Part shown: positions 1-64,000 of the stretch, piece by piece
How the letters are laid out: the number at the start of each line of letters is the position of its first letter
How positions within the stretch are numbered: the stretch's first letter is position 1
NCBI GenBank assembly: GCA_007376285.1
Contig: VMFZ01000001.1
Coordinates: forward strand, 11,033-75,032
Origin: Parcubacteria group bacterium Gr01-1014_17
GTDB taxonomy: Bacteria; Patescibacteriota; Minisyncoccia; Phycocordibacterales; UBA10002
Direction: 5' to 3'
Length of the DNA: 64,000 nt
Made by a program: the position numbers and the translations under genes
Notes under the pieces: generated by a model
The model's database searches: none
The model's input: only the letters and a program-made list of their open reading frames with translations
What the model was told of the DNA's origin: nothing

Positions 1-20
1 TTATCTTAACATAATCTACT

Positions 21-293
21 ATGGCACATAAAAAAGCCGGCGGTTCGGCAAAAAATCTAACAAAACGAAACCCGCAATTCCTAGGCACGAAACTCTATGG
101 TGGCGAGGCGGCGCGTATTGGAAATATTATTGTGCGCCAGCGCGGCACGAAAATTATTCCGGGTAGGAACACCGGACTCGGCAAAGACCATACCATTTTT
201 GCATTGAAAGACGGCACGGTTGCATTCAAAGACAAACGCAAAACCCGCTACGACGGCAGTATTGTCGTCCGCAAAGTGGCCGAAGTTATTTAG
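21..293 (+). CDS. rpmA: 50S ribosomal protein L27
   Basis: 90 aa; N-terminal MAHKKAGGS...NLTKRN and GRD-type core typical of bL27. Confidence 0.93.
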
Positions 294-729
294 CGGTAAC
301 GACAACTGTACACGCACCTTTTGCATCTCCTGCAACAATTTCAATTGTGTGCTCGCCCACTGTTTTAATAGGATGCGCGGATTTAAGAAACTCTGGCGAT
401 ACGACGATGCCAGTTTTTTCTTTTATTGCCTTCGTGATTTCGCTTTCGTGAATAGCGGCAAAAAGGTGCCCTTGTTCATTTGCTTTTGCAGAAATCTCTA
501 CACGAACACCCTCAAGCGTTTTAAGATTTCTCGAGAGTGTTTCTGCGCTCGCGACTTTGTTTTCTTCGGAAAATTTGCGCGCCGCTTCGGCGCGCGTTAC
601 CGCGGAAGCCGTTGCGGCTTCTGCTAGGCGGCGCGGAATTAGGGAGTTCTGCGCAAAGCCGTCTGCGACATTTTTCACCTCCCATTTTTTCCCGACTTTC
701 GTGACATCTTGAAGTAAGATAACTTTCAT
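286..729 (-). CDS. rplI: 50S ribosomal protein L9
   Basis: 147 aa; [26 protein letters not shown]-domain motif of bL9. Confidence 0.9.
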
Positions 730-2000
730 AAATTCAGTAATTGTATCGCCTTATCCATCTGCGGGTCGCGACTTTTTTCTATATCCTCTTGCGTGAGCGC
801 AACTTCCACATCCGGCGTGAGCCCGTTTTTGGAAATAGAAACGCCGTTTGGAGTGAGCCATCGCGCAATTGTTACTTTAAGCGCCGTGTCAGGCGTTACA
901 TTCACCAGTTCTTGCACGCTCCCCTTCCCAAATGTCTTAACGCCAACGAGTTTTGCAATTCCATGCTCGCGCAAAGCACCGGCAAGAATTTCCGACGCTG
1001 ACGCTGAACCAGCATTCACTAGTATCGCCATTTTTAGATTTTTGTTGAATACATCATATCCATGGCTCCGATACACGCGATTCTCTCCATTGCCTCCATG
1101 GTCTTCCGTTACAATCGTCTCTCCGACAGGCAAAAAGAAACTGGCGAGGTCAACGGCAACTTCCAAAAAACCGCCTGGATTGCCACGCAAGTCAATTATG
1201 AGCTTCGTAGAGCGGCTTACGATGAAATCGCGGAGCGCATCGCGAAACATTTGCGGAGCCGCCGATGAGAAATTGTAGAGCTTGATGACAAACACACCGT
1301 TCTCGCGCAATCCGTTCCCTTGCGCAGTCGTGGTCGATGTATCTCCCGCTTTTTTCGGAGACGCCTTAAACTCTGTGTCAATTGTCGGAATCGTAATAAT
1401 ATCGCGCGTAACTGACACTTCGAACGGCGCGCGTTTGCCGTTTCGAATAATAGTTAGCCGCACGGCAGTGCCTTTCTTGCCGCGAATCAAGCGCACTGCT
1501 TGTTCCGTTTTAAGCCCTGCGGTTACCGTATCGTCAATTTTGATAATTTTGTCTCCCGGCTGGAGCCCCGCGGCGGCGGCCGGAGTGCCTTTCAGTGGTG
1601 CCACAATTACAATCACGCCATCGCGCGAATCAATTTCCATTCCGACGCCCTCAAAACTTCCGTTGATTTCGCTCTGAAACATTGCGGCTTCCTCTGGCGG
1701 CATAAACACGGTGTATGGGTCTTTAAGCGACGCGGCAAGACCTTCAATCGCTCCCCATACTTTTTCCTGCGATGTGGTAGTCGCATTCCCCACATACTTT
1801 TCATTCAAAACATTCCACGCTTTCCAAAACGGCGCGAAGTCGGTCTCGGCGGGTATTCCTTCTGTTTTGTTCGCAAGCTCAACCGCCTTTTCAATCGCCG
1901 GTCGGCGCGTCTCGCCAAACTTCGCTCCTGCAAAAAACAGCGCCGCCGCGAGCACGAGCGCAAACGCATACTGCGCCCCGCGATTCTTCTTTTGTTCCAT
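726..2000 (-). CDS. C-terminal processing (tail-specific) peptidase, S41 family, PDZ-containing
   Basis: PDZ-like GLQPGDKIIKID and S41 core LIIDLRGNPGGFL; N-terminal signal/TM segment. Confidence 0.85.
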   Translation of the reverse strand: MEQKKNRGAQYAFALVLAAALFFAGAKFGETRRPAIEKAVELANKTEGIPAETDFAPFWKAWNVLNEKYVGNATTTSQEKVWGAIEGLAASLKDPYTVFMPPEEAAMFQSEINGSFEGVGMEIDSRDGVIVIVAPLKGTPAAAAGLQPGDKIIKIDDTVTAGLKTEQAVRLIRGKKGTAVRLTIIRNGKRAPFEVSVTRDIITIPTIDTEFKASPKKAGDTSTTTAQGNGLRENGVFVIKLYNFSSAAPQMFRDALRDFIVSRSTKLIIDLRGNPGGFLEVAVDLASFFLPVGETIVTEDHGGNGENRVYRSHGYDVFNKNLKMAILVNAGSASASEILAGALREHGIAKLVGVKTFGKGSVQELVNVTPDTALKVTIARWLTPNGVSISKNGLTPDVEVALTQEDIEKSRDPQMDKAIQLLNL

Positions 2001-2041
2001 AGCGCTCTATTGTCGCAAAAAACCAAATGTAAGTCAAAAAA

Positions 2042-3247
2042 TTAATAGCTTTTCAATTTCTTCGCCTTATCGTGTTGTCGGATTTTTTCGTGCGCTTTCG
2101 CCTCAATTTGGCGAATGCGTTCGCGTGTGACGCCGAACTTTCCTCCAACCTCTTCTAAAGTGTGTGTGATGCCGTCGGTCAACCCATGCCGCATTTCCAA
2201 AATGCGGCGCTCTTTTTCCGATAATTCCCCCAAAATCTCGCGCACCTGGTCGCGCAAAATCCGACGCGATGACTCGTGGTCGGGCGAGAGAATTTTGTCA
2301 TCCGCCACAAAGTCGCCCAGGGTTGAGCGGTCGCTGTCACCGTCGTCGCCGACGGGCGTTTCCAGTGAGAGCGTGTCTTGGTCTATTTTTTCAATTTGGT
2401 ACACCTTCTCTGTTTCAATTCCCATTTCAGTCGCAATTTCTTCTGGCAACGGGTCGCGCCCTAAATCCATAGAAAGCCGGCGAAACACTTGCTTGTATTT
2501 TGAAATCGTTTCCACCATATGCACCGGCACGCGAATGGTGCGCGACTGGTCCGCAAGTGCGCGCGTAATCGCCTGCCGAATCCACCAGGTCGCGTAGGTG
2601 GAAAACTTATACCCTTTGGTCCAATCAAACTTTTCCACAGCCTTGAATAACCCTAGGTTACCTTCTTGAATCAAGTCAAGAAGCGTTAAATCAGGTGAGC
2701 GCCCAACATATTTTTTCGCAATAGAAACCACGAGCCGCAAGTTTGCTTTTGCAAGCAAGTTTTTCGCTTCAGTATCGCCGACCGCAATCCGCTTCGCCAA
2801 ATCCTTTTCTGCTTGTGCTCCGATAAGCGGGTACTGCCCGATTTCGCGGAGGTATATTTGAATTGAATCGTGCGATGAGCCGCTCTCTTCGTGCCTGCCG
2901 GCATACACAGGTTTTGCTGGAGCGCTTTCTGTCAAATTTAGCATTCCACCGCTTTCAAGCACATCCACGCCCGCCTGATGCAACCGTTCATACAGCGTAT
3001 CCAAAAAAAGAATATCTTCTTCTATATTAGGAAACTCGCGTAAAATCTCATCGTAGGTTACAAATCCGCGTTCCTTGCCCTTTGCCAAAAGGCGCTCCGC
3101 GCGCGCGCCACCATCTTTCTTGCGCGCCTGCGCTTTCGTCGGTGCCGAGCGCCGCCGCGCAGGCGTGCTCCTTTTTGCGTGCTTTCGTGTGGGGCGCGCC
3201 TTCTTTTTTAGGTGTTTTTTATTCGTCTTCTTCGCTTTTTTCATCAT
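2042..3247 (-). CDS. rpoD: RNA polymerase sigma-70 factor RpoD
   Basis: [13 protein letters not shown] region 2.4 motif, regions 3 and 4 present; directly downstream of dnaG (classic dnaG-rpoD pair). Confidence 0.95.
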
Positions 3248-3271
3248 AAAAAATGATTATAGCACAAACCA

Positions 3272-4993
3272 CTATGCCGATGAAGCACGCTTAATTTCCT
3301 CAATCCGCATACGAAGCGATTGAAGTTGCGTCAGAAGTTCCATTCGGCGCGCTTCGTCGGCAGTTCCTCGTTCCGTAACGGTAAGTTCGTTAAGTATTTT
3401 TGCGGATTTTCTTTCTAATTCTTCCTTTTCAATATGAAACAGTAGCACACGCACTTCTTTTTCAAGAGACGGCACCTCGGCGAATCGCGCTTCTGCTTCA
3501 AAAATATGCGTATCTCGCTCGTTTTCCCCGAGTGCCGAAAGCAATAATGAGAGTTTTCCTGAAATTGCGTTTATCTCTTCTTTTAATTTCTCCGTATCAA
3601 CTTTTCGCTCTCCCTCTGGAAGTTTCTCTTGCCAAAATATAATACCGGCAAGAAGACGAACTGCTTCTGGAACAGCGTTCCCGACTTTGTTTGTTGGGAG
3701 TTGGTTGTTGGGAGTTGGTTGTTGCACCGGCAAACGCTTCAAATCATCCCAAACCGCATCCTCGCGCACCTCAAGCGCTCCCGCAATTTCCTTCACAAAT
3801 TCCGCGCGCTCAATTGCGCTCTTGATGTCGCGTACAAACGGGAGCACTTCGTCGCGCAAAAGGCGCGCGCGCTCCCGCCCTGTTTTCGCGCGCGTAAGCG
3901 CGCGCTCAAAAAGAAACCGCACAAAATGCATACTGTTTTTAATCCCATGTGCAAAATCCGCCGGATTTTTCCAAATGATATCCGCTGGGTCTTTTCCGCC
4001 AGAGAGCGCCGCGATTTTCACCGCCATTCCCTTTTGCAGTGCCGCAGAAACCGCGCGGAGCGCTGCCTTTTCCCCAGCCGCATCCACATCGTATGCAAGC
4101 AGAAGATTTTCAGAAAACCGCCGCAGAAGATCTAAATGTTCGTGAGTCAGCGCTGTGCCGGATGCCGCGACTGCATTTTCAAACCCCGCCTGATGGCACA
4201 TAATCAAATCCACTTGACCTTCTACCAAAAGCGCGTAGCCGCGCTCGCGAATCTTGTGTTTTGCGCGGTGGATGCCGTAGAGCGCCGACGACTTGCGCCA
4301 CACTTCCGTCTCGGGCGAATTCACATATTTCGGAGTACCCTCTTCTTCTTTCCCAAAGATGCGCCCAGAGAACGCAATCACGCGACCTGCGGAATCAAAA
4401 ATCGGAAACATAATCCGATTGCGAAACACATCATATGGCTCGCCTTTTTTCTCAACCGACTGTTTAATAAGCCCCGCGCGAAAAAGCTCCTGCTCGGAAA
4501 ACTTTTTTGCAAGCAAATGCGCGCGAAGCGCGCGCCAAGAATCCGGCGCAAACCCAATGCGCCACATCTCTATAGTTTTAGGCAACACGCCGCGCTCAGT
4601 GAGATATTTGCGCGCGTCCGCGCGCAAAGCAAACTCTCCTTCAAAAAACCGTGTCGCTTCCTCAAGCGCTGCAAACAAACGGTCGCGGGCATCATTTTCT
4701 TGCGCGTGAAAGCGAGTAAGAGGCACACCAGCACGCTCGGCAAGAATTTTTAAGGCACCTTTGAAATCGACCCCCTCCATCTTTTCCACAAAAGAAAAGA
4801 TATCGCCTTTTTCCCCGCATCCAAAACAATAAAAAGAACCGCGCGATGTCGATACGAAAAACGACGCGGTCTTCTCGTGATGGAGCGGGCACTTTGCCTT
4901 CAAGTTCGCGCCAGCGCGCTCCAGCTTCAGATATGCTCCCACGACCTCTTCCGCTCCCAATCGCGCCTTTATTTCTTCAACAGGAGATGACAT
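3272..4993 (-). CDS. dnaG: DNA primase
   Basis: CHC2 zinc finger CPLHHEKTASF..FYCFGCGEKGD, TOPRIM core; 573 aa. Confidence 0.92.
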   Translation of the reverse strand: MSSPVEEIKARLGAEEVVGAYLKLERAGANLKAKCPLHHEKTASFFVSTSRGSFYCFGCGEKGDIFSFVEKMEGVDFKGALKILAERAGVPLTRFHAQENDARDRLFAALEEATRFFEGEFALRADARKYLTERGVLPKTIEMWRIGFAPDSWRALRAHLLAKKFSEQELFRAGLIKQSVEKKGEPYDVFRNRIMFPIFDSAGRVIAFSGRIFGKEEEGTPKYVNSPETEVWRKSSALYGIHRAKHKIRERGYALLVEGQVDLIMCHQAGFENAVAASGTALTHEHLDLLRRFSENLLLAYDVDAAGEKAALRAVSAALQKGMAVKIAALSGGKDPADIIWKNPADFAHGIKNSMHFVRFLFERALTRAKTGRERARLLRDEVLPFVRDIKSAIERAEFVKEIAGALEVREDAVWDDLKRLPVQQPTPNNQLPTNKVGNAVPEAVRLLAGIIFWQEKLPEGERKVDTEKLKEEINAISGKLSLLLSALGENERDTHIFEAEARFAEVPSLEKEVRVLLFHIEKEELERKSAKILNELTVTERGTADEARRMELLTQLQSLRMRIEEIKRASSA

Positions 4994-5011
4994 CGCACAT
5001 ACTATACCACT

Positions 5012-8000
5012 TTATTCTTTTTCTTCCACCGCCTCATACGCGGCTTCTTGCGCCGCGCGCCGCGCGGCGCGTTCGTTTTGCATCGCGGTAATGCGCGCGG
5101 TTTTGGGGCTGCCGGGAAAACCAGTGCCTGCGGGAATCAAACGGCCGATAATCACATTTTCCATAAGCCCCTGCAGGCGGTCCACGCTTCCGCGCGAAGC
5201 CGCGCTAATCAAGACGCGCGTCGTGTGCTGGAAAGACGCCGCGGCTAGGAAGTTGCGGCGTGAGAGCGACACTTCCGAAATACCCATCACTGCCGGTTCC
5301 GACTTTGCCTCACTTCCCCCACGCTTCACCACTTCCTCATTTTCCGCATCAAACTCGCGCTGGTCTACTATATCGTTTGCAGAGAAAGTCGTGTCGCCCG
5401 CGTCCTTCACCACAAGCCGCGAGAACATCTGACGGATAATCACTTCAATATGTTTGCGCGATACGCTCTCGCCCTGCAATTCGTACGGTTTTGAAATTTC
5501 CGCAATCAAATATTCCTGAGCGCGCTCCCTGCCTCCATATTTATACAGTTCGTCAATATCAGCTGAGCCGTCGGTCAATAAATCTCCACGCTTAACAATG
5601 CTCCCCACTTTCACTAAAGGCGTGCGACTCATACTGGTTTCATATTCCGCTACTTCGCTTTTTTTACCTTTTGCAGGTGCGTCGGGCATAAACACTATGA
5701 CACGATCTTTTCCGTCTTCTTTTATTTCAATTACCGTACCGTCCTCTGTAGCAATCACCGCTGGAATTTTTGGATGCCGCTTTTCAAACACTTCTTCAAC
5801 GCGCGGAAGCCCTTGCGTAATGTCGCCACCAACTGAGGCGGTACCGCCAGCATGGAAGGTGCGCATCGTCAGCTGGGTGCCCGGCTCGCCGATGGCTTGC
5901 GCCGCAATGGTCCCAACGGCTTCACCAAGAGCAATAATTCCGCCCTTGCCCAAATCCTCGCCGTAACAGCGCGCGCAAATACCGTGTCTTAGCGCACAAC
6001 GCAAGGGCGAGCGCACCCGAACTTCATTCACATGCGCTGCGTCCATAGAAAGGGCGTCTGACTTGGTAAGCAAATGCCCTTTTGAAAAAAGCTTTTCGCC
6101 GTCAGCACCTATAACATCAGCGGAAATCACTCGCCCTCGCGCGCTTTTTGCAAATGAAATCTCCATACCCGATGCGCCACCGCGGCTAATCACGATTGAT
6201 TCTTTGGTGCCACAATCCTCTTCGGTAATCACCGTGTCTTGCGCCACGACAAAAAGCTTGCGCGTCATATAGCCGGCCTTTGCGGTATTGAGCGCCGTGT
6301 CGGTCTGGCCTTTGCGCGCGCCGTGCGTCGTAATGAAATATTCAATCGGGGTGAGTCCTTGCTTCATAGACGACATAATCGGGATTTCAATCGTCTCCCC
6401 AGCCGTGTTCTGAATCAACCCCTTCATACCCACCATCTGCGTAATTTGCGAAAACGAACCGCGGGCGCCGGAATTTACCATGTCGTACACCGAGCCGTCT
6501 TTCGGCAAAGACGCGGGTATCAATTTTTCCACTTCATTTTTCGCCGCGTGCCATATTTCAATATTTTTCCGAATGCGTTCGCCTTCAGAAAGAAGCCCAT
6601 CGCCCCACTCCGAAAACACTCCGTCCGATTTCGCTTTTGCCTTTGCAATTACATCGCTCTTTTTCGCAGGCTCCAACACATCGTCAATACCCCAAGTTAC
6701 ACCCGACTTTGTCGCGTAGGAAAACCCGAACCCTTTTATCGCGTCCAATATTTCAGGGATGCGCGCACTTCCGTAACGCAAGATGAGGTCGTCCACCAGG
6801 GCTGCCATTCTCTTGCGGTCAACTCCTTCGTTAATAAACATATAGTCAGCAGGCAGTATTTCATTAAAGAAAATGCGTCCAGCGGTCGTCTCAAAAAATG
6901 CTCCAGTAAACGCCGCGTATTTCGGCCCTTCCTGCACACGAACTTTGATGGATGCGCGGTGGTCGATAATGTCGTGTTGGAGTGCGGCGATAACCTCTGT
7001 TGAATCGTTAAAATATAAACCGTTACCTCGTGCATTCGGTAATGCTTTTGTCACCCAATATACGCCGAGTATCATATCCAACCTATCTACTGATGCGACC
7101 ACATTACCACTTCCCGGCTTAAAGATATTTTTATCCGCCGCCATAAACTCGCGCGCCTCTAATTGCGCCTCATCCGACAAAGGCACATGCACCGCCATTT
7201 GGTCGCCGTCAAAGTCGGCATTAAACGCAGAACAGACGAGCGGATGTACTTGAATGGCGCTGCCTTCAATCAAGACCGGCTGAAACGCTTGAATGCCGAG
7301 CCTGTGCAAAGTCGGCGCGCGGTTCAATAGTACATATTTGCCGCGCGTGACTTCTTCCAAAATTGCCCACACTTCCGGAATTTGGTCTTCAATAAGCCGC
7401 CCCGCGCCGCGGATGTTGAACGCAAGTTCGCGCTTGATAAGCTCCGAGAGTACGAACGGGCGAAAGAGTTCCAGCGCCATATTTTTCGGCAAGCCGCACT
7501 GGTGGAGCTTGAGCTCCGGACCAACGACAATCACCGAGCGTCCAGAATAATCCACGCGTTTTCCCAAAAGATTTTGGCGGAAGAGACCGCGCTTCCCTTT
7601 CAAATTGTCGGCAAGCGACTTCAACTGGCGGCGCGCCGCCGGCCCTGTGCCGCCAGATGAGCTGTGTCGTATGGAATTATCTATGAGAGAATCAACCGCT
7701 TCCTGCAAAATGCGCTTTTCGTTGCGCAAAATAACTTCCGGCGCGTTTATTTCCTTCAATTTCTTCAAACGGTTGTTGCGGTTGATGACGCGGCGGTACA
7801 AATCGTTCACATCAGAAGTCGCATATCGGCCACCGTCCAAAGGCACCATCGGCCGTAGACCTGGCGGAATCACCGGAATGCGTGAAAGGAACATCCACTC
7901 GGGACGTATATCGGAAGCAATCATGCCACGCACGAGCGCCAAACGACGCGAAAGCCGCTCGCGCTCGCCGGCGCCGGCTTTTTCCTGCGCCGCTTCCAAT

Positions 8001-8710
8001 TCTACGCGAAGCGTTTCCAAATCAACATTTTTACACAAATTGTAAATCGCTTCCGCACCAATTTCCGCTTCAAAGCACGCACCGTATCGCATTGAGTAAC
8101 TATGGAACGACACCTCGTCCAACACGAGCCCGGGAACGATGCCGTCAATTTCGCGTTTCGCGCCAAGAAATCGCTCCTTGAGCGCTTCTTTTGTCTTCTC
8201 GTCGCCGAGCGACTTCACTTTTGTTTTGTATTCCGCATCAAGTTCTTTCAGAAGACGGCCGCGCTCCGCGTCGTTTACGCGCGTTACCAAGTATCCGGCA
8301 AAATAAATTACCCTTTCAACATCCAAAGAGGTCATACCGAGAAAAAGCGACAGTCGCGAAGGCAAACCGCGCAAAAACCAAATGTGGGACACCGGAGAGG
8401 CGAGGTCAATGTGCCCCATGCGTTCACGCCGTACGACCGCGCGCGTCAATTCCACGCCGCACTTTTCGCACACAATACCCTTGAAGCGGATGCCGCGGTA
8501 CTTTCCGCAATAGCATTCATAATCCTTTTCCGGACCAAAAATCTTTTCGTCAAAAAGCCCGTTGCGTTCGCTCCGTTGTGTGCGGTAGTTGATGGTCTCG
8601 GGCTTCGTTACCTCTCCTTGCGACCACTCTTTGATGCGCTCGGGTGAGGCAAGCCCGATGCGCACCGCGTCGAAGTCCAGAGGAATGCTTGATATTTGTG
8701 GACGGAACAT
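5012..8710 (-). CDS. rpoC: DNA-directed RNA polymerase subunit beta'
   Basis: 1232 aa; catalytic NADFDGDQMAVHVP motif, zinc-binding Cys clusters. Confidence 0.98.
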   Translation of the reverse strand: MFRPQISSIPLDFDAVRIGLASPERIKEWSQGEVTKPETINYRTQRSERNGLFDEKIFGPEKDYECYCGKYRGIRFKGIVCEKCGVELTRAVVRRERMGHIDLASPVSHIWFLRGLPSRLSLFLGMTSLDVERVIYFAGYLVTRVNDAERGRLLKELDAEYKTKVKSLGDEKTKEALKERFLGAKREIDGIVPGLVLDEVSFHSYSMRYGACFEAEIGAEAIYNLCKNVDLETLRVELEAAQEKAGAGERERLSRRLALVRGMIASDIRPEWMFLSRIPVIPPGLRPMVPLDGGRYATSDVNDLYRRVINRNNRLKKLKEINAPEVILRNEKRILQEAVDSLIDNSIRHSSSGGTGPAARRQLKSLADNLKGKRGLFRQNLLGKRVDYSGRSVIVVGPELKLHQCGLPKNMALELFRPFVLSELIKRELAFNIRGAGRLIEDQIPEVWAILEEVTRGKYVLLNRAPTLHRLGIQAFQPVLIEGSAIQVHPLVCSAFNADFDGDQMAVHVPLSDEAQLEAREFMAADKNIFKPGSGNVVASVDRLDMILGVYWVTKALPNARGNGLYFNDSTEVIAALQHDIIDHRASIKVRVQEGPKYAAFTGAFFETTAGRIFFNEILPADYMFINEGVDRKRMAALVDDLILRYGSARIPEILDAIKGFGFSYATKSGVTWGIDDVLEPAKKSDVIAKAKAKSDGVFSEWGDGLLSEGERIRKNIEIWHAAKNEVEKLIPASLPKDGSVYDMVNSGARGSFSQITQMVGMKGLIQNTAGETIEIPIMSSMKQGLTPIEYFITTHGARKGQTDTALNTAKAGYMTRKLFVVAQDTVITEEDCGTKESIVISRGGASGMEISFAKSARGRVISADVIGADGEKLFSKGHLLTKSDALSMDAAHVNEVRVRSPLRCALRHGICARCYGEDLGKGGIIALGEAVGTIAAQAIGEPGTQLTMRTFHAGGTASVGGDITQGLPRVEEVFEKRHPKIPAVIATEDGTVIEIKEDGKDRVIVFMPDAPAKGKKSEVAEYETSMSRTPLVKVGSIVKRGDLLTDGSADIDELYKYGGRERAQEYLIAEISKPYELQGESVSRKHIEVIIRQMFSRLVVKDAGDTTFSANDIVDQREFDAENEEVVKRGGSEAKSEPAVMGISEVSLSRRNFLAAASFQHTTRVLISAASRGSVDRLQGLMENVIIGRLIPAGTGFPGSPKTARITAMQNERAARRAAQEAAYEAVEEKE

Positions 8711-8740
8711 ATTTTTTAAATATTTAAATCTTTAAATTTC

Positions 8741-11700
8741 TTAAGAACGGGTGCGGGGACGGGAACGAGGACGCAAACCAGCATCATTGTCGCCTTTCTT
8801 ACCGCCCTGCAAATCAGCATCAAGCGCAAGCCCGCGCAAGTTGTTCAAAAGCACGCTGAAAGATGCCGGCACGCCGCTGTAGGAAATCGGCTCGCCTTTG
8901 ACAATTGAATCAAATGCCGCGGCGCGTCCCGGAATGTCGTCAGACTTGATGGTAAGCATCTCGCGCAAGGTGTACGCCGCGCCGTGCCCCAAAAGCGCCC
9001 ACACTTCCATTTCACCGAAACGCTGACCTCCGCCTTGCGCTTTGCCGCCGAGCGGCTGTTGGGTAATCATTGAATAAGGTCCTATGGAACGCATATGAAT
9101 TTTATCTTCCACCATATGGTGGAGCTTCATAATGTACATCGTGCCGACCGCGATGTCTTGCGCAAACGCCTCGCCCGTGCGGCCGTCGTGCAACTTCATT
9201 TTCCCGCTCCGCTGAAAACCCGCCTTCTCAAGTTCGTCTTTTATTTCTGCATCCGTCGCGCCAGCAAACGGCGGCACGATCGCTTGATAGCCGAGCGAGC
9301 CCGCGGCAAGCCCTAAGTGCAATTCCAAAATTTGCCCGAGGTTCATACGCGACGGAACGCCAAGCGGGGTAAGTATGAGGTCAATCGGAGTGCCATCTTC
9401 TGTAAACGGCATTTCCTCAACCGGCAGGATTTTTGAAATCACGCCTTTGTTGCCGTGCCGCCCCGCGAGCTTGTCGCCGACCGACACTTTCCGCAATTCC
9501 GCAACTTCAATATGAATGCGCTTCAAAATGCCGCTCTCCAATTTGTCGCCGTGCTCGCGCGAAAATACTTTCACGCTGATGATGCGTCCGCGCTTGCCAC
9601 CTTCCATACGCTTTGAAGTATCTTTCACATCGCGCGCTTTTTCTCCAAACAGCGAACGCAATAGCCGTTCTTCGGGCGTCAGCTGGGTTTCGCCTTTTGG
9701 CGTAATCTTGCCGACCAAAATATCTCCTGGGCGGACTTCTGCGCCGATGCATATCACACCGTCTTCATCAAGATTTTTGAGCTTCGCTTCTCCAACATTT
9801 GGAATATCGTGCGTCGTGATTTCGGGTCCGAGCTTAGTGTCGCGCACATTTACCACAAATTCTTCAATATGGATGGAGGTGAATTTACTCTCGCGCACTA
9901 ACCGTTCTGAAATGATAATTGCGTCTTCGTAGTTCGCACCTGCCCACGACATAAACGCAACAAGCACATTGTGTCCAAGCGCCATCTCTCCACCCTCGCT
10001 TGAAGAGGTATCTGCGAGAAGTCCTCCTTTCTTTACTTTGTCGCCTACGGACACCGCAGGCCTCTGATGAAACGCAGTAAAGCCGTTGGTCCGCTGGAAC
10101 GGCACAAGTGGGTACGAGCGTTCCTTTCCTTTCACATTTTTCACAGATACGCGCCGCGCGTCTACAAATGACACAACTCCTTCTTCTTCCGCAAGCACAA
10201 GGCGCCCGGTGTCGCGCGCCGCCTTGCCTTCAATGCCGGTAGCGACCAGAGGCGCCTCGGGCACGAGACATGGCGTCGCTTGCTTTTGCATGTTTGAACC
10301 CATCAGTGCGCGGTTCGCGTCATCGTGATTCAAAAACGGAATCATTGAGGTCGTAATGGAAAACGCCTGATTGGTCGCTACATCAATCAAATTCACATCA
10401 GTCGCACGCACCATCGCCGGCGCGCCGTTTACGCGCACTTCCAATTCTTGCTCAAGTAAGCGGCCGTGTTCGTCGCGGAGCGATGCCGCGTGCGCAATCT
10501 TGTGGCCCTCTTCTTCCGATGCGCCGAAATAAACAATCTCTTTAGTAATCACGCCATCTTTCACCCGCGCGTACGGTGTTTCAATCATACCGAACTCATT
10601 CAACCGCGCATAATTTGACAAACGCAAAATGAGTCCGATGCTTCCGCCCTCAGGTGTTTGGATGGGACACAACCGCCCGTAGTGCGATGGGTGCACATCG
10701 CGCACTTCAAACCCTGCGCGCTCGCGCGTCAGGCCTCCGGGTCCAAGAGCAGACACCGTACGCAAATGCTCAATTTCCGCGAGAATATTTTCCTGTTGCA
10801 TAAATTGCGACAACTGGTTGGTCGTGAAAAACTCACGAATCCGCGCCTGTAGGGGCTTTGGGGAAATGAACTGTGACGGGAGCGTTAGGTCGGATTCAAC
10901 TGTGGACATTCTGTCTTGCAAATTGCGCTTCATTTGCGTCATACCCACGCGCACTTTTTGCTCCAGAAGCTCGCCGACAAAGCGCACGCGCCGGCTTCCA
11001 AGGTGGTCAATATCGTCTTCCACAGCGCCCGGCGTGGTGGAAAGTTTTCCGACATGCGTAACGGCGGTTACCACATCATCAAGCGATAAAGTCATTCGTT
11101 CCGACTCTTTGTCGGTCATCAGTTTTTCGAACCGGCGATTAAAACGAAACCGCCCAACCTTGGAAAGGTTATACCGGTCAACATCAAAAATTGATTTCAC
11201 AAAAGTGCGCGCGGTATCTGGTGTGGCGATCTCGCCGTCGCGGAGACGCTTGTAAATTTCCAGATACGCTTGCGATACTTCTTTTGCGTGGTCTTTCGCA
11301 AGCGTGGCCGTGATAAAGGACTCCACTGCAGTGCCGGCAAAAAGCGCCTTGATTGCATCGTCGGTTTCCGCACCCAAAATACGGAATAAAGAAGAGAGCG
11401 GGAACTTGCGCTTGCGGTCAATGCGCACATAGATGGCTCCGTCAGGGTCGGTGTCTATCTCAATCCACGCGCCGCGCGCGGGCATAATCTTTGCGCCAAA
11501 ATATTTTTTACCCTTCGCTTCTTCCGCAGTAAAAAAGACACCGAACGAGCGCGCGAGTTGCGGCACGATGACGCGTTCAACACCGGAAATAACAAAAGTC
11601 CCATGGTTGGTCATTAGCGGCACATCCGACATAAAAATCTCCTGCTCTTTTTCGGTACCCGCGAGTTTGTTTTTCAACCGCACGACAGCTTTGATAGATG

Positions 11701-12001
11701 CCTCATACGAGAGCTTGTTCGATTTTGCGGAATGTTCATCGCATTTCGGCTCCGAGATTGTAATACCGGAAAATTCTAGTTCAAACTTTTTGCTAGAATA
11801 ATCGCGTATCGGAGAAAACTCCTTAAACACTGACTTTAGACCCTTTTCCAAAAACCAGCGGAATGAATCCAGTTGGGGTTCAACAAAGTTTGGGTATTTC
11901 GCGAGCGGCTCGCGAAAATTCCCGAAATACTTCTTAGGACGCTTTGCAACGCCCGCGACATCAATGGCAATTCCCATATAATTGGAACGCAATAAAAACA
12001 A
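8741..12001 (-). CDS. rpoB: DNA-directed RNA polymerase subunit beta
   Basis: 1086 aa; conserved rpoB blocks (GRHGNKGV, NMQRQA-like); immediately upstream of rpoC. Confidence 0.98.
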   Translation of the reverse strand: MFLLRSNYMGIAIDVAGVAKRPKKYFGNFREPLAKYPNFVEPQLDSFRWFLEKGLKSVFKEFSPIRDYSSKKFELEFSGITISEPKCDEHSAKSNKLSYEASIKAVVRLKNKLAGTEKEQEIFMSDVPLMTNHGTFVISGVERVIVPQLARSFGVFFTAEEAKGKKYFGAKIMPARGAWIEIDTDPDGAIYVRIDRKRKFPLSSLFRILGAETDDAIKALFAGTAVESFITATLAKDHAKEVSQAYLEIYKRLRDGEIATPDTARTFVKSIFDVDRYNLSKVGRFRFNRRFEKLMTDKESERMTLSLDDVVTAVTHVGKLSTTPGAVEDDIDHLGSRRVRFVGELLEQKVRVGMTQMKRNLQDRMSTVESDLTLPSQFISPKPLQARIREFFTTNQLSQFMQQENILAEIEHLRTVSALGPGGLTRERAGFEVRDVHPSHYGRLCPIQTPEGGSIGLILRLSNYARLNEFGMIETPYARVKDGVITKEIVYFGASEEEGHKIAHAASLRDEHGRLLEQELEVRVNGAPAMVRATDVNLIDVATNQAFSITTSMIPFLNHDDANRALMGSNMQKQATPCLVPEAPLVATGIEGKAARDTGRLVLAEEEGVVSFVDARRVSVKNVKGKERSYPLVPFQRTNGFTAFHQRPAVSVGDKVKKGGLLADTSSSEGGEMALGHNVLVAFMSWAGANYEDAIIISERLVRESKFTSIHIEEFVVNVRDTKLGPEITTHDIPNVGEAKLKNLDEDGVICIGAEVRPGDILVGKITPKGETQLTPEERLLRSLFGEKARDVKDTSKRMEGGKRGRIISVKVFSREHGDKLESGILKRIHIEVAELRKVSVGDKLAGRHGNKGVISKILPVEEMPFTEDGTPIDLILTPLGVPSRMNLGQILELHLGLAAGSLGYQAIVPPFAGATDAEIKDELEKAGFQRSGKMKLHDGRTGEAFAQDIAVGTMYIMKLHHMVEDKIHMRSIGPYSMITQQPLGGKAQGGGQRFGEMEVWALLGHGAAYTLREMLTIKSDDIPGRAAAFDSIVKGEPISYSGVPASFSVLLNNLRGLALDADLQGGKKGDNDAGLRPRSRPRTRS

Positions 12002-12263
12002 AAGAAAACAAAAGCCCTCGCCAAGGCCTTTGTGGTGTGCTGCTAATTGTTATTTAGTTGTTCGAACGCAAAATGGCGCTCTATTGCTTACTAAAAAGCG
12101 TCCCGCGGAACTCAATCGTGTATATATCAAATGTACTCGGGCAGTATATACCCACTCATATTTTCTGTCAAATGCAAGTTTGGAGGGTGTGGATAACTCC
12201 CCCACTCGCAAAAACAGCCGAGTGCGCGGTCGGTTGTTTTTTTGTTCTTTCCCGCATCCGTCT

Positions 12264-12291
12264 ATACAGACATTTTGCAAAATGTCTGTAT
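12264..12291. promoter_or_regulatory. perfect 28-bp palindrome ATACAGACATTTTGCAAAATGTCTGTAT, copy 1, between arsR stop and the rpoB leader
   Basis: exact inverted repeat read in the sequence; identical copy at 12625-12652. Confidence 0.5.
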
Positions 12292-12325
12292 GACAAATGG
12301 CGATAAATGTTCTGTAATTAAACAA

Positions 12326-12604
12326 TTAGTTTTCCGACAGTTCTTTGCAGAAAGAGAGCACCGCTTCCGCCCGCTCGGTTATCTTGTGCCGCACCTCTTT
12401 TCCTTGATACCGTTTCAACACCAAACCCGCAATCGCAAGTTTTCGGATGTGGTCGGAAGTATTTTCATAATTTGAATCAAACGCTCTCGCAATTTCTATA
12501 ACGGACAGTTCCGGTTTTTTCTTAAGCAATGCCAAAATTGCTAATCGCCGATGGTTTGCAAAGCCCTTGATAATTCGCTCCAGTGGTCGCCCTTCAATAC
12601 TCAT
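12326..12604 (-). CDS. ArsR/SmtB-family winged-HTH transcriptional regulator
   Basis: 92 aa; HANHRRLAILALL..LSVIEIARAF..NTSDHIRKL HTH signature. Confidence 0.8.
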   Translation of the reverse strand: MSIEGRPLERIIKGFANHRRLAILALLKKKPELSVIEIARAFDSNYENTSDHIRKLAIAGLVLKRYQGKEVRHKITERAEAVLSFCKELSEN

Positions 12605-12624
12605 GTTGTCTTTATCTTACTCTT

Positions 12625-12652
12625 ATACAGACATTTTGCAAAATGTCTGTAT
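12625..12652. promoter_or_regulatory. perfect 28-bp palindrome, copy 2, 21-48 bp upstream of the arsR start (candidate autoregulatory operator)
   Basis: identical to 12264-12291; 12-2-12 architecture typical of ArsR-family operators. Confidence 0.5.
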
Positions 12653-12661
12653 ATACCACAG

Positions 12662-12728
12662 ACACCCGATGTTTGCCGCCTATTCCGCCTCATCGGCGGA
12701 TCGCCGAAAAGGAGACAACATTGGGTGT
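12662..12728. repeat. GC-rich nested palindromic element (family H: ACACCCGATGTTTGCC..CGCCTCATCGGCGG.TCGCCGA..GACAACAT.GGGTGT)
   Basis: long hairpin; family members at 21924, 23229, 31789, 32761, 35328, 37280, 46531, 54121. Confidence 0.7.
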
Positions 12729-12887
12729 TGGGTGGTTTTGAGTTATCAACACCCGGTTGTAATTTTCATGTAGACAGTATATACTGTTTGCGTGTCTGCG
12801 GGACGTCAGTCCTATCTAGCCATATTCTGCGCTGGAGACAGGCACACTAAAGGACACCGCTTATCGCGGTGTTTTTTAGTACCTCTT

Positions 12888-14372
12888 CTACTTCGGTCGC
12901 AAAGTCGGAAAAAAAATCACATCCCGAATATTATGAGAATCAGTGAGAAGCATCACGAGGCGTTCAACGCCGATGCCGACACCGCCGGCGGGCGGCATAC
13001 CGTATTCAAGCGCTTCCAGAAATGATTCATCGGATGGTTCGGCTTCCGCGTCCCCCGCTTTGCGCCTGCGTTCTTGCTCTTCAAATCGCGCGCGCTGTTC
13101 TATGGGGTCATTCAATTCTGAAAACGCTTTAACAAGCTCAACACCTCCTGCATAGAGTTGGAATGCATCAACGAGTGCTGGGTTTTCTTCTTTGTTTTTT
13201 GCAAGCGGGAGCATATCTTTCGGATAATCAATTACAAATGTCGGCTGAATGAGCTTTGGCCGCACCGTGCGCTTAAAAAGCGCGTCAAGAATTTTTTCGC
13301 GCGTATCCCCTTCTTTTACTGAAGCGCCAAGCCGCTTTCCGGCAAGCAGAAGCGCATCGGAAGATGCTCCGGCTGGATTTGGAATAAGCGCATAGCGTTC
13401 AATCAATTCAAAGTAGGAGGCAGTTGCAAATGGTTTGCTAAAATCAATCTCAACTCCTTCGTGTGATATTTTTGTTTTTCCAAGCGCCACCTTCACCACC
13501 GTTTTCAATACTTCCTCGACAAACGCGCGCTGGCGCGCGGCATCGCTATACGCTTCGTACCATTCCACAGTGGTAAATTCTGGATTGTGCGTAACATCAA
13601 TACCCTCGTTTCTGAAGCTCCTGCCGATTTCAAACACTTTCGGAAACCCTCCGATAAGCAACTTTTTCAAATCAAGCTCTGGCGCAATGCGTAAAAACAA
13701 GCCGACGCCCAAAGCATTATGATGCGTCTTAAATGGCTCTGCGTTGGCGCCTCCAGGAATTGGCTGAAGCATTGAGGTTTCAACTTCCAAAAACCCGTCA
13801 TCGTTTAAAGAGCGCCGCAATTCCGACACAATGCGCGAACGCAAAATAAATCGCGTGCGCGATTCTTCATTCATTAAAGTATCAAGATAACGCTTGCGGA
13901 ACTGTTCTTCCGTATCGGTAAGCCCAGCCCATTTTTCTGGAAGCGGGCGAAGCGCTTTCGCAAGCATCCGCCATGATGCAACTTGCAGTGTTTCTTCCCC
14001 GCTTTTTGTTTTGAAGAGAGTACCGCTCGCTTCTACAAAATCCCCAATATCTACCACTTCATTCCACAGTTCAAACGCTTCTGTTATATCGTCTTTTTTA
14101 AGCAATCCTTGGAAATTACCCGTGCCGTCATTAAAGTCAAAGAAAATTAGCGCGCCCTGCGCGCGCATCCCCATCACGCGCCCAGCAAGTGTTACGGACT
14201 TTTTCTTCGCCAGCGCCGCGAATTTTTTGCGCGCGTCCACAAGCGCGCAGTCAGGACGCGCGGAAATTGGATACGGCGAAACTCCGCGCTCGCGGAGCAA
14301 CTGCAATTTTTTCAGGCGCACTGCGCGCAATTCTTCAAATGAAGACATAGATAATTTATTAAAATTATTCAA
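12888..14372 (-). CDS. lysS: lysine--tRNA ligase (class II)
   Basis: 494 aa; N-terminal OB anticodon-binding domain and class II catalytic motifs. Confidence 0.93.
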   Translation of the reverse strand: MNNFNKLSMSSFEELRAVRLKKLQLLRERGVSPYPISARPDCALVDARKKFAALAKKKSVTLAGRVMGMRAQGALIFFDFNDGTGNFQGLLKKDDITEAFELWNEVVDIGDFVEASGTLFKTKSGEETLQVASWRMLAKALRPLPEKWAGLTDTEEQFRKRYLDTLMNEESRTRFILRSRIVSELRRSLNDDGFLEVETSMLQPIPGGANAEPFKTHHNALGVGLFLRIAPELDLKKLLIGGFPKVFEIGRSFRNEGIDVTHNPEFTTVEWYEAYSDAARQRAFVEEVLKTVVKVALGKTKISHEGVEIDFSKPFATASYFELIERYALIPNPAGASSDALLLAGKRLGASVKEGDTREKILDALFKRTVRPKLIQPTFVIDYPKDMLPLAKNKEENPALVDAFQLYAGGVELVKAFSELNDPIEQRARFEEQERRRKAGDAEAEPSDESFLEALEYGMPPAGGVGIGVERLVMLLTDSHNIRDVIFFPTLRPK

Positions 14373-14835
14373 CGCTTATTATCTCATATTCGCTCTCGCC
14401 TGTCGGGGTCTTTACGGAAAATGCATCGCCAGCTTTTTTTCCCACCATTGCCTGCGCGAGCGGAGAATCAAGAGACACGCTCCCTCCCGCCACATCGCCT
14501 TCTTCCGAACCCACAATTCTATATGAAAGCTCTTTCCCGTCTTTTCCGCGCTTCAAAAACACTTGCGAGCCGATGCCGACGGTATCTCCCTGCGCGCGCT
14601 TTTCAAGAATGCATGCGCTTTTAAGCAAGTAATCCAGCTTTGCAATCCGGTCTTCCAACTGCGCCTGCGCCGCGCGCGCTTCGTGATACTCGGCATTTTC
14701 AGACAAATCGCCGAGCGATTTCGCATACTCAAGATTTTCCGCAACCTCCTTGCGGCGCGCGGTTTTGAGCGACTGAAGCTCTTCCGAAAGCTCGTCAAAC
14801 TTTTCTTTTGTCAGACGGACGGTGGTGTCAGTCAT
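14365..14835 (-). CDS. greA: transcription elongation factor GreA
   Basis: 156 aa; N-terminal coiled coil with DLSENAEY, C-terminal FKBP-like domain. Confidence 0.9.
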   Translation of the reverse strand: MTDTTVRLTKEKFDELSEELQSLKTARRKEVAENLEYAKSLGDLSENAEYHEARAAQAQLEDRIAKLDYLLKSACILEKRAQGDTVGIGSQVFLKRGKDGKELSYRIVGSEEGDVAGGSVSLDSPLAQAMVGKKAGDAFSVKTPTGESEYEIISVE

Positions 14836-14902
14836 AAAAATTAAAAAACAGATTTTTAATAACCCTATAGTACCCCAAGAACAAATAAAATAACAGGCAC
14901 GA

Positions 14903-16609
14903 CTATTTCAAATACTCCGGTGCGTTGAGAAAGAGCCACTCAAAAAACTGTTTCATTACATACACACCACCGACAGTGTTCTCGCGCGGACCTTTTTCCA
15001 ATAAGACGACAAATGCATAGCGCGGCGCTTCGTATGGGAAAAATCCGACCACCCACGAATGCACGCGCTTTTTTGCAATTCCCACTTCAGCGGTCCCTGT
15101 TTTTGCCGCAACTGATAAGAACGGAAAATAGAGCCCGCTCGCCGTGCCTTCGGTTACCGCAAGCCGCATTCCCTCGCGCACCACGCGTAAATTCTTTTCC
15201 AACACTGGCACGCTCTGTTCGTCCGCTTTTTCTCCTGCAATCAGAGTCGGCTGAAGCAATCTACCTCCGTTTGCAACCGCAGAAACAGCGCGAAGCATTT
15301 GCAATGGCGTTACTAACATTCCGTATTGCCCGATAGAAGTGTTATAGGTATCGCCGATTCTCCATTGGTCGTCCGGAAACTCAATTTTTTTCCAATCCGG
15401 ACCCGGAATCGTGCCAATTGCGCCGCCCAAAAGAGGGTCTGCGAGCATCTCACCCATTCCGAACAAACGCAGATATTTTTCCATGCGCGCAATGCCAAGT
15501 CCTTTCTGATTTTCAAACCCGCCTCCGATTTCATAAAAATATACATCAGACGACACCGCGAGCGCCTGTCGCATATCCACCCATCCATGCGCTTTCCAAT
15601 CGTTAAATACGGATGTGCGTTTCGGGTCGTATGGGTTCGGAATTGAAATAGAGCCGGTGCTCAAGATTTTCTGTTCCGGAGAAATTACTTTTTCTTCAAG
15701 CGCTGCGGCTGCTAAAAGCGGCTTCACAATAGAACCGGGCGCATAGAGCCCAGCAGTAGCGCGGTCCAAAAATGGTTTCTTCGTGTCGTTCACAAAACTC
15801 GCAATGCGCGACGCGGGAGCGCCATCCGAGAGAATCTGCGGGGCATATTCGGGCGCGCTCGTCAGTGCAATCACTTCTCCGTTTGACACATCCATAAGCG
15901 CCGCCGCTCCACCTTCAAACCCTACTGCACGCATACGCTCCATAAGCAATCCGTAAAGTATTTCGTTCAAACGCGCATCAATTGAAAGCTGTAAATCATT
16001 ACCTTTGCGCGGCAAGTTCACAACACTTTCAGACACTACCGTGCCGCGGACATCTAGTTCAAGAGTTCGTACGCCGTTCTCGCCAGCAAGCGCTTCATTG
16101 TATACACTCTCAGCACCAGCGACTCCTTTGAAATCGTCTCTCACATAAAAACCACTAGAATCCTTGCTAGGATATTTAAGAAAACCAATAGTATGCGCAG
16201 AGCCGGAGCGCGGCGCGTAGCGCCGCGCTAAAAATTCTGAATGCGCTACATCAGGCACATTCCACGCCAGTGGCTCTCCGTTTCGGTCAAGCAGTCGCCC
16301 GCGCTCCGCAAACAATGGAGTTGTCTTGAGCGTATTATCACGACTCCTTTCTGCATATTGTTTCCCTTCTGCAATCTGAATCTGCCAGAGGCGCGCGCCA
16401 AATAGAACGACTATAAATGTAAAAAAAACACCGAGTGCGAGCGCGGAGCCGGCGCCAAGCGGCCTCTCAATACGCCCTTCAAATTGTGATTTATCAAACG
16501 CGGGCAGGTTGACATCGTCAAGAAAAATCTCGTCGGGAGAGATTTCTACGCCAAATTTCTTTTTTTTTAATTTCTGGAATACCATCGCAGTGATTTTTTT
16601 AACCGCCAT
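14903..16609 (-). CDS. mrdA: penicillin-binding protein 2 (peptidoglycan D,D-transpeptidase)
   Basis: SxxK-containing SIVKPLLAAAAL, SIGQYG, KTG(T) motifs; downstream of mreBCD. Confidence 0.85.
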   Translation of the reverse strand: MAVKKITAMVFQKLKKKKFGVEISPDEIFLDDVNLPAFDKSQFEGRIERPLGAGSALALGVFFTFIVVLFGARLWQIQIAEGKQYAERSRDNTLKTTPLFAERGRLLDRNGEPLAWNVPDVAHSEFLARRYAPRSGSAHTIGFLKYPSKDSSGFYVRDDFKGVAGAESVYNEALAGENGVRTLELDVRGTVVSESVVNLPRKGNDLQLSIDARLNEILYGLLMERMRAVGFEGGAAALMDVSNGEVIALTSAPEYAPQILSDGAPASRIASFVNDTKKPFLDRATAGLYAPGSIVKPLLAAAALEEKVISPEQKILSTGSISIPNPYDPKRTSVFNDWKAHGWVDMRQALAVSSDVYFYEIGGGFENQKGLGIARMEKYLRLFGMGEMLADPLLGGAIGTIPGPDWKKIEFPDDQWRIGDTYNTSIGQYGMLVTPLQMLRAVSAVANGGRLLQPTLIAGEKADEQSVPVLEKNLRVVREGMRLAVTEGTASGLYFPFLSVAAKTGTAEVGIAKKRVHSWVVGFFPYEAPRYAFVVLLEKGPRENTVGGVYVMKQFFEWLFLNAPEYLK

Positions 16610-16842
16610 ACCGCTAGTAAAGATGCCGCTATTAGAACTGTATATACAAACTGAAACCCAAACCAGCGCGGCTCAGGTGTGGCGTAAAGCGCATCCAATA
16701 CAACACCAATGACAACCGCTTCCCAAAACCGCGGAAAGAAAAAAGCCGCTCCGACCGCCGCTGCGGCGATTGCGGCCTGCGGCGCAACCGCCGCTCCGAT
16801 GAGAAGTGCAACAACGGCCAGTATCCTATAAAAACGCATCAT
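16567..16842 (-). CDS. mreD: rod shape-determining protein MreD-like small polytopic membrane protein
   Basis: 91 aa, hydrophobic, positioned between mreC and pbp2. Confidence 0.55.
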   Translation of the reverse strand: MMRFYRILAVVALLIGAAVAPQAAIAAAAVGAAFFFPRFWEAVVIGVVLDALYATPEPRWFGFQFVYTVLIAASLLAVWRLKKSLRWYSRN

Positions 16843-17669
16843 AAATTTAAATCACCCACCTCCACCATTCGCAACTCAAAGATATTCACAGGCAGGCGGA
16901 GATACAATTTAGATACTCCTTCGCCTGCTTCCATTATCGCGTCCACAATCGCAAACAATTTCGGAGAAATGCTTACAGCAAAGGCCCCGTCTCCCACCGA
17001 TATCGGAATATCTTTCGCTATTTCCGCCTCAAAGGTCCCGCCTCCATTACCTACAAGTTCAACAGGAAACTTTCCAGAAATCTGCGTAATTGTTTTCTTG
17101 CCTGCGGTTGAATAGAGCGAAACAAGCGAAGTAGCGCCGCGTACTTCCGCAACCTCTCCAATCACAAATCCAAACGTGGATACCGGCATACCGATATGTA
17201 CACCATCGTCATACCCTGCGCCGATAATAAGCGTGTCGTACACGCTCCAGCGCGGCCGCGACAACACAGCTGCCACCAGAACCACATTCGTGCTCGGTTG
17301 CTGTAATATTTCATCAGGCACTGCGGAAATGGACCTTAAAAACTCATTCTCGGACTTTACGCGCGCGAGATCTTCCTCAAGCGCCGCGATTTCATCGGAA
17401 AGCGCGGCACGCGAACTAAAAAACGCACCAATAGGAGCAGATGCGGTGAGCGCGCTATCGCGCGCGTAAAACAGGGGTTCTGCAATCCCGGATGCAATTG
17501 GTGAGGAAATATTGGGCGCGAGCCATTGCAATACAAAAATTGTGAGCGCGAAAACAGCTGCGCCGGTGAATGCGTGGAAGTACGCGGCGCGGGATTTTTT
17601 ACGCTGGAGGAGGAAGTTCATTGGAATCAGGTTCAACAAGTAAATCCGAAAACTCGTCAAGCCGTTCAA
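16839..17669 (-). CDS. mreC: rod shape-determining protein MreC
   Basis: N-terminal TM and coiled coil, C-terminal beta domain. The likelier start is Met17 at 17621 (ATGAACTTCCTC), which overlaps the mreB stop by 23 nt. Confidence 0.75.
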   Translation of the reverse strand: MNGLTSFRIYLLNLIPMNFLLQRKKSRAAYFHAFTGAAVFALTIFVLQWLAPNISSPIASGIAEPLFYARDSALTASAPIGAFFSSRAALSDEIAALEEDLARVKSENEFLRSISAVPDEILQQPSTNVVLVAAVLSRPRWSVYDTLIIGAGYDDGVHIGMPVSTFGFVIGEVAEVRGATSLVSLYSTAGKKTITQISGKFPVELVGNGGGTFEAEIAKDIPISVGDGAFAVSISPKLFAIVDAIMEAGEGVSKLYLRLPVNIFELRMVEVGDLNL

Positions 17670-18666
17670 GAATCACGCCTGCGCCGCGCGCGACTGCGGT
17701 CAAGGGCTCCTCGCCAATATGCACCGGAATCTTCATATGCTCTTCAATCAATGCATCAAGTCCGCGGAGAAGCGCCCCACCACCGACTAAGTACATGCCG
17801 CGGTGCATAATGTCTGCGACGAGTTCCGGCGGGGTCGTTTCCAGCACCCCGCGGATTGATTCAAGTAAAATATCAAGCGATGGCGCGAGCGCGTCGCGCA
17901 CATCCGAATCTGTAATGACGGCTTCGCGCGGAAGTCCGGTGATAATGTCGCGCCCGCGCACGGCGGTTTGCAAAAGTTCCCGCTGGGGCATTGCCGAACC
18001 GATTGCAATTTTAAGTCCTTCCGCGGTCTTCTCACCGATAAGCACTTTGTATTCGCTCCGCACGAAACTGATGATGTCATTGTTGAAACGGTCTCCTGCG
18101 ATTTTCAAACCCTTTGAACGCACGACACCGCCCATAGATATCACGACGATATCGGATGTGCCGCCGCCAATATCCACCACCATAGTACCGACCGGTTCTT
18201 TGATGGGAAGACGCATCCCGACTGCGGCGGCAATCGCCTCGTCTACGAGAAACACTTCACGCGCGCCGCGGCTTTCGGTCGCGTCACGCACCGCGCGCGT
18301 TTCAACATTCGTAACGCCTGCAGGCACGCCGACAATCACGCGTGGCCCGAGCATGGCGCGCTGACCCCCTTCGGCGCGGCGCATCAAGTACGCGAGCATC
18401 TCTTCCGTTACTTCAAAATCGGAAATCACGCCGCCAACCATTGGCTTCACTGCTATGATGTGCGGCGGGGTGCGCCCGAGCATTTCCTTTGCCGCGGAGC
18501 CGACTGCGACCACTTGGTTTGTTTTTTGGTTCACGGCAACAACCGACGGCTCGTTAATAACGATGCCCCTGCCGCGCACATACACCAAAGTATTCGCGGT
18601 GCCGAGGTCAATCGCAATGTCGTTTGAAAACCGCCGCCTGAGTTTGTTCCAGTAGGTTTTGAACAT
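17599..18666 (-). CDS. mreB: rod shape-determining protein MreB (actin homologue)
   Basis: IAIDLGTANTLVYV phosphate-1 motif; start set at Met55 of the 409-aa ORF, the upstream extension has no homology. Confidence 0.93.
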   Translation of the reverse strand: MFKTYWNKLRRRFSNDIAIDLGTANTLVYVRGRGIVINEPSVVAVNQKTNQVVAVGSAAKEMLGRTPPHIIAVKPMVGGVISDFEVTEEMLAYLMRRAEGGQRAMLGPRVIVGVPAGVTNVETRAVRDATESRGAREVFLVDEAIAAAVGMRLPIKEPVGTMVVDIGGGTSDIVVISMGGVVRSKGLKIAGDRFNNDIISFVRSEYKVLIGEKTAEGLKIAIGSAMPQRELLQTAVRGRDIITGLPREAVITDSDVRDALAPSLDILLESIRGVLETTPPELVADIMHRGMYLVGGGALLRGLDALIEEHMKIPVHIGEEPLTAVARGAGVILERLDEFSDLLVEPDSNELPPPA

Positions 18667-18860
18667 AGGAGAATGGTGCAGACAGTATGCCTGTTTTTCC
18701 GACAAATGAAAACGCTTGACATAATTTAACTTAACCAATATACTTATATTCCGAAGCAAAAGTATCGCTAAATGCGCTCGACGCGCACGCCGCATGGTTC
18801 GCCCAGCGGCTTTTTTTATTCCCCCCAACCCATTTCTTTTTTTTATTCCTTCTTCTCCAA

Positions 18861-18898
18861 CTATTCCAACTACTTGCTATAGCAGATAAATGGAAGAG
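18861..18898. repeat. 38-bp imperfect palindrome CTATTCCAACTACTTGCTATAGCAG.TAA.TGGAA.AG, copy 1
   Basis: centre TTGCTATAGCAA is a perfect palindrome; copies at 19510-19549 and 37213-37250. Confidence 0.7.
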
Positions 18899-18901
18899 GT
18901 G

Positions 18902-19483
18902 TTATTTCTTGAGTTCAAAATGACGGAGCAACTCGGCTTCGTGAGAGATAGTAGAAAGCGTTGCATAACGGACAAAATACCGCACATTGAAAAATGTGGC
19001 AATAAAATCAATCTCGTCACGGCAAGGATACGGATGTACGAACACCGACTTTTGCCAATGATAAAAGTCCAAATCGTACAGTTTCAATCGAAGCGACTCG
19101 CGCGCGGTTTTCCAGCCCTCGGGAATATCAAAAAAAACCGCGTGCCATATCCCGTCCCATTGTGTTGGCTTCGCTATCTCCATTTTGTGCAGATGAAAGG
19201 TGAGCGCCCGCTTTTTTCCGCGTTCCAAAAGAACCACGGTTCGTGTTCCGCCTTCATCTTCTTCTATACTGACTAATTGTTCATCTTCAAATTCCCGAAT
19301 AATACGATAGAGATAGGCGCGGTTAATCTGTTTCCATTCTTTCGCCAACTCTTCAAAAATCCGAAACTGCCGTGGTAGGGTTCCGGCAAAACTAAGCGCC
19401 ACGCCCGCTTGCAGTAACAGAAGCACTTTCTGCTTGACGGGACTAGAGATGCGTCTTTTGCGTACAAAGATTGTTTTTCTCAT
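18902..19483 (-). CDS. PaaX-like regulator (N-terminal wHTH plus C-terminal Cas2-fold PaaX_C-like domain), flanked by inverted repeats
   Basis: 193 aa; C-terminal DGIWHAVFFDIPEGWKTARESLRLKLYDLDFYHWQKSVFVHPY resembles the PaaX C-domain. Confidence 0.5.
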   Translation of the reverse strand: MRKTIFVRKRRISSPVKQKVLLLLQAGVALSFAGTLPRQFRIFEELAKEWKQINRAYLYRIIREFEDEQLVSIEEDEGGTRTVVLLERGKKRALTFHLHKMEIAKPTQWDGIWHAVFFDIPEGWKTARESLRLKLYDLDFYHWQKSVFVHPYPCRDEIDFIATFFNVRYFVRYATLSTISHEAELLRHFELKK

Positions 19484-19509
19484 TTCTTTTATCTTATTTT
19501 ATTTTGATA

Positions 19510-19549
19510 CCTCTCCCAACTACTTGCTATAGCAAGTAACTGGAATAGG
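19510..19549. repeat. 38-40-bp imperfect palindrome, copy 2, 27 bp upstream of the PaaX-like start
   Basis: CCAACTACTTGCTATAGCAAGTAACTGG. Confidence 0.7.
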
Positions 19550-19571
19550 TCACCATTACACCAATAAGTTG

Positions 19572-20825
19572 TTACGGGAGGTGAAATGTTTTTAGAAATT
19601 CATTTACCGATACAATCCGCACAGTGTCGCTTGTTCGCTTTTTTATTTCAACCTTTCCAGCCGGCGTTTTCTCTGATATCACGGCGCGGAACGGAATGCC
19701 GATGAGGTCGGCATCCGCAAACTTTTCGCCGGCGCGCGCGTCGCGGTCGTCGTAAAGTGTTTCAATACCGGCTTTTTGAAGTTTTTCGTAAAGCGCATCC
19801 GCATCCTTCCCTGCTTTGCTCTTTCCTGCACCAGCGAGAGAAACAAGATGCACCGAAAATGGCGCGATACTCTCGGGCCACACAATTCCTTTTTCGTCTG
19901 AAAATAATTCAACGGCAACACCCATTGTCCGCCCCGGTCCAATACCGTAACTTCCCATAAACACGGACATCTCTTTCCCCGTCTCGTCGCGGTACTGCAA
20001 ACCAAGCGCATCGGAAAACCTCGTGCCTAGCGTAAAGATATTGCCAACTTCAACCGCCTTCTCGCGCGCAAACTGTGCGTTCCCGCACTGAGGGCATGCT
20101 GTTTGTTCTGTAATAATCTCGTCATTCACCGCAATGCGGCACTTTTCGCACAGATGTATCGCGTCTTCTCCTGCGGCGCAGATGGTCTGAAACTCGTGCG
20201 AATATTTACTAAATGAACCACCGGAGGCGAAGGTAAGAACTGTCTTTTCTCCAATCCCGATGCGCTTGAAAATAGCGTGATATGCTTTTTTTACCTGTTC
20301 GTAAAAAGGCATATGCTCGGCTTCGTTTTTGCTAAACGAATATAAGTCCTTCATCAAGAATTCTCTTCCTCGGATAATGCCGCTCCGTGCGCGCAGTTCG
20401 TTCCGAAACTTCACCTGAAATTGGTACGGATATTTCGGGAGGTCTTTATAAGAAGAAATATGGTCACGCATGAGCGCGGTCAGCGGCTCCTCGTGCGTAA
20501 ACGCAAGCCCTGTCTCCGCGCCTCCTTTGAGTTCGGTTTTGAACCACGAATCCACCGCGCGCTCGTCCCAGCGACCTGTCTTTTCCCACACCGCCTTGTC
20601 TTGCAGGGCGGAAAGAAAGAGTTCCTGTCCGCCAATCGCATTAATTTCTTCGCGAATAATTCCGATAATTTTATTCAGCACGCGAAATCCAAGCGGTAAA
20701 TATGAATACACGCCTGCCATTTCTTTATGAATAAACCCCGCGCGAATCAAAAGTTTCGCGTTTTGCGACACTTCGTCTTTCGGCGCATCACGCCGCGTCT
20801 TGGTAAAAAGAAATGATTGCTTCAT
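19572..20825 (-). CDS. proS: proline--tRNA ligase, short bacterial type lacking the INS editing domain
   Basis: 417 aa; class II motifs; a Cys4 insert (CEKC...CPQC) sits where the editing domain normally is. Confidence 0.88.
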   Translation of the reverse strand: MKQSFLFTKTRRDAPKDEVSQNAKLLIRAGFIHKEMAGVYSYLPLGFRVLNKIIGIIREEINAIGGQELFLSALQDKAVWEKTGRWDERAVDSWFKTELKGGAETGLAFTHEEPLTALMRDHISSYKDLPKYPYQFQVKFRNELRARSGIIRGREFLMKDLYSFSKNEAEHMPFYEQVKKAYHAIFKRIGIGEKTVLTFASGGSFSKYSHEFQTICAAGEDAIHLCEKCRIAVNDEIITEQTACPQCGNAQFAREKAVEVGNIFTLGTRFSDALGLQYRDETGKEMSVFMGSYGIGPGRTMGVAVELFSDEKGIVWPESIAPFSVHLVSLAGAGKSKAGKDADALYEKLQKAGIETLYDDRDARAGEKFADADLIGIPFRAVISEKTPAGKVEIKKRTSDTVRIVSVNEFLKTFHLP

Positions 20826-20846
20826 TTTTTACAGTATAACCTGTTT

Positions 20847-20917
20847 TGGACCATGGGAGAATCGGACTCCCGTCCCCCGGATGCAAACCGGGTGCACTAC
20901 CACTATGCTAATGGCCC
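20847..20917 (-). tRNA. tRNA-Ala (anticodon UGC)
   Basis: cloverleaf GGGCCAT..TTTGCAT anticodon loop..ATGGTCC with G3:U70 identity pair; T-loop reads TCCGATT (C at position 55); no encoded CCA. Confidence 0.7.
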
Positions 20918-20921
20918 TTAT

Positions 20922-21902
20922 TCACTTCCCCGCTACCGCCAAATCTAGCACATGTTCCAGAAACTCGGAAAGCGACGAACCGACGGCCGTAAGCGACTTC
21001 GGCAAGAGCGATTCGGGAGTGAGCCCAGGTAGCGTATTTACTTCAAGAAAATACATACCGCGGCGCTGGTGGAGTATAAAGTCAGAACGCGAATAATGGC
21101 GCAAACCGAGCGTTCGGTGGACATGCGCCGCCACCTTCTGCAATTCCGCGCTCTCTTCTGCCGTGAATCTTCCTGGGCAAATTTCTTGCGACTGTCCGCC
21201 GTACTTCGCATCATAATCAAAAAACTGCGAGCCCTCTGCCGGCACAATCTCAATCGGAAGCAAAGAATATAGTTCTTGTCCGCGGAATCCTTCCACCACG
21301 CCGACCGTCGCCTCTTTGCCAACAATATATTCCTCAACGAGCGCCGTGTCGGACACCGCGAACGCGCGCTCCAGCGCATCCGCAATTTCTTGTACGGTGC
21401 GCACGATTGATACGCCAACCGAGGAGCCAAGCCCCACTGGTTTTATAACCGAGGGCTGTGGAAACGAACGATGAAGCGCAACCGCGCTATCCCCCACTGT
21501 ATCTCCACGATACAAAACGCGCCACACTGGAGTTTTCACTCCATATTTCTCAAGCACTGATTTTGCAAACGATTTTTGCATCGCGAGGCGCGATGCAAAC
21601 CTACCCGAGCCGGTGTAGCGCGCGCCGAATGCGTCCAGTATCTCCTGCACACCGCCATCCTCTCCCCACTCCCCATGGAGAGCATTAAATGCAACACCGG
21701 CGTTGCGCAAAATCACTTCTGGTCGGCGCGCAAGCCCATTTTCATACCATACGCCAGCGCGGTCTATAAACACATCAAAGGGCTCAAAGCGCTCGCGCGG
21801 AATGTGCGCGAGCGCCGCGGCGCCGGTTTTAAGCGACACTTCGTATTCAGAAGACGGCCCGCCGCGCAGTACCGCGACGCGTATTTTCTCGCTCTCGTGC
21901 AT
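20922..21902 (-). CDS. ddl: D-alanine--D-alanine ligase
   Basis: IRVAVLRGGPSSEYEVS N-domain and ATP-grasp core; start set at Met21, the first 20 codons of the ORF are palindrome-derived. Confidence 0.88.
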   Translation of the reverse strand: MHESEKIRVAVLRGGPSSEYEVSLKTGAAALAHIPRERFEPFDVFIDRAGVWYENGLARRPEVILRNAGVAFNALHGEWGEDGGVQEILDAFGARYTGSGRFASRLAMQKSFAKSVLEKYGVKTPVWRVLYRGDTVGDSAVALHRSFPQPSVIKPVGLGSSVGVSIVRTVQEIADALERAFAVSDTALVEEYIVGKEATVGVVEGFRGQELYSLLPIEIVPAEGSQFFDYDAKYGGQSQEICPGRFTAEESAELQKVAAHVHRTLGLRHYSRSDFILHQRRGMYFLEVNTLPGLTPESLLPKSLTAVGSSLSEFLEHVLDLAVAGK

Positions 21903-21923
21903 AGCGCCATTATACAAGAAAAA

Positions 21924-21960
21924 GGCACCCGATGTTTGCCGCCTATCAACATCGGGTGCC
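21924..21960. repeat. family-H short palindrome GGCACCCGATGTTTGCCGCCTATCAACATCGGGTGCC in the ddl/MFS divergent region
   Basis: perfect inverted arms read in the sequence. Confidence 0.7.
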
Positions 21961-21984
21961 ATACCGCTATGCTACAATATATAC

Positions 21985-23151
21985 ATGCAGAACACAGTGA
22001 AAAAAGCGGGCGTGTTTTTTCCTTTCTATCTTTTGGCGTTCGTGTTTACGCTCCATGTCGCCTCCCCCGCCTATATCAATTCCACTTTTCTTTCCGGAAA
22101 AATCGGCCAGGGTTCAGTTGGTTTGATTTATGCTGGAGCATCCGCAGTAACTCTTATTGCATTTTTCTTTATCGGCTCGCTTCTCAAAAAGCGCGGCGAC
22201 TACGACTTGACGCTCACATTGATGGCGCTTGACTTTATGGCGACCATCGGGCTCGCCGCGCTCAAACACCCATACGCGATTATCGCCGCATTTGCCGTGA
22301 ACTTCATTACTATTTCCTTGATTGCCTTTGATTTTGATTTGCTTCTTGAGAGCTTTTCCAAAAACAGCCGCACGGGGACACTACGCGGCAACTACCTCAC
22401 GGTCGCAAACTTGGGATGGATCGCGGCTCCGGCGATTGCCGGACTCGCGCTTAAAAACGGCGATTATTGGCGCATCTATCTTATCTCTCTTATATTTTTG
22501 CTCGTCGCTTTCGTCATTTTCAGAAAATTCTTCAGGGGCTTTGAAGACCCCGAGTACAAAGCATTGCCATTTTTCGCTACTTTGCGCGCGATTGTGCGAA
22601 AGCGTAATATCCGGTTGATTTTCGGCGCCTCATTCGTCTTGCAATTTTTCTTCGCGCTTATGGTCATCTACACTCCACTCTACTTGCACGACTACATCGG
22701 CTTCGGCTGGCAAGACATTGGTATTATGTTTTCAATTATGCTTTTGCCCTTCCTTCTTTTGGAAGGGCCGCTCGGAAGAATTGCGGACAAGTGGCTCGGT
22801 GAGAAAGAATTCCTTGCCGCTGGGTTTGTAATCACCGCAGTCGCGACCGCGCTCATTGCATTTCTGCGTGAGCCCTCGTTTATCCTCTGGACGAGCGTGT
22901 TATTCGCGACGCGCGTCGGCGCATCAATGATAGAAGTGATGAGCGAGACCTACTTTTTCAAGAAAATAAGCGCGGGCGACGCGGATGTCGTCGCTTTCTT
23001 CCGCGCCGTGCGACCATCAGCGTATGTCGTCGCGCCTGCATTCGCGGCGCTCTTGCTCTCTTTTATTTCGCTCTCGCACCTATTCCTTGCGCTCGCCGTA
23101 ATCGTACTCGCCGGGCTTGCGTTTACGATTCCACTGAAAGATACTAAGTGA
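21985..23151 (+). CDS. MFS transporter
   Basis: about 12 TM segments. Extended -10 TGCTACAAT lies 7 nt upstream of the ATG, suggesting a leaderless mRNA. The 482-aa ORF upstream part is antisense to ddl. Confidence 0.78.
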   Translation: MQNTVKKAGVFFPFYLLAFVFTLHVASPAYINSTFLSGKIGQGSVGLIYAGASAVTLIAFFFIGSLLKKRGDYDLTLTLMALDFMATIGLAALKHPYAIIAAFAVNFITISLIAFDFDLLLESFSKNSRTGTLRGNYLTVANLGWIAAPAIAGLALKNGDYWRIYLISLIFLLVAFVIFRKFFRGFEDPEYKALPFFATLRAIVRKRNIRLIFGASFVLQFFFALMVIYTPLYLHDYIGFGWQDIGIMFSIMLLPFLLLEGPLGRIADKWLGEKEFLAAGFVITAVATALIAFLREPSFILWTSVLFATRVGASMIEVMSETYFFKKISAGDADVVAFFRAVRPSAYVVAPAFAALLLSFISLSHLFLALAVIVLAGLAFTIPLKDTK

Positions 23152-23228
23152 ACATTACTGCCACACCCCCTCTCCCCGACTATCGTCGGGGCTTCTCCCA
23201 CTTATCAAGGGGGAGATTAGGTCAGCCA

Positions 23229-23263
23229 GGCACCAGATGTCTGCAATTTAGACATCTGGTGCC
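23229..23263 (+). terminator. hairpin GGCACCAGATGTCTGCAATTTAGACATCTGGTGCC followed by TTTTAT (family-H variant) after the MFS gene
   Basis: perfect 14-bp arms plus T-run. Confidence 0.55.
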
Positions 23264-23381
23264 TTTTATGCAAAGTAATTGAAAAACACGAACGCTGCGG
23301 CAACTGCTACAACTATCGCGAGTCCGATTTCTAGAGTTTTCTTATTCATGGCTCTATTATCTGACAGTACGACGAAATGCG

Positions 23382-23951
23382 CTACTCGCGGGTGTTGATA
23401 ACAAAATTGTATTTCTTCAGCGACTGGCGGCGCGTGCGCCAATCGGGAATGAGTTGCTCCACTAGCGCCCAAAAGGCGGACGAATGGTTATGCTCTCTGC
23501 AGTGCGCCGTTTCGTGCGCAACAATATATTCAAACAACTCGTCCGGAAGCGCGCGCAAGGAGTCGCTAAACGATAACGCACCGCGGGCAGAGCAGCTCCC
23601 AAATCGGCTCCGCATAATTCGGACTTTAAATTGCGGGGTTGGTATGTTTAGCGACCGCGCGGCGCGCTCAACAGCGTCGGCAAGTTTCTTTTCTAAAAAA
23701 CCGCGTTCTGAATAGGTTGCGGCAGGCAATGCAATCGGTTTCGGTAAGCGCGAAAAATACGAGACCGCGCGCGCGATGCGGCGCGCTCTCTCCTTAAAAA
23801 ATGTCTCAACGGCGTTTTCCGAAAACCGCGCAGGCGCGGTAACAAAAATCTCTCCGCCTGCGCGTACCATAACAGAAATCCTCCGCGCCCGCGCCGTTCT
23901 CCGGAGCGCGTACGCAAATACTCCCGCACTCGTTTGAATTTCGTACTGCAT
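23382..23951 (-). CDS. YgjP-like metal-dependent hydrolase (DUF45/M48-like HExxH)
   Basis: YIVAHETAHCREHNHSSAFWALVEQLIPDW matches the DUF45 signature; start at Met20 because the ORF extension runs through a tRNA. Confidence 0.75.
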   Translation of the reverse strand: MQYEIQTSAGVFAYALRRTARARRISVMVRAGGEIFVTAPARFSENAVETFFKERARRIARAVSYFSRLPKPIALPAATYSERGFLEKKLADAVERAARSLNIPTPQFKVRIMRSRFGSCSARGALSFSDSLRALPDELFEYIVAHETAHCREHNHSSAFWALVEQLIPDWRTRRQSLKKYNFVINTRE

Positions 23952-24022
23952 TCGGGCTGCCGGGAATTGAACCCGGGTCTCATGACCCCCAGCCATGAAT
24001 AATACCATTATACGACAGCCCG
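23952..24022 (-). tRNA. tRNA-Pro (anticodon GGG)
   Basis: CGGGCTG acceptor with C1:G72, anticodon loop CTGGGGG, canonical T-loop TTCAATT. Its 3' end directly abuts the start codon of the downstream CDS. Confidence 0.75.
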
Positions 24023-24027
24023 ATAAT

Positions 24028-24894
24028 TTACCGCGAAGCGGATTTTATCCTTTCCACCGCCGATTTCAAGAGCGTTGATGGTAGGTAGCGGCTTTTCTCA
24101 TAACGAAACGGACCGGCGTTGATGCCTATCACTTCGCCTGTCAAATTTACCAAAACCGTTCCCGACAAAGACGAAGCCGCCTCGCGGTCAGTGTAAATCG
24201 CGGTAACGGATTTGTCTGGTGTTTCTTTTTGCGCCAGATTGGCGACAATGCCAGTCGCCACGGCGTTGTCTTTTTCTCCGCCGATGGAGATGACGGTCTG
24301 CCCGAGCTTCATTTTATCTGCATCGCCAAATTCCGCTGGCGTGATGTCCAGTGCCGTATTCGCAGGCGAAATTGCGGAAAAAAGCGAGATGCCGCTTTCT
24401 TCGTCAATGCCAATAAATTTAAGTTCAGCGACTGCACCGCCAGAAAGCATCGCCAAAAAACTGCGAGGAATCGCGCTCCCGTATGCGTCAAACTGCCGTT
24501 CCAGAACCCCTGCATCAGCCGCAATAAGCCCATCTTTTGAAATCACGATGCCGATTCCCACGAGCACTTCGTTGCGCTTGTCGCCGACACCCTCCACGCG
24601 CTTCACGCGTACGATGCTTTTCGCATTTTTCTCAATCGCGGCAACCGCAAGATCGTCGGAACGCACTATGACTGTTTCTTTAGTCACAATCGATGCCTTC
24701 TGGCTGTCGGCTGGAACCACGCGCTCTACCGTCTTTTCAATTACGCGATTAATGGTTTGCGTCATTGTCTTCGGCGCATCCTCCATAAGCGAAACCGTCA
24801 CGATGCCGGTCGCAATGGAAGTGACGAATGAAAGAAGAAGCGCAAGAAGTACGAGTTGCTGTTTAGTAAGACCTTCCATAATTGCATATATCAT
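24028..24894 (-). CDS. membrane-anchored trypsin-like (HtrA-like S1) peptidase-domain protein
   Basis: LVNLTGEVIGIN resembles the HtrA GNSGGxLVNxxGExIGIN block; the catalytic His is not evident (LIAADAGV). Confidence 0.45.
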   Translation of the reverse strand: MIYAIMEGLTKQQLVLLALLLSFVTSIATGIVTVSLMEDAPKTMTQTINRVIEKTVERVVPADSQKASIVTKETVIVRSDDLAVAAIEKNAKSIVRVKRVEGVGDKRNEVLVGIGIVISKDGLIAADAGVLERQFDAYGSAIPRSFLAMLSGGAVAELKFIGIDEESGISLFSAISPANTALDITPAEFGDADKMKLGQTVISIGGEKDNAVATGIVANLAQKETPDKSVTAIYTDREAASSLSGTVLVNLTGEVIGINAGPFRYEKSRYLPSTLLKSAVERIKSASR

Positions 24895-24921
24895 ACACTA
24901 TCGCCTTTTTTTCTGAAATGC

Positions 24922-24950
24922 TTGACGACTCATAAGTGCTATGCTATGCT
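24922..24950 (+). promoter_or_regulatory. sigma-70-type promoter TTGACG-N17-(TGC)TATGCT upstream of the REC gene
   Basis: -35/-10 hexamers with a TG-extended -10; same architecture recurs at 28434, 46593, 48065 and 50260. Confidence 0.45.
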
Positions 24951-24997
24951 TTGTCATAGAAAAACAACAGCTAACTGTTGGCTGTAGAAAGGTAAAA

Positions 24998-25384
24998 ATG
25001 TCCAAAAAAATCTTGATTATTGATGATGACCGAGAGCTTGCGGAATTGTTTGGAGGATTTTTGCAAACATTCGGCTATCCGCCTCCATGTTATGCTGGCG
25101 ACGGTCGCGAAGGATTGTTCCGCCTTGAAAGAGATGAAAGCATTTCACTGGTAATAACCGACCTTGAAATGCCAAATCTGAATGGTCAGGAGTTTATTAA
25201 CGCATGCCGGAACCTGTATCCAGATAAAAAGATCATCCTTATGAGCGGCGAGTTCTTTCCAGACGACGACCTTATCGCGACTGCAAAGCGATACAGTGCT
25301 GACGCCGTACTCCCAAAACCGTTCCTGCCGCACAAGGTCTTGGATGCGCTCACTATTGCGGGTGTTAGTCCAAAAATGTTTTAG
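24998..25384 (+). CDS. single-domain response regulator (CheY-like receiver)
   Basis: ILIIDDD..DLEMPNLNG..KPF receiver signature; 128 aa from ATG at 24998. Confidence 0.8.
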   Translation: MSKKILIIDDDRELAELFGGFLQTFGYPPPCYAGDGREGLFRLERDESISLVITDLEMPNLNGQEFINACRNLYPDKKIILMSGEFFPDDDLIATAKRYSADAVLPKPFLPHKVLDALTIAGVSPKMF

Positions 25385-25432
25385 TGAGCGTTCCAGTGCC
25401 GAAACCAGCCGATCTCACAATCGGCTGGTTTT

Positions 25433-26260
25433 TTATTTCAACTTCGCCTCGCGGAGCACGATTTGTATTTCATTCACAATTTCGTCAAGCGAAGCGGTCG
25501 CTTTGATTAAAAAGCGGTTTGCGCCGAGCTGTTTTCCTTTATCAATATCGCTTTTCTGTCCTAGATTGGAAAGAAGAATCACCGGAAGCGCCTTGGTTTC
25601 TGGTTTTGCGCGAATCTGCCGGAGCACTTCAAACCCGTCCTGACCGGGAAGGAGAATATCAAGAAGCACTATGTCAGATTTTTCATTCCGCAGGGATTCA
25701 AACGCCTCGCCACTGTCCGTTGCATGCAAAAGTTTCGCGCCAGCGCCCGAGAGCTTGCGCACCAAAATATCATGGAGGAACGCATCGTCCTCAACCACAA
25801 GCACGGCTTTGCCGGATAGACTGTCCCCTGCTGTTGTGTCCACTTTTTTCTCTTCACTATCTATTTCCACCGTATGGCTTGCGCCCGTGCGGTCAAGCTG
25901 AAGCCGGATTTTCGCGAGTACCTCTTCTGGGCTAAACTGCGCCTTAACGATGTAATCGCGCACGCCGAGTGACAGCGCGCGGTTAATCTCTACCGGTTGT
26001 CCGGAGTTGGAAATGATAATAGTCGGAATGGAAGCAATACCTGCGTCATTCACCTTTTCTTCCAGAATTTCGTACCCGCCCATGGTCGGAAGCACGATAT
26101 CTAAAAGAAGCAAATCGGGCTTCATTTCCCGGAGCTTTTTCAAGCCCTCGCCGCCGTCGCGCGTGAGCGCGACGGTGTACCCTTCGCCTTTGAGCTTCTG
26201 GACAAGCACATCGCCCAAAAACACATCGTCTTCAATAATCAAAATTCGTTGATTCGCCAT
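25433..26260 (-). CDS. response regulator with two tandem receiver domains
   Basis: two REC modules (ILIIEDD..LLLDIVLP and VLVVEDD..VLLDILLP), no output domain. Confidence 0.8.
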   Translation of the reverse strand: MANQRILIIEDDVFLGDVLVQKLKGEGYTVALTRDGGEGLKKLREMKPDLLLLDIVLPTMGGYEILEEKVNDAGIASIPTIIISNSGQPVEINRALSLGVRDYIVKAQFSPEEVLAKIRLQLDRTGASHTVEIDSEEKKVDTTAGDSLSGKAVLVVEDDAFLHDILVRKLSGAGAKLLHATDSGEAFESLRNEKSDIVLLDILLPGQDGFEVLRQIRAKPETKALPVILLSNLGQKSDIDKGKQLGANRFLIKATASLDEIVNEIQIVLREAKLK

Positions 26261-26274
26261 AATAAAAATAAGAA

Positions 26275-27147
26275 TTAATGTTTAGCGGTGTTTGAAAACG
26301 GAATCGTAAAATAAAACGAGCTTCCGTGCCCCGTACCTTCGCTTTCAAACCAAATCCTGCCGCCGTGTTTCTCTACAATCGTTTTTGCAATGAAAAGCCC
26401 GAGTCCCGAGCCGTTCGTTTCTGCCTTCACGGCATTCTTTGCGCGGAAAAGCCGGTTGAAAATATATGGCTGCTGCTCCTTCGGAATCCCGATGCCGTTG
26501 TCCGCAACCGTAAACTCAATTTCTTTTTCGCGCGCCTCAACCGCGAGGCGAATAAGGCCCCCTTCCATTGTATACGCGATAGCATTCTCCAGCAAATTCT
26601 GGAACACGACACGCATGCGCTCAGGGTCTGCGGAAACAGGCGGCAGTGTTGTCGGACGCTTTTCAAAACGTATCGCAAGCTTTTTTTTATTTGCCTGCGG
26701 AAGCACTTCGTAGAGCACCTTATCAAGGAGATCCAAAAGGTTTGTCGGCGTAAACATAAACAAGAACCGACCCGATTCAATGCGGTCCGCAGAAAGCATG
26801 TCATTGATAAGAAGAATCATGCGCTCGGTGCTCTCGTACGCTTTCATTAAAAATGTTTTCTGCTCATTGCCGAGTTTGCCAAGCTCGCCACTCACGAGCA
26901 TGTCAATCGCCCATTTAATTGCGGAAAGCGGCGTGCGAAGCTGGTGCGCCGCGACCGATACGAATTCGCTCTTCAGGCGGTCAAGCTCGCGGAGCTCTTC
27001 GTTTGCGAGCGACAGCTTAAAATCGCGCTGGACAAGGCCTTTGGCGATTTTGTCCAGCTCCGCGAGTGCCCCCTTCTGCGCTTCAAGCGCCGCACGGCAT
27101 TTCGCGAGTTCTCGCCGAAGCGTTTCGTTTTCTGAAGAAGCAGTCAT
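26275..27147 (-). CDS. cytoplasmic sensor histidine kinase (HisKA + HATPase_c)
   Basis: H-box AAHQLRTPLSAI; N, G1 and G2 boxes (GGRIWFESEGTGHGSSF); no TM segments. Confidence 0.85.
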   Translation of the reverse strand: MTASSENETLRRELAKCRAALEAQKGALAELDKIAKGLVQRDFKLSLANEELRELDRLKSEFVSVAAHQLRTPLSAIKWAIDMLVSGELGKLGNEQKTFLMKAYESTERMILLINDMLSADRIESGRFLFMFTPTNLLDLLDKVLYEVLPQANKKKLAIRFEKRPTTLPPVSADPERMRVVFQNLLENAIAYTMEGGLIRLAVEAREKEIEFTVADNGIGIPKEQQPYIFNRLFRAKNAVKAETNGSGLGLFIAKTIVEKHGGRIWFESEGTGHGSSFYFTIPFSNTAKH

Positions 27148-27149
27148 GT

Positions 27150-28340
27150 TTAATCACCCACGACGACAAGAGTCATTGTTTCGTTGTGGAAGTAAGCTGG
27201 TGTTCCTTTTTTACCGAGGAGCGGCCCCTGCTCGCCGTAGGTGTAAAAGCCGATCATAGGAACCTCGTTACCGATAATCGTATTCACAGCGTCGTTTTCT
27301 TCATGACAACGCACACCGAGCAACTTGTTGCGCGCCATACAGTTGAACATAAGGATGAACCGCGGAATCGCCCCTTCCAACTGCTCTTTCGCGCGCTCCG
27401 CCGCCCATTTAGCGGCACCAATCGCCTTTTCGCGGTCACCAATCATGAGGCGGATAGAAGAACCTTCCGGAATTTTTGCCGCAACCGTAATCTCGCCTTT
27501 CTCGTTAGCGACGACCGGATCGCGGATAAGGAATTCGTCACTCCCTTCAACCGCCATACCGAGAGGATAGGTGTATGCCATGCGCGCCAAGGGTTCCTTC
27601 ACGAGTTCGCTCGCCTCTTTGCCGAAATAACCTTCGTATACTGCGAGCGCCGGTTTTCCATCAATTTCTTTAATCACAGCCCCTTCCGCTTTCGTTACCT
27701 TAAGCGGCAAACCGACTGGCTCCCAACCGTGGCGTATGCCGAAGCCGTAGGAAAATTTCCCCGCCATACCAATGCCAACCACCGCATCCGTAAACACCTG
27801 GTCTCCGTAATACTCAAAGGTTTTTTTAAACAGGTAGTCGTCACCTGCCGAGCCGCCGATAATCGGAAAGTTCTCGCCTAACACCGACTGCGCGCCGCGC
27901 ACGATTTCTGCGCCATCTCCCGTCATGCCGTCCGGAATCATAAAAAAGAGTCCGATTTTCTCCTTGCCCGCGGCTTTGAGCACTGCTTTTGCCGCATCCG
28001 CCCCTGCTTTGGAACTGTTTTTTGACACTCCTTCGCCGTAGCCCGTGAAAAACCGCACGGACGGTGCAGCAGTAATTGCCATCGCATTTACTGCGTCAAA
28101 TTCGGTTGCCCATGAGGTAATTTCCCCTGCCGCGCTTCCGCCAACCACAAATGCGCCTCCCGCTGCCTTGTTCGCGCCCTTAAGCACTGCTTCTTGGTCG
28201 TATTTAATGGAAGAAAAAACAAACACAATATCCGGCTTCCGCTCCCCAAGTTTTGAAGCCGCTTCTGCGACAGCCTCGTAACCGGCATCAAAATGACTGC
28301 CGAGATTTTTTGACATGCCCACGCCTGCTTGTATTGACAT
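27150..28340 (-). CDS. FIST-domain signal-transduction sensor protein
   Basis: 396 aa with the FIST_N/FIST_C architecture; C-terminal GFYTYGE motif; immediately upstream of the HK. Confidence 0.7.
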   Translation of the reverse strand: MSIQAGVGMSKNLGSHFDAGYEAVAEAASKLGERKPDIVFVFSSIKYDQEAVLKGANKAAGGAFVVGGSAAGEITSWATEFDAVNAMAITAAPSVRFFTGYGEGVSKNSSKAGADAAKAVLKAAGKEKIGLFFMIPDGMTGDGAEIVRGAQSVLGENFPIIGGSAGDDYLFKKTFEYYGDQVFTDAVVGIGMAGKFSYGFGIRHGWEPVGLPLKVTKAEGAVIKEIDGKPALAVYEGYFGKEASELVKEPLARMAYTYPLGMAVEGSDEFLIRDPVVANEKGEITVAAKIPEGSSIRLMIGDREKAIGAAKWAAERAKEQLEGAIPRFILMFNCMARNKLLGVRCHEENDAVNTIIGNEVPMIGFYTYGEQGPLLGKKGTPAYFHNETMTLVVVGD

Positions 28341-28433
28341 AAAAGAATAGAGGGATTAGAGAATAAGCAGTAGTATAACAAAAAATGGGTACGCGGGCTA
28401 CAACCATTGTGCATAAACCAAAACACACCTCAT

Positions 28434-28471
28434 TTGCCAAACATTCGGCTTCTTTCTACAATAGAGCAATG
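28434..28471 (+). promoter_or_regulatory. promoter TTGCCA-N17-TACAAT ending 6 nt before the LOG ATG (leaderless-type start)
   Basis: hexamers read in the sequence. Confidence 0.4.
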
Positions 28472-29161
28472 ACAAACAATATAAATGAAAATGGACATTC
28501 CGTTTCGCCTCTTACAAAAGAAGACGCACAGCAAATTATTGACGCGCGAATTGAACATATAAATGCGGAATTTAAAGTCGCGTTTGAGTTGATTAAAAAT
28601 TATCCGCGTTCTGTATCCATATTCGGTTCTGCGCGAGTGGAAGAAGAGAATCCGCACTATGAACGGGCGCGGGCGCTTGCGGCGCGCATTGTGAAAGACC
28701 TCGGCTACGCGGTTATTACTGGAGGAGGCGGAGGTATTATGGAAGCAGCCAACCGTGGTGCGCGCGAGGTTGGCGGACAGTCAGTCGGGTTAAATATCCG
28801 GCTTCCGAAAGAACAGCAGAAAAACGACTATACGACCGACAGTATGGAATTTTCGTATTTTTTCGTGCGCAAAGTCGCGCTTTCGTTTGCCGCCGAAGCG
28901 TACATCTTTTTTCCAGGTGGTTTTGGAACCTTAGATGAGTTTTTCGAAATTCTGACACTCATACAAACGCACAAAATCAGACGCGTACCTATTATCCTTG
29001 TAGGCCGCGATTATTGGGAAGAACTGAACGATTTTCTTTTTAGAAATGCATACCGCACTGAACACGCGATTAGCAAAGAAGATATGGACCTCTACAAAAT
29101 CACCGACGACGATAACGAAATCATTGAAATAATCAAAAAAGTACCGATTAAACAAGGGTGA
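28469..29161 (+). CDS. LOG-family (TIGR00730) cytokinin riboside 5'-monophosphate phosphoribohydrolase-like protein
   Basis: SVSIFGSAR, GGGGGIMEAANRGA and PGGFGTLDE motifs; start at Met29 of the ORF. Confidence 0.85.
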   Translation: MTNNINENGHSVSPLTKEDAQQIIDARIEHINAEFKVAFELIKNYPRSVSIFGSARVEEENPHYERARALAARIVKDLGYAVITGGGGGIMEAANRGAREVGGQSVGLNIRLPKEQQKNDYTTDSMEFSYFFVRKVALSFAAEAYIFFPGGFGTLDEFFEILTLIQTHKIRRVPIILVGRDYWEELNDFLFRNAYRTEHAISKEDMDLYKITDDDNEIIEIIKKVPIKQG

Positions 29162-29164
29162 TAT

Positions 29165-30064
29165 TCAAAACTCCAGCGTCCGCAATACCTCTGCGTCCAC
29201 GACGGACCATTCTGCTTCGCGTATCGCTCCGTAAAAACGGACGATATCGCCCGCCACAAAGCGCTGGAGCGTCGTCTTTGCTTTATCCTTCCGCAGTATA
29301 AGCGTTTTCTCAGGAAGATATACCGTAAATTCTTTTCCATTCACCACTACTGCCGCAACAGTCGGGAGCGTAACGCTATCAAGCCGAGTGAGCTTTCCCT
29401 CAAAATTGCGTGACGAAAACTTTTGCTTATCTTGAAAGATTTTTACAGAGTCCGCAGAAAGGGAGCGGTCCAAATGGTTATACACACCAGTGGTTTCAAG
29501 AACGCGGTCGCCGAGCGCAATCGCAGAAGGTGGAATGGCTACGATTCCGCGAATGACGGTTGAGGTCGCTTTCGGTTTTATAAAGACCGTGCTCCCGTCT
29601 CCAATTTGTAAAATAAACGCGCCGCTTTGGTCGGGCGCAGACGCTACGGTTCCAGCAAACGAAGAACCTTCGGTGGATACCGACCAATTTTTTATGGATT
29701 TTGCGTCTACGCCAAGAGAATCAGAACTCCCGTTAAAAACCCCTTCAACACTGATAAAATGCCCGAGTGCAAATTGAGCAAGTACGATGGGGTTTCCAAA
29801 CCGATGCTTAAGCGATGTTTTAGCATCCGTGCGAATAATCCAGCGCACAGGAAGCATTCCCCAATGTTGAGAAGCAAAAATAGTTGAACCAGTAATTTGG
29901 GTGATGCGCGCGCCTTCCACAATCGTATCTCCGTTTTCTTCAATAGTGAGAGCAAGCGGCGCACCGACTGTTTTAGGTGATGGAATCTCCGGCGCAAGTG
30001 CATAGGCGCTGTATCCTACACAGAAAATAATCGCCAAAGCAAAAAGAAAACCGGCTATTTTCAT
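29165..30064 (-). CDS. secreted or lipoprotein-like hypothetical protein with repeated beta-rich modules
   Basis: signal peptide MKIAGFLFALAIIFCVGYSAYA; no recognised catalytic motif. Confidence 0.5.
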   Translation of the reverse strand: MKIAGFLFALAIIFCVGYSAYALAPEIPSPKTVGAPLALTIEENGDTIVEGARITQITGSTIFASQHWGMLPVRWIIRTDAKTSLKHRFGNPIVLAQFALGHFISVEGVFNGSSDSLGVDAKSIKNWSVSTEGSSFAGTVASAPDQSGAFILQIGDGSTVFIKPKATSTVIRGIVAIPPSAIALGDRVLETTGVYNHLDRSLSADSVKIFQDKQKFSSRNFEGKLTRLDSVTLPTVAAVVVNGKEFTVYLPEKTLILRKDKAKTTLQRFVAGDIVRFYGAIREAEWSVVDAEVLRTLEF

Positions 30065-30129
30065 ACAGAAAGGTATAGCACAGTGTAGAAAAAACACCAG
30101 AGGCGGGATACCACTCTGGTGTTAGTTGT

Positions 30130-30552
30130 TTATTGACGCGCCGACAAGAATTTTTCTGTCTTCAGTCGTAGCGAATTCATAAACACAGAAATTTCCGCAA
30201 TTTCTCTCGCGGAAATCTTTGGAGAATATTCTGGATTCTGTCCGTTGCGCCGAAGAATTGAAATATCACTATTCACGAGCGTGAACGAGAAACCTCCCTC
30301 GTTCCGCACACGAGGAATAAATTCAATTTCTTCAACAACAATTTTCTTACCGGCTTTTCCTTTCTCCCTATCGTACGATAATGTTCCTAAAGCATTCTCT
30401 ATAATCACGCCGAAACTTCCATCATTGGACAATGTGGAACATACCCCCTCGCGCATGTTCCCATCAAGGAACCTCAAAAGGTCTTTGAAAAACGGCTCCG
30501 GCTTAAAAAATGAAAAATGCTCCTGCAACCACAGCGCAATGCGACTATTCAT
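30130..30552 (-). CDS. hypothetical protein
   Basis: 140-aa ORF with correct spacing; no recognisable domain. Confidence 0.4.
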   Translation of the reverse strand: MNSRIALWLQEHFSFFKPEPFFKDLLRFLDGNMREGVCSTLSNDGSFGVIIENALGTLSYDREKGKAGKKIVVEEIEFIPRVRNEGGFSFTLVNSDISILRRNGQNPEYSPKISAREIAEISVFMNSLRLKTEKFLSARQ

Positions 30553-30628
30553 CTTTTTGTCCTTTCTTTATCAAACGAACAAACTGTTTTCCGCCACCTA
30601 TACTACGCCTGTTTTATAGAAAAATCAA

Positions 30629-30699
30629 CTGGGGGACTTGGAATCGAACCAAGATACTGGGCTTCAAAGGCCCATGTCCTACCGTTAGACGATCCCCCA
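30629..30699 (-). tRNA. tRNA-Gln (anticodon UUG)
   Basis: UGGGGGAUCG...anticodon loop CUUUGAA...UUCGAUU T-loop, U1:A72 and G73 as in bacterial tRNA-Gln; close match to E. coli tRNA-Gln. Confidence 0.85.
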
Positions 30700-30713
30700 A
30701 TACATCCAAAATA

Positions 30714-31766
30714 TCATTTATTTTGAGTATCGCAAAGTTTGATGATTGCCAATTCAATGGGAAGGTGTGGAAGGTGCGAGCGGCCGATGAGGTCATAGTA
30801 TTCAAGAAAAGTAAGAAGTGTCTGCGAAGTAAGCCCGCTTGCGGGAATCTTTTTCAGAAACGCAAAGTCGGCTTCGGAAAGTTCGCGCGAGATTTCTTTT
30901 TCCATATCCGGCGCGATGCGCAAGAGAAGCGCGAAGCGCATTTTTTGCAAAATAAGCTTCGCAAACACTTTCATATCGGTATGCGCCTCCGTCGCTTCTA
31001 CGACTGCCGACAACCCATCCTCCGCATTACGTTCAACAAGCGCCGCAATCACGCGGTTCGCAAGCTCACCTTTGGGCGCGCCGGTCACGCGAAGCACTTC
31101 TTCTTCTGAAATCTTTTTATCAGCAGAAATGGAAATTACTTTCTGCAAAATGCCGTACGCATCGCGGAACGAGCCGTCTCCCAAAAGCGCAATGAGTTCT
31201 GCTGACGCATGGCTCATCTCGTACCCTTCTCTCTTTCCGGCGCGGGCGATAATTTCGGCAAGCGTCTTCTGGCTCGGCTTCCGAAACGAGTGTAGCTCAC
31301 AGCGGGAAATAATGGTTTCCGGCACTTTATCAAGCTCGGTTGTTGCAAGAATAAAAACAACATGCGCGGGCGGCTCTTCCAATGTCTTGAGAAGCGCGTT
31401 AAACGCTTCTTTGGTAAGCATGTGCACTTCATCAAGAATGTAGACCTTGTAAGGCGATTCAAACGGAAGCGAGAGCACCGTCTCACGAAGCTCGCGCGCG
31501 TCTTCAATCTTGCGGCTGGACGCCGCGTCAATTTCTTGCAAATCAATATCGGCAGTTTTAAGAGAATGTGCGAGAATTCTTGCGACTGATGTTTTCCCAG
31601 TCCCGCGCGCGCCGGCAAACAGGTACGCGTGCGAAACTCTACCAAGCGCCAAAGCGCCAGTGAGCGCTTCCACTACATGCTCTTGCCCTACCACTTCGTT
31701 CCACTTTTGCGGACGGTATTTCCGATACAGCGCGGAAAATGATTCTTGCTTTTCTTTTGAATTCAT
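30714..31766 (-). CDS. dnaX: DNA polymerase III subunit gamma/tau
   Basis: YRKYRPQKWNEVVGQEHVV..GARGTGKTS Walker A, SRC motif; start at Met45 (ATGAATTCAAAAGAA). Confidence 0.9.
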   Translation of the reverse strand: MNSKEKQESFSALYRKYRPQKWNEVVGQEHVVEALTGALALGRVSHAYLFAGARGTGKTSVARILAHSLKTADIDLQEIDAASSRKIEDARELRETVLSLPFESPYKVYILDEVHMLTKEAFNALLKTLEEPPAHVVFILATTELDKVPETIISRCELHSFRKPSQKTLAEIIARAGKREGYEMSHASAELIALLGDGSFRDAYGILQKVISISADKKISEEEVLRVTGAPKGELANRVIAALVERNAEDGLSAVVEATEAHTDMKVFAKLILQKMRFALLLRIAPDMEKEISRELSEADFAFLKKIPASGLTSQTLLTFLEYYDLIGRSHLPHLPIELAIIKLCDTQNK

Positions 31767-31788
31767 ACAGAAAGAATAACACAGAAAA

Positions 31789-31856
31789 GACACCCGATGT
31801 CTGCCCGCCCGTACCGAATGGTACATTCGGGCGGGCAATTTAGACATCGGGTGTCG
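31789..31856. repeat. 68-bp palindrome ACACCCGATGTCTGCCCGCCCGTACCGAATGGTACATTCGGGCGGGCA..AGACATCGGGTGT in the dnaX upstream region
   Basis: nested inverted repeats read in the sequence. Confidence 0.7.
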
Positions 31857-31945
31857 GATTACCCCAAAACTTGACAGTGTATTTTTTGCATGTATCATCT
31901 GTAGTAGAACAGTAAAATAATATAGAAACGATGCGAAGGAGTATC

Positions 31946-32383
31946 ATGAGTAATCCGTTTGAGAAAATAAAAGAGAAAAACGCACAGTTTCCGCAAATTC
32001 GCAAACAAGCAGAAGCTCGTTATGACGAACTTGTAATGAGTGTGCTCCGCGAACTCCGAAATGCACTTTATCCTCATAGCCCCACAGTATCTAGTCCAGT
32101 AAGTGGGCTTTTGGGAGTTGGAGGGGATGTGGAGGTTTTTTCTGGATGGCACATTTGTGGATATTTTCCCCAACATCCTGACCCGAGCAAGCCGTGGGAG
32201 AACCCTCCCCGCGGTGTCAATACAGGCGTGTCTGTCTCTTTGATTTTTGACTCAAATAATTGCCCAACCAGCTTTTTGTGTACTATTTCGCAAGACTGGT
32301 TCTATGAACCATCAAAAAGTGGGCGGACGCGCGGTCTAACGCGCCACGAGTTGACTGAAGTTCTTGCACGAATGCATTCCTAG
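31946..32383 (+). CDS. hypothetical protein (145 aa)
   Basis: AGGAG Shine-Dalgarno 8 nt upstream of the ATG; Rho-independent terminator follows. Confidence 0.5.
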   Translation: MSNPFEKIKEKNAQFPQIRKQAEARYDELVMSVLRELRNALYPHSPTVSSPVSGLLGVGGDVEVFSGWHICGYFPQHPDPSKPWENPPRGVNTGVSVSLIFDSNNCPTSFLCTISQDWFYEPSKSGRTRGLTRHELTEVLARMHS

Positions 32384-32401
32384 CTGTGTCATTTAAATCT
32401 T

Positions 32402-32440
32402 CCCGCGACTTGAAATATAGTCGCGGGTTTTCTTTTTTTC
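32402..32440 (+). terminator. Rho-independent terminator CCCGCGACTTGAAATATAGTCGCGGG + TTTTCTTTTTTT
   Basis: perfect 8-bp stem plus T-run. Confidence 0.7.
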
Positions 32441-32830
32441 CGCTTTTATACAAACATTTTGCCCTCCTCATCGGCGGGCAAGCAAAATGACTGGATACAC
32501 TATCTTTGGCGGTCGCAAAGTTTAGTGTATATAGAAAGTTCTACCATACTACAAAGTATGAGAGAAGAAATTAGAGCGAACGAAACTCGTTGAGGCGCGC
32601 AGGTTTGCAAACATGGGTAAGGCACGAAGCGAAATGCTTTTTCAAAATGTCTGGAGCGAGTGGTCGCATTGCAGCGACCCGAGCGTTACCGAGGACTTTT
32701 GTAAAAAGCATTTTGCGGAGTGTCTTCCTTTCAATGCGCGCCGAGAAAGAGTTCTAAGAGACACCAGATGTTTGCCATCTATCCCGCCTCATCGGCGGGT
32801 CGCCGAGGAGGAGACAACATCTGGTGTCAA
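32440..32830. repeat. mosaic repeat island A with four modules: ATTTTGCC..GGCAAAAT hairpin (32456-32488), ACACTATCTTTGGCG..AGTGT (32497-32528), AGAGCGAACGAAACTCGTTGAGGCGCGCAGGTTTG (32573-32607), family-H palindrome (32761-32828)
   Basis: modules shared in the same order and orientation with island B (37100-37530) and partly with 59604-59660. Confidence 0.7.
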
Positions 32831-35316
32831 CTATGCAACTCCTCGGGCGAGAGTTCTACGCGCGAGCCGGGGCGGATTTCGCCGCGCAGGATCTTATCAG
32901 CAATCGCGCGCTCTACGCTGTCGTTTATAGCGCGTTGCATCGCGCGCGCGCCGAATTGCGGGTCGGCACCAGCTTCCGCCACAAAATCAACTAACCGTTG
33001 GGTCGGCACAAACATCACGCCGCGCTCGCTCAAGCGCTTCGCAAGTTTCTGGAGCATAAGAACTGCGACCGCGCGCAAGTTCTTGCCCGTAAGCGGTTGG
33101 AACAAAACCACTCCGTCAAAACGGTTCAGAAGCTCCGGCGTAAAGGACCCGCGTTCCACGAGCGCGTCAGTAATACGCTTCTTTTCGTCCGACAAATCAT
33201 TCCCTTGCCGCACCGCGTTCCAGATAAGGTCGCTCCCTGCGTTTGAAGTCGCGATAATTAAAAGATTCCGGCAATTCACGCGCTTGCCAGCAGCGTCCGT
33301 GAAAAACCCTTCGTCAAGCACCTGCAAAAACAAATGCCGGATTTCCACGGTCGTTTTCTCAAACTCATCCAGAAGCAAAACGCCGTAGGGTTTTTCGCGT
33401 AGAAGCGAAGCAAGCACACCCGGCTTCCCCGCCGTAAACGAACCAATGAGCCGTTCGAGCGCATCCGCGGTCTGGTATTCCGATAAATCAAGCCGATGCG
33501 TCGCATCTTCGCTTCCGAAAAATGAGGATGCGAGCGCTTTTGCGGTTTCTGTTTTGCCGACACCAGTCGGGCCCAAAAAGAGGAACGAGCCAAACGGGCG
33601 ATTCGGGTTCGCAATCCCAGAACGCGCGCGGCGCAAAGCCGCCGCGACAGTTGCAAGCGCCTCGTCTTGCCCAACCACGCGCGCGCGAAGCGCGCTTTCA
33701 AGCGTAAGGAGCGTCGCGCGTTCGGATTCCTTAAGCGCCCCGACTGGTACTCCCGTTCGCTTTTCAACCACCGACAAAACATCTGAAGGGAGTACCGCAA
33801 TCCGTTTCGCCTTTTTCACGGCGCTCGCGGCTTCGTACAATACATCAACTGCTTTATCCAAAAGCGATTCGCCCATAAAATATCGCGCGCTTGCTTTCAC
33901 CGCCGCTTCAACTGCCGGAAAGGTGAAAAACAATTTGCTTCCCGCCTCAATCCGCACCGCTTCGTCTTCAAGGTACGGCAACACTGCGCGTTCGTCTGGC
34001 GCCGGTACCAAAATCCGCTCAAAGCGCTTCATCAGTTCCGCATTTGGTTCAATGGTGCGATGAAAAGCGCCGGTCTCCGCAAGCGCAATGAGCTGAATGC
34101 GCGTGGATGCGAGAAACTCGTCCAAAAGGCGCCCAGCATCGCTCCCAAGTGTCGCTGCGCTTTCTAAAAACGCCGGAAAATCCGGAAGCACGACAATCAA
34201 ATTACCCGCCGATTCAATTTCTTTAAACAAACGGAGTAGCTCGCTTTCAAACGCAATTTTTGTCTTTGTTTCTGCGATAAAAGAATTTGTGTCAAAAAGT
34301 ATAAGCCGTTTATGCTCTAATTGCGGAAGCACGGAGCCATCCCGAATGCGTGAGAGAACAAACGCAATGGCAGCTTCGCGCGGAGAACCAGCATCACCCA
34401 CCAAAAGCGCGTTCGCCTCGCGTACGCGAGAAAGCACCGCTTCCGCTTGTTCTCCGGCGCCCGCCGCAAGGAGCGCTTCTGCGGAAGACACGCGCGCAAA
34501 CGCAGGGATTTGCGCAATATCCTTGCCGTAACGCGACAATCGCCACGCCGAGCCGTACGCCCAGTCCTTGCCGATGCCTTGAATCCTCCCCAGCCGTTCG
34601 CGACCCAATGCGCGTGCCCCGCGGCGCATATTTACCAAGCAGCGCTCCACCCACCCAGCTGCTTCGGCTGCGACTCCTGCAGATACGCTCTGTTCAGCAA
34701 GAAAAAGCGCAGCATCTTGGTCAACAGAAAAAATTGCCATTACGATGTCAGAAAGAGAAATGGGCGCGCCGTTCCGCGCTGAAACAGAAAGCGAATCCGA
34801 TGTAAGAGAGTGCCGCGGTTTATTTACAAACGCGCGCACTGCCGCACTGGAAATGCCGAGCCGCAAGAAAATCTGCTTGCCTAAAAAACTCTTGGAAAAG
34901 CTTCTGAATATATCCGCACCGGAAATCTCCGACACTGAAACAGCCGCGTCAAAAGAAATAAGAAGCGGTTCTCTTTTCCAAAACGGTTCGCGGAGCAAGA
35001 GCGGAAACCCGCGGCACGCGGAAGAGTAGTAGCAGGCATTCACAGAAAACAACGCAAGATACAGCGCAAGCGCAATATAAAATAAACCAGGAACGAACTG
35101 GAGCAGTGCGAGAAGTCCTGAGGAAACAGAAAGACGCTCCGCAAACGAGGGGCTCGCGGTGAAGATTGAAAATAGAAGTGCACCGCACAGAAAGATAACA
35201 ACAAGAAAGCCAAGTGAGCGCGCAAGCCGCAACCGTTTCGGCAAGGGCAGAAACCGTTCAATCAAAACCCCCAACTTAAAAACTGAAGTAGATTGTTGTA
35301 GTTCTTGAAATGTCAT
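32827..35316 (-). CDS. membrane-anchored ClpA/ClpB-family AAA+ ATPase with degenerate D1 and intact D2
   Basis: N-terminal about 100 aa with 2 TM helices; D1 keeps only its C-terminal half (no Walker A); D2 has Walker A GPTGVGKT, Walker B LLLDEFEK and a sensor-2 region. Family-H palindromes flank both ends of the gene. Confidence 0.7.
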   Translation of the reverse strand: MTFQELQQSTSVFKLGVLIERFLPLPKRLRLARSLGFLVVIFLCGALLFSIFTASPSFAERLSVSSGLLALLQFVPGLFYIALALYLALFSVNACYYSSACRGFPLLLREPFWKREPLLISFDAAVSVSEISGADIFRSFSKSFLGKQIFLRLGISSAAVRAFVNKPRHSLTSDSLSVSARNGAPISLSDIVMAIFSVDQDAALFLAEQSVSAGVAAEAAGWVERCLVNMRRGARALGRERLGRIQGIGKDWAYGSAWRLSRYGKDIAQIPAFARVSSAEALLAAGAGEQAEAVLSRVREANALLVGDAGSPREAAIAFVLSRIRDGSVLPQLEHKRLILFDTNSFIAETKTKIAFESELLRLFKEIESAGNLIVVLPDFPAFLESAATLGSDAGRLLDEFLASTRIQLIALAETGAFHRTIEPNAELMKRFERILVPAPDERAVLPYLEDEAVRIEAGSKLFFTFPAVEAAVKASARYFMGESLLDKAVDVLYEAASAVKKAKRIAVLPSDVLSVVEKRTGVPVGALKESERATLLTLESALRARVVGQDEALATVAAALRRARSGIANPNRPFGSFLFLGPTGVGKTETAKALASSFFGSEDATHRLDLSEYQTADALERLIGSFTAGKPGVLASLLREKPYGVLLLDEFEKTTVEIRHLFLQVLDEGFFTDAAGKRVNCRNLLIIATSNAGSDLIWNAVRQGNDLSDEKKRITDALVERGSFTPELLNRFDGVVLFQPLTGKNLRAVAVLMLQKLAKRLSERGVMFVPTQRLVDFVAEAGADPQFGARAMQRAINDSVERAIADKILRGEIRPGSRVELSPEELHS

Positions 35317-35327
35317 ATTTATTCTCT

Positions 35328-35396
35328 GGCGCCCGATGTTTGCCGCCTATCCCGCCTCATCGGCGGGTCGCCGAGGAGGAGACAACATCGGGTGCC
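35328..35396. repeat. family-H palindrome immediately upstream of the ClpA/B-like start codon
   Basis: GGCGCCCGATGTTTGCCGCCTATCCCGCCTCATCGGCGGGTCGCCGAGGAGGAGACAACATCGGGTGCC. Confidence 0.7.
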
Positions 35397-35398
35397 TC

Positions 35399-35764
35399 TT
35401 ACAATGCACGGACACCAATAATAATCAGAAACACAATCACGAACGGCAACACGAGCCACAGAAGAAGCACGACAAGCGCGGCTAGAAACGCCGCCGCAAA
35501 TGCGAACGCGGCGAGTGCGAATAGCGCGAGCCGCGCAACAATACCGATGGCGCGCATCGCAGCACCGACAATCATGCGCCCGACAAACGACCCTTGCGCT
35601 TCACCGAGCCGCTTCCACGGCACGAAAAATGAGCGCGCGAGAAGCTCTATGGAAAAGAAATGCCAGAGAAACCAAAAGAGATTTGAAACCGCGCGCGCTA
35701 AATCAACTAGCGCCGCGCTGTAGTGCCACAAAATGTACTGCGGCAAAAAAACAACAAAGTTCAT
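35399..35764 (-). CDS. hypothetical polytopic membrane protein
   Basis: hydrophobic 120-aa product; start set at Met33. Confidence 0.4.
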   Translation of the reverse strand: MNFVVFLPQYILWHYSAALVDLARAVSNLFWFLWHFFSIELLARSFFVPWKRLGEAQGSFVGRMIVGAAMRAIGIVARLALFALAAFAFAAAFLAALVVLLLWLVLPFVIVFLIIIGVRAL

Positions 35765-35786
35765 ACCAGAATTATACCACGCGGCG

Positions 35787-36608
35787 CTACCGGCGCTTAA
35801 ATACAACTTGGTCCTTAAAACGAACATCAAAATACTGGAGCGCTGGTGAGACGGAACCACCAGAGATTTTCAGATTCGCGGCAGCGAGTGTTGCCGGCAG
35901 TTCCAAAAAGAGCTCAGGTGTTTTCTGCGAGAGCACAAAGCGCGCTTCGGCGCTGTCTGCAAGCAAGAGCGCAAAATCATTCCCTTCTGCTCGCACCACT
36001 TTTTTAATTGCCAAACCAACTCTTTCTGCAGAGGAAATAATATTGCGAAGCAGAGCAAACTTCTCGAGCGGTAGGTAGCGCGCACCAGAGTCCGCGCCCC
36101 AACCCTCAAACACAAGACGAGACAGCGGCGGCGCATCGCCTTTTGCCTGCGCAAAACCGAAGCCGCTTTCGTCAATAAAAACGCACTCGCCGGCAGAGGG
36201 GCACCACTCCGCAAATGGCTTCCGTTCCGACACGGCGATAATTACCAGAGCACCGCCCCGCATCGCATCAACTGATGCGATGCGGGGCGAAGTTGATGCG
36301 ACCGCGCCTACAAGCACCGTTCGCGGATAAAGTAATTGGTGAGTAAAAGAAAACAAGCGCACACCGACATCAGTAAACGCGCGCGCAACCGCAGCTTCCG
36401 CGCGAAGTTCCTCCACGCGCGCGGAACTGTTTATGCCGACAATAGTAACTTTTCCAATTTGAAACGGCGTGTAAAACGAAAACAACGACAGACCGAAAAA
36501 GAGTAGCGCGAGCGCGGACATACCGAAAAACGCTCGCCACGCAAATCGTCGCATCTTGCTTGGACGGCGTTTGCGTCGTAACCCCTGCAATTCTGCTCGA
36601 TACGGCAT
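35787..36608 (-). CDS. FtsQ/DivIB-like cell-division protein (TM plus POTRA-like domain)
   Basis: single TM followed by IGKVTIVGINSSARVEELRA POTRA-like segment; start at Met49 (ATGCCGTATCGA). Confidence 0.5.
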   Translation of the reverse strand: MPYRAELQGLRRKRRPSKMRRFAWRAFFGMSALALLFFGLSLFSFYTPFQIGKVTIVGINSSARVEELRAEAAVARAFTDVGVRLFSFTHQLLYPRTVLVGAVASTSPRIASVDAMRGGALVIIAVSERKPFAEWCPSAGECVFIDESGFGFAQAKGDAPPLSRLVFEGWGADSGARYLPLEKFALLRNIISSAERVGLAIKKVVRAEGNDFALLLADSAEARFVLSQKTPELFLELPATLAAANLKISGGSVSPALQYFDVRFKDQVVFKRR

Positions 36609-36703
36609 AGAGATAGTATAATATAAAAATAGGAATACTAACGGACTATGGACATATTTATTATTTCGTGTATTATGATTTCTGGATATAAAGAAAGAAT
36701 TAC

Positions 36704-37045
36704 ATGAAAATACAAAGACCTCCGCGGAAAGAGTTTGTTGAGTATCTTGCATCAGAAAATCCTCAAGACATGGGTATTATCTCTCATGTTGGACTCACGC
36801 GTGAAAAAGCCTGTGAAATTTGTGAGTTGCTTTTACGCGAGGGCGAGTGGATGATTGAAGTCGGGCAACGCAGAGAAAAGTTTCTAGCATGGTTGCTAGA
36901 CAAGAAAACCAATGAAATCGTCTGGGTTACTCCACCGATTTTTGACTCGCGTAATCAAGCGAAAAATTATTTGGAAGAATATACCAGTTGGATACAAAAA
37001 GTATACCTTACAAATTGGGTCGCATCTGGTTGTCCCCGTCCTTGA
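36704..37045 (+). CDS. hypothetical protein (113 aa)
   Basis: ORF followed by terminator AAGCCGTTCGCAAGAACGGCTTTTTCTTTT (37058-37090). Confidence 0.45.
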   Translation: MKIQRPPRKEFVEYLASENPQDMGIISHVGLTREKACEICELLLREGEWMIEVGQRREKFLAWLLDKKTNEIVWVTPPIFDSRNQAKNYLEEYTSWIQKVYLTNWVASGCPRP

Positions 37046-37099
37046 GCACTCTTTACCAAGCCGTTCGCAAGAACGGCTTTTTCTTTTGTCTATTCTCTT

Positions 37100-37530
37100 A
37101 TTCTCACGAATTAGTCCATACAAGTATTTTGCCCGCCTCATCGGCGGACAGGCAAAATACTGAAATACACTATCTTTGGCGACCTCTAGAGATAGTATGG
37201 GTATTCGCCTGACTATTCCAACTACTTGCTATAGCAGTTAATTGGAATAGTGAATAGTAATAGTGATAAAAATCACGGAGGCACCAGATGTCTAAATTGC
37301 AGACATCTGGTGCCGAAAAAAGAGCGAGCAAACTCGTTGAGGCGCGCAGGTTTGAGACGCCCTTGCGCAATCTGAAAACACGAAAGCGAGGAAGTACCTA
37401 TGCCGAGACGGCGAGGAGGCGAACGGCCATGGACTCCCGAGCGAAGCGAGGGAGGAGTGAGCCGAGCGGATAAGGCAAAATTCCTCGGAGGGGAATTTTG
37501 CCGGTCTCGGCAGAGGTAGCTTCCGAGCGC
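37100..37530. repeat. mosaic repeat island B: ATTTTGCC hairpin (37126-37158), ACACTATCT element (37167-37197), PaaX-type palindrome copy 3 (37213-37250), GGCACCAGATGTCT hairpin (37280-37314), AGAGCGAGCAAACTCGTTGAGGCGCGCAGGTTTG (37321-37354), GGCAAAATTCCTCGGAGGGGAATTTTGCC hairpin (37474-37502)
   Basis: direct-repeat partner of island A. Confidence 0.7.
37288..37473 (+). CDS. putative 61-aa highly basic small protein (weak resemblance to the ribosomal protein S21 C-terminal half)
   Basis: GGAGG 8 nt upstream of an ATG that lies inside the hairpin arm; K/R-rich; a decayed fragment of the same ORF occurs in island A. Confidence 0.3.
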   Translation: MSKLQTSGAEKRASKLVEARRFETPLRNLKTRKRGSTYAETARRRTAMDSRAKRGRSEPSG

Positions 37531-38701
37531 TATTTTATTTCCCCCTTCCCCAAATACGGCACCAGCACGGGTGGAACGACGATACTTCCGTCTGCGCGCT
37601 GGTTGTTTTCCAACAAAGAAATCAGAAGGCGTGGCGTAGGCGCGGCGGTGCAATTCAGTGAATGCGCGAACTTTTGTTTTCCGTCCTTTTCTTTGTAACG
37701 AATGTTAAGTCGCCGCGTTTGAAAATCGTGGAAGTATGAGGCAGAACTTATTTCCCGATATCGCTTTTCTGATGGCACCCACAGGTTAATATCATATTTT
37801 TTCACTTGTCCGAGCCCGAGGTCTCCGCCGCAATTAGTAACCGTCTGGTACGGAATACCGAGCGCTTCCATAAACTCCTCTTCGTTGCGATTCATTTCTT
37901 CATGAAAGCGCACTGAGGTCTGGTGGCTCGCTTCGCAAAGCACTACTTGTTCACATTTAAAGAATTCATGCACGCGCATCAAGCCCTTCGTATCTTTGCC
38001 GTGGCTCCCCGCCTCACGCCGGAAACAAGGCGAGAACGCGATGAGCTTTTTTGGGAGTTCTTCCGCAGAAAACATGCTGTCCGCGAAATACGACATCACC
38101 GGCACTTCGGCAGTGCCTGCAAGATAATCGCCGTCCTGTGTTTTATACAAATCGTCTTCGCCCTGCGGAAGGTAACCGGTGCCGAGAAGCGCTTCGCGCC
38201 GAACGAGAGAAGGCGCCAGCATTGGCGAAAAACCTTTCTTCACAAAGAAATCAAAACAAAACTTCCAAAGCGCGAATGATAAAAGCGCGCCATCGTTTTT
38301 CAGAAAGTACCCGCGGAAACCAGATACCGCCGCGCCGCGCTCAAAATTCGCCATATCGTTTTTCAAAAGCAAATCAATATGGCTTTTCGGTTCAAAAGCA
38401 AACGCTGGCTTCTCGCCCCAACTTCGCACTTCGGCATTGTCCGCATCGCTTCCTCCTTCCGGTACGGAAATATCGGGCACATTCGGCACTTGGAGCATCA
38501 GTGTCTGCCATTGTTGCGTCGCTTTTTTCAGACGCCGCTTTTGCGATTCTGCTCCGCGCGCTTGTTTTCAACAACCGTGAGAAGTGCGCGGCGCTCGTCG
38601 TCTACGGCAATAAGTTCTTCCACTTTGAAATCGACGCACTTCTTCCGCGCCGCCTCGGCAACAAGTTCTTTGTTTTCTCGGATGAATTTTATATCCAACA
38701 T
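37530..38701 (-). pseudogene. serS: serine--tRNA ligase gene interrupted by a +1/-1 frameshift at an A6 tract (N-terminal 57 codons 38528-38701; catalytic part 37530-38498)
   Basis: N-fragment MLDIKFIRENKELV...AEQNRKSGV* matches the SerRS N-terminus, and the 322-aa ORF is the class II catalytic core starting near VPNVPD. Frames differ by 1 nt around GTCTGAAAAAAGCG. Confidence 0.8.
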
Positions 38702-38727
38702 ATTATGAATAATGATACCATAAAGAA

Positions 38728-39591
38728 GTGTCGTCCATTACCGTAATAAAACCGCCACAATTCCCGCGTCGATTGCGCGAAATACCAGACCCGCCGGAGA
38801 AACTCTGGGTGGAGGGGCCGCTTCCACCCGAAGAATATAAATGGCTCGCCGTGGTCGGCTCGCGCCGCTATTCGCAATACGGTCGCGAAGCGTGCGAGAA
38901 ACTAATTGCTGGATTGTACGGCCACCCCGTCGTTATCGTGTCGGGCCTTGCGCTCGGGATTGACTGCATTGCGCACCGCGCCGCGCTTGAAGCAAAATTA
39001 AAATGCGTCGCGGTGCCAGGCTCCGGCATCAGCCGAAAGGTCTTGCATCCGTCGGCAAACCGACCGCTGGCGGAAAAAATACTTGAGGACGGTGGCGCGC
39101 TCCTCTCGGAATTTCCTCCAGAGTTCCGCGCGACGCTCTATAGTTTCCCACAACGAAATCGCGTGATGGCAGGGCTCTCGGATGCCGTGCTTGTCATAGA
39201 AGCCGAGAAGAAATCCGGCACGCTCATCACCGCGCGGCTTGCCTCCGAATACAACCGCGATGTGCTCACCGTACCTGGCTCCATTTTCTCCGGCGCGACG
39301 GAAGGCCCTCACCTTTTGATGCGCCTCGGCGCAACACCAGTCAGAAATGCCGATGAACTTCTCGTGGCGCTTGGGTTTAAGGCGATATCCGACTCGGAAC
39401 GAAAAAATCGCAATTATTCTGATTGTTCGCCGGAAGAAATAAAAATCCTAGAACTTTTGACTGTTCCAATGGAGCGCGACGCGCTCATTGCCGCGGCGAA
39501 ACTTCCTGTAAGCAAAACCAACGCCGTCCTCTCGCTCCTTGAAATCAAGGGTTTTATTTCCGAGGGTATGGGCGAGATTCATTTAATCTGA
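38728..39591 (+). CDS. dprA: DNA processing protein DprA/Smf
   Basis: Rossmann-like core LAVVGSRRYSQYG..VIVSGLALGIDCIAHRAAL; GTG start only 26 bp from the divergent serS start. Confidence 0.85.
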   Translation: MSSITVIKPPQFPRRLREIPDPPEKLWVEGPLPPEEYKWLAVVGSRRYSQYGREACEKLIAGLYGHPVVIVSGLALGIDCIAHRAALEAKLKCVAVPGSGISRKVLHPSANRPLAEKILEDGGALLSEFPPEFRATLYSFPQRNRVMAGLSDAVLVIEAEKKSGTLITARLASEYNRDVLTVPGSIFSGATEGPHLLMRLGATPVRNADELLVALGFKAISDSERKNRNYSDCSPEEIKILELLTVPMERDALIAAAKLPVSKTNAVLSLLEIKGFISEGMGEIHLI

Positions 39592-39972
39592 TTTTTCTTT
39601 GTCTTTTCCGTTCTTGAAATCAAGCATCTGTTTTAAGAAAACCGACACCGAGCCGTTTCGAGGCGCGGTTGGCTCTTTGCCGCGGAGAAGCCGCGCCGCC
39701 TGCCGCATCTCTCGAATGCACCACTCAAAACCCCCCGTAATCGCCTCGCGCGCCGCCTCCCCCGCTTTCTTTATTGCCGGCTTTATATGAATGTGGTGCA
39801 CCTCCTTGCTCTTGCGCGCGAGCGTTTTCTTGCCACGCGAAAGGAGCTCGTCGCCGCGGCTTGAGAACGACGCGAGCGGCGTCTCCCTCCCGCCCATTTC
39901 AGAAAGCTTCAGCGCAAACAGCGCCACAAGCCCAACGATTGAAATAATGAAAATTGTAAGTGCGTGGAACAT
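39583..39972 (-). CDS. hypothetical membrane protein
   Basis: single TM; start set at Met29 to avoid overlap with tsf. Confidence 0.35.
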   Translation of the reverse strand: MFHALTIFIISIVGLVALFALKLSEMGGRETPLASFSSRGDELLSRGKKTLARKSKEVHHIHIKPAIKKAGEAAREAITGGFEWCIREMRQAARLLRGKEPTAPRNGSVSVFLKQMLDFKNGKDKEKSD

Positions 39973-39988
39973 AAGTAAGTAAAACGCC

Positions 39989-40438
39989 CTACGCCGCGAA
40001 GCGCGTGAAGTCGGCGACTTCAATGCGCTCGCCGAATTTTTGTATTGCTTTTTCAATCAGACCGCGCACCGTTTCATCCGGCGTTTTGATAAACGGTTGG
40101 TCTAACAGCGCACCCTTTTCCGGATTCATTGCCGCCACATGCATCGCAATGTCGCGCGCGAGCGCTTGGAACTCGGGGTTACGCGACACGAAGTCGGTCT
40201 CGGAAGAAAGCAAAACCAAAGCGCCTACCGTTGCGCCAGGGTGGATGTAGGACGCGACCGCGCCTGCCCCGAGCGCGCGTCCTGACTTTTTCGCCGCCGC
40301 CTCCGCACCGCGCTTTTTCAAAATGAGCAACGCTTTTTCGGCATCCCCGCCCGCCTCGGTGAGCGCCTTGCGGCACTGCATTACCGATACACCCGTCTTA
40401 TCGCGCAACGCTTTGATTTGGTCAGTAGTAATTTCCAT
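39989..40438 (-). CDS. tsf: elongation factor Ts, short form (149 aa)
   Basis: N-terminal UBA-like ITTDQIKALRDKTGVSVMQCRKALTEAGGDAEKAL; downstream of rpsB. Confidence 0.85.
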   Translation of the reverse strand: MEITTDQIKALRDKTGVSVMQCRKALTEAGGDAEKALLILKKRGAEAAAKKSGRALGAGAVASYIHPGATVGALVLLSSETDFVSRNPEFQALARDIAMHVAAMNPEKGALLDQPFIKTPDETVRGLIEKAIQKFGERIEVADFTRFAA

Positions 40439-40439
40439 A

Positions 40440-41156
40440 TTAAACCTTCGCTGTCGTTATTTTCCCTTCATTATACGCCTTCACAATTTCATTCACAAAA
40501 TGCCGGATGCTCCCCATAGACGAATCATTCGCGATAATCGGATGCGCAATATCGGAAATATCGCAATCCGAACTCGCGAGCGCGACCACCGGAATTTTAA
40601 GCCGCTTCGCTTCGCTCGCGGCGGTCTTCTCTTCTTTCGGGTCAACGATAAAAAGCGCGGCGGGAAGCGCTTTCATACCCACCAACCCGCCAAATAATTC
40701 TTCCAGCTTTTCAATGTCGCGGCTAATCAAGAGCTGTTCTTTCTTTGTATATTTCGCCAAATCGCCCTGTTCACGCTTTGCCTTAAGGTCAAGAAGCATA
40801 TCCACGCGCGAGCGGATTTGCGCGAAGTTGGTCAGCGTGCCGCCGATCCAGCGCCCAGACACATTGGGCATACCTATTTCCATCGCGCCCTGCCGCACCG
40901 CGTCCGCGGCTTCGTGCTTGCCGCCGACAAAGAGGATTATTTTGCCTTCCGCACCGAGTGTTTTTACAAACACTTTCGCCGCTTCCAAGAGTTCCTTGGT
41001 TTGTTCCAAATTGATAATTTCTACGCGGTTTTTCAAGCCCAAAATATAGGACGCGGTGGAGGGGTGGCGGCGCGTCTTTGCGTAGCCGTAATGCGCTCCA
41101 ACCTTAAACAGCGCGTCAATAACTGGGTCGCTCGCTGGTTCCTTTGTCTCTGTCAT
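40440..41156 (-). CDS. rpsB: 30S ribosomal protein S2
   Basis: LFKVGAHYGYAKTRRHP..VEIINLEQT bS2 N-terminal signature; start at Met28. Confidence 0.92.
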   Translation of the reverse strand: MTETKEPASDPVIDALFKVGAHYGYAKTRRHPSTASYILGLKNRVEIINLEQTKELLEAAKVFVKTLGAEGKIILFVGGKHEAADAVRQGAMEIGMPNVSGRWIGGTLTNFAQIRSRVDMLLDLKAKREQGDLAKYTKKEQLLISRDIEKLEELFGGLVGMKALPAALFIVDPKEEKTAASEAKRLKIPVVALASSDCDISDIAHPIIANDSSMGSIRHFVNEIVKAYNEGKITTAKV

Positions 41157-41178
41157 AAAATAAAGTGTAACAAGTTTT

Positions 41179-42144
41179 TTACGAGGAAGCAACCGCTTCT
41201 TTTTCCGCCTGTTCCAACGCTTCAACAATCTCCTCAAGGCCGCCGGCTAAAATGGCGGGAATATTGTGCCATGATTCCTTGATACGGTGGTCGGTAATGC
41301 GATCTTGCAGAATGTTGTAGGTGCGGATTTTCTCGCTCCGGTCGCCGGTGCCGATTTGCGCGCGCCGCGTATCGGCGCTTTTCTTCGCCGCCGCCTCAAT
41401 GGAAAGAACTTCAAGTTTTGCGGAGAGAATCTGGAGCGCTTTCTCGCGATTACGGCTCTGGCTGCGCTCCGCGGTAGAGCGCACCACGAGGCCTGTCGGC
41501 TTATGGAAAATTCGCACTGCGGTCTCTACTTTGTTTACATTCTGCCCGCCCTTCCCGCCGGCGCGCGAAAACTCCACTTCAAGGTCGGCAGGGTTCACCT
41601 CAAAGCGCGTCCCCGAGCGGATGGGCATAATCGCGACGGAAGCGGTTGAAGTATGCACGCGACCCATCTTTTCCGTCTCGGGCACGCGTTGGATGCGGTG
41701 CACGCCGGTTTCAAACCGCAGAAGTTTGTAACAACCCTTCCCTTTAATTTCAAACGACGCTTCTTTGTACCCGCCGATGCCGTTTTCGGAAATATCAACT
41801 GCCGACCACGACCATCCGCGATGCTCCGCAAACGCGTGGTACATATCGGAAATCTCGCGCGCAAAAAGCGCTGCTTCATCGCCACCAACCCCTGCGCGCA
41901 CTTCCAAAATAAGTTCGTTCGGAAACGCCTCTTCCTCTTTCGCCGCTTCCGCAACACCATGCATCTGTGCTAAGAGCGCCGCTTTTTGTTCAACAAACGA
42001 TGCGAGTTCTTTGTCAGCCATTTCTTTCATTGCAGAGTCGCGCTCCGTGAGCGCGCGTAATTCCGTTTCCTCTTTTTCAATTCGCTCAAACGACTGCGCA
42101 AGATGCGCTGTCCGCGGATTTTTTTTGTACACGCTCAAATCCAT
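41179..42144 (-). CDS. prfA: peptide chain release factor 1
   Basis: GGQ motif ([14 protein letters not shown]) and PET tripeptide ([14 protein letters not shown]) of the RF1 type. Confidence 0.85.
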
Positions 42145-42416
42145 TTACTTTTTCCGCCTCCTCGGCGGGTCGCCTTTGAGGCGATTTTGCGCGGCTTTGC
42201 GGCGGTTTTCGCCATTTTTGTCTTAAAGCGCTCCACGCGGCCCGCCGTGTCTACAATCTTTTCGGCACCCGTATAGAATGGGTGGCAGTTGCCGCAAATT
42301 TCAACTTGTAATTCCGGCTGTGTTGAGCCCACAGCAAAAACCGCGCCGCAGGCGCACGAAACCTTCGCTGACGGATAGTATTTTGGGTGGATTTCTTTTT
42401 TCACGAATAAAATCAT
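42135..42416 (-). CDS. rpmE: 50S ribosomal protein L31 with a repeat-encoded C-terminal extension
   Basis: [24 protein letters not shown] zinc-ribbon bL31 core. The last about 25 aa include palindrome 42154-42183 translated in frame; the stop overlaps the prfA start. Confidence 0.85.
42154..42183. repeat. palindrome CCGCCTCCTCGGCGGGTCGCCTTTGAGGCG inside the rpmE 3' coding region (encodes ..[11 protein letters not shown]..)
   Basis: same CGCCTCATCGGCGGGTCGCCGA..GGCG core as copies at 46663, 50324 and 56879. Confidence 0.7.
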
Positions 42417-42497
42417 AGCAGAAACGCCCAAAAACAGCAAACCAAGCAAAAAGAAAAGGTTTGCCGTCTTGCGACAGCAAACCTTTTGTGAGCCAAC

Positions 42498-43130
42498 CTA
42501 GTTGGCGGCGATGTACTCCATAATTTCGTCCTTTTTCTCCTGCGGAATCTTCTTCTCGCGAACGAAAAAGTCCAGCATTTCGCCAAGCCGCGCTACTGCG
42601 CAAACCTTTCGACCTGTGCGGTTGAGTTCCTCAAGCCCACCCTGCTCGCGGTCGTACAACACTAGTGTGCCTACTACCTCAAGCCCATTTTCCTCAACCG
42701 ACTGAATTGCCTCCCGTTTGGTGTCCGCCTTGGTAATCAAGTCATCAACCAACACAACTTTCTTTCCTTTTTCAAACTGGTCCAGAATGTTGGAGGTGAT
42801 TTTGCGCCCGTCTTGCCCTTCAATCTTCTCGATCCGAAGTAGTGGTTTATTGACGGCTTTTGCAAACGCGCGTCCGATCGGCTCGCCGGCTTTCGGAATC
42901 CCGATGACATAGTCAAAATCGGGAATATTTTCCAGAACAACCAAGTCGTGGAGTATGTCACCAGCAAGGGTATATACCCACTCCGGCAACTCCCGAATAT
43001 TGAGGTATATCGGCGACAAGGGAGCGTCAGGATTTTTCTCGTGAAGTTTCAGCTTGAATGCCCCAAACTTGATTTTTCTAAGATCAAATAAACTCGCGTG
43101 GAAATGTTCTATTTTGTTTTTTGTTTTCAT
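42498..43130 (-). CDS. type I phosphoribosyltransferase, orotate PRTase-like
   Basis: LRKIKFGAFKLKLHEK..PIYLN N-terminus and VVLVDDLITKADTKREAI PRPP-binding loop; 210 aa from Met204 of the ORF, the upstream 203 codons are antisense to polX. Confidence 0.7.
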   Translation of the reverse strand: MKTKNKIEHFHASLFDLRKIKFGAFKLKLHEKNPDAPLSPIYLNIRELPEWVYTLAGDILHDLVVLENIPDFDYVIGIPKAGEPIGRAFAKAVNKPLLRIEKIEGQDGRKITSNILDQFEKGKKVVLVDDLITKADTKREAIQSVEENGLEVVGTLVLYDREQGGLEELNRTGRKVCAVARLGEMLDFFVREKKIPQEKKDEIMEYIAAN

Positions 43131-43226
43131 TATCAATCTCCATTTTCTATATCTATGAAGGATACTACTGTCGCATAAGAAAAAAGCAAGTTTTCCAATC
43201 GCCAAACCCATGCGATACTGTTTAAT

Positions 43227-44897
43227 ATGAAATCCCTTTCCAACGCGCGGATTGCGGAACTGCTTGGTGAAACGGCGGCGCTGTATGAAATAGAAAACGA
43301 GCCGTTTAAGCCGCGCGCCTACGAGCGCGCGGCGCTTGCGATTGAAGCGCGCGAGGAGCCGCTCTACGAAACAATGGCGCGCGGCGGACCTAAAGCGCTT
43401 CAAGAAATCCCCGGCATCGGGGCAGGCATTGCGGCACACCTTGCGGAGCTCCTCGCGCGCGGCACCTTTGCGGAATACGAACGGCTCAAAAAAAAGACGC
43501 CAGTTGCCGTTGGCGAACTTGTTGCCGTGGAAGGCATCGGACCGAAAACCGTTAAAACGCTTTGGGAGAAATTGAAAATAAAAAATCTGGACGAACTGGA
43601 GGCAGCGGCGCGCGGAGGCAAGCTCCGCGCGCTCGCGGGCTTCGGGGAAAAAAGCGAGGAAAAAATCCTCAAAGGTATTGCGTTCCGGCGCACCGTTGGC
43701 GGGAGAATGATTTTGGGCGCAGTGCTTCCAGTGGCGCATGCGTTAGAAAATAAACTTCGCGCATTCCAAGAAGTAAAAAACGCGATTGTCGCGGGCTCCA
43801 TCCGCAGGATGAAAGAAACCGTGGGTGATATTGACTTACTCGTCGTATCAGAAAAACCAGAAGAGACAATGAAAAAAATTGCGGGGCTTCCCGAAATAGA
43901 GCATGTCAATGTGCACATCGTCCAGCCAGAGTCGTGGGGCGCAGCGCTTAATTATTTTACTGGTTCAAAAGCGCATAACATCGCACTTCGCGAGATTGCG
44001 ATTAAAAAAGGGTGGGAATTAAATGAGTATGGATTACTTAAAACAGAAAAAGAACTTTATGAAAAACTTGGGCTTAAATACATTGAACCGGAATTACGCG
44101 AAATGACTGGGGAAATTGAGGCAAGTAAGAATGGGAAACTCCCACATCTTGTCGGTTACAACGACTTAAAAGGCGACCTACAGGCGCACTCAACTTGGAC
44201 TGACGGCACGCGTTCTATTGAAGAAATGGCGCGTGCCGCGGCAGAGCTTGGCTTGGAATACATTGCAATGACCGACCACACGCAAGGGCTTGCGATGACC
44301 GGCGGAATGAACGAAAAAGAATTTGCGGAACAAGCGAAGGAAATTGACGCGCTTAATGATAGATTCAAGAAACAAGAAACACGATTCAAGATACTAAAGA
44401 GCGCGGAAGTTAATATAAAAAAAGACGGCTCGCTTGACCTTGCGGACGAAGCGCTCGCGCAAATGGACTTTGCCGGCGCGTCCGTGCACAGCCACTTTGA
44501 ACTTTCGGTTAAAGAACAGACGAAACGGCTTATTAAGGCGATTGAACATCCGCTTATTGACATCATCTTCCACCCAACAGCGCGCCTCTTAAACAAGCGG
44601 CCTGGAATTTCTGCGGATTGGAGCGAGGTGATTGCCGCGGCAAAAGAAAACGTCACCGCGCTTGAGATTGACGCAGCGCCGGAGCGCCTTGACCTGCACG
44701 ACGAGCTCATACGGCAGTGCGTAAACGCGGGAGTGATGCTCTCTATTGGATCTGACGCTCACTCGCCCGATGGGTTTAGGGCGCTCAAACTCGGCATTGC
44801 GCAAGCCCGCCGCGGCTGGGCGGAAAAGAAAAATATCGTGAATGTGCTACCGGTAGAGAAGATGCTTAAAATGCTAAAGAGGAATCGAGAAAAATAA
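43227..44897 (+). CDS. DNA polymerase X family protein (Pol beta-like core plus C-terminal PHP phosphoesterase domain)
   Basis: helix-hairpin-helix IPGIGAGIA, nucleotidyltransferase GDIDLLV, PHP motifs HTQGLAMTGG / HSHF. Confidence 0.88.
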   Translation: MKSLSNARIAELLGETAALYEIENEPFKPRAYERAALAIEAREEPLYETMARGGPKALQEIPGIGAGIAAHLAELLARGTFAEYERLKKKTPVAVGELVAVEGIGPKTVKTLWEKLKIKNLDELEAAARGGKLRALAGFGEKSEEKILKGIAFRRTVGGRMILGAVLPVAHALENKLRAFQEVKNAIVAGSIRRMKETVGDIDLLVVSEKPEETMKKIAGLPEIEHVNVHIVQPESWGAALNYFTGSKAHNIALREIAIKKGWELNEYGLLKTEKELYEKLGLKYIEPELREMTGEIEASKNGKLPHLVGYNDLKGDLQAHSTWTDGTRSIEEMARAAAELGLEYIAMTDHTQGLAMTGGMNEKEFAEQAKEIDALNDRFKKQETRFKILKSAEVNIKKDGSLDLADEALAQMDFAGASVHSHFELSVKEQTKRLIKAIEHPLIDIIFHPTARLLNKRPGISADWSEVIAAAKENVTALEIDAAPERLDLHDELIRQCVNAGVMLSIGSDAHSPDGFRALKLGIAQARRGWAEKKNIVNVLPVEKMLKMLKRNREK

Positions 44898-44899
44898 AT

Positions 44900-44950
44900 C
44901 ACCCCCTCACCCTACCCTCTCCCCCTTATGAAAAGGGCGAGAGGGGTTTT
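44900..44950 (+). terminator. GC-rich hairpin CCCTCTCCCCCTTATGAAAAGGGCGAGAGGGG + TTTTTCTTTTTTT; a second hairpin CCCT..AGGG follows (bidirectional)
   Basis: stem plus T-run after the polX stop. Confidence 0.65.
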
Positions 44951-45000
44951 TCTTTTTTTACCCTGCCCTTAACCTAAGGGGAGGGAAAGGAAGGGGTGTA

Positions 45001-45339
45001 TTATACGGCAACCCGCCGCACATTGAACAAGCGCGAGACGCGCGTTAAGTCGCGCACGGCAAACACGGAGAGAACTGCGAGCGCGAGTGAGAGCGCTTGA
45101 ACAGTGAGTTCGGTATTAAGAAACGCTGAGAGCACAAATTTGCCGAATGCCGCAAACTCTGCCGGAGACGGCATATTGCCGAACACATTTTGCACCGACA
45201 CAAACGCAGTCGCGACAAGCGCGAGCGCCGCGACCGAGCCCATTTTCAAAAGAAACGGCTTCACCACTTTACGCAAAAAGAAGACCACATACACGCGCCG
45301 CATCACATCGCGCCTTACTGATTGAATATATTCAGCCAT
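45001..45339 (-). CDS. putative anti-sigma factor-like membrane protein
   Basis: 112 aa with 2 TM helices; 2 nt downstream of the ECF sigma gene in the same operon. Confidence 0.35.
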   Translation of the reverse strand: MAEYIQSVRRDVMRRVYVVFFLRKVVKPFLLKMGSVAALALVATAFVSVQNVFGNMPSPAEFAAFGKFVLSAFLNTELTVQALSLALAVLSVFAVRDLTRVSRLFNVRRVAV

Positions 45340-45341
45340 AG

Positions 45342-45749
45342 TTATTGTGAAATAAGTATTTTCTTCATTGCCTGCTTGGCGCGGTGCACCCGCGCCCGCA
45401 CCGCCCCCTCTGAAATCCCCACTGCGCGGGCGACTTCACGCTGAGGCTTGCCTTCAAGAAAATGCAACTCCACAACCCGTACCAATGTTACGGGCAATTT
45501 GGACATAAGCGAAACAATTGTGTCTCTGTCAAAGCGCGCTTCGCGCTCTATTTCTGCGCCTGCGTCGCGCACGAGCTCCATCAATTCCGGGTCTAGAAGC
45601 GAATTAAACTCTCTATCACGCTTTCCTTTTTTCCACGCGGTAAAACAGAGGTTCACGAGCACCTTGTACATCCACGACTTGACGGACGCGCCCGGCATCG
45701 GCTGGTAGCGCGCCGCGTTCAAGTAGATTTTTACAAACGCATCTTGCAC
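45342..45749 (-). CDS. ECF-type sigma-70 family factor (short region 2 plus region 4)
   Basis: DAFVKIYLNAARYQP..SWMYKVLVNLCFTAWKK region 2; VRVVELHFLEGKPQREVARAVGISEGAVRARV region 4 HTH; GTG start, with an upstream in-frame TGA limiting any N-terminal extension. Confidence 0.7.
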   Translation of the reverse strand: MQDAFVKIYLNAARYQPMPGASVKSWMYKVLVNLCFTAWKKGKRDREFNSLLDPELMELVRDAGAEIEREARFDRDTIVSLMSKLPVTLVRVVELHFLEGKPQREVARAVGISEGAVRARVHRAKQAMKKILISQ

Positions 45750-45869
45750 TACATCGAGCGCTTTTTCGTCGTCTTTCAGAATATAGCGCGCCTTGCGACA
45801 TCATCTAAAAACATAATGGGGTTTATAATAACACAAAATCTGTTTTTCCAAAAGAAAACCCACCCTCGA

Positions 45870-46160
45870 CTACTGTCGGGGTGGGTCATGCGGATTCGTC
45901 TTCGGATTCAGAAGGTTCGGGAGGAGGCGTCCCATTATTGTTGTTGAGAACCGCCTCCAAATACCCGACGACCGTGGACACTTTAATCCCGTGCCGCGGT
46001 TGCCGGCGATTCCATTCAAGAGATAACCAAGAATCAGAACAGCATCTGAATGCCTCAGTTCCGTATCGCTGTTGGCGATACCCGGAACCCACTTTCCTAT
46101 ATCTATCATCGCAGACATCACCTGCATCCGAATCCATCCGCGCGTGTATTTAGGTGTCAT
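45870..46160 (-). CDS. hypothetical protein (96 aa)
   Basis: AGGAG 8 nt upstream of the ATG; terminator hairpin AACCCACCCTCGACTACTGTCGGGGTGGGT + T-run spans the stop. Confidence 0.45.
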   Translation of the reverse strand: MTPKYTRGWIRMQVMSAMIDIGKWVPGIANSDTELRHSDAVLILGYLLNGIAGNRGTGLKCPRSSGIWRRFSTTIMGRLLPNLLNPKTNPHDPPRQ

Positions 46161-46338
46161 AAGACACTCCTTTCTTTTTGCGTATTTTTGATGTTTTTCA
46201 ACACAAAAACAATTCTGCCCGTACCCTATATCTAACCCATAAAAATGTCAACTATCCACATCTACCCTTGCGCGCCAATGAACAAACCATGCGATAATAG
46301 TGATGTCGCTTTTTTTATAAATAACTCTCATTACGCGT

Positions 46339-46512
46339 ATGTTTGAACAAGGACACAAAGGGCATTTGAGCATTATTCCCCTCTTAATGCTCCTCTTCGC
46401 GCTTGTATTTCTCTTTGATGCGCTTGGTTACATCTCGCCTGACACGACGGCGGTCGTCTGGCCGGTGATTGTGGGCGTGGCGGCAATCCTCAAGTTGGTT
46501 GGGGGAAGATAA
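46339..46512 (+). CDS. possible 57-aa two-TM membrane peptide
   Basis: ATG..TAA ORF that is hydrophobic throughout; below the ORF-track cutoff. Confidence 0.25.
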   Translation: MFEQGHKGHLSIIPLLMLLFALVFLFDALGYISPDTTAVVWPVIVGVAAILKLVGGR

Positions 46513-46592
46513 GCAAAAAGTGAAAAACCTCCCCGATGTTGATAGGCGGCAAACATCGGGGAGGTTTTTTCTTGGGCTAGAAAAAGGCGCGC

Positions 46593-46621
46593 TTGACTCC
46601 AAGCGCGCTTTGTGCTATGTT
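46593..46621 (+). promoter_or_regulatory. promoter A: TTGACT-N17-(TGC)TATGTT upstream of SPFH-A
   Basis: paralogous promoters at 48065 and 50260 with a conserved downstream leader TCyACACAGArrrTyA..yTTGACAAaAA. Confidence 0.5.
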
Positions 46622-46662
46622 TCTACACAGAAAGTCAGCGTTGGTTCGTTGACAAAAAAACA

Positions 46663-46695
46663 GTCGCCTCATCGGCGGGTCGCCGAAGAGGCGAC
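46663..46695. repeat. palindrome GTCGCCTCATCGGCGGGTCGCCGAAGAGGCGAC in the SPFH-A 5' UTR
   Basis: same family as 42154, 50324 and 56879. Confidence 0.7.
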
Positions 46696-46713
46696 AACAG
46701 AAAGGTGTAGAGT

Positions 46714-48003
46714 ATGTTTCCTATTATTGTGCTCCTCGCGGAGCTTGCATTTCTCGTTATTGCAACGCTTTTGCAGGGTATCCTTGCAGGTGTCGCAATG
46801 CTATTCGCCATCGGTCTTACCATCGTCTTCTTCTACTACGCCGCCAAGAACAAACAACAGGCGTCGTTTGTAAAGCAAGGCACGATCGAGTTTGTGGTTG
46901 CGGGTGAGACGCTTATCGATGTTTTGGAAAACATTGATGGTTGGCACTACCAAAAAAAGTCCGGCTGGTTCCCTTATCAAAAAAGAACAGGAAGAATGAA
47001 CCCTGATGGCACGCCGGAATTAATAGACGCATGGATAAAAGTTGAAGACGGCATAGTGCCAGACCAAAAAGGACCAACCACAACTCCGCCAACGAAGCCA
47101 AACGGAAAAAGTAGGGGTTCATTCCTTAAACGCAAATTCGGATTCTTCTGGGTAAGCGCTCTGTATCCGCTACGAAGGATTTACATCTTTCCTGTTACAC
47201 ATTTGCGACTGAAATCCGAAACTGCAATACCGCAAGACGCTAAACTGGAGGAATGGCTAGAAAGTTCTGTAAAAGACGCAAACGGTCAAACAATGAACAG
47301 CGACACCACTGAAGAAAAATTCCTCCTATGGAGGTTCCCGCGCCCCGTACTCGTTCGGAATGTGAAGTTCACCGACTTATTTGAAGTGAATATCCTCATT
47401 CTCGCCTATTTCCAGATCGTCAGCACGCGGCCGCTTGTGTTTGAGTACCGGGAAAAGTTCTTCCTGTTGCTCGAAAAAGCACTGCAGGCTGCGGCCATTG
47501 ACTATCTGCGAAAAAAAGAATACCAAAAATTCATCACTTCGGGCACGACTGGACATCAATCAGAGTTTTTCTGGGACGCCTTGGAAAAAATCAACTGGGT
47601 GGGAACTACCGCTGAATCAGGACGCGGGTTGGTCAAAGAGTTCGGCGTGTACTTGCAGAATGCCTGGGTTGTGCAAATTGAACTATCCAGACAAGACGAC
47701 AAAGCAAGAACCGCACTTAAGGCGCAAGAAATCGCGCGGTTAGAAGGAGAAGCGACGAAAACTACGGCAAAGGCGCAAGCAGAGGCAATTAAAACTGTTG
47801 CCGAAGCAGATGCTGAAGCACTTGAAAAACAAAAGACCGCTTCAAGCGAAGCGATACTCATTGCTAAATTACGCAAGGAGGCACTCTTGGGTACTAAACT
47901 CAGTACGCTTGTGGAAGGAGGAGGGAGCAGTAGAGTTACGGTGTCAACACCACCGCCTCCAACACCTCCACCACCTCCGACACCACCTACATCATCACCA
48001 TAG
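46714..48003 (+). CDS. SPFH/band-7 domain membrane protein A (divergent, with insertion; Pro-rich C-terminal tail)
   Basis: N-terminal TM helices; SPFH-like blocks FVKQGTIEFVVAGETLIDV / KFGFFWVSALYPLRRIYIFP; A/E/K-rich coiled coil; C-terminus STPPPPTPPPPPTPPTSSP. Confidence 0.55.
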   Translation: MFPIIVLLAELAFLVIATLLQGILAGVAMLFAIGLTIVFFYYAAKNKQQASFVKQGTIEFVVAGETLIDVLENIDGWHYQKKSGWFPYQKRTGRMNPDGTPELIDAWIKVEDGIVPDQKGPTTTPPTKPNGKSRGSFLKRKFGFFWVSALYPLRRIYIFPVTHLRLKSETAIPQDAKLEEWLESSVKDANGQTMNSDTTEEKFLLWRFPRPVLVRNVKFTDLFEVNILILAYFQIVSTRPLVFEYREKFFLLLEKALQAAAIDYLRKKEYQKFITSGTTGHQSEFFWDALEKINWVGTTAESGRGLVKEFGVYLQNAWVVQIELSRQDDKARTALKAQEIARLEGEATKTTAKAQAEAIKTVAEADAEALEKQKTASSEAILIAKLRKEALLGTKLSTLVEGGGSSRVTVSTPPPPTPPPPPTPPTSSP

Positions 48004-48064
48004 ACGGAGAATTGCGGAATTGTTCTTTAGAAACACACAACCAACCGGCGCTCCAAAGCGTCGG

Positions 48065-48093
48065 TTGACTTTTTATTACAGCTATGCTATATT
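48065..48093 (+). promoter_or_regulatory. promoter B: TTGACT-N17-(TGC)TATATT upstream of SPFH-B; overlaps the SPFH-A terminator hairpin
   Basis: hexamers plus extended -10 TG. Confidence 0.5.
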
Positions 48094-48160
48094 TCCACAC
48101 AGAAAATCAAGGATGAACCTTGACAATAAAAACGCAGAGAAACTTGAAAGGAATTGAGGT

Positions 48161-49402
48161 ATGAAGAAATGGTTGAAATCTATATACAGGAAAATCAAAC
48201 CCGCAAGAACATTCTGGACCACTGTTGCAATTGTCTATTTAACAGCGTTGTTTGTGATTATTATGACAAACAGCGACATGAAATTGCTGGGTACAGAACT
48301 ATCGTGGAATTGGGGACGAGCAACTTTCTGGACTTTGTGCTTTTACACATTGCTCAGTTTGCGCGTTGTGAAGGAAGATGAGGTTGGTGCACGGTTATTT
48401 TTCAGAAGACCGTTGCACAACCTTTCTTCCGGGCTTGTTTTCATTCCCCTTGGCTTTTGCCAAATCGTAAAAGAAACACGACTCATCATGCAGGACGAAC
48501 TGCCTGCGCCGCCGGAAAAAATCTGGCGAACTAAAAAAGGCAAGCGCGGCGAAGCATCACCAGAAGCAGATGTGGTGCCTGCCGATAAAGCAAAGGAGGG
48601 GTACAAACCTCCTATTAGGATAACATTCGGAGCACCGAATGTGGAATTACCAGAAAATACTACCGACAAGGTAGAACAAGAACAGAATATTGAAATCAAC
48701 AAACACATTAAGAAAATCAGGGAGGCGCAACAGGGAGAAAATGGTGTGCGTGACCCTTTTGATTTTCGAATGACCGCGGAAGTGTTTCTTATTATTCGGT
48801 GGAGAATAGACGACTTTGTTAGATTTATCTCCACTATCGGCACAATAGATAAAGCGCGGACTCAAATTGAGGATACGGCAACCGCAGCGGTTACTCGGGC
48901 TTTTGCAAAAATCAGCCCAGCAGTGGCGCTCGCGCATTTGGGGACTCAAAGCAAGTATTTACGCGCAGAAATTGAAGAGCGGATAAGCGGAAAGGGTGAG
49001 GAAAAAAAGAGGTTGCCGTGGGGAATAAAAATGGAAACAGCACAAATTAAGCTCATCAATTTCAGCCATGAGTTTAACGATGCGGTACAGGAACGAGCTG
49101 AGGCGGAAGCAATCGCACAAGTGAAAGCTACGGAAGGAAAGGGCGAGGGAGACAAAGAAAAACGGATACTGACTGGAAGGGCGGATGGGTTGAAGCATAT
49201 GGCGAAAGAACTCGGTGTATCATCAGCAGCAGTGCTTGCGTCTGAAACGGCGCGAGCCATTACGCAAAATCCCGGTCAGAAGACAATCATTGCCGGTTCG
49301 GGGGGCCTTGCAGATCTAATGGGAGTTGTTACGGCGTTAGGACAGACACTCGGCGGTGATAAAAACAAAACACAAGAAAAGAAAGGAGATACAAATGTTT
49401 GA
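48161..49402 (+). CDS. SPFH/band-7 (stomatin/HflK/C-like) membrane protein B
   Basis: VKEDEVGARLFFRRP..GLVFIPLGFCQIVK..TRLIMQDE canonical band-7 N-terminal blocks; AEAEAIAQVKATEG coiled coil. Confidence 0.8.
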   Translation: MKKWLKSIYRKIKPARTFWTTVAIVYLTALFVIIMTNSDMKLLGTELSWNWGRATFWTLCFYTLLSLRVVKEDEVGARLFFRRPLHNLSSGLVFIPLGFCQIVKETRLIMQDELPAPPEKIWRTKKGKRGEASPEADVVPADKAKEGYKPPIRITFGAPNVELPENTTDKVEQEQNIEINKHIKKIREAQQGENGVRDPFDFRMTAEVFLIIRWRIDDFVRFISTIGTIDKARTQIEDTATAAVTRAFAKISPAVALAHLGTQSKYLRAEIEERISGKGEEKKRLPWGIKMETAQIKLINFSHEFNDAVQERAEAEAIAQVKATEGKGEGDKEKRILTGRADGLKHMAKELGVSSAAVLASETARAITQNPGQKTIIAGSGGLADLMGVVTALGQTLGGDKNKTQEKKGDTNV

Positions 49403-50183
49403 ATTCATCATTCCAGCATTACTTGCGGCGGTTGTTTGGGCGGTATGGTTAAAGCCCACCACGACCAGTAGTGCAATCGCGGGTACAGAAGGACCACCCA
49501 CACCATCTGTTTCGTTGGATACTAAAGTTAAAACGATTGTGAAATGGGCGGTTGGAGTGCTTGGCGGATTGCTCATTATCTACGGCGTGTGGAGCGGGAA
49601 TTGGCGTGCATGGTGGAATGGTTCCGTCACTTATGTTGCAGACACATTGGGGCTATTTGGCCACTATTGGCTCATCGTGCTCGGTGCGGTCGTCTTGCTT
49701 CTTCTGCTTTGTTACGCGGGAGCAAGAGACGGCAAAACCGCTGGCGAGCGAATTGAAAAAGCAATGAAAATTGGTTTCTCCTTCGCAGTCCTTGCGGCGC
49801 TTCTCGCCGTTACCGCAGTGTTCGGCATAATCATTGTCGGACCGCGGTACTTCTGGGGCGAGCCGAGTGTGATTCAGGTTCAGCAACCGGCGACGCAAAG
49901 GCAAGCACAAACGCAGACTTCGTCGCGATCCTTCACCACAACAGCACATCCTGGCGATCCGCAAGACCCGCGCGCTCCGTGGAGCGCGTCAGTTGTCGTA
50001 AATGGCAGGCGTTTCAGCGCCGATGTGGTCGGCGCACAAAGCACGGTACCGATGGCGGTACTTGCAGATGGAGTGGTTCACATAATCGCTCCAGGATTGC
50101 GGCCGCACATTGGTGCGCCGCAAGAAATCCGGTTTCTATCGCTCACCAACTTTCCGCTTCATATAATCGGTACGATTGAGTGA
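49395..50183 (+). CDS. SPFH-associated 3-TM membrane protein D1 (NfeD-like by position only)
   Basis: 8-nt overlap with the SPFH-B stop (ATGTTTGA); paralogue of 51459-52145 (shared GPRYFWGEPSVIQVQQ, FLSLTN). Confidence 0.55.
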   Translation: MFEFIIPALLAAVVWAVWLKPTTTSSAIAGTEGPPTPSVSLDTKVKTIVKWAVGVLGGLLIIYGVWSGNWRAWWNGSVTYVADTLGLFGHYWLIVLGAVVLLLLLCYAGARDGKTAGERIEKAMKIGFSFAVLAALLAVTAVFGIIIVGPRYFWGEPSVIQVQQPATQRQAQTQTSSRSFTTTAHPGDPQDPRAPWSASVVVNGRRFSADVVGAQSTVPMAVLADGVVHIIAPGLRPHIGAPQEIRFLSLTNFPLHIIGTIE

Positions 50184-50204
50184 GTAAACACACAGGCGTT
50201 CGCT

Positions 50205-50235
50205 GAAAAGCGAACGCCTGATTTTTTATCCGCCT
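50205..50235 (+). terminator. Rho-independent terminator CAGGCGTTCGCTGAAAAGCGAACGCCTG + ATTTTTT (second weaker hairpin ATCCGC..GCGGATTTTT follows)
   Basis: perfect 10-bp stem plus T-run. Confidence 0.7.
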
Positions 50236-50259
50236 CGCATCTATAGAGCGGATTTTTAC

Positions 50260-50288
50260 TTGATAAAAAGCCCCGACTATGCTAATTT
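50260..50288 (+). promoter_or_regulatory. promoter C: TTGATA-N17-(TGC)TAATTT upstream of SPFH-C
   Basis: paralogous to promoters A and B; leader contains palindrome 50324-50356. Confidence 0.45.
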
Positions 50289-50385
50289 CCTACACAGAGT
50301 TAGACCTTTGACAAAAGACAACTGTCGCCTCATCGGCGACCCGCCGAAGAGGCGGGAACAAAACTGAAAGAACGGAAAAATTGTT

Positions 50386-51459
50386 ATGAAAATACCGAGA
50401 TTCTTGAAACGATCAACAAACATTTTACTTCTAATTCTTGCAAACCTGCTCGCAGTCCTGTTTGCACAAATCATTCTTCGGAGCGCCTTTGAACCTTCGT
50501 GGTTTCTGACACTTGTTATCAGCACGGTAATTATTCCCATACTGACAACTTCGGGACTCGTGGAAATCCCGATTCAACACGCAGGCGTACCGCTCATATT
50601 CGGAAAACGACAGAAAAACTGGCTTCTTGACGAAGGGCTTAACTGGATTCTTCCTACGCCGTTCATGGGGGTAGAAATTGTTGATGTGCAGGAAAAAACA
50701 ATCCGGATTCCAGCGTCAGAAATTGAAGAAGACGCAAGGCCTCTCATTATTCCCGCAATCAGAGGACTACCTGCTCTTTCAAAAGATGGCAAAGCGGAAG
50801 AAACAACTCTCAACGAAGAAATATGGGGAAAAATCAGGTTCGTGCAGATGAAAGTGCGGCTGGCAATCCGGTATCGGGTGGTTCATCCATACCAGTTTCT
50901 GAGCCAAGAACCCAGCGTGGTGGAACGAGGACTCGGCGATTTGACTATCAAAACGCTCCGACAGAAAGGTTCGGAGATGAGCGACATACAACTCATCCGG
51001 CTCAAAGACACCTTTGAGGCGGACATCATCAAAGAAATGAAAAAAGAACAAGCGTATGAAGGAAGTAAAAAGACAACAGAGGAAAGCCCTTTAGAAAGAT
51101 GGGGCGTTGTTGTTCATAATGTATTCATTCCGCGAATCCTCCACGCCGACCCGGAAATGACAAAAATGTACGAAGCCGCAATGCGTGAAGAACAACAGTG
51201 CACCTCAGAAAACATTGAACAAGAGTTCCTTACCGCAAGTATTGAACGATTGGTCAAAAAAGGACTCACAGCACAAGAGGCACTGCTTGCGATTCAAGCA
51301 GAACGCGGAAAGCTCACGCGGCGTGAAGTGATAATCACGAGCACAGGCGGAGGAGCTGTTGGAGACATTGCCAAAGCAGTTGCGACATACGCAGGACTAC
51401 TTGGCGACCAACCAAAAACAGAACAAAATGAGAATCAAAATCAGAAAGGAGATAACTAA
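50386..51459 (+). CDS. SPFH/band-7 membrane protein C
   Basis: IQHAGVPLIFGKRQKNWLLDEGLNWILPTPFMGVEIVDVQEKTIRIP band-7 N-terminal block; 357 aa. Confidence 0.75.
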   Translation: MKIPRFLKRSTNILLLILANLLAVLFAQIILRSAFEPSWFLTLVISTVIIPILTTSGLVEIPIQHAGVPLIFGKRQKNWLLDEGLNWILPTPFMGVEIVDVQEKTIRIPASEIEEDARPLIIPAIRGLPALSKDGKAEETTLNEEIWGKIRFVQMKVRLAIRYRVVHPYQFLSQEPSVVERGLGDLTIKTLRQKGSEMSDIQLIRLKDTFEADIIKEMKKEQAYEGSKKTTEESPLERWGVVVHNVFIPRILHADPEMTKMYEAAMREEQQCTSENIEQEFLTASIERLVKKGLTAQEALLAIQAERGKLTRREVIITSTGGGAVGDIAKAVATYAGLLGDQPKTEQNENQNQKGDN

Positions 51460-52145
51460 TGACCTTTGCAATCGATAAATGGAAAAAGAATGTGTGGAAA
51501 ATCGCTCTATGGAGCGCGTTTGGTCTTTTGGCAATTAAGTTTGCTATTTGGCCATTACTTCAGGGCACATACGACAAAGTCCGTTCGGTTGGAAAAAAAG
51601 AAATCGGGATTGTTGAATGGTTGCCGAACTTAGGTCCCTATTGGCTCGTAGCACTTGGTGCAGTCGTTTTGTTTCTCCTGCTCATATATGCAGGAGCGAA
51701 AGACGGCAAGACCGCAAGCGAGCGGCTCCAAAAAGCAATCAAGATTGGTTTTGCATTTGCTGGACTTGCGGCGCTTCTCGCCTTTACCGCGTTTCTCGGC
51801 ATTTTCATTGTCGGGCCGCGGTACTTCTGGGGCGAACCGAGCGTCATTCAGGTTCAACAACAGCCGGCGGCGCAGGTGCGGGCATCGGAATTTCCAAAAG
51901 AGTTCCGCGTGTCTGCGCTTCCGGGAAACCCGCAAGACCCAAACGCGCCGTGGAGCGCGCCGATACGGTTTGCAGGGCGGCGCGGAAGTTTCCAACTTGC
52001 GGGCGATTCTGCGCCAATCGCCGTAAAAACAGAAGTGGGCATCCACATAATTACAGTAGGGATGCCCCACCTGGGCACACCAGAGCGATTGCAGTTTCTA
52101 TCACTCACCAACCGCTCCCTTGAAATCACGGGGAGAGTTGAATGA
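51459..52145 (+). CDS. SPFH-associated 3-TM membrane protein D2 (paralogue of D1)
   Basis: start overlaps the SPFH-C stop; shared motifs with D1. Confidence 0.55.
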   Translation: MTFAIDKWKKNVWKIALWSAFGLLAIKFAIWPLLQGTYDKVRSVGKKEIGIVEWLPNLGPYWLVALGAVVLFLLLIYAGAKDGKTASERLQKAIKIGFAFAGLAALLAFTAFLGIFIVGPRYFWGEPSVIQVQQQPAAQVRASEFPKEFRVSALPGNPQDPNAPWSAPIRFAGRRGSFQLAGDSAPIAVKTEVGIHIITVGMPHLGTPERLQFLSLTNRSLEITGRVE

Positions 52146-52190
52146 GAAACACGACAGCCACGACGAAAGTGTCGGGGCTGTTTTTTGTTA

Positions 52191-52448
52191 TCAAAACGGA
52201 CACGCAACTCCTATTGTCCCGCAAATCACCCGCACAATACCTTTCGCTCCGAGCATCACTGCCATCCCGAGTACTCCCCAGAGCATTACCCATCCGCCTT
52301 TTTTGCGCTCCTCCTCGCTATCCAAGTGCGCCAAGAACATATACACCCCCCACGCGAAGGTGAGAGACGCGACCCCGAACATAAGATAAATCAGGGGGTT
52401 CAGAATATTCTCCCCGATTTTGTTGATGAAGGTGTTAATTGCAGCCAT
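52191..52448 (-). CDS. VirB2/TrbC-like small two-helix membrane protein P6 (divergent)
   Basis: two hydrophobic helices separated by DSEEERKKGG. Confidence 0.45.
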   Translation of the reverse strand: MAAINTFINKIGENILNPLIYLMFGVASLTFAWGVYMFLAHLDSEEERKKGGWVMLWGVLGMAVMLGAKGIVRVICGTIGVACPF

Positions 52449-52451
52449 TAA

Positions 52452-52808
52452 CTAAAAATTGAGCAAACCTGGAACATTCGGTAAGTTTTGACCAGCCCCC
52501 TGACCACCTCCGGTAAATGTGTTTTGCAAAAGCTTTACAAGACCAAAGATTGAAAAAGCAACGAACATACCGATAACCGCGTAAATCATAGTATTACGCG
52601 CTGAAGTTCGCTTTTCTTCATCTCCGCCAGAATTGACATATCCAATCACACCAACAAAGAAATAAATAAGCAAAAGTCCCCCTACAATAGGAATAACGAG
52701 GTTAATGATTTGTCCAACTGTCGTTGCCAAACCTCCTAGATTTCCCGTTTGCGCCAACGCCACAAATGGCACTGCATACAACGCCGCACTGACTAATACT
52801 TTTTTCAT
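52452..52808 (-). CDS. VirB2/TrbC-like pilin-family protein P5
   Basis: signal peptide + helix + SGGDEEKRTSARNTMIYAVIGMF + helix. Confidence 0.55.
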   Translation of the reverse strand: MKKVLVSAALYAVPFVALAQTGNLGGLATTVGQIINLVIPIVGGLLLIYFFVGVIGYVNSGGDEEKRTSARNTMIYAVIGMFVAFSIFGLVKLLQNTFTGGGQGAGQNLPNVPGLLNF

Positions 52809-52993
52809 AATATCCTTTTTAATAAACTAATAAATAATTATGACCTTTTTTTAATGACCGCTTTATATTATATACCATCCAAAAGACCTGCAACAGAGAT
52901 GCTGTGGACAACACCACTCCGCCTCGCTTCGCTCGGCACCCCTCCTCAGTTGAGGAGGGGAAAGGGGTGGTGGTGTTTGATATCGTGGACAAA

Positions 52994-53395
52994 TCAGGGA
53001 AGCCTCGGCACGATTGGGATATCGCCAGGGTTTAGGTGAATAAATGGACTACCGGGTAAGAAAAAGGTGTTGCGCACAAGATTTACTAACCCCCAAACGC
53101 TAAACATCACAAACATACCGATAACGGCATAAATCATATAACTGCGCGCCGCCGCCTGTTTTTCTTCATTGTCGGCTTTGAGGACATACTGGATAATTCC
53201 CCAGAAGAACCAAATGAGCGCCAAAGCGCCGACGATAAAACTGACTAAACTCAGAAGGTCTAGCAATATAAGAACAATGTTGCCGAGCGGGGTTCGCGCC
53301 GCAGGGTTGAGCAAGAGTTGAGTGCGAAGCGGTTGCGCGAATACAAAGAGAGGTAGAATAAATAACAAAAAAGAAGAAAAGATAAATTTTTTCAT
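52994..53395 (-). CDS. VirB2/TrbC-like pilin-family protein P4
   Basis: KADNEEKQAAARSYMIYAVIGMF loop between two helices; start at MKKFIF. Confidence 0.55.
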   Translation of the reverse strand: MKKFIFSSFLLFILPLFVFAQPLRTQLLLNPAARTPLGNIVLILLDLLSLVSFIVGALALIWFFWGIIQYVLKADNEEKQAAARSYMIYAVIGMFVMFSVWGLVNLVRNTFFLPGSPFIHLNPGDIPIVPRLP

Positions 53396-53399
53396 ATAT

Positions 53400-53720
53400 T
53401 TAATTGCAGTTGCCGGGGCCAAGCAAGCTTAAACAAATAATTTTGGCTGCGCCCCAATACACCAATAACGCCGCAAGACCGAGAACTCCGAAAAGCGCCG
53501 TTTGTTTGAACGCGCTCATTTTTTTCTCATCTCCACCGCCTCCCGCTCCGATATATCCGGCTATTTTTGCAAATACGACAAACCAAGCAAGAATGAGAAT
53601 GGCAAAAAGCGCCACATTAATATGGTCCAGCGTTAAATTAATCAACCCTTTAAAATCGGTTGGTGCGGCGAGGGCAAAAGATGGGGCAAATGCAAGAAGT
53701 GTTGGAAATAATTTCTTCAT
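53400..53720 (-). CDS. VirB2/TrbC-like pilin-family protein P3
   Basis: signal peptide MKKLFPTLLAFAPSFALA; GAGGGGDEKKMSAFKQTALFGVLG. Confidence 0.55.
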   Translation of the reverse strand: MKKLFPTLLAFAPSFALAAPTDFKGLINLTLDHINVALFAILILAWFVVFAKIAGYIGAGGGGDEKKMSAFKQTALFGVLGLAALLVYWGAAKIICLSLLGPGNCN

Positions 53721-53721
53721 T

Positions 53722-54102
53722 TTATTTCAACGAATTGATAGTGGTTTCCAAGATTGTTGCAAGCGCTTGCGCACCAAGCAATATCGCCGTGCCGATGACT
53801 GCGTATAAAATCGCTTTTTTTGCATCTTTGTGCTTTTCTTCGTTGCCGCCAGCGGTCACAAACAAAAATCCAGCGTAAATAATGAAAAATACTGCGACCA
53901 CGCCACCTATATCGGAAACAATCACGAGTATCTTCGCCGCAAGCGCTTGAAAGGTTGTGGTTGCACCGAGTGGGTTTGGTAAGGTGGTTAAACCCCCACC
54001 GGTAACTCCAGTACCTCCTCCGGTAACGCCTGTGTGTTGTGTAGCGGACGCCTCTCCAGCGGAAAGCAGAAACCCTATTATTACCCAAAATGTCTTTTGC
54101 AT
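53722..54102 (-). CDS. VirB2/TrbC-like pilin-family protein P2 (Gly/Thr-rich N-region)
   Basis: TAGGNEEKHKDAKKAILYAVIGTA loop motif; start at Met58; family-H palindrome 54121-54158 in the 5' UTR. Confidence 0.55.
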   Translation of the reverse strand: MQKTFWVIIGFLLSAGEASATQHTGVTGGGTGVTGGGLTTLPNPLGATTTFQALAAKILVIVSDIGGVVAVFFIIYAGFLFVTAGGNEEKHKDAKKAILYAVIGTAILLGAQALATILETTINSLK

Positions 54103-54176
54103 AGTGTTAAGTATATCACGAGGAGGCACCAGATGTTTGCCGCCTATCAACATCTGGTGCCACTTCCCTACCACAA

Positions 54177-54578
54177 TCAACCCCCAAGAAAAGAGAAGGC
54201 ACTTGGAACACCGAGTCCAATCAAAATCAATTTGACAATAAGCCATGCAGAAAGCATCCAGACAAAACCCCATACGACTGGCATAAACATTCCGCGTCCT
54301 TTTTCCATTTTGGATTCATTGCCCCCTGCGGTCAAAATGAGAAACCCGGCATAGGCAAACACCAGCGCGGCAATTGAACCGCCAATCATAATCAGAAAGT
54401 TAATGATATTATTGATGCCGATGATGAAGTGGCGAAATTCGCAGGGGTTTGAGATCTCTTCGTACGAACCAGTCGCACCAGTTACAGTCCGTGTCTCCGT
54501 TCCGCACGGCACGATTGGGGCGGCGTGGGCAAAGATAGGTAAAATCACAAAAATAGAAATTAGTGCGAGTATATACAT
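54177..54578 (-). CDS. VirB2/TrbC-like pilin-family protein P1
   Basis: TAGGNESKMEKGRGMF loop motif between helices; start at Met32, because the ORF's N-terminal 31 aa are a translation of repeat R1. Confidence 0.55.
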   Translation of the reverse strand: MYILALISIFVILPIFAHAAPIVPCGTETRTVTGATGSYEEISNPCEFRHFIIGINNIINFLIMIGGSIAALVFAYAGFLILTAGGNESKMEKGRGMFMPVVWGFVWMLSAWLIVKLILIGLGVPSAFSFLGG

Positions 54579-54660
54579 CCTCCGTCTCCCTACGGGAGAC
54601 ACCTCCCTCAAGGGAGGATTTTCTTTACTCCCCCTTTGAAGGGGGGTTGGGGGGATGTGA
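54578..54660. repeat. triple-hairpin GC repeat R1 (GTCTCCC..GGGAGAC / CCTCCCTCAAGGGAGG / CCCCCTTTGAAGGGGGG + TTGGGGGGATGT)
   Basis: about 85 nt; near-identical copies R2 (63303-63385) and R3 (63760-63850, inside a CDS). Confidence 0.75.
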
Positions 54661-54667
54661 TTTTTAT

Positions 54668-55948
54668 TCATCTTAATAATCTCTCTAACCCGCTCCGCAG
54701 GTCGCCGACGCCATTAGTAAGCTGTCCTCTACCGCCGGTAATATCTTCAACGACCGACTGGAATAATTTGGTCGTTTCGGTCGGATTCGGGTCAAGGAAA
54801 CTCCGCGCCTGTAAGGCCGCTTCGTAAAACACCGATTTCGCCGCGCTCTCTTGCTTGCGCTCTAAAAGCGCGCGGAGCGGCGGCACGGTGCCGAGTGCAT
54901 TGGCTAAGGTAACCGACCTTTGAGAATCCGCGAGTGCAAACCCGAGTCGTATCGCTCCGCCCGGATTTTTTCCGGTTTTCAGCGCAGCCAACCCCCATGT
55001 TTTGCCGAACGAAACCGTGAGCTTTGAATCCCGCGTCTGCGGAAACGGCGTTGCCGACATATTCAAATGCGGATTTTTCTCGCGAAGCCCTGCATATTCC
55101 GACGCAAAGCCGAAATAAAGCGCGAGGTCTCCAGACGCAAACATATTGTGCGATTGTGGAAGCCCGCGGTTCCAGGTGTAAAGCTTTTTTACTGGGTTCG
55201 CAAACTCCGTGAAAAACCCGAGTGCGCTTCCAGCATTTGCCCAGTCCTCAAGCGAAACCGCGAATCCTTCCGTTCCGCCCGCCTGTACGGGCAGGCGCGA
55301 AACAAGCTTGCCGCCGCTTTGGAAAAAGAGCGCCGAGAGAATCTCTTTTGCATTGGTAATGTTCCGAAATTCTCCAAGCGACACCGCCGCGCTCTGAATT
55401 TGCCCCAGCCGGTTGCGCACGACAAGCCGCGGCGTACCGGTAATCAATTCATCCCAATAGCGCGGCGGTCGCGCAATGTTTGCCGCACCAAACCGGTCGC
55501 GATTCCAATATGCGACCAGCGGGTCTACCGTAAGAGGGACCGCGATGGCTCCAGTTGTGCTCAAAAACACTTCTGCAGCTTCTACAAACGAGTCCTTAAA
55601 CTTCCGCTCCGAAAGCGTATCTAAAGGAATCGGCACAATTTTGTCGCCATGCCGCACCACGAGGTCGGATGGTAAAATAATTGCATCAGGACCTCTCCCT
55701 GCCGCGAGCGCTTCTATAAACTCCTGCTCAAACTTGTCTGCGCGAATCTCAGTGTATGTAAGCTTAAAATCATCTCCAGAAAAATCTGCTGTCGCGGTGG
55801 AAAACGCAGAACTCGGAAACGAGCCCCATACATCAAGCACCGCTGGTCCGCCACCCGCGGGCGTGCCTTTGAAAAGAGAAAAAGCAACCAGACCGCCAAT
55901 GGCGGCTATCACAAAAACAGCGAGCAAAATTATTTGAAATGGTCTCAT
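54668..55948 (-). CDS. membrane-anchored extracellular solute-binding protein (ABC-type SBP family 1-like)
   Basis: N-terminal TM anchor, 426 aa, two-lobe SBP-like composition; no specific substrate assignable. Confidence 0.55.
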   Translation of the reverse strand: MRPFQIILLAVFVIAAIGGLVAFSLFKGTPAGGGPAVLDVWGSFPSSAFSTATADFSGDDFKLTYTEIRADKFEQEFIEALAAGRGPDAIILPSDLVVRHGDKIVPIPLDTLSERKFKDSFVEAAEVFLSTTGAIAVPLTVDPLVAYWNRDRFGAANIARPPRYWDELITGTPRLVVRNRLGQIQSAAVSLGEFRNITNAKEILSALFFQSGGKLVSRLPVQAGGTEGFAVSLEDWANAGSALGFFTEFANPVKKLYTWNRGLPQSHNMFASGDLALYFGFASEYAGLREKNPHLNMSATPFPQTRDSKLTVSFGKTWGLAALKTGKNPGGAIRLGFALADSQRSVTLANALGTVPPLRALLERKQESAAKSVFYEAALQARSFLDPNPTETTKLFQSVVEDITGGRGQLTNGVGDLRSGLERLLR

Positions 55949-56472
55949 GGCTTACGGAAAATTATAGCATAATGATTAGAACCAGCCGCAATCTCTCTTT
56001 CAAACGCCAGACCCGCGCTCTCAAAAACCTCTTGCGCTTTTTGTTTGGAAACCACTGCAGAAGGCGCTGGCCCCGCACCGCCAAATGAGCCCGACCAATC
56101 AACCACGAGCGCTCTACCTCGCGGCTTTATAATGCGCGCGGCTTCGCGCGCAAGCCCTGTCTTGTCAAGCGCTTGAAACAAAATGTTCGCAATAATCGCG
56201 GCATCGCACGCGCCGCTAGCCAAGTGCGTCCCGTTTTCTTGCTCCGCATCGCCCCATACTGCTTCTATATTGTGCACGCTTTTTGAGCGCGCTTCGCGTT
56301 CAAGTCGCGACAAAAGTTCTTTCTGCACTTCCACAGCAAACACTTTGCCGTGCTCGCCAACTGCCTTTGCCGCGGCAAGCGCATACGCGCCACTCCCCGC
56401 GCCCACATCCGCCACACGCGAGCCGGATTGCAGGTCTAGTTGAGAAATGATTTTTTGTGGATTACTGAACAT
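55945..56472 (-). CDS. class I SAM-dependent methyltransferase
   Basis: motif I VADVGAGSGAYA, motif II, post-I acidic residue. Confidence 0.75.
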   Translation of the reverse strand: MFSNPQKIISQLDLQSGSRVADVGAGSGAYALAAAKAVGEHGKVFAVEVQKELLSRLEREARSKSVHNIEAVWGDAEQENGTHLASGACDAAIIANILFQALDKTGLAREAARIIKPRGRALVVDWSGSFGGAGPAPSAVVSKQKAQEVFESAGLAFEREIAAGSNHYAIIFRKP

Positions 56473-56567
56473 AAAGCTTTCGCTTTGCGCACCAGAAATT
56501 TCGTCCGCTTTACCCTCTCTACGGGGGTCCTACGCGATACGAAATTTCTGGTGCGCTTCGCTCAAGA

Positions 56568-59075
56568 TTATAGCACCGTCACCGACGCAATAGCATCGCC
56601 TTCGCGCAGTTTCATTATTCTAACACCTTGCGTTGCCCGCCCGAGGCGCGGAATTTCCGAAGCCGCAATCCGAATCACTTGGCTCTTCTTGGAAATCGCA
56701 ATTACTTCGTCCGTTTCTCCTTCGGAAAGCACGCGCGCGGCGATTACCCTGCCGGTCTTTGTTGTTACTTTTGCGGTCTTGATACCCGAGCCGCCGCGCT
56801 TTTGTGTTTTATACTCTTTAAAGTAGGTCGCCTTGCCGTACCCATTTTCAGACAGTATGAAAAGAGATGCTTGTCTTTCCGCCTCATCGGCGGATCGCCG
56901 AAGAGGCGATTTGACGACCACAACGCCCGCCACCGAATCGCCTTTTTTACCAAGCTTAATGGCGCGCACGCCACCGGCGCCGCGCCCCATCGCACGAATA
57001 TCGGACTCTCTAAATCGGATGGACTGTCCTGCTTCAGATACAACAGCGCATTCGTCGCCTTTTTCCACAAACGATGCGGAAATAAGCTCATCGCCGGCTT
57101 TCAGCGAAATCGCAATCAAGCCGCTTCGGCGCACATCATGGAAGCTCTCTGCCGCGATTTTCTTTCCGACTCCGTTTTTCGTCACCATCATCAACGCGAG
57201 CCCGGCGAGAGCTTTCGCCGCTTTTGGCATCGGCAAAATTGAAGTTACGCGTTCTTCGGATGAAAGCGAAAGAAAATTGGCGATGGATTTGCCGCGCGTC
57301 GCGCGTTTGCCTTCGGGAATTTCGTACATTTTCACCTTATACACCTTGCCGCGGTCGGTGAAAAACAAAAGGTCGCTGTGTGTCGTCGTGGAAAGCGTGC
57401 TCATTACAAAATCCTCTTCTTTCGTGTCCAAATCAACAACACCGACCCCGCCGCGCCGCTGCCGTTTATACTCATCGGGAGCGGTGCGCTTCACATAGCC
57501 GCCGCGCGTAAATACCAACACGCTTTCGTTGTCCGGAATCAAATCCTCGTCGGAAAGCTCGGCAACACCACCCTTAACAATTCTCGTGCGGCGTTCGTCT
57601 CCATACTTCTCGCCCACTTCCAACAGTTCTTTTTTAATAAGCGCGAGAATCTTTTTTGGGTGCGCGAGCAAATCAACAAGCTCGCCGATAAGCGTCTGCA
57701 CAGAAAGCAATTCATCTTCAATTTTCTTACGCTCCAAGCCCGCAAGCTTCTGCAGGCGCATTTCCAAAATCGCGTTCGCTTGTATTTCGGAAAGCTTGAA
57801 CGATTTCATCAAACCAGCGCGCGCCTCGTCTACATCCTTCGCATTCTTAATCAACTTCACAATCGCGTCAATGTTTTTGAGAGCAATCGTGAGCCCGAGC
57901 AAAATGTGCTCGCGCTCGCGGGCTCGCGCGAGGTCAAATTCGCTCCGGCGGCGCACCACTTCCTTGCGGTGCCCGATAAATGCTTCAAGAAACGCTTTAA
58001 GCGAAAGGGTTTCCGGCACGCCGCCGACAAGCGCGACACAATTGTAATGGAACGATTCCTCCAGTTGTGTATGCTTGTAGAGCGCATTTAGAATCTTTTC
58101 TGGGTACGCGCCTTGTTTTAGTTCAACCACCACCCGAATGTCTTTGGTTGATTCATCGCGGAGTCCCCGAATGCCTTCAAGTTTTTTGTCGCGCACCAAG
58201 TCCGCAATTCGCATAATAAGCTCTGCTTTGTTTACGCGATACGGAATGGAAGTAATGATAATCTGAAAGTGCCCCGCTTTTTCCTCAACTATTTCCGCCT
58301 CGCCTCGCACAACTACTGGCCCTTTGCCGGTTGCATACGCGTGCGCGATAGCTTTCGCGCCATAGGCAACGCCGCCAGTCGGAAAGTCAGGGCCTTTTAC
58401 GAATTGCAAGAGGTCTTCGGTGGTTGCGCTCGGATTTTCAATCAAATGCGCTGTTGCGCCCACGACTTCAGTTAAATTGTGCGGCGGAATGTTGGTCGCC
58501 ATACCGACGGCAATGCCGAGCGTGCCGTTCAACACCAAATTTGGCACCGCAGTCGGCAGAACGACTGGTTCTTTCCGCGTCGCATCATAGTTCGGTCGAA
58601 AATCAACCGTTCCTTTTTCAATGTCCCGCAACATATCCCCTGCGATACGCGACATTTTCGCCTCCGTGTACCGGTACGCCGCGGGAGCGTCGCCGTCTTG
58701 CGAACCAAAATTTCCTTGACCAATCACAAGCGTGTAGCGAAACGAAAATGTCTGCGCCATTTTGACCATTGCATCATAGACGGACACATCGCCGTGTGGG
58801 TGATACTTGCCGAGCACATCACCAACAACCGTCGCCGATTTTCTGGTCTTTGCGGCGGCCGTAAGCCCCATTTCGTGCATAGAAAAAAGAATGCGGCGAT
58901 GCACGGGCTTCAGCCCGTCGCGCACATCCGGAAGCGCGCGCGAGGTAATAACCGACATCGCATAGTCAAGATACGACTCGCGCATCTCCTTCACAATTTC
59001 GCGTCCCACCAGCTTTCCGCCAACCGGCACACCAGCTGGAAGTGGCCCACCTTTTGCCTTTTTAGCGTCTGACAT
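56568..59075 (-). CDS. gyrA: DNA gyrase subunit A
   Basis: [25 protein letters not shown] active-site region (Tyr-containing), GyrA-box beta-pinwheel C-terminal domain; 835 aa. Confidence 0.97.
56879..56908. repeat. palindrome CCGCCTCATCGGCGGATCGCCGAAGAGGCG inserted in frame in the gyrA C-terminal domain (encodes ..[11 protein letters not shown]..)
   Basis: same element as in the rpmE tail and the SPFH 5' UTRs. Confidence 0.75.
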
Positions 59076-59189
59076 ACCTGTTTATTATAGCATAAAAACA
59101 AAGCGGAAACACCAAGCATTTTTCTCCTTCTATTCTGGGACTTGACGGATTATTGACATAATGCTATTCTTCCTCATAGAAAACAGGAA

Positions 59190-59555
59190 GTGCACAAGAT
59201 ATGCAATATGCAAAACGAACAAAATGAGAAAATCAAGGCGGAATTGTCCTTTAGAAAAACATCCGACGGTTACGAAACAACTGTAATTCATATACCTGTG
59301 GAAAATACTTGCCGCGGAGATGAAATCAAAGGGATGTTTGTGACGCATCCTAGGGTTGTGGTTTCTTTTGAAATCTCCGGAACAAGCTATTCCCGAAGGA
59401 AAATTGAAGATCTTTCCAAGCCAGATATGGTGGAAAGACTGCTGGTGGCGGGACCAGTAGTAATTCGTATATCTCATACGCCAGGTGCACCAATACCAAA
59501 ACTATCTTGGTTTACAAGATTGTGGATCAAATTCTGGTTGAAGTGCAGCCGCTGA
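59190..59555 (+). CDS. hypothetical protein
   Basis: ORF followed by terminator GACCCGTAAGTACTTTTGTACTGCGGGTC + TGTTTTTT; start uncertain (Met1 or Met7). Confidence 0.4.
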   Translation: MHKICNMQNEQNEKIKAELSFRKTSDGYETTVIHIPVENTCRGDEIKGMFVTHPRVVVSFEISGTSYSRRKIEDLSKPDMVERLLVAGPVVIRISHTPGAPIPKLSWFTRLWIKFWLKCSR

Positions 59556-59730
59556 AAACCGACTCGCGACCCGTAAGTACTTTTGTACTGCGGGTCTGTT
59601 TTTTATACAGCTATTTTGCAAAATACTGAAATACACTATCTATGGCGACCGCAAAAGTTAGTGTGCACGCATTTAGCATTAAGATACGGCCGTAGCTTAT
59701 TGCTACAAAATCCTACCCCAACCCCCTCCT

Positions 59731-60099
59731 TTATAAAGGAGGGGGAAATTCAAAGGGAGTGGATTTTATATCTTCCTCCTGCCTCTGAAATTCCACGGGT
59801 TTGCCGAAATCAAATCCTTTCCACAAGTCCCCGATTTTGCGCACTTGACTGGCGAGAAATATCGCCGCATCTGCCATCTCCGCTCTGAAATTTGAAAGTG
59901 GCCCGGCGACATCATCTGCCGGCACGCTTGAGGTTGCTTGCACGGTCTCGGCTATGCGCGGAGTATCACCAGACGGACTTCCCGAAAAATAAAACCACGC
60001 GCCTCCGATCGCTCCAGTCAAAAGAAGTGCGACAACAAACGCAATGCGCTCGTGGTGAGCGTTCTCGGGGTCGTTGAGTTTTTCAAACAATCCAAACAT
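59731..60099 (-). CDS. hypothetical membrane protein
   Basis: 122 aa with one TM; the 3' end runs into the perfect palindrome CCCCCTCCTTTATAAAGGAGGGGG (59715-59745). Confidence 0.4.
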   Translation of the reverse strand: MFGLFEKLNDPENAHHERIAFVVALLLTGAIGGAWFYFSGSPSGDTPRIAETVQATSSVPADDVAGPLSNFRAEMADAAIFLASQVRKIGDLWKGFDFGKPVEFQRQEEDIKSTPFEFPPPL

Positions 60100-60747
60100 T
60101 TAGCTTATTTTCAAAACAACGACTTCGCCATCTTTGCCTTCCACATCCTTTTTCTTGAGGGTCAGTTTTTCAACTGGCGCTGTTTTTTCCGCGCCGCATT
60201 CCTTCAAAAAATGCGTCAGTTCCTTATTTCCGCCTGTGGTGAGCACAGTCGAACCATAATGCATCGGCACGATAAGCGCGGGTTCCAGTGCGACCGAGAG
60301 CTTGTACGCTTGTTCTGCATTCAGCACCCCGTCGCCGCCAACTGGTATAAAAAGCACATCCGCGCCTTCCAACGCCGATTTTGTTGTAGGTGGAAGCGCG
60401 CCATCCGAAAGCGCGCCCAAAAACACAAGCGTCATTCCCTCCAAAGAAACTTTATAGACCGTATTATTTCGTTTTTCTCCTCCGTAACGAGTGTCGGTCA
60501 CAAATCCCCGTGCCGTAATGCCCTTAAGTTCATATTCGCCAGCGCTTTGTATCACAAACGGCTTGCGCTCGCCGAAAGAAACGCTTTCAACTCCGTTCAA
60601 GTCAGGGTGTGCGGCGGAAACAAACGCCACATCAGCGCCAAACTTCGGCGCTTTGTGTGCCGAAGTTTTTCCTGGAGGATTGAACGCGAGCACCAAATCG
60701 CCAAACTGGATTTTGAAACACTCTAAACCGTAATAAGTGATGACCAT
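60100..60747 (-). CDS. MBL-fold metal-dependent hydrolase (COG2220-like)
   Basis: 216 aa from Met19; GADVLFIPVGGD and HYGST-type metal-ligand blocks. Confidence 0.65.
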   Translation of the reverse strand: MVITYYGLECFKIQFGDLVLAFNPPGKTSAHKAPKFGADVAFVSAAHPDLNGVESVSFGERKPFVIQSAGEYELKGITARGFVTDTRYGGEKRNNTVYKVSLEGMTLVFLGALSDGALPPTTKSALEGADVLFIPVGGDGVLNAEQAYKLSVALEPALIVPMHYGSTVLTTGGNKELTHFLKECGAEKTAPVEKLTLKKKDVEGKDGEVVVLKIS

Positions 60748-60769
60748 ACAACCATCGTAACATTTCTTA

Positions 60770-61159
60770 TTATTTCGTGCATCCGCCCTGCGTACATACA
60801 ATAGTCACAGTGGGAGTCTCACCTGTCGCATTTATGGAAAAACTGCCATCTGCTGCACTGGTATCTTGACCTCCACTTCCGTATGTCCAACCAGAAGGCA
60901 AAGCACCGTATTTCGTTAAACTACCGTCGCCACTTGCGCATATTGATGCGTTTACCACTGGTGAAGCTAAGTCAATTCCATCATTTGCGCACAACTGCAT
61001 TGCGGTAAGCATATTGCGCATACTGGACTGCGCCGCCGCAATGCGTGCGTTTTTCCGCTGTGGTCCAAGCGCCGCGAGCACGACCGTCGCCAACAAGCCG
61101 ATAATCGCAATGACCACCAAAAGTTCAATAAGTGTAAAACCTTTACGCATTCTTTTCAT
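60770..61159 (-). CDS. type IV pilin / pseudopilin (prepilin with class III leader)
   Basis: MKRMRKG|FTLIELLVVIAIIGLLA prepilin peptidase cleavage and N-methylation motif with Glu+5. Confidence 0.8.
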   Translation of the reverse strand: MKRMRKGFTLIELLVVIAIIGLLATVVLAALGPQRKNARIAAAQSSMRNMLTAMQLCANDGIDLASPVVNASICASGDGSLTKYGALPSGWTYGSGGQDTSAADGSFSINATGETPTVTIVCTQGGCTK

Positions 61160-61189
61160 ATATGTTTTTAAAAAGATAATAAACAATTA

Positions 61190-61396
61190 TTAGAAACTAC
61201 CAAGTCCTATCCGCGCGATAATCGTGGTAACAATCAAAACGCCAATAAGCACAATTATCAAAACTTGATTCGCCTGCTTTTCGTCAGCGGCAAATCCATG
61301 CTTGATTAACCACCCTGTCAAACCTTGCGCTGTGCCGCTACTGGACACTGTCTCGCGGCGCATCCGCTCTTCTTCATTAAAATCAACTTGGACCAC
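61190..61396 (-). CDS. small hypothetical membrane protein
   Basis: 68 aa with a C-terminal TM; just upstream of the pilin gene. Confidence 0.3.
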   Translation of the reverse strand: MVQVDFNEEERMRRETVSSSGTAQGLTGWLIKHGFAADEKQANQVLIIVLIGVLIVTTIIARIGLGSF

Positions 61397-61450
61397 AGCG
61401 GTATTCTAACACCCGATGTTCCAGGACTGCAAACATTGGGTGTTTATAAC

Positions 61451-62419
61451 TCAAACTATTAGATTCGGCGGTGTTTTACCTTCAAAAAACGAAATAAGAT
61501 TGCGTGCGGCGAGCTCAGCCATCTCTTTGCGCGCCAACTCGGTTGCTGAGGCGATGTGAGGAGTGAGTACAACATTCGGGAGTTTCGCCAGCCCTTTTGC
61601 GAGCTTCGGTTCAAATTCAAACACATCAAGCCCAGCGCCAGCTATCACTCCTCGCCGAAGCGCCTCCACGAGCGCGCACTCGTCAACTACGGGCCCGCGC
61701 GAAGTGTTTATAAGATAAGCGGTCTTTTTCATAATCGCCAATCTCTCTTTGTTCATCAGATGCCGTGTCGCGTCAGACAAAGGAACATGAAGCGAGACCA
61801 CATCGGCGACCCGGAGTACTTCTTCAACGGTCTGGTAAAACACGGCTCCGAAGTCCTTTTCAAGTTTTTCGTTGCGCACGATATCGTAATACGCCACCTC
61901 CATCATAAATCCATTTCTTGCCCGATGCGCCACATCAGCCCCGATGCGCCCCGTACCGATAATGCCGAGTGTTTTTCCGGCAAGATTCGTGCCGTGCAAA
62001 AGCATCGGGTCCCAACCCTTATACTTTCCTTTCTTTATATAGACATCCCCCTCCACGATACGGCAGGTGAGCGCAAGAATAAGCCCCCACGCATGCTCCG
62101 CTACTCGCTCTGCACCGCCACCTGGCGTGTTGGTAAGCGTAACGCCCCGCGCCTTCGCCGCCGCGAGGTCAAAATTGTTAAAGCCGATTGCATAATTCGC
62201 AAAAATCTTCACCGACGGCGCTGCATCCATCACCTCAGCGTCAATCGCATCAGTCAAAAGCGAGAGCACGCTGTCGTAGTTTCCTTTTCGGAGCACTTTA
62301 ATAAGCTCTCGTTTAGTGAGCGGACGATTTTTAGAAGACACATCAACCGCAAAGTCATTCTCGCGAAGCAGAGCGAGTCCGTTTTCCGGAATCCTGCGCG
62401 TGACGAAAATCTTTTTCAT
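61451..62419 (-). CDS. D-isomer-specific 2-hydroxyacid dehydrogenase (glycerate/hydroxypyruvate reductase-like)
   Basis: NAD-binding GIIGTGRIG, catalytic RG..H/E residues; 322 aa. Confidence 0.85.
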   Translation of the reverse strand: MKKIFVTRRIPENGLALLRENDFAVDVSSKNRPLTKRELIKVLRKGNYDSVLSLLTDAIDAEVMDAAPSVKIFANYAIGFNNFDLAAAKARGVTLTNTPGGGAERVAEHAWGLILALTCRIVEGDVYIKKGKYKGWDPMLLHGTNLAGKTLGIIGTGRIGADVAHRARNGFMMEVAYYDIVRNEKLEKDFGAVFYQTVEEVLRVADVVSLHVPLSDATRHLMNKERLAIMKKTAYLINTSRGPVVDECALVEALRRGVIAGAGLDVFEFEPKLAKGLAKLPNVVLTPHIASATELARKEMAELAARNLISFFEGKTPPNLIV

Positions 62420-63279
62420 GTGTTAAATATCTTTAGTTTTTCCTCAACTACCTTTACTACAGAGTGCATCGGCTCTTTGAGATATTTATACGGCGCAAGT
62501 TCGTCTTGATTTTCTTCCAAACCGCGCACGAGCCCTTTGCGATATGCCGCCCTCAACTCCGTGTTTATATGCACGACCGCGACCCCTGCCGCAATTGCCG
62601 CGCGAATATCTTCCGCACTGTTACCAGACGCGCCGTGAAGCACAAGCGGAACGCCAGCCGCTTCGCGAATCGCGCGGATGCGCGCGATGTCAAGCGCTGG
62701 GTCTGCGCCGCCCTCTAACATCCCGTGAATATTGCCTACCGCAGGAGCGAATAAATCCACTCCAGTTTCTTGCGCAAACCGCGCTGCATCCTCTGGTGCC
62801 GTTAAATATTCTGGAGATATTTTTACTCCATCAGGAATTTTCTTAAGTATCTGTGATGCTTTTCCGATAAACCCAAGCTCGCCCTCAACTACCACATCGC
62901 GCCCTGACGCGCGCGCATACGCGACACATTCTTTCGCCATAGCGGCATTTTCTGCAAACGGCAATCCAGCGCCATCTACAATAACAGCGTCAAACCCAAC
63001 ATCTACCGCCTCTTTTACTTTTTCAAAAGAATAGGAATGGTCTGCGTTTAAAAATATTGGGTGGCCGTATTCATCGCGGAAACTTCGCACGAGCGCAACG
63101 GCCTGTGCGAGCCCAACAAAACTGCGCTCGCCTTCGGACAAACCAACAATGACAGGCACACCGACCGCTCGCGCTGATTGAACGATAGCGCGTAGAGTTT
63201 CTAAATTGGAAAAATTGAAATGTCCAATGGCGCGTTTTGCCACCTCCGCTTCTGCGATACATTCCCGCAAGGTTTGCAT
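62416..63279 (-). CDS. fba: class II fructose-bisphosphate aldolase (FbaA/TBP aldolase family)
   Basis: HFNFSNLE..VPVIVGLSEGE..DHSYSFE Zn-ligand blocks; strong similarity to the short Gram-positive FbaA type. Confidence 0.85.
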   Translation of the reverse strand: MQTLRECIAEAEVAKRAIGHFNFSNLETLRAIVQSARAVGVPVIVGLSEGERSFVGLAQAVALVRSFRDEYGHPIFLNADHSYSFEKVKEAVDVGFDAVIVDGAGLPFAENAAMAKECVAYARASGRDVVVEGELGFIGKASQILKKIPDGVKISPEYLTAPEDAARFAQETGVDLFAPAVGNIHGMLEGGADPALDIARIRAIREAAGVPLVLHGASGNSAEDIRAAIAAGVAVVHINTELRAAYRKGLVRGLEENQDELAPYKYLKEPMHSVVKVVEEKLKIFNT

Positions 63280-63302
63280 GAGATATAGTATAGCACAATT
63301 AC

Positions 63303-63385
63303 ATCCCTCCCTCCGCCTACTGGCGGAGTACTCCCCTCAAGGGGAGATTTTCTGAATCCCCCTTGGAAGGGGGTTGGGGGGATGT
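63303..63385. repeat. triple-hairpin GC repeat R2 in the fba/pfkB divergent region, ending GGGGGGATGT + TATAAT 7 nt before the pfkB ATG
   Basis: copy of R1/R3 lacking the first hairpin. Confidence 0.7.
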
Positions 63386-63397
63386 TATAATCCTCTT

Positions 63398-64000
63398 ATG
63401 CAACCATTGAAAAAAGAAAAAGTAAATACGGAATTCATAACCGCACACAAGAATGCAAAAACAAATTACCACTTCGTGCTTTGGTACGGCGCCGAGCGCA
63501 CGATTCTTGTTAAACACGAGCCCTATCAATACGCTCTACCAACCTTGCCGCCCGCTCGCTGGCTCTACCTTTCCTCAATCGGAAGCGGTACCGAAAAATA
63601 TCACGAGGATATTGCCGATTATCTTGCGAAAAACCCGTCCGTAAAATTCGCATTCCAGCCGGGAACATTCCAGATTAAACTTGGCACAGAAAAACTGAAG
63701 GGTCTGTACGAGCGCGCGGAGGTGTTGTTTGTAAATCGTGAGGAAGCGGAAAGAATCACATCCTCCGTCTCCCTTCGGGAGACACCTCCCTCAAGGGAGG
63801 AATTAAAATCCCCCTTTCAAGGGGGTGCCCGAAGGGCGGGGGATGTAAAAACCCTCCTCACAAACCTCCACGCGCTCGGACCAAAAATCGTATGCGTTAC
63901 TGACGGACCGAAAGGCGCATATATGGCGGATGAAAGAGGCGCATACTTTATGCCTCCCTACCCCGACCCCAAGCCGCCTGTTGAGCGCACCGGGGCAGGT
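63398..64000 (+). CDS. PfkB-family carbohydrate/ribokinase-like kinase (partial, runs off the window) with an in-frame 30-codon repeat insertion
   Basis: ALPTLPPARWLYLSS..LGPKIVCVTDGPKGAY..VERTGAGD (DTxGAGD anion-hole motif). Absent from the ORF track because it has no stop in the window; 603 nt = 201 complete codons. Confidence 0.75.
   Translation, partial: MQPLKKEKVNTEFITAHKNAKTNYHFVLWYGAERTILVKHEPYQYALPTLPPARWLYLSSIGSGTEKYHEDIADYLAKNPSVKFAFQPGTFQIKLGTEKLKGLYERAEVLFVNREEAERITSSVSLRETPPSREELKSPFQGGARRAGDVKTLLTNLHALGPKIVCVTDGPKGAYMADERGAYFMPPYPDPKPPVERTGAG
63760..63850. repeat. repeat R3 translated in frame inside pfkB (..TSSVSLRETPPSREELKSPFQGGARRAGDVKT..)
   Basis: near-identical to R1; exactly 90 nt. 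Confidence 0.75.

Follow-up and report, generated by a model that had tools for sequence, protein, structure and literature searches.

A widespread regulator of the ArsR/SmtB fold in Paceibacteria and its two putative palindromic operators

We found that a small gene lying between lysS and rpoB in Parcubacteria group bacterium Gr01-1014_17 is bracketed by two copies of one palindrome, and these palindromes are probably the cognate operators of the 92-aa repressor encoded by the gene. Gene and palindromes together would form a self-contained, negatively autoregulated unit distributed across Paceibacteria, a reading in which we have good, though not complete, confidence from the comparison of sequences. 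The unusual feature of this family appears to be a universal second operator-like site, which is normally included in the last codons of the regulator gene.

The window, that is the whole stretch of 64,000 nucleotides that was analysed, contained the 28-mer ATACAGACATTTTGCAAAATGTCTGTAT at exactly 12264-12291 and 12625-12652. Through a search of the window with up to three mismatches no third match was detected, and none appeared in 100 shuffles; the two identical, perfect 28-bp palindromes bracketing an ArsR-family gene in the preliminary description were therefore confirmed, in exactly two copies. The two halves join directly in both copies (14 nt against 14 nt), and the 12-2-12 layout originally given to them has to be replaced by a palindrome without spacer. 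The promoter-proximal putative operator, named O1 (12624-12653), is a perfect palindrome of 15+15 nt in a position that is conserved in the family. Its centre is located 34-35 nt 5′ of the regulator start codon, and its end 20 nt from that ATG at 12604. The 3′-end putative operator, named O2 (12263-12291), is identical to O1 over 29 nt; it begins 34 nt past the stop codon of the regulator, and its centre is located 51 nt past the stop.

All genes of the locus are encoded on the minus strand, including greA, lysS (12888-14372), the 92-aa ORF, rpoB (8741-11977) and rpoC. In the order of transcription, lysS is followed by a 70-nt hairpin, O1, the 92-aa gene, a spacer of 34 nt, O2, a hairpin flanked by A/T runs, the rpoB promoter, a leader of about 160 nt and rpoB. 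The 70-nt hairpin element (12662-12730) is positioned directly upstream of O1, carries a repeated 15-mer (CCGCCTCATCGGCGG) at its apex, and may shield the unit from lysS read-through; the homologous hairpin of the family locus L004 has no such apex insert. The hairpin following O2 (12210-12241), with its A/T-run flanks, is like a bidirectional intrinsic terminator. It would end the regulator transcription unit, and L004 has a terminator at the equivalent place. The predicted rpoB promoter is near-consensus (TTGACA-17-TATACT, 12143-12171, minus strand) and is found outside the element; it is conserved in two of the closest relatives, L090 and L095. No second regulator paralogue was revealed in the window by tblastn.

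The regulator gene (12326-12604, minus strand) was assigned to the winged-helix proteins of the ArsR/SmtB fold through profile searches and a structure model. Its product is 100% identical to the hypothetical protein G01um101417_21 of Parcubacteria group bacterium Gr01-1014_17, and about 1500 homologues of around 90 aa, sharing 60-73% identity, are spread over many Paceibacteria lineages. The Pfam models HTH_20 (score 29.4, cut-off 27) and HTH_5 (25.5, cut-off 22) both matched above their cut-offs, and the NCBIfam model of ArsR/SmtB metalloregulators, NF033788, scored below its own (49.9, cut-off 55). The AF2 model (pLDDT 84) comprises helices at residues 6-15, 18-29, 35-41, 46-58 and 77-91 and strands at 62-67 and 70-75, giving the topology alpha1-alpha2-alpha3-alpha4-beta1-beta2-alpha5 as in ArsR/SmtB. 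The best Foldseek matches of this model were CadC, SmtB, SqrR and HlyU with TM-scores of 0.73-0.82, and HlyU was also the best sequence match among solved structures (E = 1e-9). As modelled, the 92-aa protein is of the ArsR/SmtB fold.

Metal sensors of this superfamily are recognised by a cysteine motif in alpha3 or alpha3N (ELCVCDL type) or by a set of Asp, His or Glu ligands in alpha5. In an alignment of 38 members of the present family none of the known ArsR/SmtB sensing motifs was found: alpha3 reads ELSV(I/E)EIA and is free of cysteine, alpha5 is without the metal-ligand pattern, and the sole invariant cysteine is Cys86 in alpha5, the last helix. The recognition helix, Y-E-N-A/T-S-D-H-I-R-K-L-A-I-A-G-L, is nearly invariant in the same alignment.

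The family was surveyed over 78 genes, composed of the window gene and 77 homologues that were collected, with their flanks, from 75 distinct loci. They came from Kaiser-, Adler-, Nomura-, Taylor-, Lipton- and Niyogibacteria and other lineages of Paceibacteria, all ultra-small groundwater bacteria. A strict test detected O1 at 70 of these genes and a position-weight-matrix scan at the remaining eight; O2 was detected at all 78. Upstream and 3′-end sites have in common the invariant palindrome core TTTTGCAAAA, and the half-site follows the consensus CAAAA-n-ACTAGAATA; the arms vary among the family (GTTAGAATG, GTTTGTATA), with GTCTGTATA as the window's own variant. With palindromes of the same kind at 78 of 78 genes and a protein of the ArsR/SmtB fold, the earlier proposal of an ArsR-like operator and of autoregulation is likely to be right.

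The upstream palindrome covers the predicted (unmapped) core promoter in every one of the 78 genes. The largest group has a -10-like TAGAAT, TACAAT or TAAAAT at +19 to +24 from the O1 centre, then exactly 6 nt, and then the ATG; other members show TGTGTATAAT, six bases and ATG. The predicted -10 hexamer of the window regulator, TAAGAT (12614-12619, minus strand), was read from the sequence and matches this family pattern, being located at +20 to +25 from the O1 centre with nine nt between the hexamer and the ATG. The geometry of the family predicts leaderless mRNAs, and for the window regulator it predicts an mRNA with little or no leader. O1 would then sit between the -35 and -10 positions, with its core TTGCAA resembling a -35 element.

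As many as four paralogous units were found in one genome, and the paralogues of a single genome bear different arms. Judged by eye and not by statistics, the arms fall into the classes ACT, GTT and GTC in step with residues of the beta-wing: proteins with GRDV or AKSV go with n-GTT, NEGSAV-like ones with n-ACT, and QGKEV goes with the GTC of the window.

The second site gives the family its peculiar character. O2 is located inside the coding sequence in 72 of the 78 genes, where it occupies the last ten codons and the stop, and in 69 of these 72 its centre lies exactly 13 nt before the stop. A conserved C-terminal peptide (..S-I-L-V-F-C-K-K/R-L-E/Q-stop) coincides with O2, and the codons used for it, TCT ATT CTA GTG TTT TGC AAA A(A/G)A CTA GAA TAG, are the palindrome itself. 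Within O2 phenylalanine was encoded by TTT in 72 of 72 cases (34 of 74 elsewhere in the same genes), lysine by AAA in 100 of 105 (elsewhere 201 of 396), glutamate by GAA in 44 of 44 (elsewhere 224 of 433) and serine by TCT in 37 of 38 (elsewhere 43 of 282). For leucine, CTA accounted for 101 of 144 codons within the site against 40 of 663 in the remainder of the genes, and for arginine, AGA accounted for 25 of 27 against 22 of 538. Such near-fixed synonymous codons, set against the rest of the same genes, show that selection acts on the DNA sequence as such.

The window belongs to a clade of six members in which O2 is placed 40-72 nt beyond the stop codon. The codons equivalent to O2 are relaxed in this clade, with TTC and TGT among those used; retention of the F-C residues indicates that they matter to the protein too. 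The external position of O2 appears to be derived, judging from its rarity and not from a rooted tree. We also considered whether O2 might be a duplicated promoter-operator serving the next gene, and rejected this, finding no -10-like element downstream of O2 at the position equivalent to that at O1.

The mechanism that we infer from these sequences, including the binding, the repression, the leaderless start and the action of O2, would begin at the promoter. As O1 lies over the core promoter, a repressor bound there would block RNA polymerase at the regulator's own promoter (promoter occlusion). O2 is probably an auxiliary operator conserved in the family, and it might act in two ways. It might raise the occupancy of O1 by bridging the gene of about 360 bp (looping). 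Proteins of the ArsR type form dimers, and the regulator shows no evident bridging domain. The O1-O2 spacing ranges from 272 to 390 nt, and no helical phasing was detected in it (Rayleigh p at least 0.07 for 70 spacings, periods 9.5-12 bp); as the spacing is largely set by gene length and is unphased, looping is weakened and gains no positive support. The other way would be a roadblock, in which polymerases that have got past O1 are stalled at O2, in the manner of Lac repressor at lacI O3.

LacI bound to O3 in the 3′ end of lacI gives rise to truncated lacI transcripts, the product of which is SsrA-tagged and degraded (PMC3711431). A roadblock at an in-gene O2, as present in 72 members, would leave stop-less mRNAs. 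We put forward, tentatively and as a possibility that we ourselves hold rather doubtful, a two-stage self-control of the regulator: a block at the leaderless promoter, followed by stalling in its own 3′ end, with the product of the escaped stop-less transcripts destroyed; in the window lineage the two would have been uncoupled, with the operator moved just past the stop. Unlike at lacI O3, a roadblock at the window O2 would give no stop-less mRNA, since this O2 is located past the stop. With an intrinsic terminator following in addition, the only roles left to the window O2 would be to anchor a loop or to add one more barrier against read-through, and it looks partly redundant. If the site halted read-through in the direction of rpoB, this would be incidental and not its conserved function.

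The position of O2 between the regulator gene and rpoB had suggested that the regulator might control rpoBC, through occupancy upstream of the operon or through gated read-through. O2 is indeed on the same strand, 288 nt upstream of the rpoB ATG, and a protein bound to it could physically halt polymerases arriving from lysS or from the regulator gene. The site does not lie in the rpoB leader as was described: it is placed about 93 nt upstream of the -35 element of the near-consensus rpoB promoter, with the T-run, terminator-like hairpin (12241-12210) between them. The closest relatives, found through LysS, were L095 and L096 (89% identity) and L090 (87%). All three have the order greA-lysS-rpoB, and L095 and L096 are without the regulator gene; their lysS stop directly abuts the rpoB promoter, GTTATCCACAC..TTGCATTTGACAG. 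L090 has an unrelated, palindrome-free insert of about 330 nt at the lysS-rpoB junction. The site upstream of rpoB, checked in these close relatives, was not conserved: the rpoB promoter and the entire leader are more than 90% identical to window positions 12195-11950 in all three, and the regulator and the palindromes are absent. The lysS-rpoB junction thus takes different inserts in sister lineages.

Across the family, O2 follows the regulator gene whatever gene comes downstream. It is within the regulator coding sequence in 72 of the 78 units, and rpoB is the downstream gene only in the unit of the window. The neighbours of the units belong to 94 Pfam families in 72 downstream genes and to 86 in 75 upstream genes, and no conserved neighbour or operon partner was found among them, no family exceeding 3-4 occurrences. 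A conserved adjacency to lysS was also rejected, as lysS is 5 kb off in L005 and the regulator gene is convergent with lysS in three Nomurabacteria. Control of rpoBC is largely refuted by the relatives, and we consider it very improbable; the adjacency to rpoB appears to be an accident of the position of the unit in the window genome.

The comparison with the same relatives revealed that the whole regulator unit is carried by an indel. The segment 12196-12887 (about 690 nt, minus strand), which contains the post-lysS hairpin, the 70-nt hairpin, O1, the gene, O2 and the terminator, is absent from the closest relatives. Two identical palindromes are direct and inverted repeats at once and could permit excision, inversion or insertion, so they might be sites of recombination or delimit a small mobile cassette that carries the regulator gene. 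The indel, which separates the lysS stop from the rpoB promoter, would agree with this, as would the different insert found there in L090, the genomic context that differs in almost every genome, and the presence of up to four paralogous units in one genome. The indel extends 235 and 68 nt beyond the palindromes, which are therefore not its termini, and in most members one of the supposed ends is within coding sequence. Target-site duplication was not seen, a recombinase or transposase associated with the unit was not found, and among 2.9 million viral contigs there was no relative of the family. We regard mobile ends as very improbable, the least likely of the explanations considered, and retain the palindromes as putative operators.

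Operator-like sites were also found away from the regulator gene. The degenerate copy recorded at 59604 turned out to be real: it spans 59604-59633 (TATACAGCTATTTTG|CAAAATACTGAAATA) and is a conserved site of the family type, with a terminator before it and a conserved block, CACTATCTATGGCGACC, after it. It has eight differences from the 28-mer. The core is preserved, the left half is of the window type with two mismatches, and the right half, CAAAATACTGAAATA, is a half-site found in other family members. The site and its flank are conserved in L085, a Hainich groundwater contig, where the right half is of the window type. A relative syntenic with window 56.5-60.8 kb (L086, L082) has a perfect palindrome of the window type, with no regulator gene within about 6 kb. 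Around 30 orphan sites were counted in 1.1 Mb of family loci and one in 54 kb of relatives that were picked regardless of the motif, corresponding to about one site per 20-40 kb. The genes adjacent to orphan sites include two ECF-type sigma factors, GNAT, an HD-domain protein, RelB, a flavoprotein and a DNA methylase; no shared function was found among them. The orphan sites are consistent with a small regulon; the sole target shared by all is the regulator gene itself.

Two further operator-like palindromes in the window are split by a GC-rich hairpin insert of 21 nt, one at 32447-32497 (insert CCCTCCTCATCGGCGGGCAAG) and the other at 37117-37167 (insert CCCGCCTCATCGGCGGACAGG). In total five sites from four genomes (two in the window, the others in L036, L078 and L085) are split at the exact centre with both arms kept; the GC-rich hairpin inserts are 19, 21, 21, 30 and 31 nt long, and 12-15 of the 15 arm pairs are kept. 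The inserts of L036 and L085 have a common loop motif, AGCTTTAGCG, on differing stems, and the same 15-mer hairpin recurs at the apex of other hairpins of the window. A group of hairpin repeats that insert into the centres of palindromes is thereby revealed. As pure speculation, the insert lengths of about two or three helical turns might allow two dimers to sit on one face of the DNA.

These sites bear on the question whether the palindromes act as duplex DNA or as folded RNA or ssDNA. In the folded form they might be mRNA 3′ stabilisers or terminators, or REP-like repeats, and the regulator might be a passenger or a hairpin binder. The centre-split palindromes that keep their arms are easier to explain for a hairpin than for a duplex operator, and the identical 15-mer at the apex of other hairpins points in the same direction. 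Many sites are perfect past 15 nt per arm, some to 19-26 nt, which exceeds what a protein needs, and O2 is transcribed within the mRNA. O1 is not: the leaderless geometry, with the predicted -10 and the ATG downstream of O1, places it outside the regulator transcript. Arm mismatches showed no bias of G-U over A-C (36/25 at O2 and 19/31 at O1), and the in-gene O2 is asymmetric, with position 6 pairing in only 10%, and yet is conserved base by base. Symmetric covariation reaches no further than about 15-18 nt from the centre in each direction, which matches a protein site in size, and the arm class follows protein residues, as far as seen by eye.

A simple terminator had been thought unlikely from the beginning, and this view stands, with T-run and G-U bias both absent. 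In the test for intrinsic terminators the palindromes were AT-rich with no T-run after them, and they were missing from the terminator scan, which does list the hairpin at 12210-12241. With Rfam 15 the gathering score was reached only by three tRNAs over the whole window; matches in 11950-12900 were at chance level (E = 0.4-0.9), and the regions of the orphan sites gave nothing meaningful at the gathering and E-value thresholds. We consider the folded form unlikely, less so than control of rpoBC, and keep to the reading of the palindromes as duplex operators of the repressor.

The REP and BIME elements are the known repeats nearest to these sites, being likewise short intergenic palindromes, often after terminators and with nested hairpin inserts. 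Unlike them, the present palindrome is tied in every genome to one regulator gene, in a fixed position relative to promoter and stop codon, occurs in low copy (the orphan density given above), and was seen without a RAYT-type transposase.

Among regulators, the unit is similar to the ArsR/SmtB autorepressors (SmtB, CzrA, CadC, HlyU and SqrR), with the same fold, a small protein presumed to be a dimer, and a palindrome of about 26-30 bp over its own promoter. It differs from them in that the known sensing sites are absent from the 92-aa family, the gene is solo without a conserved efflux or detoxification partner, and a second, equally conserved operator-like site is present at the 3′ end of its own gene. 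AspA, the ArsR-like centromere-binding protein of the Sulfolobus plasmid pNOB8, is also a winged-helix protein of about 90 aa and binds a palindrome upstream of its own gene; its fold matched with rmsd 1.1-1.5 Å over 72-74 residues and its profile with E = 7e-5. Unlike AspA, the present genes are chromosomal, solo and multicopy, and parA and parB partners are absent nearby.

The arrangement of sites is most like that of the lac system, which has a main operator at the promoter and an auxiliary one a few hundred bp off in the 3′ end of the repressor gene; another lac auxiliary operator, lac O2, is located inside lacZ. LacI belongs to an unrelated protein family, and no tetramerisation is known for the family studied here. 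Unlike in lac, the main site here would control the regulator's own gene, so that both sites serve autoregulation, and the auxiliary site is conserved family-wide and formed by the last ten codons together with the stop.

Members of the Candidate Phyla Radiation cannot be grown alone, and to our knowledge almost nothing is known about their transcriptional control; the searchable literature on Parcubacteria, Patescibacteria or CPR contained nothing relevant to this regulator family or its motif. The unit offers a widely conserved candidate regulator-operator pair, with a defined motif of 30 bp, a promoter predicted to be leaderless and several classes of specificity, which is directly testable in vitro or in a surrogate host. 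For annotation, the palindrome should not be read as a control element of rpoBC. The placement of O2 in the last codons provides a strong natural case of dual coding and points to self-repression in two stages, of the lacI O3 type. If this is true, these ultra-small bacteria would have a compact and conserved two-stage negative feedback, in which the sequence of a protein is constrained by its own DNA-binding site.

In the window, a 690-nt regulator unit (12196-12887) lies after the stop codon of lysS and ahead of the rpoB promoter; it includes the gene for the 92-aa ArsR/SmtB-fold protein and its two palindromes, O1 at the promoter and O2 at the 3′ end. Among the closest LysS relatives that lack this unit, L095 (3331-3335) and L096 have an empty junction here, and in L090 (5053-5400) it is occupied by about 330 nt of unrelated inserted sequence that includes a 61-aa ORF. 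Judged from these sequences, the junction looks like an insertion hot spot. The adjoining rpoB promoter and leader (12171-11978, minus strand) showed more than 90% conservation in L090 and L095 across the entire region; the promoter is near-consensus (TTGACA-17-TATACT) and the leader is about 160 nt long. The leader's 3′ end is formed by a hairpin that resembles a terminator and has a T-run (12033-12008), 20-30 nt ahead of the ATG, and this region may be an attenuator.

A promoter-like site, TTGTAA-17-TATACT, was found on the plus strand at 12757-12785, and downstream of it the same strand has a T-run hairpin (ACACCGC..GCGGTGTTTTTT, about 12854-12880). The segment 12757-12880 could give an antisense transcript, about 85 nt long, opposite the spacer between lysS and the regulator gene; Rfam matches here were at chance level only. 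The upstream neighbour of the window's regulator unit is lysS, and in three Nomurabacteria loci (L016, L050 and L057) lysS-greA and the regulator gene are convergent and 12-20 nt apart. This repeated adjacency may be due to chance.

Several operator-like palindromes carry a GC-rich mini-hairpin, 19-31 nt long, that splits them exactly at their centre (TTTTG^CAAAA), at window 32447-32497 and 37117-37167, L036:14272-14332, L078:11063-11111 and L085:1541-1600. Their arms retained complementarity at 12-15 of 15 positions. The inserts of L036 and L085 have the loop motif AGCTTTAGCG in common, with different stems. Orphan palindromes, which lie away from a regulator gene, are directly adjoined by a conserved block, CACTAWCTYTRGCGRYCGC..AAAG..TAGTGT, at three window sites (32498-32530, 37168-37200 and 59634-59665) and at both sites of L085; the block can form a second hairpin. 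Within it, TATCT(T/A) occupies +19 to +24 from the palindrome centre, which is the -10 position in O1 sites, and the block could be either the promoter of a small transcript or a piece of a composite repeat.

Other repeats were also detected in the window. The 15-mer CCGCCTCATCGGCGG occurs in 10-11 copies against 0.25 expected (12685, 32463, 32784, 35352, 37133, 42154, 46664, 50325, 50341 and 56879, and 5029), all on the plus strand except one, and larger hairpins carry it at their apex. A hairpin family of about 70 nt (12662-12730, 32752-32825 and 35328-35395) showed compensatory changes in its outer stem; neither the 15-mer nor this family matched Rfam. The 10-mer core TTTTGCAAAA has six copies in 64 kb, three of them without family-type arms (30943, 48901 and 52522), and the copy at 30943 lies within another palindrome, GCGAAGC..GCTTCGC. 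An intergenic segment rich in purines and about 170 nt long (window 37375-37544, L086:6989-7155, L082:129-295 and L084:5438-5634) is about 74-79% conserved between the window and these metagenome relatives, and in L086 it directly follows a perfect palindrome. The related repeat AAACTCGTTGAGGCGCGCAGGTTTG is found at 32588 and 37331. The segment had no match in Rfam and may be a non-coding RNA.

In L011, one gene has three tandem operators upstream, spaced by 123 nt, and another complete regulator unit is located 8 kb off. Several genomes, including JAUSGQ01 (L039 with two genes, L036 and L078) and JBBUAA01 (L025, L029 and L056), have between two and four paralogous units that differ in arm class, the half-site variant of the palindrome (ACT vs GTT). 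Such differences within one genome suggest that the paralogous units have orthogonal specificities.

Follow-up and report, generated by a model that had tools for sequence, protein, structure and literature searches.

Why does the same hairpin turn up again and again at the edges of genes in a densely packed genome? Genomes of the CPR/Parcubacteria, a group of ultra-small bacteria, are about 1 Mb long, leave little space between genes and are thought to be repeat-poor. In the window studied here, a stretch of 64,000 nucleotides from a Parcubacteria group bacterium, an initial annotation had listed at least nine nested palindromes at gene boundaries and had seen in them a mobile hairpin, perhaps an undescribed MITE/REP-like class, able to donate translation starts or terminators. 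We call these palindromes family H. Our analysis indicates that family H is probably selfish DNA: a non-autonomous hairpin of the REP/RPE kind, multiplied within one clade of Parcubacteria (CPR).

Anatomy of family H in the window

All nine palindromes are real, their coordinates agreeing with ours to within 0-4 nt, and a covariance model together with a fuzzy search added a tenth. The unit is 35-37 nt long and consists of a 13-bp stem, G[GA]CACC[AC]GATGTY/RACATC[GT]GGTG[CT]C, that closes a 7-11-nt loop of one of a few conserved types (A, B and C). The inner half of the stem (C-N-GATGTY / RACATC-N-G) is invariant and the outer half differs through paired changes only. The 13-nt arm holds no internal palindrome; the flanks are not conserved, with A or C at position -1 and no GTAG. 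In four long forms a second mini-hairpin is nested inside the loop. The interior first described for the long forms, CGCCTCATCGGCGGGTCGCCGAGGAGGAGACA, is found at 12661, 32760 and 35328, three copies that share an identical composite junction, but not at 31789, where a different GC-rich palindrome takes its place. The features are as follows.

12661-12728, unstranded: long form, type A loop with nested X hairpin (12685-12716)
21924-21960, unstranded: short form, loop A (TGCCGCCTATC), perfect 13-bp stem, 63.8 bits
23229-23263, unstranded: short form, loop B (CTGCAATTTAG), followed by TTTTAT on the + strand
30089-30127, unstranded: possible distant relative, AACACCAGAG...CTCTGGTGTT, 21 bits, E 0.002
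31789-31855, unstranded: long form, loop B broken after TGC by GC-rich palindrome Y (31805-31835)
31856-32759, + strand: cargo between two family H copies, an ORFan gene and other repeat modules
32760-32828, unstranded: long form A, nested X (32784-32815)
35328-35396, unstranded: long form A, nested X (35352-35383), one G-T mispair
37280-37314, unstranded: short form, loop B reversed (CTAAATTGCAG), flank ..GGA giving GGAGG
46528-46564, unstranded: short form, inverted loop A, 53.8 bits
54125-54161, unstranded: short form, loop A, second copy with a GGAGG flank
61408-61444, unstranded: tenth copy, AACACCCGATGTT-CCAGGACTGCA-AACATTGGGTGTT, one G-T mispair, 38 bits, E 6e-8

The arm motif GGCACCMGATGT, allowing at most one mismatch, gives 15 half-sites in the window against 0.39 expected, and none of 100 shuffled windows reaches 15; the sole additional match to its 9-mer core, at 33777, is an isolated chance match. 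Every window copy folds into a strong hairpin, with RNA z-scores of -4 to -10 and DNA free energies of -15 to -31 kcal/mol. Membership of 30089-30127 is uncertain, since only the outer arm is there and the GATGTY core is missing.

All ten copies are extragenic, although ~91% of the window is ORF. Their placement at gene boundaries holds for both ends of the Clp-like ATPase gene (clp), for the ddl/MFS divergent region and upstream of dnaX. The presumed pilin gene, 'pilin P2' (31946-32383), is not borne out as such: it has neither a pilin signature nor a Pfam match and is an ORFan. The 12661 copy is decaying, with arms GACACCCGATGTT/AACATTGGGTGTT and two G-T mispairs; to one side of it is the lysS stop (12888), to the other the start (12604) of a gene for an ArsR-like HTH protein. 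Its orthologues are a short form (L066:2196) and a Y-nested form (L048:5988). At 21924 the hairpin sits between the divergent ddl and MFS genes, ~10-12 nt off each -10 box. The 23229 copy follows the MFS ORF by 78 nt and comes within 3 nt of the stop of a 27-aa gene (-) that encodes a conserved membrane peptide. The 54125 copy is 16 nt past the stop of a T4SS-pilin-like gene (54177-54671). At 61408, 7 nt separate the copy from the stop of the preceding gene, for a 2-hydroxyacid dehydrogenase, and 222 nt lie between it and the type IV pilin gene downstream.

Family H appears to be undescribed in CPR. A scan of the window with Rfam 15, at the gathering threshold and also at E up to 5, gave nothing overlapping its copies (three tRNAs were the only matches at the gathering threshold), and literature searches on such repeats in Saccharibacteria, CPR, Patescibacteria and Parcubacteria returned nothing relevant. 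The suggestion of a potentially undescribed class thus agrees with the searchable literature, where we found no description of it.

Covariation and turnover among relatives

At least 10 independent CPR assemblies, produced in different studies, carry the same arms and loop types A, B and C (MHSA01, CAYIUC, CAYORD, CAYJWA, CAYJSB, CAYTVT, JAUYPY, CAYJVA, CAYSCV and the window's own MAG), in genomes whose flanking genes are 70-84% identical to those of the window. Family H is therefore a dispersed, structured REP/MITE-like hairpin family, as first suspected, and its copies are neither limited to the window nor assembly duplications. Density varies: 10 copies per 64 kb in the window, and 1 per 8.6 kb, 1 per 17 kb and 0 per 35 kb in relatives, whose loci were picked through lysS and not through the element, which is not true of the window. 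Among all the loci compared, some have evidently been mis-binned, L048 with its Methanosarcinales label being one. Matches outside the CPR (Actinomycetota, Gemmatimonas, Planctomycetota, Anaerolineales) share the same 12-nt arm; we did not count them as members because they have different interiors and an extra GGTGYCAG flank, and ~20 chance hairpin matches are expected in the 596 Gb searched. A phage-borne element was also considered and set aside, the arm pattern giving just 2 single-strand chance matches in a scan of viral contigs.

Could the repeats be artefacts of assembly or binning, or chance palindromes? The data are short-read MAG contigs, with mis-binned loci among them. Yet independent assemblies, made in many studies and by many assemblers, place the same elements in contexts that are syntenic and diverged, and the half-site statistics exclude chance. 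Repeats, moreover, break contigs and are not created by them; in fact, L001, a Logan contig from an independent assembly, breaks within both clp-end copies, 32760 and 35328. We give this explanation next to no credence.

In 53 copies, drawn from searches that demanded near-complementary arms, pairing in the 13-bp helix reaches 98.7%, and compensatory changes on both sides are seen at 7 of its 13 pairs (for example GC 26 / AU 24 and CG 33 / AU 20). G-U pairs fill 2 of the 689 helix cells and the flanks are unpaired. None of 500 shuffles matched the observed covariation score, and slid controls collapse. The structure is thus conserved, with strong compensatory covariation.

The invariant inner stem sequence could also mark sites recognised as duplex DNA: a global regulator might use them as operators, or they might be signals for DNA uptake or segregation that come by chance in inverted pairs. 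The lineage has DprA and pilin genes, which makes natural competence plausible, and uptake sequences of Neisseria and Haemophilus are often inverted pairs after genes. However, DUS/USS-like sequences are abundant as single copies, on both strands, in and outside genes, whereas all 15 half-sites in the window are paired with their complements. We dropped the uptake signal because there is not one singleton half-site. The two half-sites of a copy also never differ in allele (0 mismatches at two polymorphic pairs in 53 copies), which is not expected of independent protein half-sites. Their spacing ranges from 11 to 45 nt across the window copies, and some copies lie in frame within genes. Duplex sites of this kind are quite improbable.

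Copies have been gained and lost, and relatives do show insertion polymorphism. At the clp 5' end the window copy (35328) fills the spacer, leaving 3 nt to the stop of the upstream 153-aa gene and 11 nt to the clp start. L067/L068 have no element there, and the upstream stop and the clp ATG overlap as ATGA; L028 has a short C-type copy with flipped loop at this site. The 23229 copy is absent from the orthologous site in L038. At the place orthologous to 37280, L028 has only ..CCCCGATGCGCCGAAAAAGAGC.., a remnant or an empty site. Conversely, the S41 peptidase and L9 genes, which overlap (ATGA) in the window, are separated by a copy in L016. Recent events between near-identical strains and excision products were not seen. 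Some sites are occupied in ~25%-diverged genomes, with copies differing only by compensatory arm alleles: L038:1348, the orthologue of the 21924 copy, has an identical loop and two compensatory stem pairs. Such shared sites fit purifying selection for a host function, gene conversion or re-insertion equally well.

A further difference lies between dnaX and clp. From the dnaX start to the clp stop there are 21 nt in L067/L068 and 1.04 kb in the window; the entire segment 31789-32828 is missing from the former, and its edges coincide, within ~3 nt, with the outer ends of the 31789 copy on the left and the 32760 copy on the right. The TGA stop of clp is completed by the terminal GA of the 32760 copy, so that the protein ends in EELHS*, compared with EELH* (L067/L068) and EELR* (L028) where the element is absent. 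The cargo gene (31946-32383, 145 aa) has its own TTGACA/TATCAT promoter and a hairpin-plus-T terminator. This is the one clean case of hairpin-bounded cargo; in a looser case, L048, a restriction-modification island lies between two copies. We rejected hairpin pairs as general marks of cassettes: the sole homologue of the cargo ORFan (41% identity, in L070) has no H hairpins nearby, and the genes between copy pairs are mostly housekeeping (EF-Tu, LeuRS, transketolase, deformylase).

Copies do not generally come with a target duplication, the longest word shared by the flanks averaging 4.04 nt against a null of 3.83 +/- 0.13. Two cases (L051:1668 and L016:1560) have 10-12-nt direct repeats set 7-15 nt back from the stem, an arrangement that does not fit a simple IS200-like or DDE mechanism.

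Of about 62 copies in relatives, seven keep the reading frame of a gene and are flanked on either side by Pfam domains. The proteins concerned are MurD, Tgt, ArgRS, a second aaRS, transketolase, Fmt and a UvrD/PD-(D/E)XK helicase. The MurD insert is missing from 24 of 26 homologues. These genic elements are 36-39 nt long and encode 12-13 residues, with predicted peptides such as TPDVPRRQTSGV and TPDVGGFKHRVS; the frame-neutral 36-nt variants are genic in 4/6 cases and 35/37-nt forms in 3/56 (Fisher p = 0.0009). Like the hairpin-bounded cargo, the overlap with a stop codon and the nested composites that propagate, this colonisation of genes had escaped the initial annotation.

Signals at gene ends and gene starts

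A different reading holds that the hairpins serve the host, as factor-dependent or bidirectional terminators, stabilisers of mRNA 3' ends or processing sites selected at gene ends, their similarity being kept by gene conversion. REPs in E. coli secondarily take such roles. In the window, 6 of the 10 copies lie at most 16 nt from the stop codon of the incoming gene, and about 22 of 53 copies over all loci lie at most 28 nt from a stop; some sites are conserved over ~25% divergence. A palindromic stem gives the same RNA stem from either strand, so such a function could be orientation-independent. Like intrinsic (Rho-independent) terminators, family H forms GC-rich hairpins right after stops, and 23229 and 46528 resemble classical ones. 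At 46528 the outer arms are variant (CCTCCCCGATGTT), with the complementary CCTCCCC/GGGGAGG in their place, and the stem lengthens to 46522-46570 with A-run/T-run flanks, giving the look of a bidirectional terminator.

The terminator role proposed earlier nevertheless extends to few copies. A usable T-run follows two of the ten window copies, 23229(+) and 46528, and a T-rich tail is present in just 3 of 23 stop-proximal copies overall, while ordinary hairpin-plus-T terminators exist in the same window (at 25400 and 12209, for example). Donation of terminators is therefore at best occasional. Unlike terminators, some copies stand in promoter regions or inside genes: the 21924 copy lies between two divergent promoters, where it is probably transcribed from neither gene, and the seven genic copies sit within coding sequences of essential genes. 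The scarcity of G-U pairs is unlike RNA-selected helices, and the relatives with 0 copies in 35 kb carry the same genes. Structure alone would leave the conserved stem sequence and loop types unexplained; unlike that of terminators, the sequence itself is conserved over hundreds of kilobases and across genomes. We consider a primary host function unlikely.

The palindromes had also been credited with a built-in Shine-Dalgarno and ATG, which would donate translation starts and create or re-head ORFs. The string GGAGGCACCAGATG does occur at 37280 and 54125, mechanical ORFs of 61 and 73 codons begin at those copies, and the long ORF tracks of ddl and dnaX pass through copies. But these are the only two occurrences in the window, owed to a flanking GGA: GGAGG requires that flank and is present at 3 of 111 arm boundaries (window and relatives). 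Its ATG is buried within the 13-bp stem, in hairpins of -24 to -28 kcal/mol, and no conserved gene starts at it. The 61-aa ORF that opens at the 37288 ATG is not conserved, crosses other repeat modules and lacks its start in L028. At L055:2019, the orthologue of the 54125 copy, the loop is flipped, the other arm allele is present and the SD is gone (...ctctcGACACC).

The ORF track of ddl does begin at the element's edge, with an ATG made of the flank's AT and the element's first G (21962), and continues across the hairpin. But ddl itself starts 28 nt downstream, at MHESEKIRV, to which MTENEKIRV corresponds in L038; there the frame farther upstream is closed. Homology and Pfam coordinates likewise place the dnaX start downstream of its hairpin. 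Local genes, as read from sequence, often look leaderless, with a -10 box 6-7 nt from the ATG. Family H is a source of no SD-ATG function, and it is very improbable that the element spreads translation starts; SD-ATG strings within palindromes are not to be taken for translation signals.

Kinship with known repeats and a possible route of movement

Family H, as a selfish hairpin, has its closest likeness in REP/REPIN-RAYT systems of Enterobacteria and Pseudomonas. Both are short (about 20-40 nt), palindromic and multicopy, sit mostly in the spaces after genes in either orientation, lack a regular target duplication and cluster with other repeat modules, as in BIME mosaics. Both persist long at some sites yet vary between relatives, and both occasionally gain terminator or mRNA-end roles. 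They differ in their structure and hosts. REP hairpins reportedly bear a GTAG tetranucleotide head (Nunvar 2010, Messing 2012), which family H lacks. The stem sequence of family H is common to several species or genera, whereas REPs are species-specific, and it is found in a CPR genome of roughly 1 Mb, where such repeats have no prior description. REP/REPINs are by criterion confined to extragenic space; family H also occurs in frame inside genes. The mobile unit of REPINs is a doublet of two inverted REPs, each its own imperfect palindrome, with a spacer between (PMC3337134), whereas family H is a single perfect 13-bp hairpin with no singlet arms. REP/REPINs are mobilised by RAYT (PMC3337134, PMC3116915). 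The gene for this Y1/HUH transposase is single-copy and has the repeats at its flanks; no RAYT gene was found for family H within the genome fragments searched.

Its second kin are the Rickettsia palindromic elements (RPEs, reviewed in PMC10969869). These palindromic repeats likewise occur both between genes and, in frame, within housekeeping genes that are unrelated to one another; loops and linkers tolerate them, no transposase is known for them, and their hosts too depend on other organisms and have reduced genomes. An RPE measures about 100-150 bp and encodes 30-50 residues, against 36-39 nt and 12-13 residues here; the two are unrelated in sequence, and the near-perfect, sequence-conserved stem and the nested composites are peculiar to family H.

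MITEs (Neisseria Correia, ERIC, RUP) are also non-autonomous, with inverted-repeat ends and insertion polymorphism, and can alter the expression of neighbours through promoters, terminators or processing sites. The 13-bp arms of family H are indeed perfect inverted repeats of the MITE type. However, MITEs measure 50-500 bp, have terminal inverted repeats that match a parent IS and make a fixed short target duplication (TA for Correia); family H is far smaller, makes no regular duplication, and no transposase that would point to a parent IS was found in the window or among the sampled locus genes. Integron attC sites were rejected as well: the flanking genes are housekeeping, there is neither an array nor intI, and the GTT/AAC core order is opposite to the R''/R' order of attC core sites.

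How could such a hairpin spread? The comparisons show that whole units, loop included, are copied to unrelated sites in either orientation; the way a loop points bears no relation to the strand of the upstream gene (9 sense, 8 antisense). Composites whose loop has taken up an extra mini-hairpin (X or Y) propagate as composites thereafter. Copies come and go among related genomes, landing mainly in the few bases past stop codons or between tightly packed, even overlapping, genes and, in relatives, in frame in loops and linkers of essential proteins. We envision that a trans-acting enzyme, most likely an HUH/Y1-type transposase like RAYT or IS200 TnpA, recognises the stem extruded as a single-stranded DNA hairpin, and that arm-to-arm template switching or correction preserves the perfect palindrome. 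Cargo may travel between two copies. Effects on expression would then be by-products of the landing site: occasional termination at a T-run, the stop codon at 32760, or the uncoupling of the overlapping 153-aa gene and clp.

Pfam scans of ~55 window ORFs and 25 locus ORFs contained no Y1/HUH, DDE or recombinase domains, and tblastn of the window and L001-L070 (~0.5 Mb of genome fragments), seeded with IS608 TnpA and E. coli RAYT sequences, gave chance matches only; of the weak matches, in L012 and L026, one turned out to be in a membrane protein and the other in a protease-like ORF. Were the mobilising enzyme found, its small and sharp substrate, a 13-bp stem with a free loop, would make an attractive minimal system for hairpin-directed transposition.

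A bolder idea, which we hold possible though on the doubtful side, is that the hairpin is the end-recognition structure of a putative CPR single-strand DNA transposition system that moves anything between two arms and seeds inserts of 12-13 residues in essential proteins. Its freight would range from the 11-nt loop, through loop plus mini-hairpin, to gene cassettes such as the ORFan of 31789-32828 and the L048 restriction-modification island. If so, these hairpins would be a main route of gene gain and of protein-loop evolution in minimal genomes.

In these packed, supposedly repeat-poor genomes, family H occupies roughly 1/6 of the spacers and would thus bear on how selfish DNA persists when streamlining is extreme. 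It parts genes that otherwise overlap, provides a stop codon and adds 12-13 residues to enzymes such as MurD, Tgt and ArgRS. It is also a practical marker: it breaks short-read assemblies, as in L001, and exposes mis-binned contigs, Methanosarcinales- or Gammaproteobacteria-labelled loci that stand in Parcubacteria synteny.

Anatomy and pairing of the family H hairpin

The basic unit of family H is 35-37 nt long and consists of a loop and a 13-bp stem, G[GA]CACC[AC]GATGT[TC] with its complement. In the window, the 12-mer GGCACCMGATGT (≤1 mismatch) has 15 matches where 0.39 are expected, a number reached by 0 of 100 dinucleotide shuffles, and every match is one arm of an inverted pair. By reading the sites and searching with fuzzy arms we located ten copies: all nine of the initial annotation, at positions within a few bases, and one more at 61408.

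Table. Family H copies in the window
12661-12728: long form, X-type insert
21924-21960: short form; divergent promoter region
23229-23263: short form; 3 nt from the stop of a conserved 27-aa peptide gene
31789-31855: long form, Y insert; divergent promoter region
32760-32828: long form, X-type insert; overlaps the stop of clp, a Clp-like ATPase gene
35328-35396: long form, X-type insert; 3 nt past a stop
37280-37314: short form
46528-46564: short form; 0-16 nt past the stop of the incoming gene
54125-54161: short form; 16 nt past a stop
61408-61444: short form; 7 nt past a stop

A covariance model trained on 53 H copies scores all six short window copies at 38-64 bits and matches the long forms through their inner stems only; its remaining matches in the window are ordinary terminators, apart from one doubtful relative at 30089. 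Every copy forms a strong hairpin, both as RNA (z -4 to -10) and as DNA (-15 to -31 kcal/mol), and Rfam has no model for the family. The structural observation first made on these repeats stands.

Loops are of three types, A (TGCCGCCTATC), C (TGAAGCCCATC), which is clearly akin to A, and B (TGCAATTTA), whose stem is one pair longer. Each occurs in both orientations, whole units having been copied either way round. A long form is a short form with a second small palindrome inside its loop. At 12661, 32760 and 35328 an identical insert, CCGCCTCATCGGCGGGTCGCCGAGGAGGAGAC, sits at an identical junction; it is a degenerate member of X (GTCGCCTCATCGGCGGGTCGCCGAAGAGGCGAC), a family distinct from H. 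At 31789 the GC-rich palindrome Y (CCGCCCG...CGGGCGG) follows the TGC of a B loop; at position 5988 of L048, one of the loci from other assemblies compared with the window, it follows the TGC of an A loop. The long composites thus formed when one palindrome nested in another, and afterwards they were copied whole.

Among 53 short copies, 98.7% of the cells of the 13-bp helix are paired, a percentage inflated by a local search that allowed ≤2 arm mismatches. The search pattern left both polymorphic positions free on each arm, so their perfect complementarity was not imposed. By our count five pairs are invariant (the inner GATGT/ACATC core plus one C-G pair), and seven change on both sides (pair 2: GC 26, AU 24, CG 2; pair 7: CG 33, AU 20). 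The observed covariation was reached by 0 of 500 shuffles and was lost when the partner was slid, and the four positions flanking the helix pair at chance level.

The stem is in fact kept Watson-Crick perfect: G-U occurs in 2 of 689 helix cells and is no commoner than other mispairs. Such near-absence is not what an RNA helix selected on one strand would show; it is the signature of a DNA palindrome in which both strands are paired, or of an arm that has served as template for its partner. Could the arms instead be independent protein sites on duplex DNA? The two half-sites of one copy never carry differing alleles, and this matching in every copy argues against independence.

Spread, gain and loss among related genomes

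We scanned 185,579 species genomes for two H arms with a free 11-41-nt gap. The scan matched 65 loci, and about 35 of these, in other assemblies, have H arms with A, B or C loops, so the family is not confined to the window. Carriers include MAGs labelled Saccharibacteria (CAYIUC, CAYORD, CAYJWA, CAYJSB, CAYTVT), Taylorbacteria (MHSA01) and 'bacterium' (JAUYPY), as well as contigs binned as Gammaproteobacteria (CAYJVA) and Methanosarcinales (CAYSCV). Many of their loci show synteny with the window, at 70-84% nucleotide identity; thus the carriers form one clade despite their labels, and labels that look out of place are mistakes of binning or naming. Among named organisms, the closest LysRS and MurD relatives belong to Taylorbacteria, Parcubacteria and Paceibacterota; the TPA 'Saccharibacteria' labels conflict with the first two of these names. 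The window's ORFan protein is identical to one encoded by the NCBI MAG 'Parcubacteria group bacterium Gr01-1014_17'. L048 (CAYSCV010000079, 'Methanosarcinales archaeon'), L044 and L042 (CAYJVA, 'Gammaproteobacteria') also carry the hairpins and almost certainly belong to Parcubacteria, having been mis-binned; L048 shows synteny with the rpoB-lysS region of the window at 79-84% identity.

Matches outside the CPR (Actinomycetota, Gemmatimonas, Planctomycetota and others) have interiors that differ from H and were not counted, because about 20 chance hairpin matches are expected at this search size. Among them, L012, L022, L008 (JBCDFR), L023, L027, L039 and L026, from Actinomycetota, Acidimicrobiia, Gemmatimonas and Planctomycetota, are inverted repeats with the 12-nt H arm preceded by GGTGYCAG (e.g. 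TCAGGTGCCAGGCACCAGATGTCG) and variable interiors of 33-38 nt; they may be coincidental, or form a repeat family of their own, unrelated to H, that crosses phyla. The viral contigs scanned lack family H. A Logan contig from the same sample terminates inside H hairpins at both sides of clp, as expected of a genomic repeat. We found no account of such repeats in CPR in the searchable literature, in keeping with the suggestion that the class is potentially undescribed.

Comparison of orthologous sites reveals filled and empty states, the insertion polymorphism that the initial annotation had proposed to look for. L067 and L068 encode a Clp-like protein 76-77% identical to that of the window, and there 21 nt separate the dnaX start from the clp stop, as against 1.04 kb in the window. 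The ends of this 1.04-kb segment coincide, within ~3 nt, with the outer ends of 31789 and 32760, and the cargo comprises an ORFan, which has a promoter and a terminator of its own, and further repeat modules. At the other end of clp, the stop of a 153-aa gene overlaps the clp ATG (ATGA) in L067 and L068; the same junction holds a 69-nt long H form and a new stop in the window, and a short C-type H with flipped loop in L028. Copy 23229 is absent from L038, the 37280 site in L028 has only a remnant-like CCCCGATG|CGCC, and the S41 peptidase and L9 genes, which overlap in the window, have a copy between them in L016. Other sites are conserved: 21924 is L038:1348 (loop identical, two compensatory arm changes), 12661 is L066:2196 (short form) and L048:5988 (Y-nested), and 54125 is L055:2019. 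The low divergence of such orthologous copies could also reflect selection or gene conversion. In loci fetched through lysS, and hence unbiased for H, density is 1 per 8.6 kb (decayed), 1 per 17 kb or 0 per 35 kb, as against 10 per 64 kb in the window. These gains and losses, with the varied density, indicate that the family is dynamic on the timescale separating these genomes.

Several side observations concern these regions. Exactly at the S41-peptidase/L9 junction, L056:1265-1385 is a different element with 12-bp TIRs (CCCGTTAGAAAC...GTTTCTAACGGG) and ATGAA duplicated on both sides. Between two H copies, the variable segment L048:1687-5988 holds two restriction-modification systems (an N6/N4 methylase with a PD-(D/E)XK protein; an EcoO109I-type endonuclease with a methylase) where the window has a small HTH block. 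In the Clp-like ATPase (32827-35316), Pfam matches only the second AAA module and the D2-small domain; the N-terminal half is very divergent, and its N-terminus is unlike that of L028. The gene at 31946-32383, previously named 'pilin P2', is an ORFan without pilin motif; real pilin-type genes lie at 60770-61186 (N_methyl), 52994-53422 and 54177-54671 (T4SS_pilin).

Position relative to genes and effects on coding

All ten window copies lie outside genes, though the window is ~91% ORF. With neighbours annotated by Pfam, six copies (32760, 35328, 23229, 61408, 54125, 46528) are 0-16 nt past the stop of the incoming gene, and 21924 and 31789 are in divergent promoter regions; over all loci, ~22 of 53 copies are ≤28 nt from a stop codon. 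Do they act as terminators, as had been proposed for some? This holds at most for a minority: a T-rich tail in the right direction follows 23229 and 46528 alone among window copies, and 3 of 23 stop-proximal copies overall. Normal hairpin-plus-T terminators occur elsewhere in the window (25400, 12209), and loops point either way irrespective of how the upstream gene is oriented (9 sense, 8 antisense).

Moreover, a terminator or regulator role cannot account for copies in essential coding sequence. In seven cases among relatives, the reading frame of the gene continues unbroken through the copy, with Pfam domains on both sides.

Table. Genic H copies in relatives
MurD: LTPDVPRRQTSGV
Tgt: RHPMFPGGKHRVP
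ArgRS DALR domain: DTRCWGLQTSGV
Second aaRS, anticodon-binding domain
Transketolase inter-domain linker: TPDVGGDKHRVS
Fmt
UvrD/PD-(D/E)XK helicase

The MurD insert is absent in 24 of 26 homologues of 58-67% identity, and one further homologue has a decayed look-alike at the same loop of the protein. Of the six variants measuring exactly 36 nt (12 codons), four are genic, as against 3 of the 56 copies that are 35 or 37 nt long (p = 0.0009). Insertion in essential coding sequence is a classic hallmark of selfish palindromic DNA, of which the Rickettsia palindromic elements are an example (PMC10969869).

The proposal that H carries a built-in SD-ATG module does not stand. GGAGG at the left boundary needs a GGA flank and occurs in 3 of 111 arm views overall (in the window, at 37280 and 54125), the putative arm ATG is mid-stem, and the 54125 ortholog in L055 has a flipped loop and no SD. 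Nor is the ddl start donated by H. The long ddl ORF opens with an ATG made of flank AT and the first G of H and then reads through the hairpin; the true start, MHESEKIRVAVL, is 28 nt beyond and agrees with MTENEKIRVAVL in L038, which has a closed upstream frame, and with Pfam coordinates. The dnaX start is also beyond its hairpin. As for the 61-codon ORF said to open at 37288, it crosses other repeat modules, and its start is absent in L028. In three genes (ddl, MFS and the one downstream of 54125), a -10 box resembling TATAAT/TGnTACAAT lies only 6-7 nt ahead of the ATG, without SD (leaderless-type starts read from the sequence at 21961-22020, 21880-21923 and 54088-54124). This suggests that leaderless mRNAs are common in this organism, where a donor of SD sites would matter even less. 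A single real coding effect is seen, at 32760, whose terminal GA completes the clp TGA; the product ends EELHS*, versus EELH* or EELR* in relatives without the element.

Proposed mobilisation and neighbouring repeats

Sites were gained and lost with no regular target duplication at H copies. We infer a non-autonomous element whose recognised substrate would be the extruded single-strand hairpin. Its mobilising agent would most likely be an HUH/Y1 enzyme of the RAYT or IS200 kind, since such enzymes act on hairpins without target duplications (PMC3337134). No such enzyme was found among the window's genes or in the window plus locus sequence searched (~0.5 Mb), all of it genome fragments. At L051:1668 and L016:1560, 10-12-nt direct repeats of the target are set back 7-15 nt from the stem, a pattern predicted by neither a Y1 nor a DDE mechanism. 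Quasipalindrome correction involves template switching between arms, and such switching may turn single changes in H into paired ones.

Family H is like REP/REPIN and RPE in its working, yet belongs to neither: unlike REP/REPIN it is not a doublet, lacks the GTAG head and also occurs inside genes, and its length is one quarter that of an RPE. It shows no MITE-type duplication, and no parent IS was found in the fragments searched.

Table. Other repeats in the window and related loci
X, standalone: 42154-42185, 46664-46695, 56879-56910 (+); 50324-50355 (-); upstream of genes, 56879 in GyrA
X, nested in long H forms: 12685, 32784, 35352
Y palindrome (CCGCCCG..loop..CGGGCGG): 31805-31835; L048:6004-6025; L032:4070-4097; L068:418-449
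~140-160-nt repeat: 37380-37540; L005:2210-2365; L010:7766-7857; L028:4519-; L032:3915-3993; L073:~5390-5420
Intergenic modules: 18858-18901, 19509-19550, 37212-37251; 32567-32610, 37315-37360; 32619-32726

X is a second mini-hairpin family (stem-bulge-stem); its copy at 56879-56910 lies in frame within the C-terminal domain of GyrA, and at that place the ortholog in L055 is shorter by 7 residues. Y always lies within another repeat, after GC (H loops after TGC, or a structured repeat of ~140 nt after CGGC), and looks like a hairpin targeting other elements. The structured repeat of ~140-160 nt, with closing stem TACCTATGCCGAGAC/GTCTCGGCAGAGGTA, has several copies per genome, often adjoins H and is without a match in Rfam; it may represent a further repeat family or a small RNA. 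Identical 28-30-bp perfect palindromes, TATACAGACATTTTGCAAAATGTCTGTATA, at 12264-12291 and 12624-12653 flank an ArsR-like HTH gene (12326-12604) on both sides and are probably its operators; L048, L073 and L074 have other content in place of this block. The intergenic modules include ACTATTCCAACTACTTGCTA/TAGCAGTTAATTGGAATAGT, AGAGCGAGCAAACTCGTTGAGGCGCGCAGGTTTG and an inverted repeat with 33-nt arms, also present in L048 and L073. In this small genome the spacers are repeat mosaics, reminiscent of BIMEs or NIMEs.

Follow-up and report, generated by a model that had tools for sequence, protein, structure and literature searches.

In E. coli and Pseudomonas the repressor PaaX (PDB 8a39 and 3l09) responds to phenylacetyl-CoA, which binds to its C-terminal effector domain; this domain is preceded by an N-terminal winged helix and a central Cas2-like dimerisation domain (PF20803). 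PaaX occludes RNA polymerase and so represses its own promoter, and in E. coli its operator spans 39 bp, TGATTC-N27-GAATCA (PMC9493321). Cas2 and VapD carry the ferredoxin-like fold together with the motifs FD(I/L)P and QKSV(F/Y), and Cas2 is a stand-alone protein of ~90-100 aa encoded beside cas1 and a CRISPR array. The Asp of the FD(I/L)P motif is catalytic in Cas2 and, to our knowledge, the Cas2-like fold has so far been known to touch the DNA backbone only. LacI (O1/O2/O3), GalR (OE/OI), DeoR, and AraC make use of auxiliary operators and DNA loops: besides a cognate site at the promoter, each has at least one more at a distance of hundreds of bp, inside the gene or past its end. What these loops enclose is a promoter or target genes rather than the full coding sequence of the regulator itself. 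In RAYT/REP systems a single-copy, vertically inherited gene is flanked by its cognate REP palindromes, with further copies elsewhere, hundreds per genome. We know of almost nothing on gene regulation in bacteria of the Candidate Phyla Radiation (CPR), which cannot be grown alone.

The window, i.e. the whole 64-kb stretch of DNA that was analysed, carries a small gene, here called gene X. A hypothetical protein encoded on an 85-kb contig of the metagenome-assembled genome of Parcubacteria group bacterium Gr01-1014_17 showed 100% identity to its product. In a first-pass annotation it had been described as a 193-aa PaaX-like (Cas2-fold) regulator gene bracketed by two copies of a 38-bp imperfect palindrome, with an orphan third copy inside a repeat island. 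The features concerned are as follows.

18902..19483, minus strand: gene X, 193 aa, Pfam PF20803 PaaX_M
18861..18898, no strand assigned: palindrome A, putative downstream operator, dyad between 18879 and 18880
19511..19548, no strand assigned: palindrome B, putative upstream operator, dyad between 19529 and 19530
37213..37250, no strand assigned: palindrome C, solitary third copy, in a convergent intergenic region within a composite repeat island
18831..18860, minus strand: A-rich stretch ending AAAAGAAATG, 3' of palindrome A in gene orientation

Direct reading and pattern searches showed that the 38-bp quasi-palindrome occurs in exactly three copies in the 64 kb, so the three-copy observation was real, with the first-pass interval 19510-19549 corrected to 19511-19548. 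The flanking spacings of 3 bp and 27 bp were likewise borne out by direct reading: palindrome A starts 3 nt past the stop codon TAA of gene X (18902-18904), and a gap of 27 nt separates palindrome B from the ATG (19483). The location of the third copy inside a repeat island agreed with direct reading, pattern searches, and the homology of the island to others in the window. With up to three mismatches allowed, the skeleton TTCCA-N7-GCTATAGC-N7-TGGAA gave 3 matches in the window versus 0.02 expected from shuffles. The perfect TTGCTATAGCAA core that had been ascribed to the repeat was present in copy B only, since copies A and C have TTGCTATAGCAG. Copy A is a poor palindrome because its inner arms lack complementarity, although it retained both the GCTATAGC centre and the TTCCA/TGGAA blocks on the outside. 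When folded as a single strand, copy A reached a dG of -3.1 kcal/mol with a z of -0.2, no better than shuffles, and the hairpin fold of palindrome B had a z of -3.7. The dyads of A and B are 650 bp apart. Similarity extended beyond the palindromes themselves, in that 18831-18900 and 19481-19550 (repeat family D5) were 73% identical over 70 nt. The stretch at 18831..18860 resembles the stretch from palindrome B to the start codon, and the repeated unit is therefore the palindrome plus ~30 nt. The window genome also holds several other hairpin repeat families.

The product of gene X matched PF20803 PaaX_M over residues 107-179 (E 2.6e-16, 59.9 bits, cut-off 24). Its layout comprises a basic N-terminal tail, a predicted winged helix-turn-helix (wHTH) at ~15-100, and a Cas2-like domain at ~105-193. 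In an AlphaFold model built on 32 homologues, the C-terminal half had a pLDDT of ~90 and matched Cas2, VapD, and E. coli PaaX 8a39 with Foldseek probabilities of 0.98-1.0 (1.00 for PaaX 8a39), several Cas2 structures matching X at 0.95-1.0. The N-terminal half was modelled as helices 15-32, 36-52, and 55-67 followed by a beta-hairpin at 70-87, at pLDDT 50-70. Structure prediction had been proposed as a check in the first-pass annotation; it returned a Cas2/PaaX fold for the C-terminal half and, at low confidence, three helices and a beta-hairpin for the N-terminal half. Matches of the N-terminal half at sequence level were weak: Pfam PadR reached only E 0.073, below threshold, a profile search gave the wHTH protein AF_1382 at E 0.19, and the Pfam scan found no wHTH family past threshold and no match to the PaaX N-terminal family. 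Pfam and NCBIfam Cas2 models and the PADLOC Cas2 matches were also sub-threshold, and PDB sequence searches returned marginal Cas2 and wHTH matches only. PaaX_C was not found by Pfam, and the protein ends at residue 193, directly after the Cas2-like domain.

The X family retains the Cas2-type motifs FD(I/L)P and QKSVF without variation, X itself having FDIP and QKSVF. FDIP aligned to FDLP of Cas2 6jhz, and D119, invariant in the family, is an acidic residue at the end of beta-1, as in Cas2. At the corresponding place E. coli PaaX reads LLLLSEG, with Ser for Asp. The designation as a PaaX-like (Cas2-fold) regulator was thus supported by the PF20803 match, the Foldseek probabilities, and the Cas2 motifs. 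The retention by X of motifs that E. coli PaaX has lost indicates, at the level of sequence, a truncated PaaX relative that is closer to Cas2. X shares with PaaX the Cas2-like domain, and is predicted to share the N-terminal winged helix, but is shorter (193 versus 316 aa), and it falls outside the PaaX family in the strict sense because it has neither the phenylacetyl-CoA-binding effector domain nor paa genes nearby. Compared to stand-alone Cas2, X is a 193-aa fusion with a predicted winged helix, and no cas1, CRISPR array, or defence context accompanies it: no CRISPR-like array was found in the window, where the sub-threshold Cas2 models were the only family matches, and the Cas1 family was absent from the annotated neighbours of eight X-family loci. 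Full-length homologues are mostly 180-210 aa, and the family is large: clustering at 50% identity yields 411 clusters for E <= 1e-30 and as many as 2621 for E <= 1e-10. Records with a specific taxon name belonged to Parcubacteria/Paceibacteria groups, and many others were generic or probably mislabelled. Several X paralogues are possible per genome. A weak tblastn match at 61724-61828 fell inside a 2-hydroxyacid dehydrogenase gene, and the window therefore has no second X paralogue.

We further investigated the bracket across the family, using 80 homologue loci with ~84 genes from species-representative genomes (Parcubacteria), whose flanks were scanned for zero-loop palindromes with a score of at least 10. 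The upstream region was taken as ~200 bp, and the downstream region ran from just before the stop codon to 170 bp past it. An upstream palindrome was present in 56/83 X homologues (67%) and a downstream palindrome in 53/84 (63%), with 40 homologues having both, versus 22 of 616 control windows at the same loci (3.6%). The centre C[GT][AG]T[CA]G, most commonly as CGATCG, CTATCG, or CTATAG, was found in all but 2 sites per side and in only 3 control palindromes. Family palindromes measured 32-44 bp, with a median arm length of 21 nt. Their arms were alike within one locus and different between paralogues, even in the same genome. Cognate palindromes away from the gene were almost absent from the ~465 kb of flanking DNA examined. 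In the first-pass annotation, the absence of a wHTH/PaaX fold, together with repeats that are missing around orthologues or frequent at random loci, had been named as grounds against its reading. We found a PaaX-type fold for the C-terminal half with a predicted winged helix before it, and a bracket around most homologues that is rare in controls. As with LacI, GalR, DeoR, and AraC, the cognate sites of X are separated by hundreds of bp; unlike in those systems, the second site lies right after the regulator's own stop in ~60% of the sampled members.

The window provided a control in the form of a second bracketed gene, unrelated to X and of the ArsR/SmtB type. Autorepressors of this type are dimers of a small winged-helix protein, as is proposed for X, and have their palindromic operator 15-25 bp ahead of the start codon of their own gene.

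12326-12604, minus strand: ArsR/HTH_20 gene, 92 aa, flanked by two identical 30-bp palindromes
12263-12291 and 12624-12653, on the two sides of that gene: the ArsR-gene palindromes

In the lineage of the window genome, this gene resembles X in being bracketed by a second identical copy. Among 80 metagenomic homologues, however, an upstream palindrome with a score of at least 10 was present in 63/81 cases, with a weaker form in most of the rest, versus a cognate downstream copy in ~10/80, mostly close relatives of the window genome. The ArsR family usually has the upstream palindrome only, and the X bracket is therefore not an artefact of the method; since the downstream copy is rare in the ArsR family, bracketing is the rule for the X family and occasional elsewhere. 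The two families also differ in their sites: the ArsR operator is near-uniform in all members, with the centre TTTTGCAAAA, whereas X has paralogue-specific arms.

The position of the upstream palindrome relative to the promoter was examined next. The elements read in the window were the following.

19514..19519, minus strand: putative -35 hexamer TTGGGA, in the promoter-proximal arm of palindrome B, 17 nt from TAAGAT
19491..19496, minus strand: putative -10 hexamer TAAGAT, 7 nt before the ATG of X
19496-19501, minus strand: alternative -10 hexamer TAAAAT, read from the sequence

TTGGGA was assigned as the putative -35 of X by analogy with the geometry of the -10 boxes in the family; the consensus promoter scan flagged no promoter for X, TTGGGA/TAAGAT having 8/12 consensus matches. 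Across the family, -10-like hexamers ending 3-14 nt (mode 6-7) before the ATG were found at 31/46 loci, versus 66/920 random positions (7%). These hexamers peaked 25-40 nt from the dyad on the gene side, for upstream palindromes only, and at some loci the -10 box lay within the outer arm of the upstream palindrome. Palindrome B of the window sits where the homologues have their upstream palindromes. Boxes placed 6-7 nt before the ATG suggest that the X promoter is of a leaderless type, with the upstream palindrome covering its -35/spacer region. X and PaaX are alike at sequence level in having a palindromic site of nearly the same length (38 versus 39 bp) at their own promoter.

A half-site profile was then summed over 212 half-sites. 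Two blocks were constrained and symmetric, one at the centre (positions 1-4: T, C/A, G, Y) and one in the arm (positions 8-16, with T8, W9, T12, G13, and A16). Positions 5-7 were variable and the least symmetric, and symmetry faded by position 20. X sites are thus constrained over the whole arm and the dyad core, in contrast to PaaX sites, where only the outer hexamers are.

In an alignment of 69 proteins with their own consensus half-sites, residue 125, at the start of helix alpha-1 in the Cas2-like domain, co-varied with base +/-4. Lys at this position went with C at +/-4 in 33/43 proteins, and Arg went with T in 21/25. Of the 16 phylogenetically independent K/R contrasts, 13 showed the C-to-T change and none the reverse; on a tree built from all columns the count was 11/16. 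This pair was the strongest of all residue/base pairs scanned, and by a rough binomial estimate it was significant after correction for ~3000 tests. The rule was equally valid for upstream and downstream sites, and it separated recent paralogues in one genome, e.g. L037 and L038. Winged-helix residues showed no convincing co-variation with arm bases in a mutual-information and contrast scan. In E. coli Cas2, residues N10, R14, and R16 at the start of alpha-1 contact double-stranded DNA (PMC8390960). Residue 125 of X belongs to the part of the fold equivalent to this contact surface. The co-variation suggests that a Cas2-like fold can read bases, and the contact made by X, apparently base-specific and not to the backbone only, would set it apart from Cas2.

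The literature searched contained no description of the X family, the two-sided bracket, the pattern of dyad core and arms, or the residue/base rule. What is new here, as judged by comparative analysis, is the widespread two-sided arrangement, a conserved dyad core with paralogue-specific arms, and a residue/base rule implicating the Cas2-like domain. From sequence alone, dozens of matched pairs of regulator and operator can be proposed for a large family, along with a simple recognition rule that links a G:C pair at +/-4 to Lys125 and an A:T pair to Arg125. Paralogues of the same genome that arose by recent duplication differ at exactly residue 125 and base +/-4, which suggests mutual insulation. 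The enclosure of a regulator's own gene by its sites is a recurrent design in the family. Synthetic biology could use such pairs as orthogonal repressors, and testable hypotheses follow on how Cas2 was turned into PaaX-type regulators.

Together, these results favour reading X as a truncated PaaX-type autorepressor with two flanking operators, to which we assign a probability of about two in three. The proposal that the palindrome resembles a dimeric-repressor operator drew support from the bracket in homologues and not in controls, from the promoter overlap, and from the agreement of K/R125 with base +/-4 at both sites. X would consist of a winged helix and a Cas2-like dimerisation domain without the C-terminal effector domain, and a symmetric dimer would sit on the ~38-bp palindromes at both sides of the gene. 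The two winged helices would most likely read the outer arms at positions 8-16 (TTCCA/TGGAA in the window), and the start of helix alpha-1 of the Cas2-like dimer, placed on the dyad, would most likely read C[G/T]AT[C/A]G and the neighbouring bases at +/-4. Since the predicted promoter, of the leaderless type, has its -35/spacer region within the upstream site, occupancy of this site would shut off the transcription of X itself. The same protein would bind the downstream site, whose most likely effect is either stronger repression through looping of the 650-bp gene or a roadblock between X and neighbouring transcription. The distance from dyad to dyad ranged from 603 to 787 bp in the family and showed no helical phasing (Rayleigh p ~0.3), so the spacing lends looping no direct support. 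Copy C would be an extra binding site. That X physically binds DNA and represses transcription is what we infer from these patterns, and the function given to the downstream site is the most inferential part.

The palindromes might instead act as RNA or single-stranded DNA hairpins (terminators, stabilisers, or REP-like elements), perhaps read by the RRM-like Cas2 domain, and not as double-stranded operators. Many family copies are indeed perfect palindromes of 30-48 bp, Cas2 and VapD relatives among the Foldseek matches include ribonucleases, and the other hairpin repeat families of the window genome would fit such a reading. Moreover, where the copies differed within a locus, the change was mirrored in both arms at 61 positions versus 11 and 4 for the other two-and-two patterns, a figure biased by the selection of good palindromes, and G.T mismatches outnumbered A.C mismatches by 90 to 50 on the sense strand of the family palindromes. 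The mirroring of the arms and the G.T excess hint at some constraint on self-complementarity, or at homogenisation by template switching, beyond simple binding. Quasi-palindromes are known to mutate through template-switch repair, which could be the source of the mirrored changes. However, the family profile showed no T enrichment beyond the arms, and the consensus scan found no terminator-like site in 18500-19700. Two constrained blocks separated by the least symmetric positions 5-7, which would lie by the loop, and the missing T tract therefore point to a site bound by protein and away from a terminator. Copy A of the window does not fold, and the -10 boxes lie downstream of the upstream palindrome, which is therefore outside the transcript of X. 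The link of K/R125 is to base identity at +/-4, not to pairing. The hairpin function is thus unlikely, and the interpretation of the palindromes as double-stranded DNA sites of the encoded protein is supported by the half-site profile, the promoter position, the co-variation, the Cas2 contact surface, and the failure of copy A to form a hairpin. A further explanation concerns the downstream palindrome only, which may be the operator of the next transcription unit, here mreBC, with X regulating its neighbours and the bracket being incidental. Palindrome A lies 195 bp upstream of mreB and has a degenerate version of the promoter region of X behind it, and about a quarter of the loci (13/51, in the 25-40 nt bins) had a -10-like box after the downstream palindrome, with a co-directional gene start within 35-70 bp. 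Yet the downstream site tracks the stop codon of X, starting at a median of 16 nt after it and overlapping it in 10 cases, while the next gene, often encoded on the opposite strand, may be as near as 2 bp or as far away as 850 bp. In the orthologous loci L083 and L084, opposite-strand ORFs lie between the downstream palindrome and mreB. An operator for the neighbouring unit is accordingly quite improbable.

The first-pass annotation had also raised the alternative of a tiny mobile cassette, in which X and its palindromes would form a unit that is, or until recently was, mobile. The palindromes would then be either the termini of this unit or a target that had been duplicated, and copy C would be a site that is empty or stands alone. 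Near-identical flanking repeats with a solo copy would agree with this, as would the D5 unit, which extends ~30 nt past the palindrome on one side as expected after duplication. At one locus (L075) proS adjoins mreB without X between them, several paralogues can occur in one genome, and another locus (L017) carries a tandem pair. On the other hand, the comparison of synteny in relatives that had been suggested as a check revealed a conserved locus: the neighbours of gene X in the window are ddl, tRNA-Ala, proS, mreB, and mreC, not paa genes, and relatives with identities of 82, 80, 73, and 57% likewise have X flanked by proS and mreB-mreC, their palindromes having changed in step within each genome. 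We saw neither inversions nor presence/absence variants. The palindromes have diverged between orthologous genomes yet are paired within each, and the sites were thus kept alike by selection or conversion and are not relics of one insertion. Paralogues were 40-75% identical and never near-identical, and neither X nor the window had a transposase or recombinase domain in Pfam, NCBIfam, and PADLOC scans. Among 2.9 million viral contigs, one distant relative of X was found (31% identity), without flanking palindromes. The near-absence of cognate palindromes away from the gene and the form of each end, a full palindrome and not a terminal inverted repeat, also speak against mobility. X resembles RAYT/REP systems in its vertical inheritance, its cognate flanking palindromes, and a further copy elsewhere, but it differs in having no Y1 transposase, only 3 palindrome copies in 64 kb, a promoter overlap, and a co-variation with a residue of a DNA-binding fold. 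The cassette was therefore not supported by the deep proS-X-mreB synteny, the old paralogues, and the single unbracketed viral relative, and we regard it as extremely unlikely. X may also be pictured as a site-specific DNA-processing enzyme, nuclease- or recombination-like, acting at the CGATCG-like dyad through the acidic site of Cas2 and leading to excision, inversion, or selfish self-guarding. The invariant Asp of FD(I/L)P and the invariant QKSVF, in a family whose E. coli PaaX relative has Ser in place of the Asp, would fit this, and so would a near-invariant dyad core beside variable arms that remain mirror images within one copy. Set against it are the six orthologous loci, among which no inversion or excision variants were seen, and the housekeeping neighbours of other X-family loci (e.g. 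tRNA synthetase, SOD, ClpB, and CTP synthase) without cas1 or a CRISPR array; the promoter overlap already explains the upstream site, and the invariant residues may simply serve dimerisation or DNA contact. Such an enzyme is very unlikely. In its boldest form, a wHTH-Cas2 fusion could nick, cleave, or synapse the palindromes that enclose it, the reaction keeping their arms mirrored, and would represent a DNA-processing or self-guarding module of the CPR and a living intermediate between Cas2 and PaaX, which is a long shot.

Palindrome C is flanked by two convergent genes, a 113-aa ORF (plus strand) and serS (minus strand), whose 3' ends face it, and is not at an evident promoter. The consensus scan found no clear promoter in this region, no gene remnant was found beside the copy, and Rfam searches, of the whole window with gathering thresholds and of 36950-37600 with E-value thresholds, returned only tRNAs and chance matches. 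The bases of copy C at +/-4 are of the K125-associated type, as in gene X, and the similarity of copies A and C beyond the palindrome (repeat family D12) is weak. The island around copy C is homologous to 32440-32530 and 59604-59705, and each island has three parts. The first is a palindrome resembling the ArsR-type operator of the window, interrupted at its dyad in two islands by the insertion of a small hairpin; the second, a quasi-palindrome, has CGGTCG at its centre; the third is a variable palindrome, represented by the X-type site at 37213 and by TAGCATTAAGATACGGCCGTAGCTTATTGCTA at 59674. In the relative with 73% identity (L084), serS is just upstream of proS-X, so that copy C could be either the trace of a past rearrangement or a true additional site.

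Gene X, which encodes the PaaX-like protein (winged helix plus Cas2-like domain), has two tandem paralogues about 630 bp apart in one other genome (locus L017), in agreement with X paralogues arising through tandem duplication. Such duplication is also a possible route to the operator-gene-operator arrangement. In the L170 homologue locus the encoded protein carries Lys125, the residue that goes with C four bases from the palindrome dyad (+/-4), although the upstream site has T there and the downstream site C. Judging from this mixture, certain flanking sites may be targets of another paralogue, which would amount to cross-regulation.

L017, 2965-3549 and 4185-4775: tandem gene X paralogues
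L170, 4949-4992: upstream flanking site, T at +/-4
L170, 5578-5613: downstream flanking site, C at +/-4

A further palindrome in the window, TAGCATTAAGATACGGCCGTAGCTTATTGCTA, has the shape of X-family operators of other genomes and resembles in form TAGCATGAGAATACGATCGTATTCTCATGCTA of the L037 homologue locus. Its +/-4 bases are of the A/T type, which is paired with Arg125; the window has no matching paralogue.

59674-59705: palindrome of X-operator form

The window also holds a second self-bracketed regulator, a gene of the ArsR/HTH_20 type lying between two identical palindromes. Across 80 homologues, its upstream palindrome reached the threshold score of 10 in 63 of 81 genes, with a weaker form in most others; a cognate downstream palindrome was rare (about 10/80).

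12326-12604 (-): ArsR/HTH_20 regulator gene, 92 aa
12263-12291 and 12624-12653: identical 30-bp palindromes, TATACAGACATTTTGCAAAATGTCTGTATA

Three mutually homologous composite islands each carry an ArsR-operator-like palindrome, which in two of them is split at the dyad by the hairpin insert CCGCCTCATCGGCGG. The quasi-palindrome ATACACTATCTTTGGCGGTCGCAAAGTTTAGTGTAT, centred on CGGTCG/CGACCG, forms the second part of each island and is followed by a variable palindrome slot. They may serve as regulatory hubs or as decoy sites, or they may represent a MITE-like element.

32440-32530; 37118-37250; 59604-59705: composite islands

Several further families of short G+C-rich hairpin repeats, among them CGCCTCATCGGCGGGTCGCCGAAGAGGCGACA, CACCCGATGTTTGCCGCCTATCAACATCGGGTG and GGCACCAGATGTCTGCAATTTAGACATCTGGTGCC, occupy intergenic DNA of the window, some nested within others. 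They resemble REP or MITE elements, something uncommon in a genome this small.

12675, 32774, 35342, 42151, 46654, 50315, 56869; 21926, 46532, 54127, 61410; 23229, 37279: G+C-rich hairpin repeats, intergenic

Between mreB and gene X, a predicted promoter (TTGACA, 17 nt, TATACT; 11/12 consensus matches) is followed about 50 nt further on by a GCCGC...GCGGC stem and TTTTTTT. The element could encode a small RNA of roughly 70 nt, directed towards palindrome A, one of the two bracketing gene X.

18716-18826 (+): near-consensus promoter, stem and T run

When matched to SerRS of L084 (the 73% relative), serS falls into two parts in different frames, aa 1-55 at 38701-38537 (N terminus) and aa 77-424 at 38564-37524 (body). 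The split points to a frameshift or a programmed shift, or else to an error in assembly.

37524-38701 (-): serS
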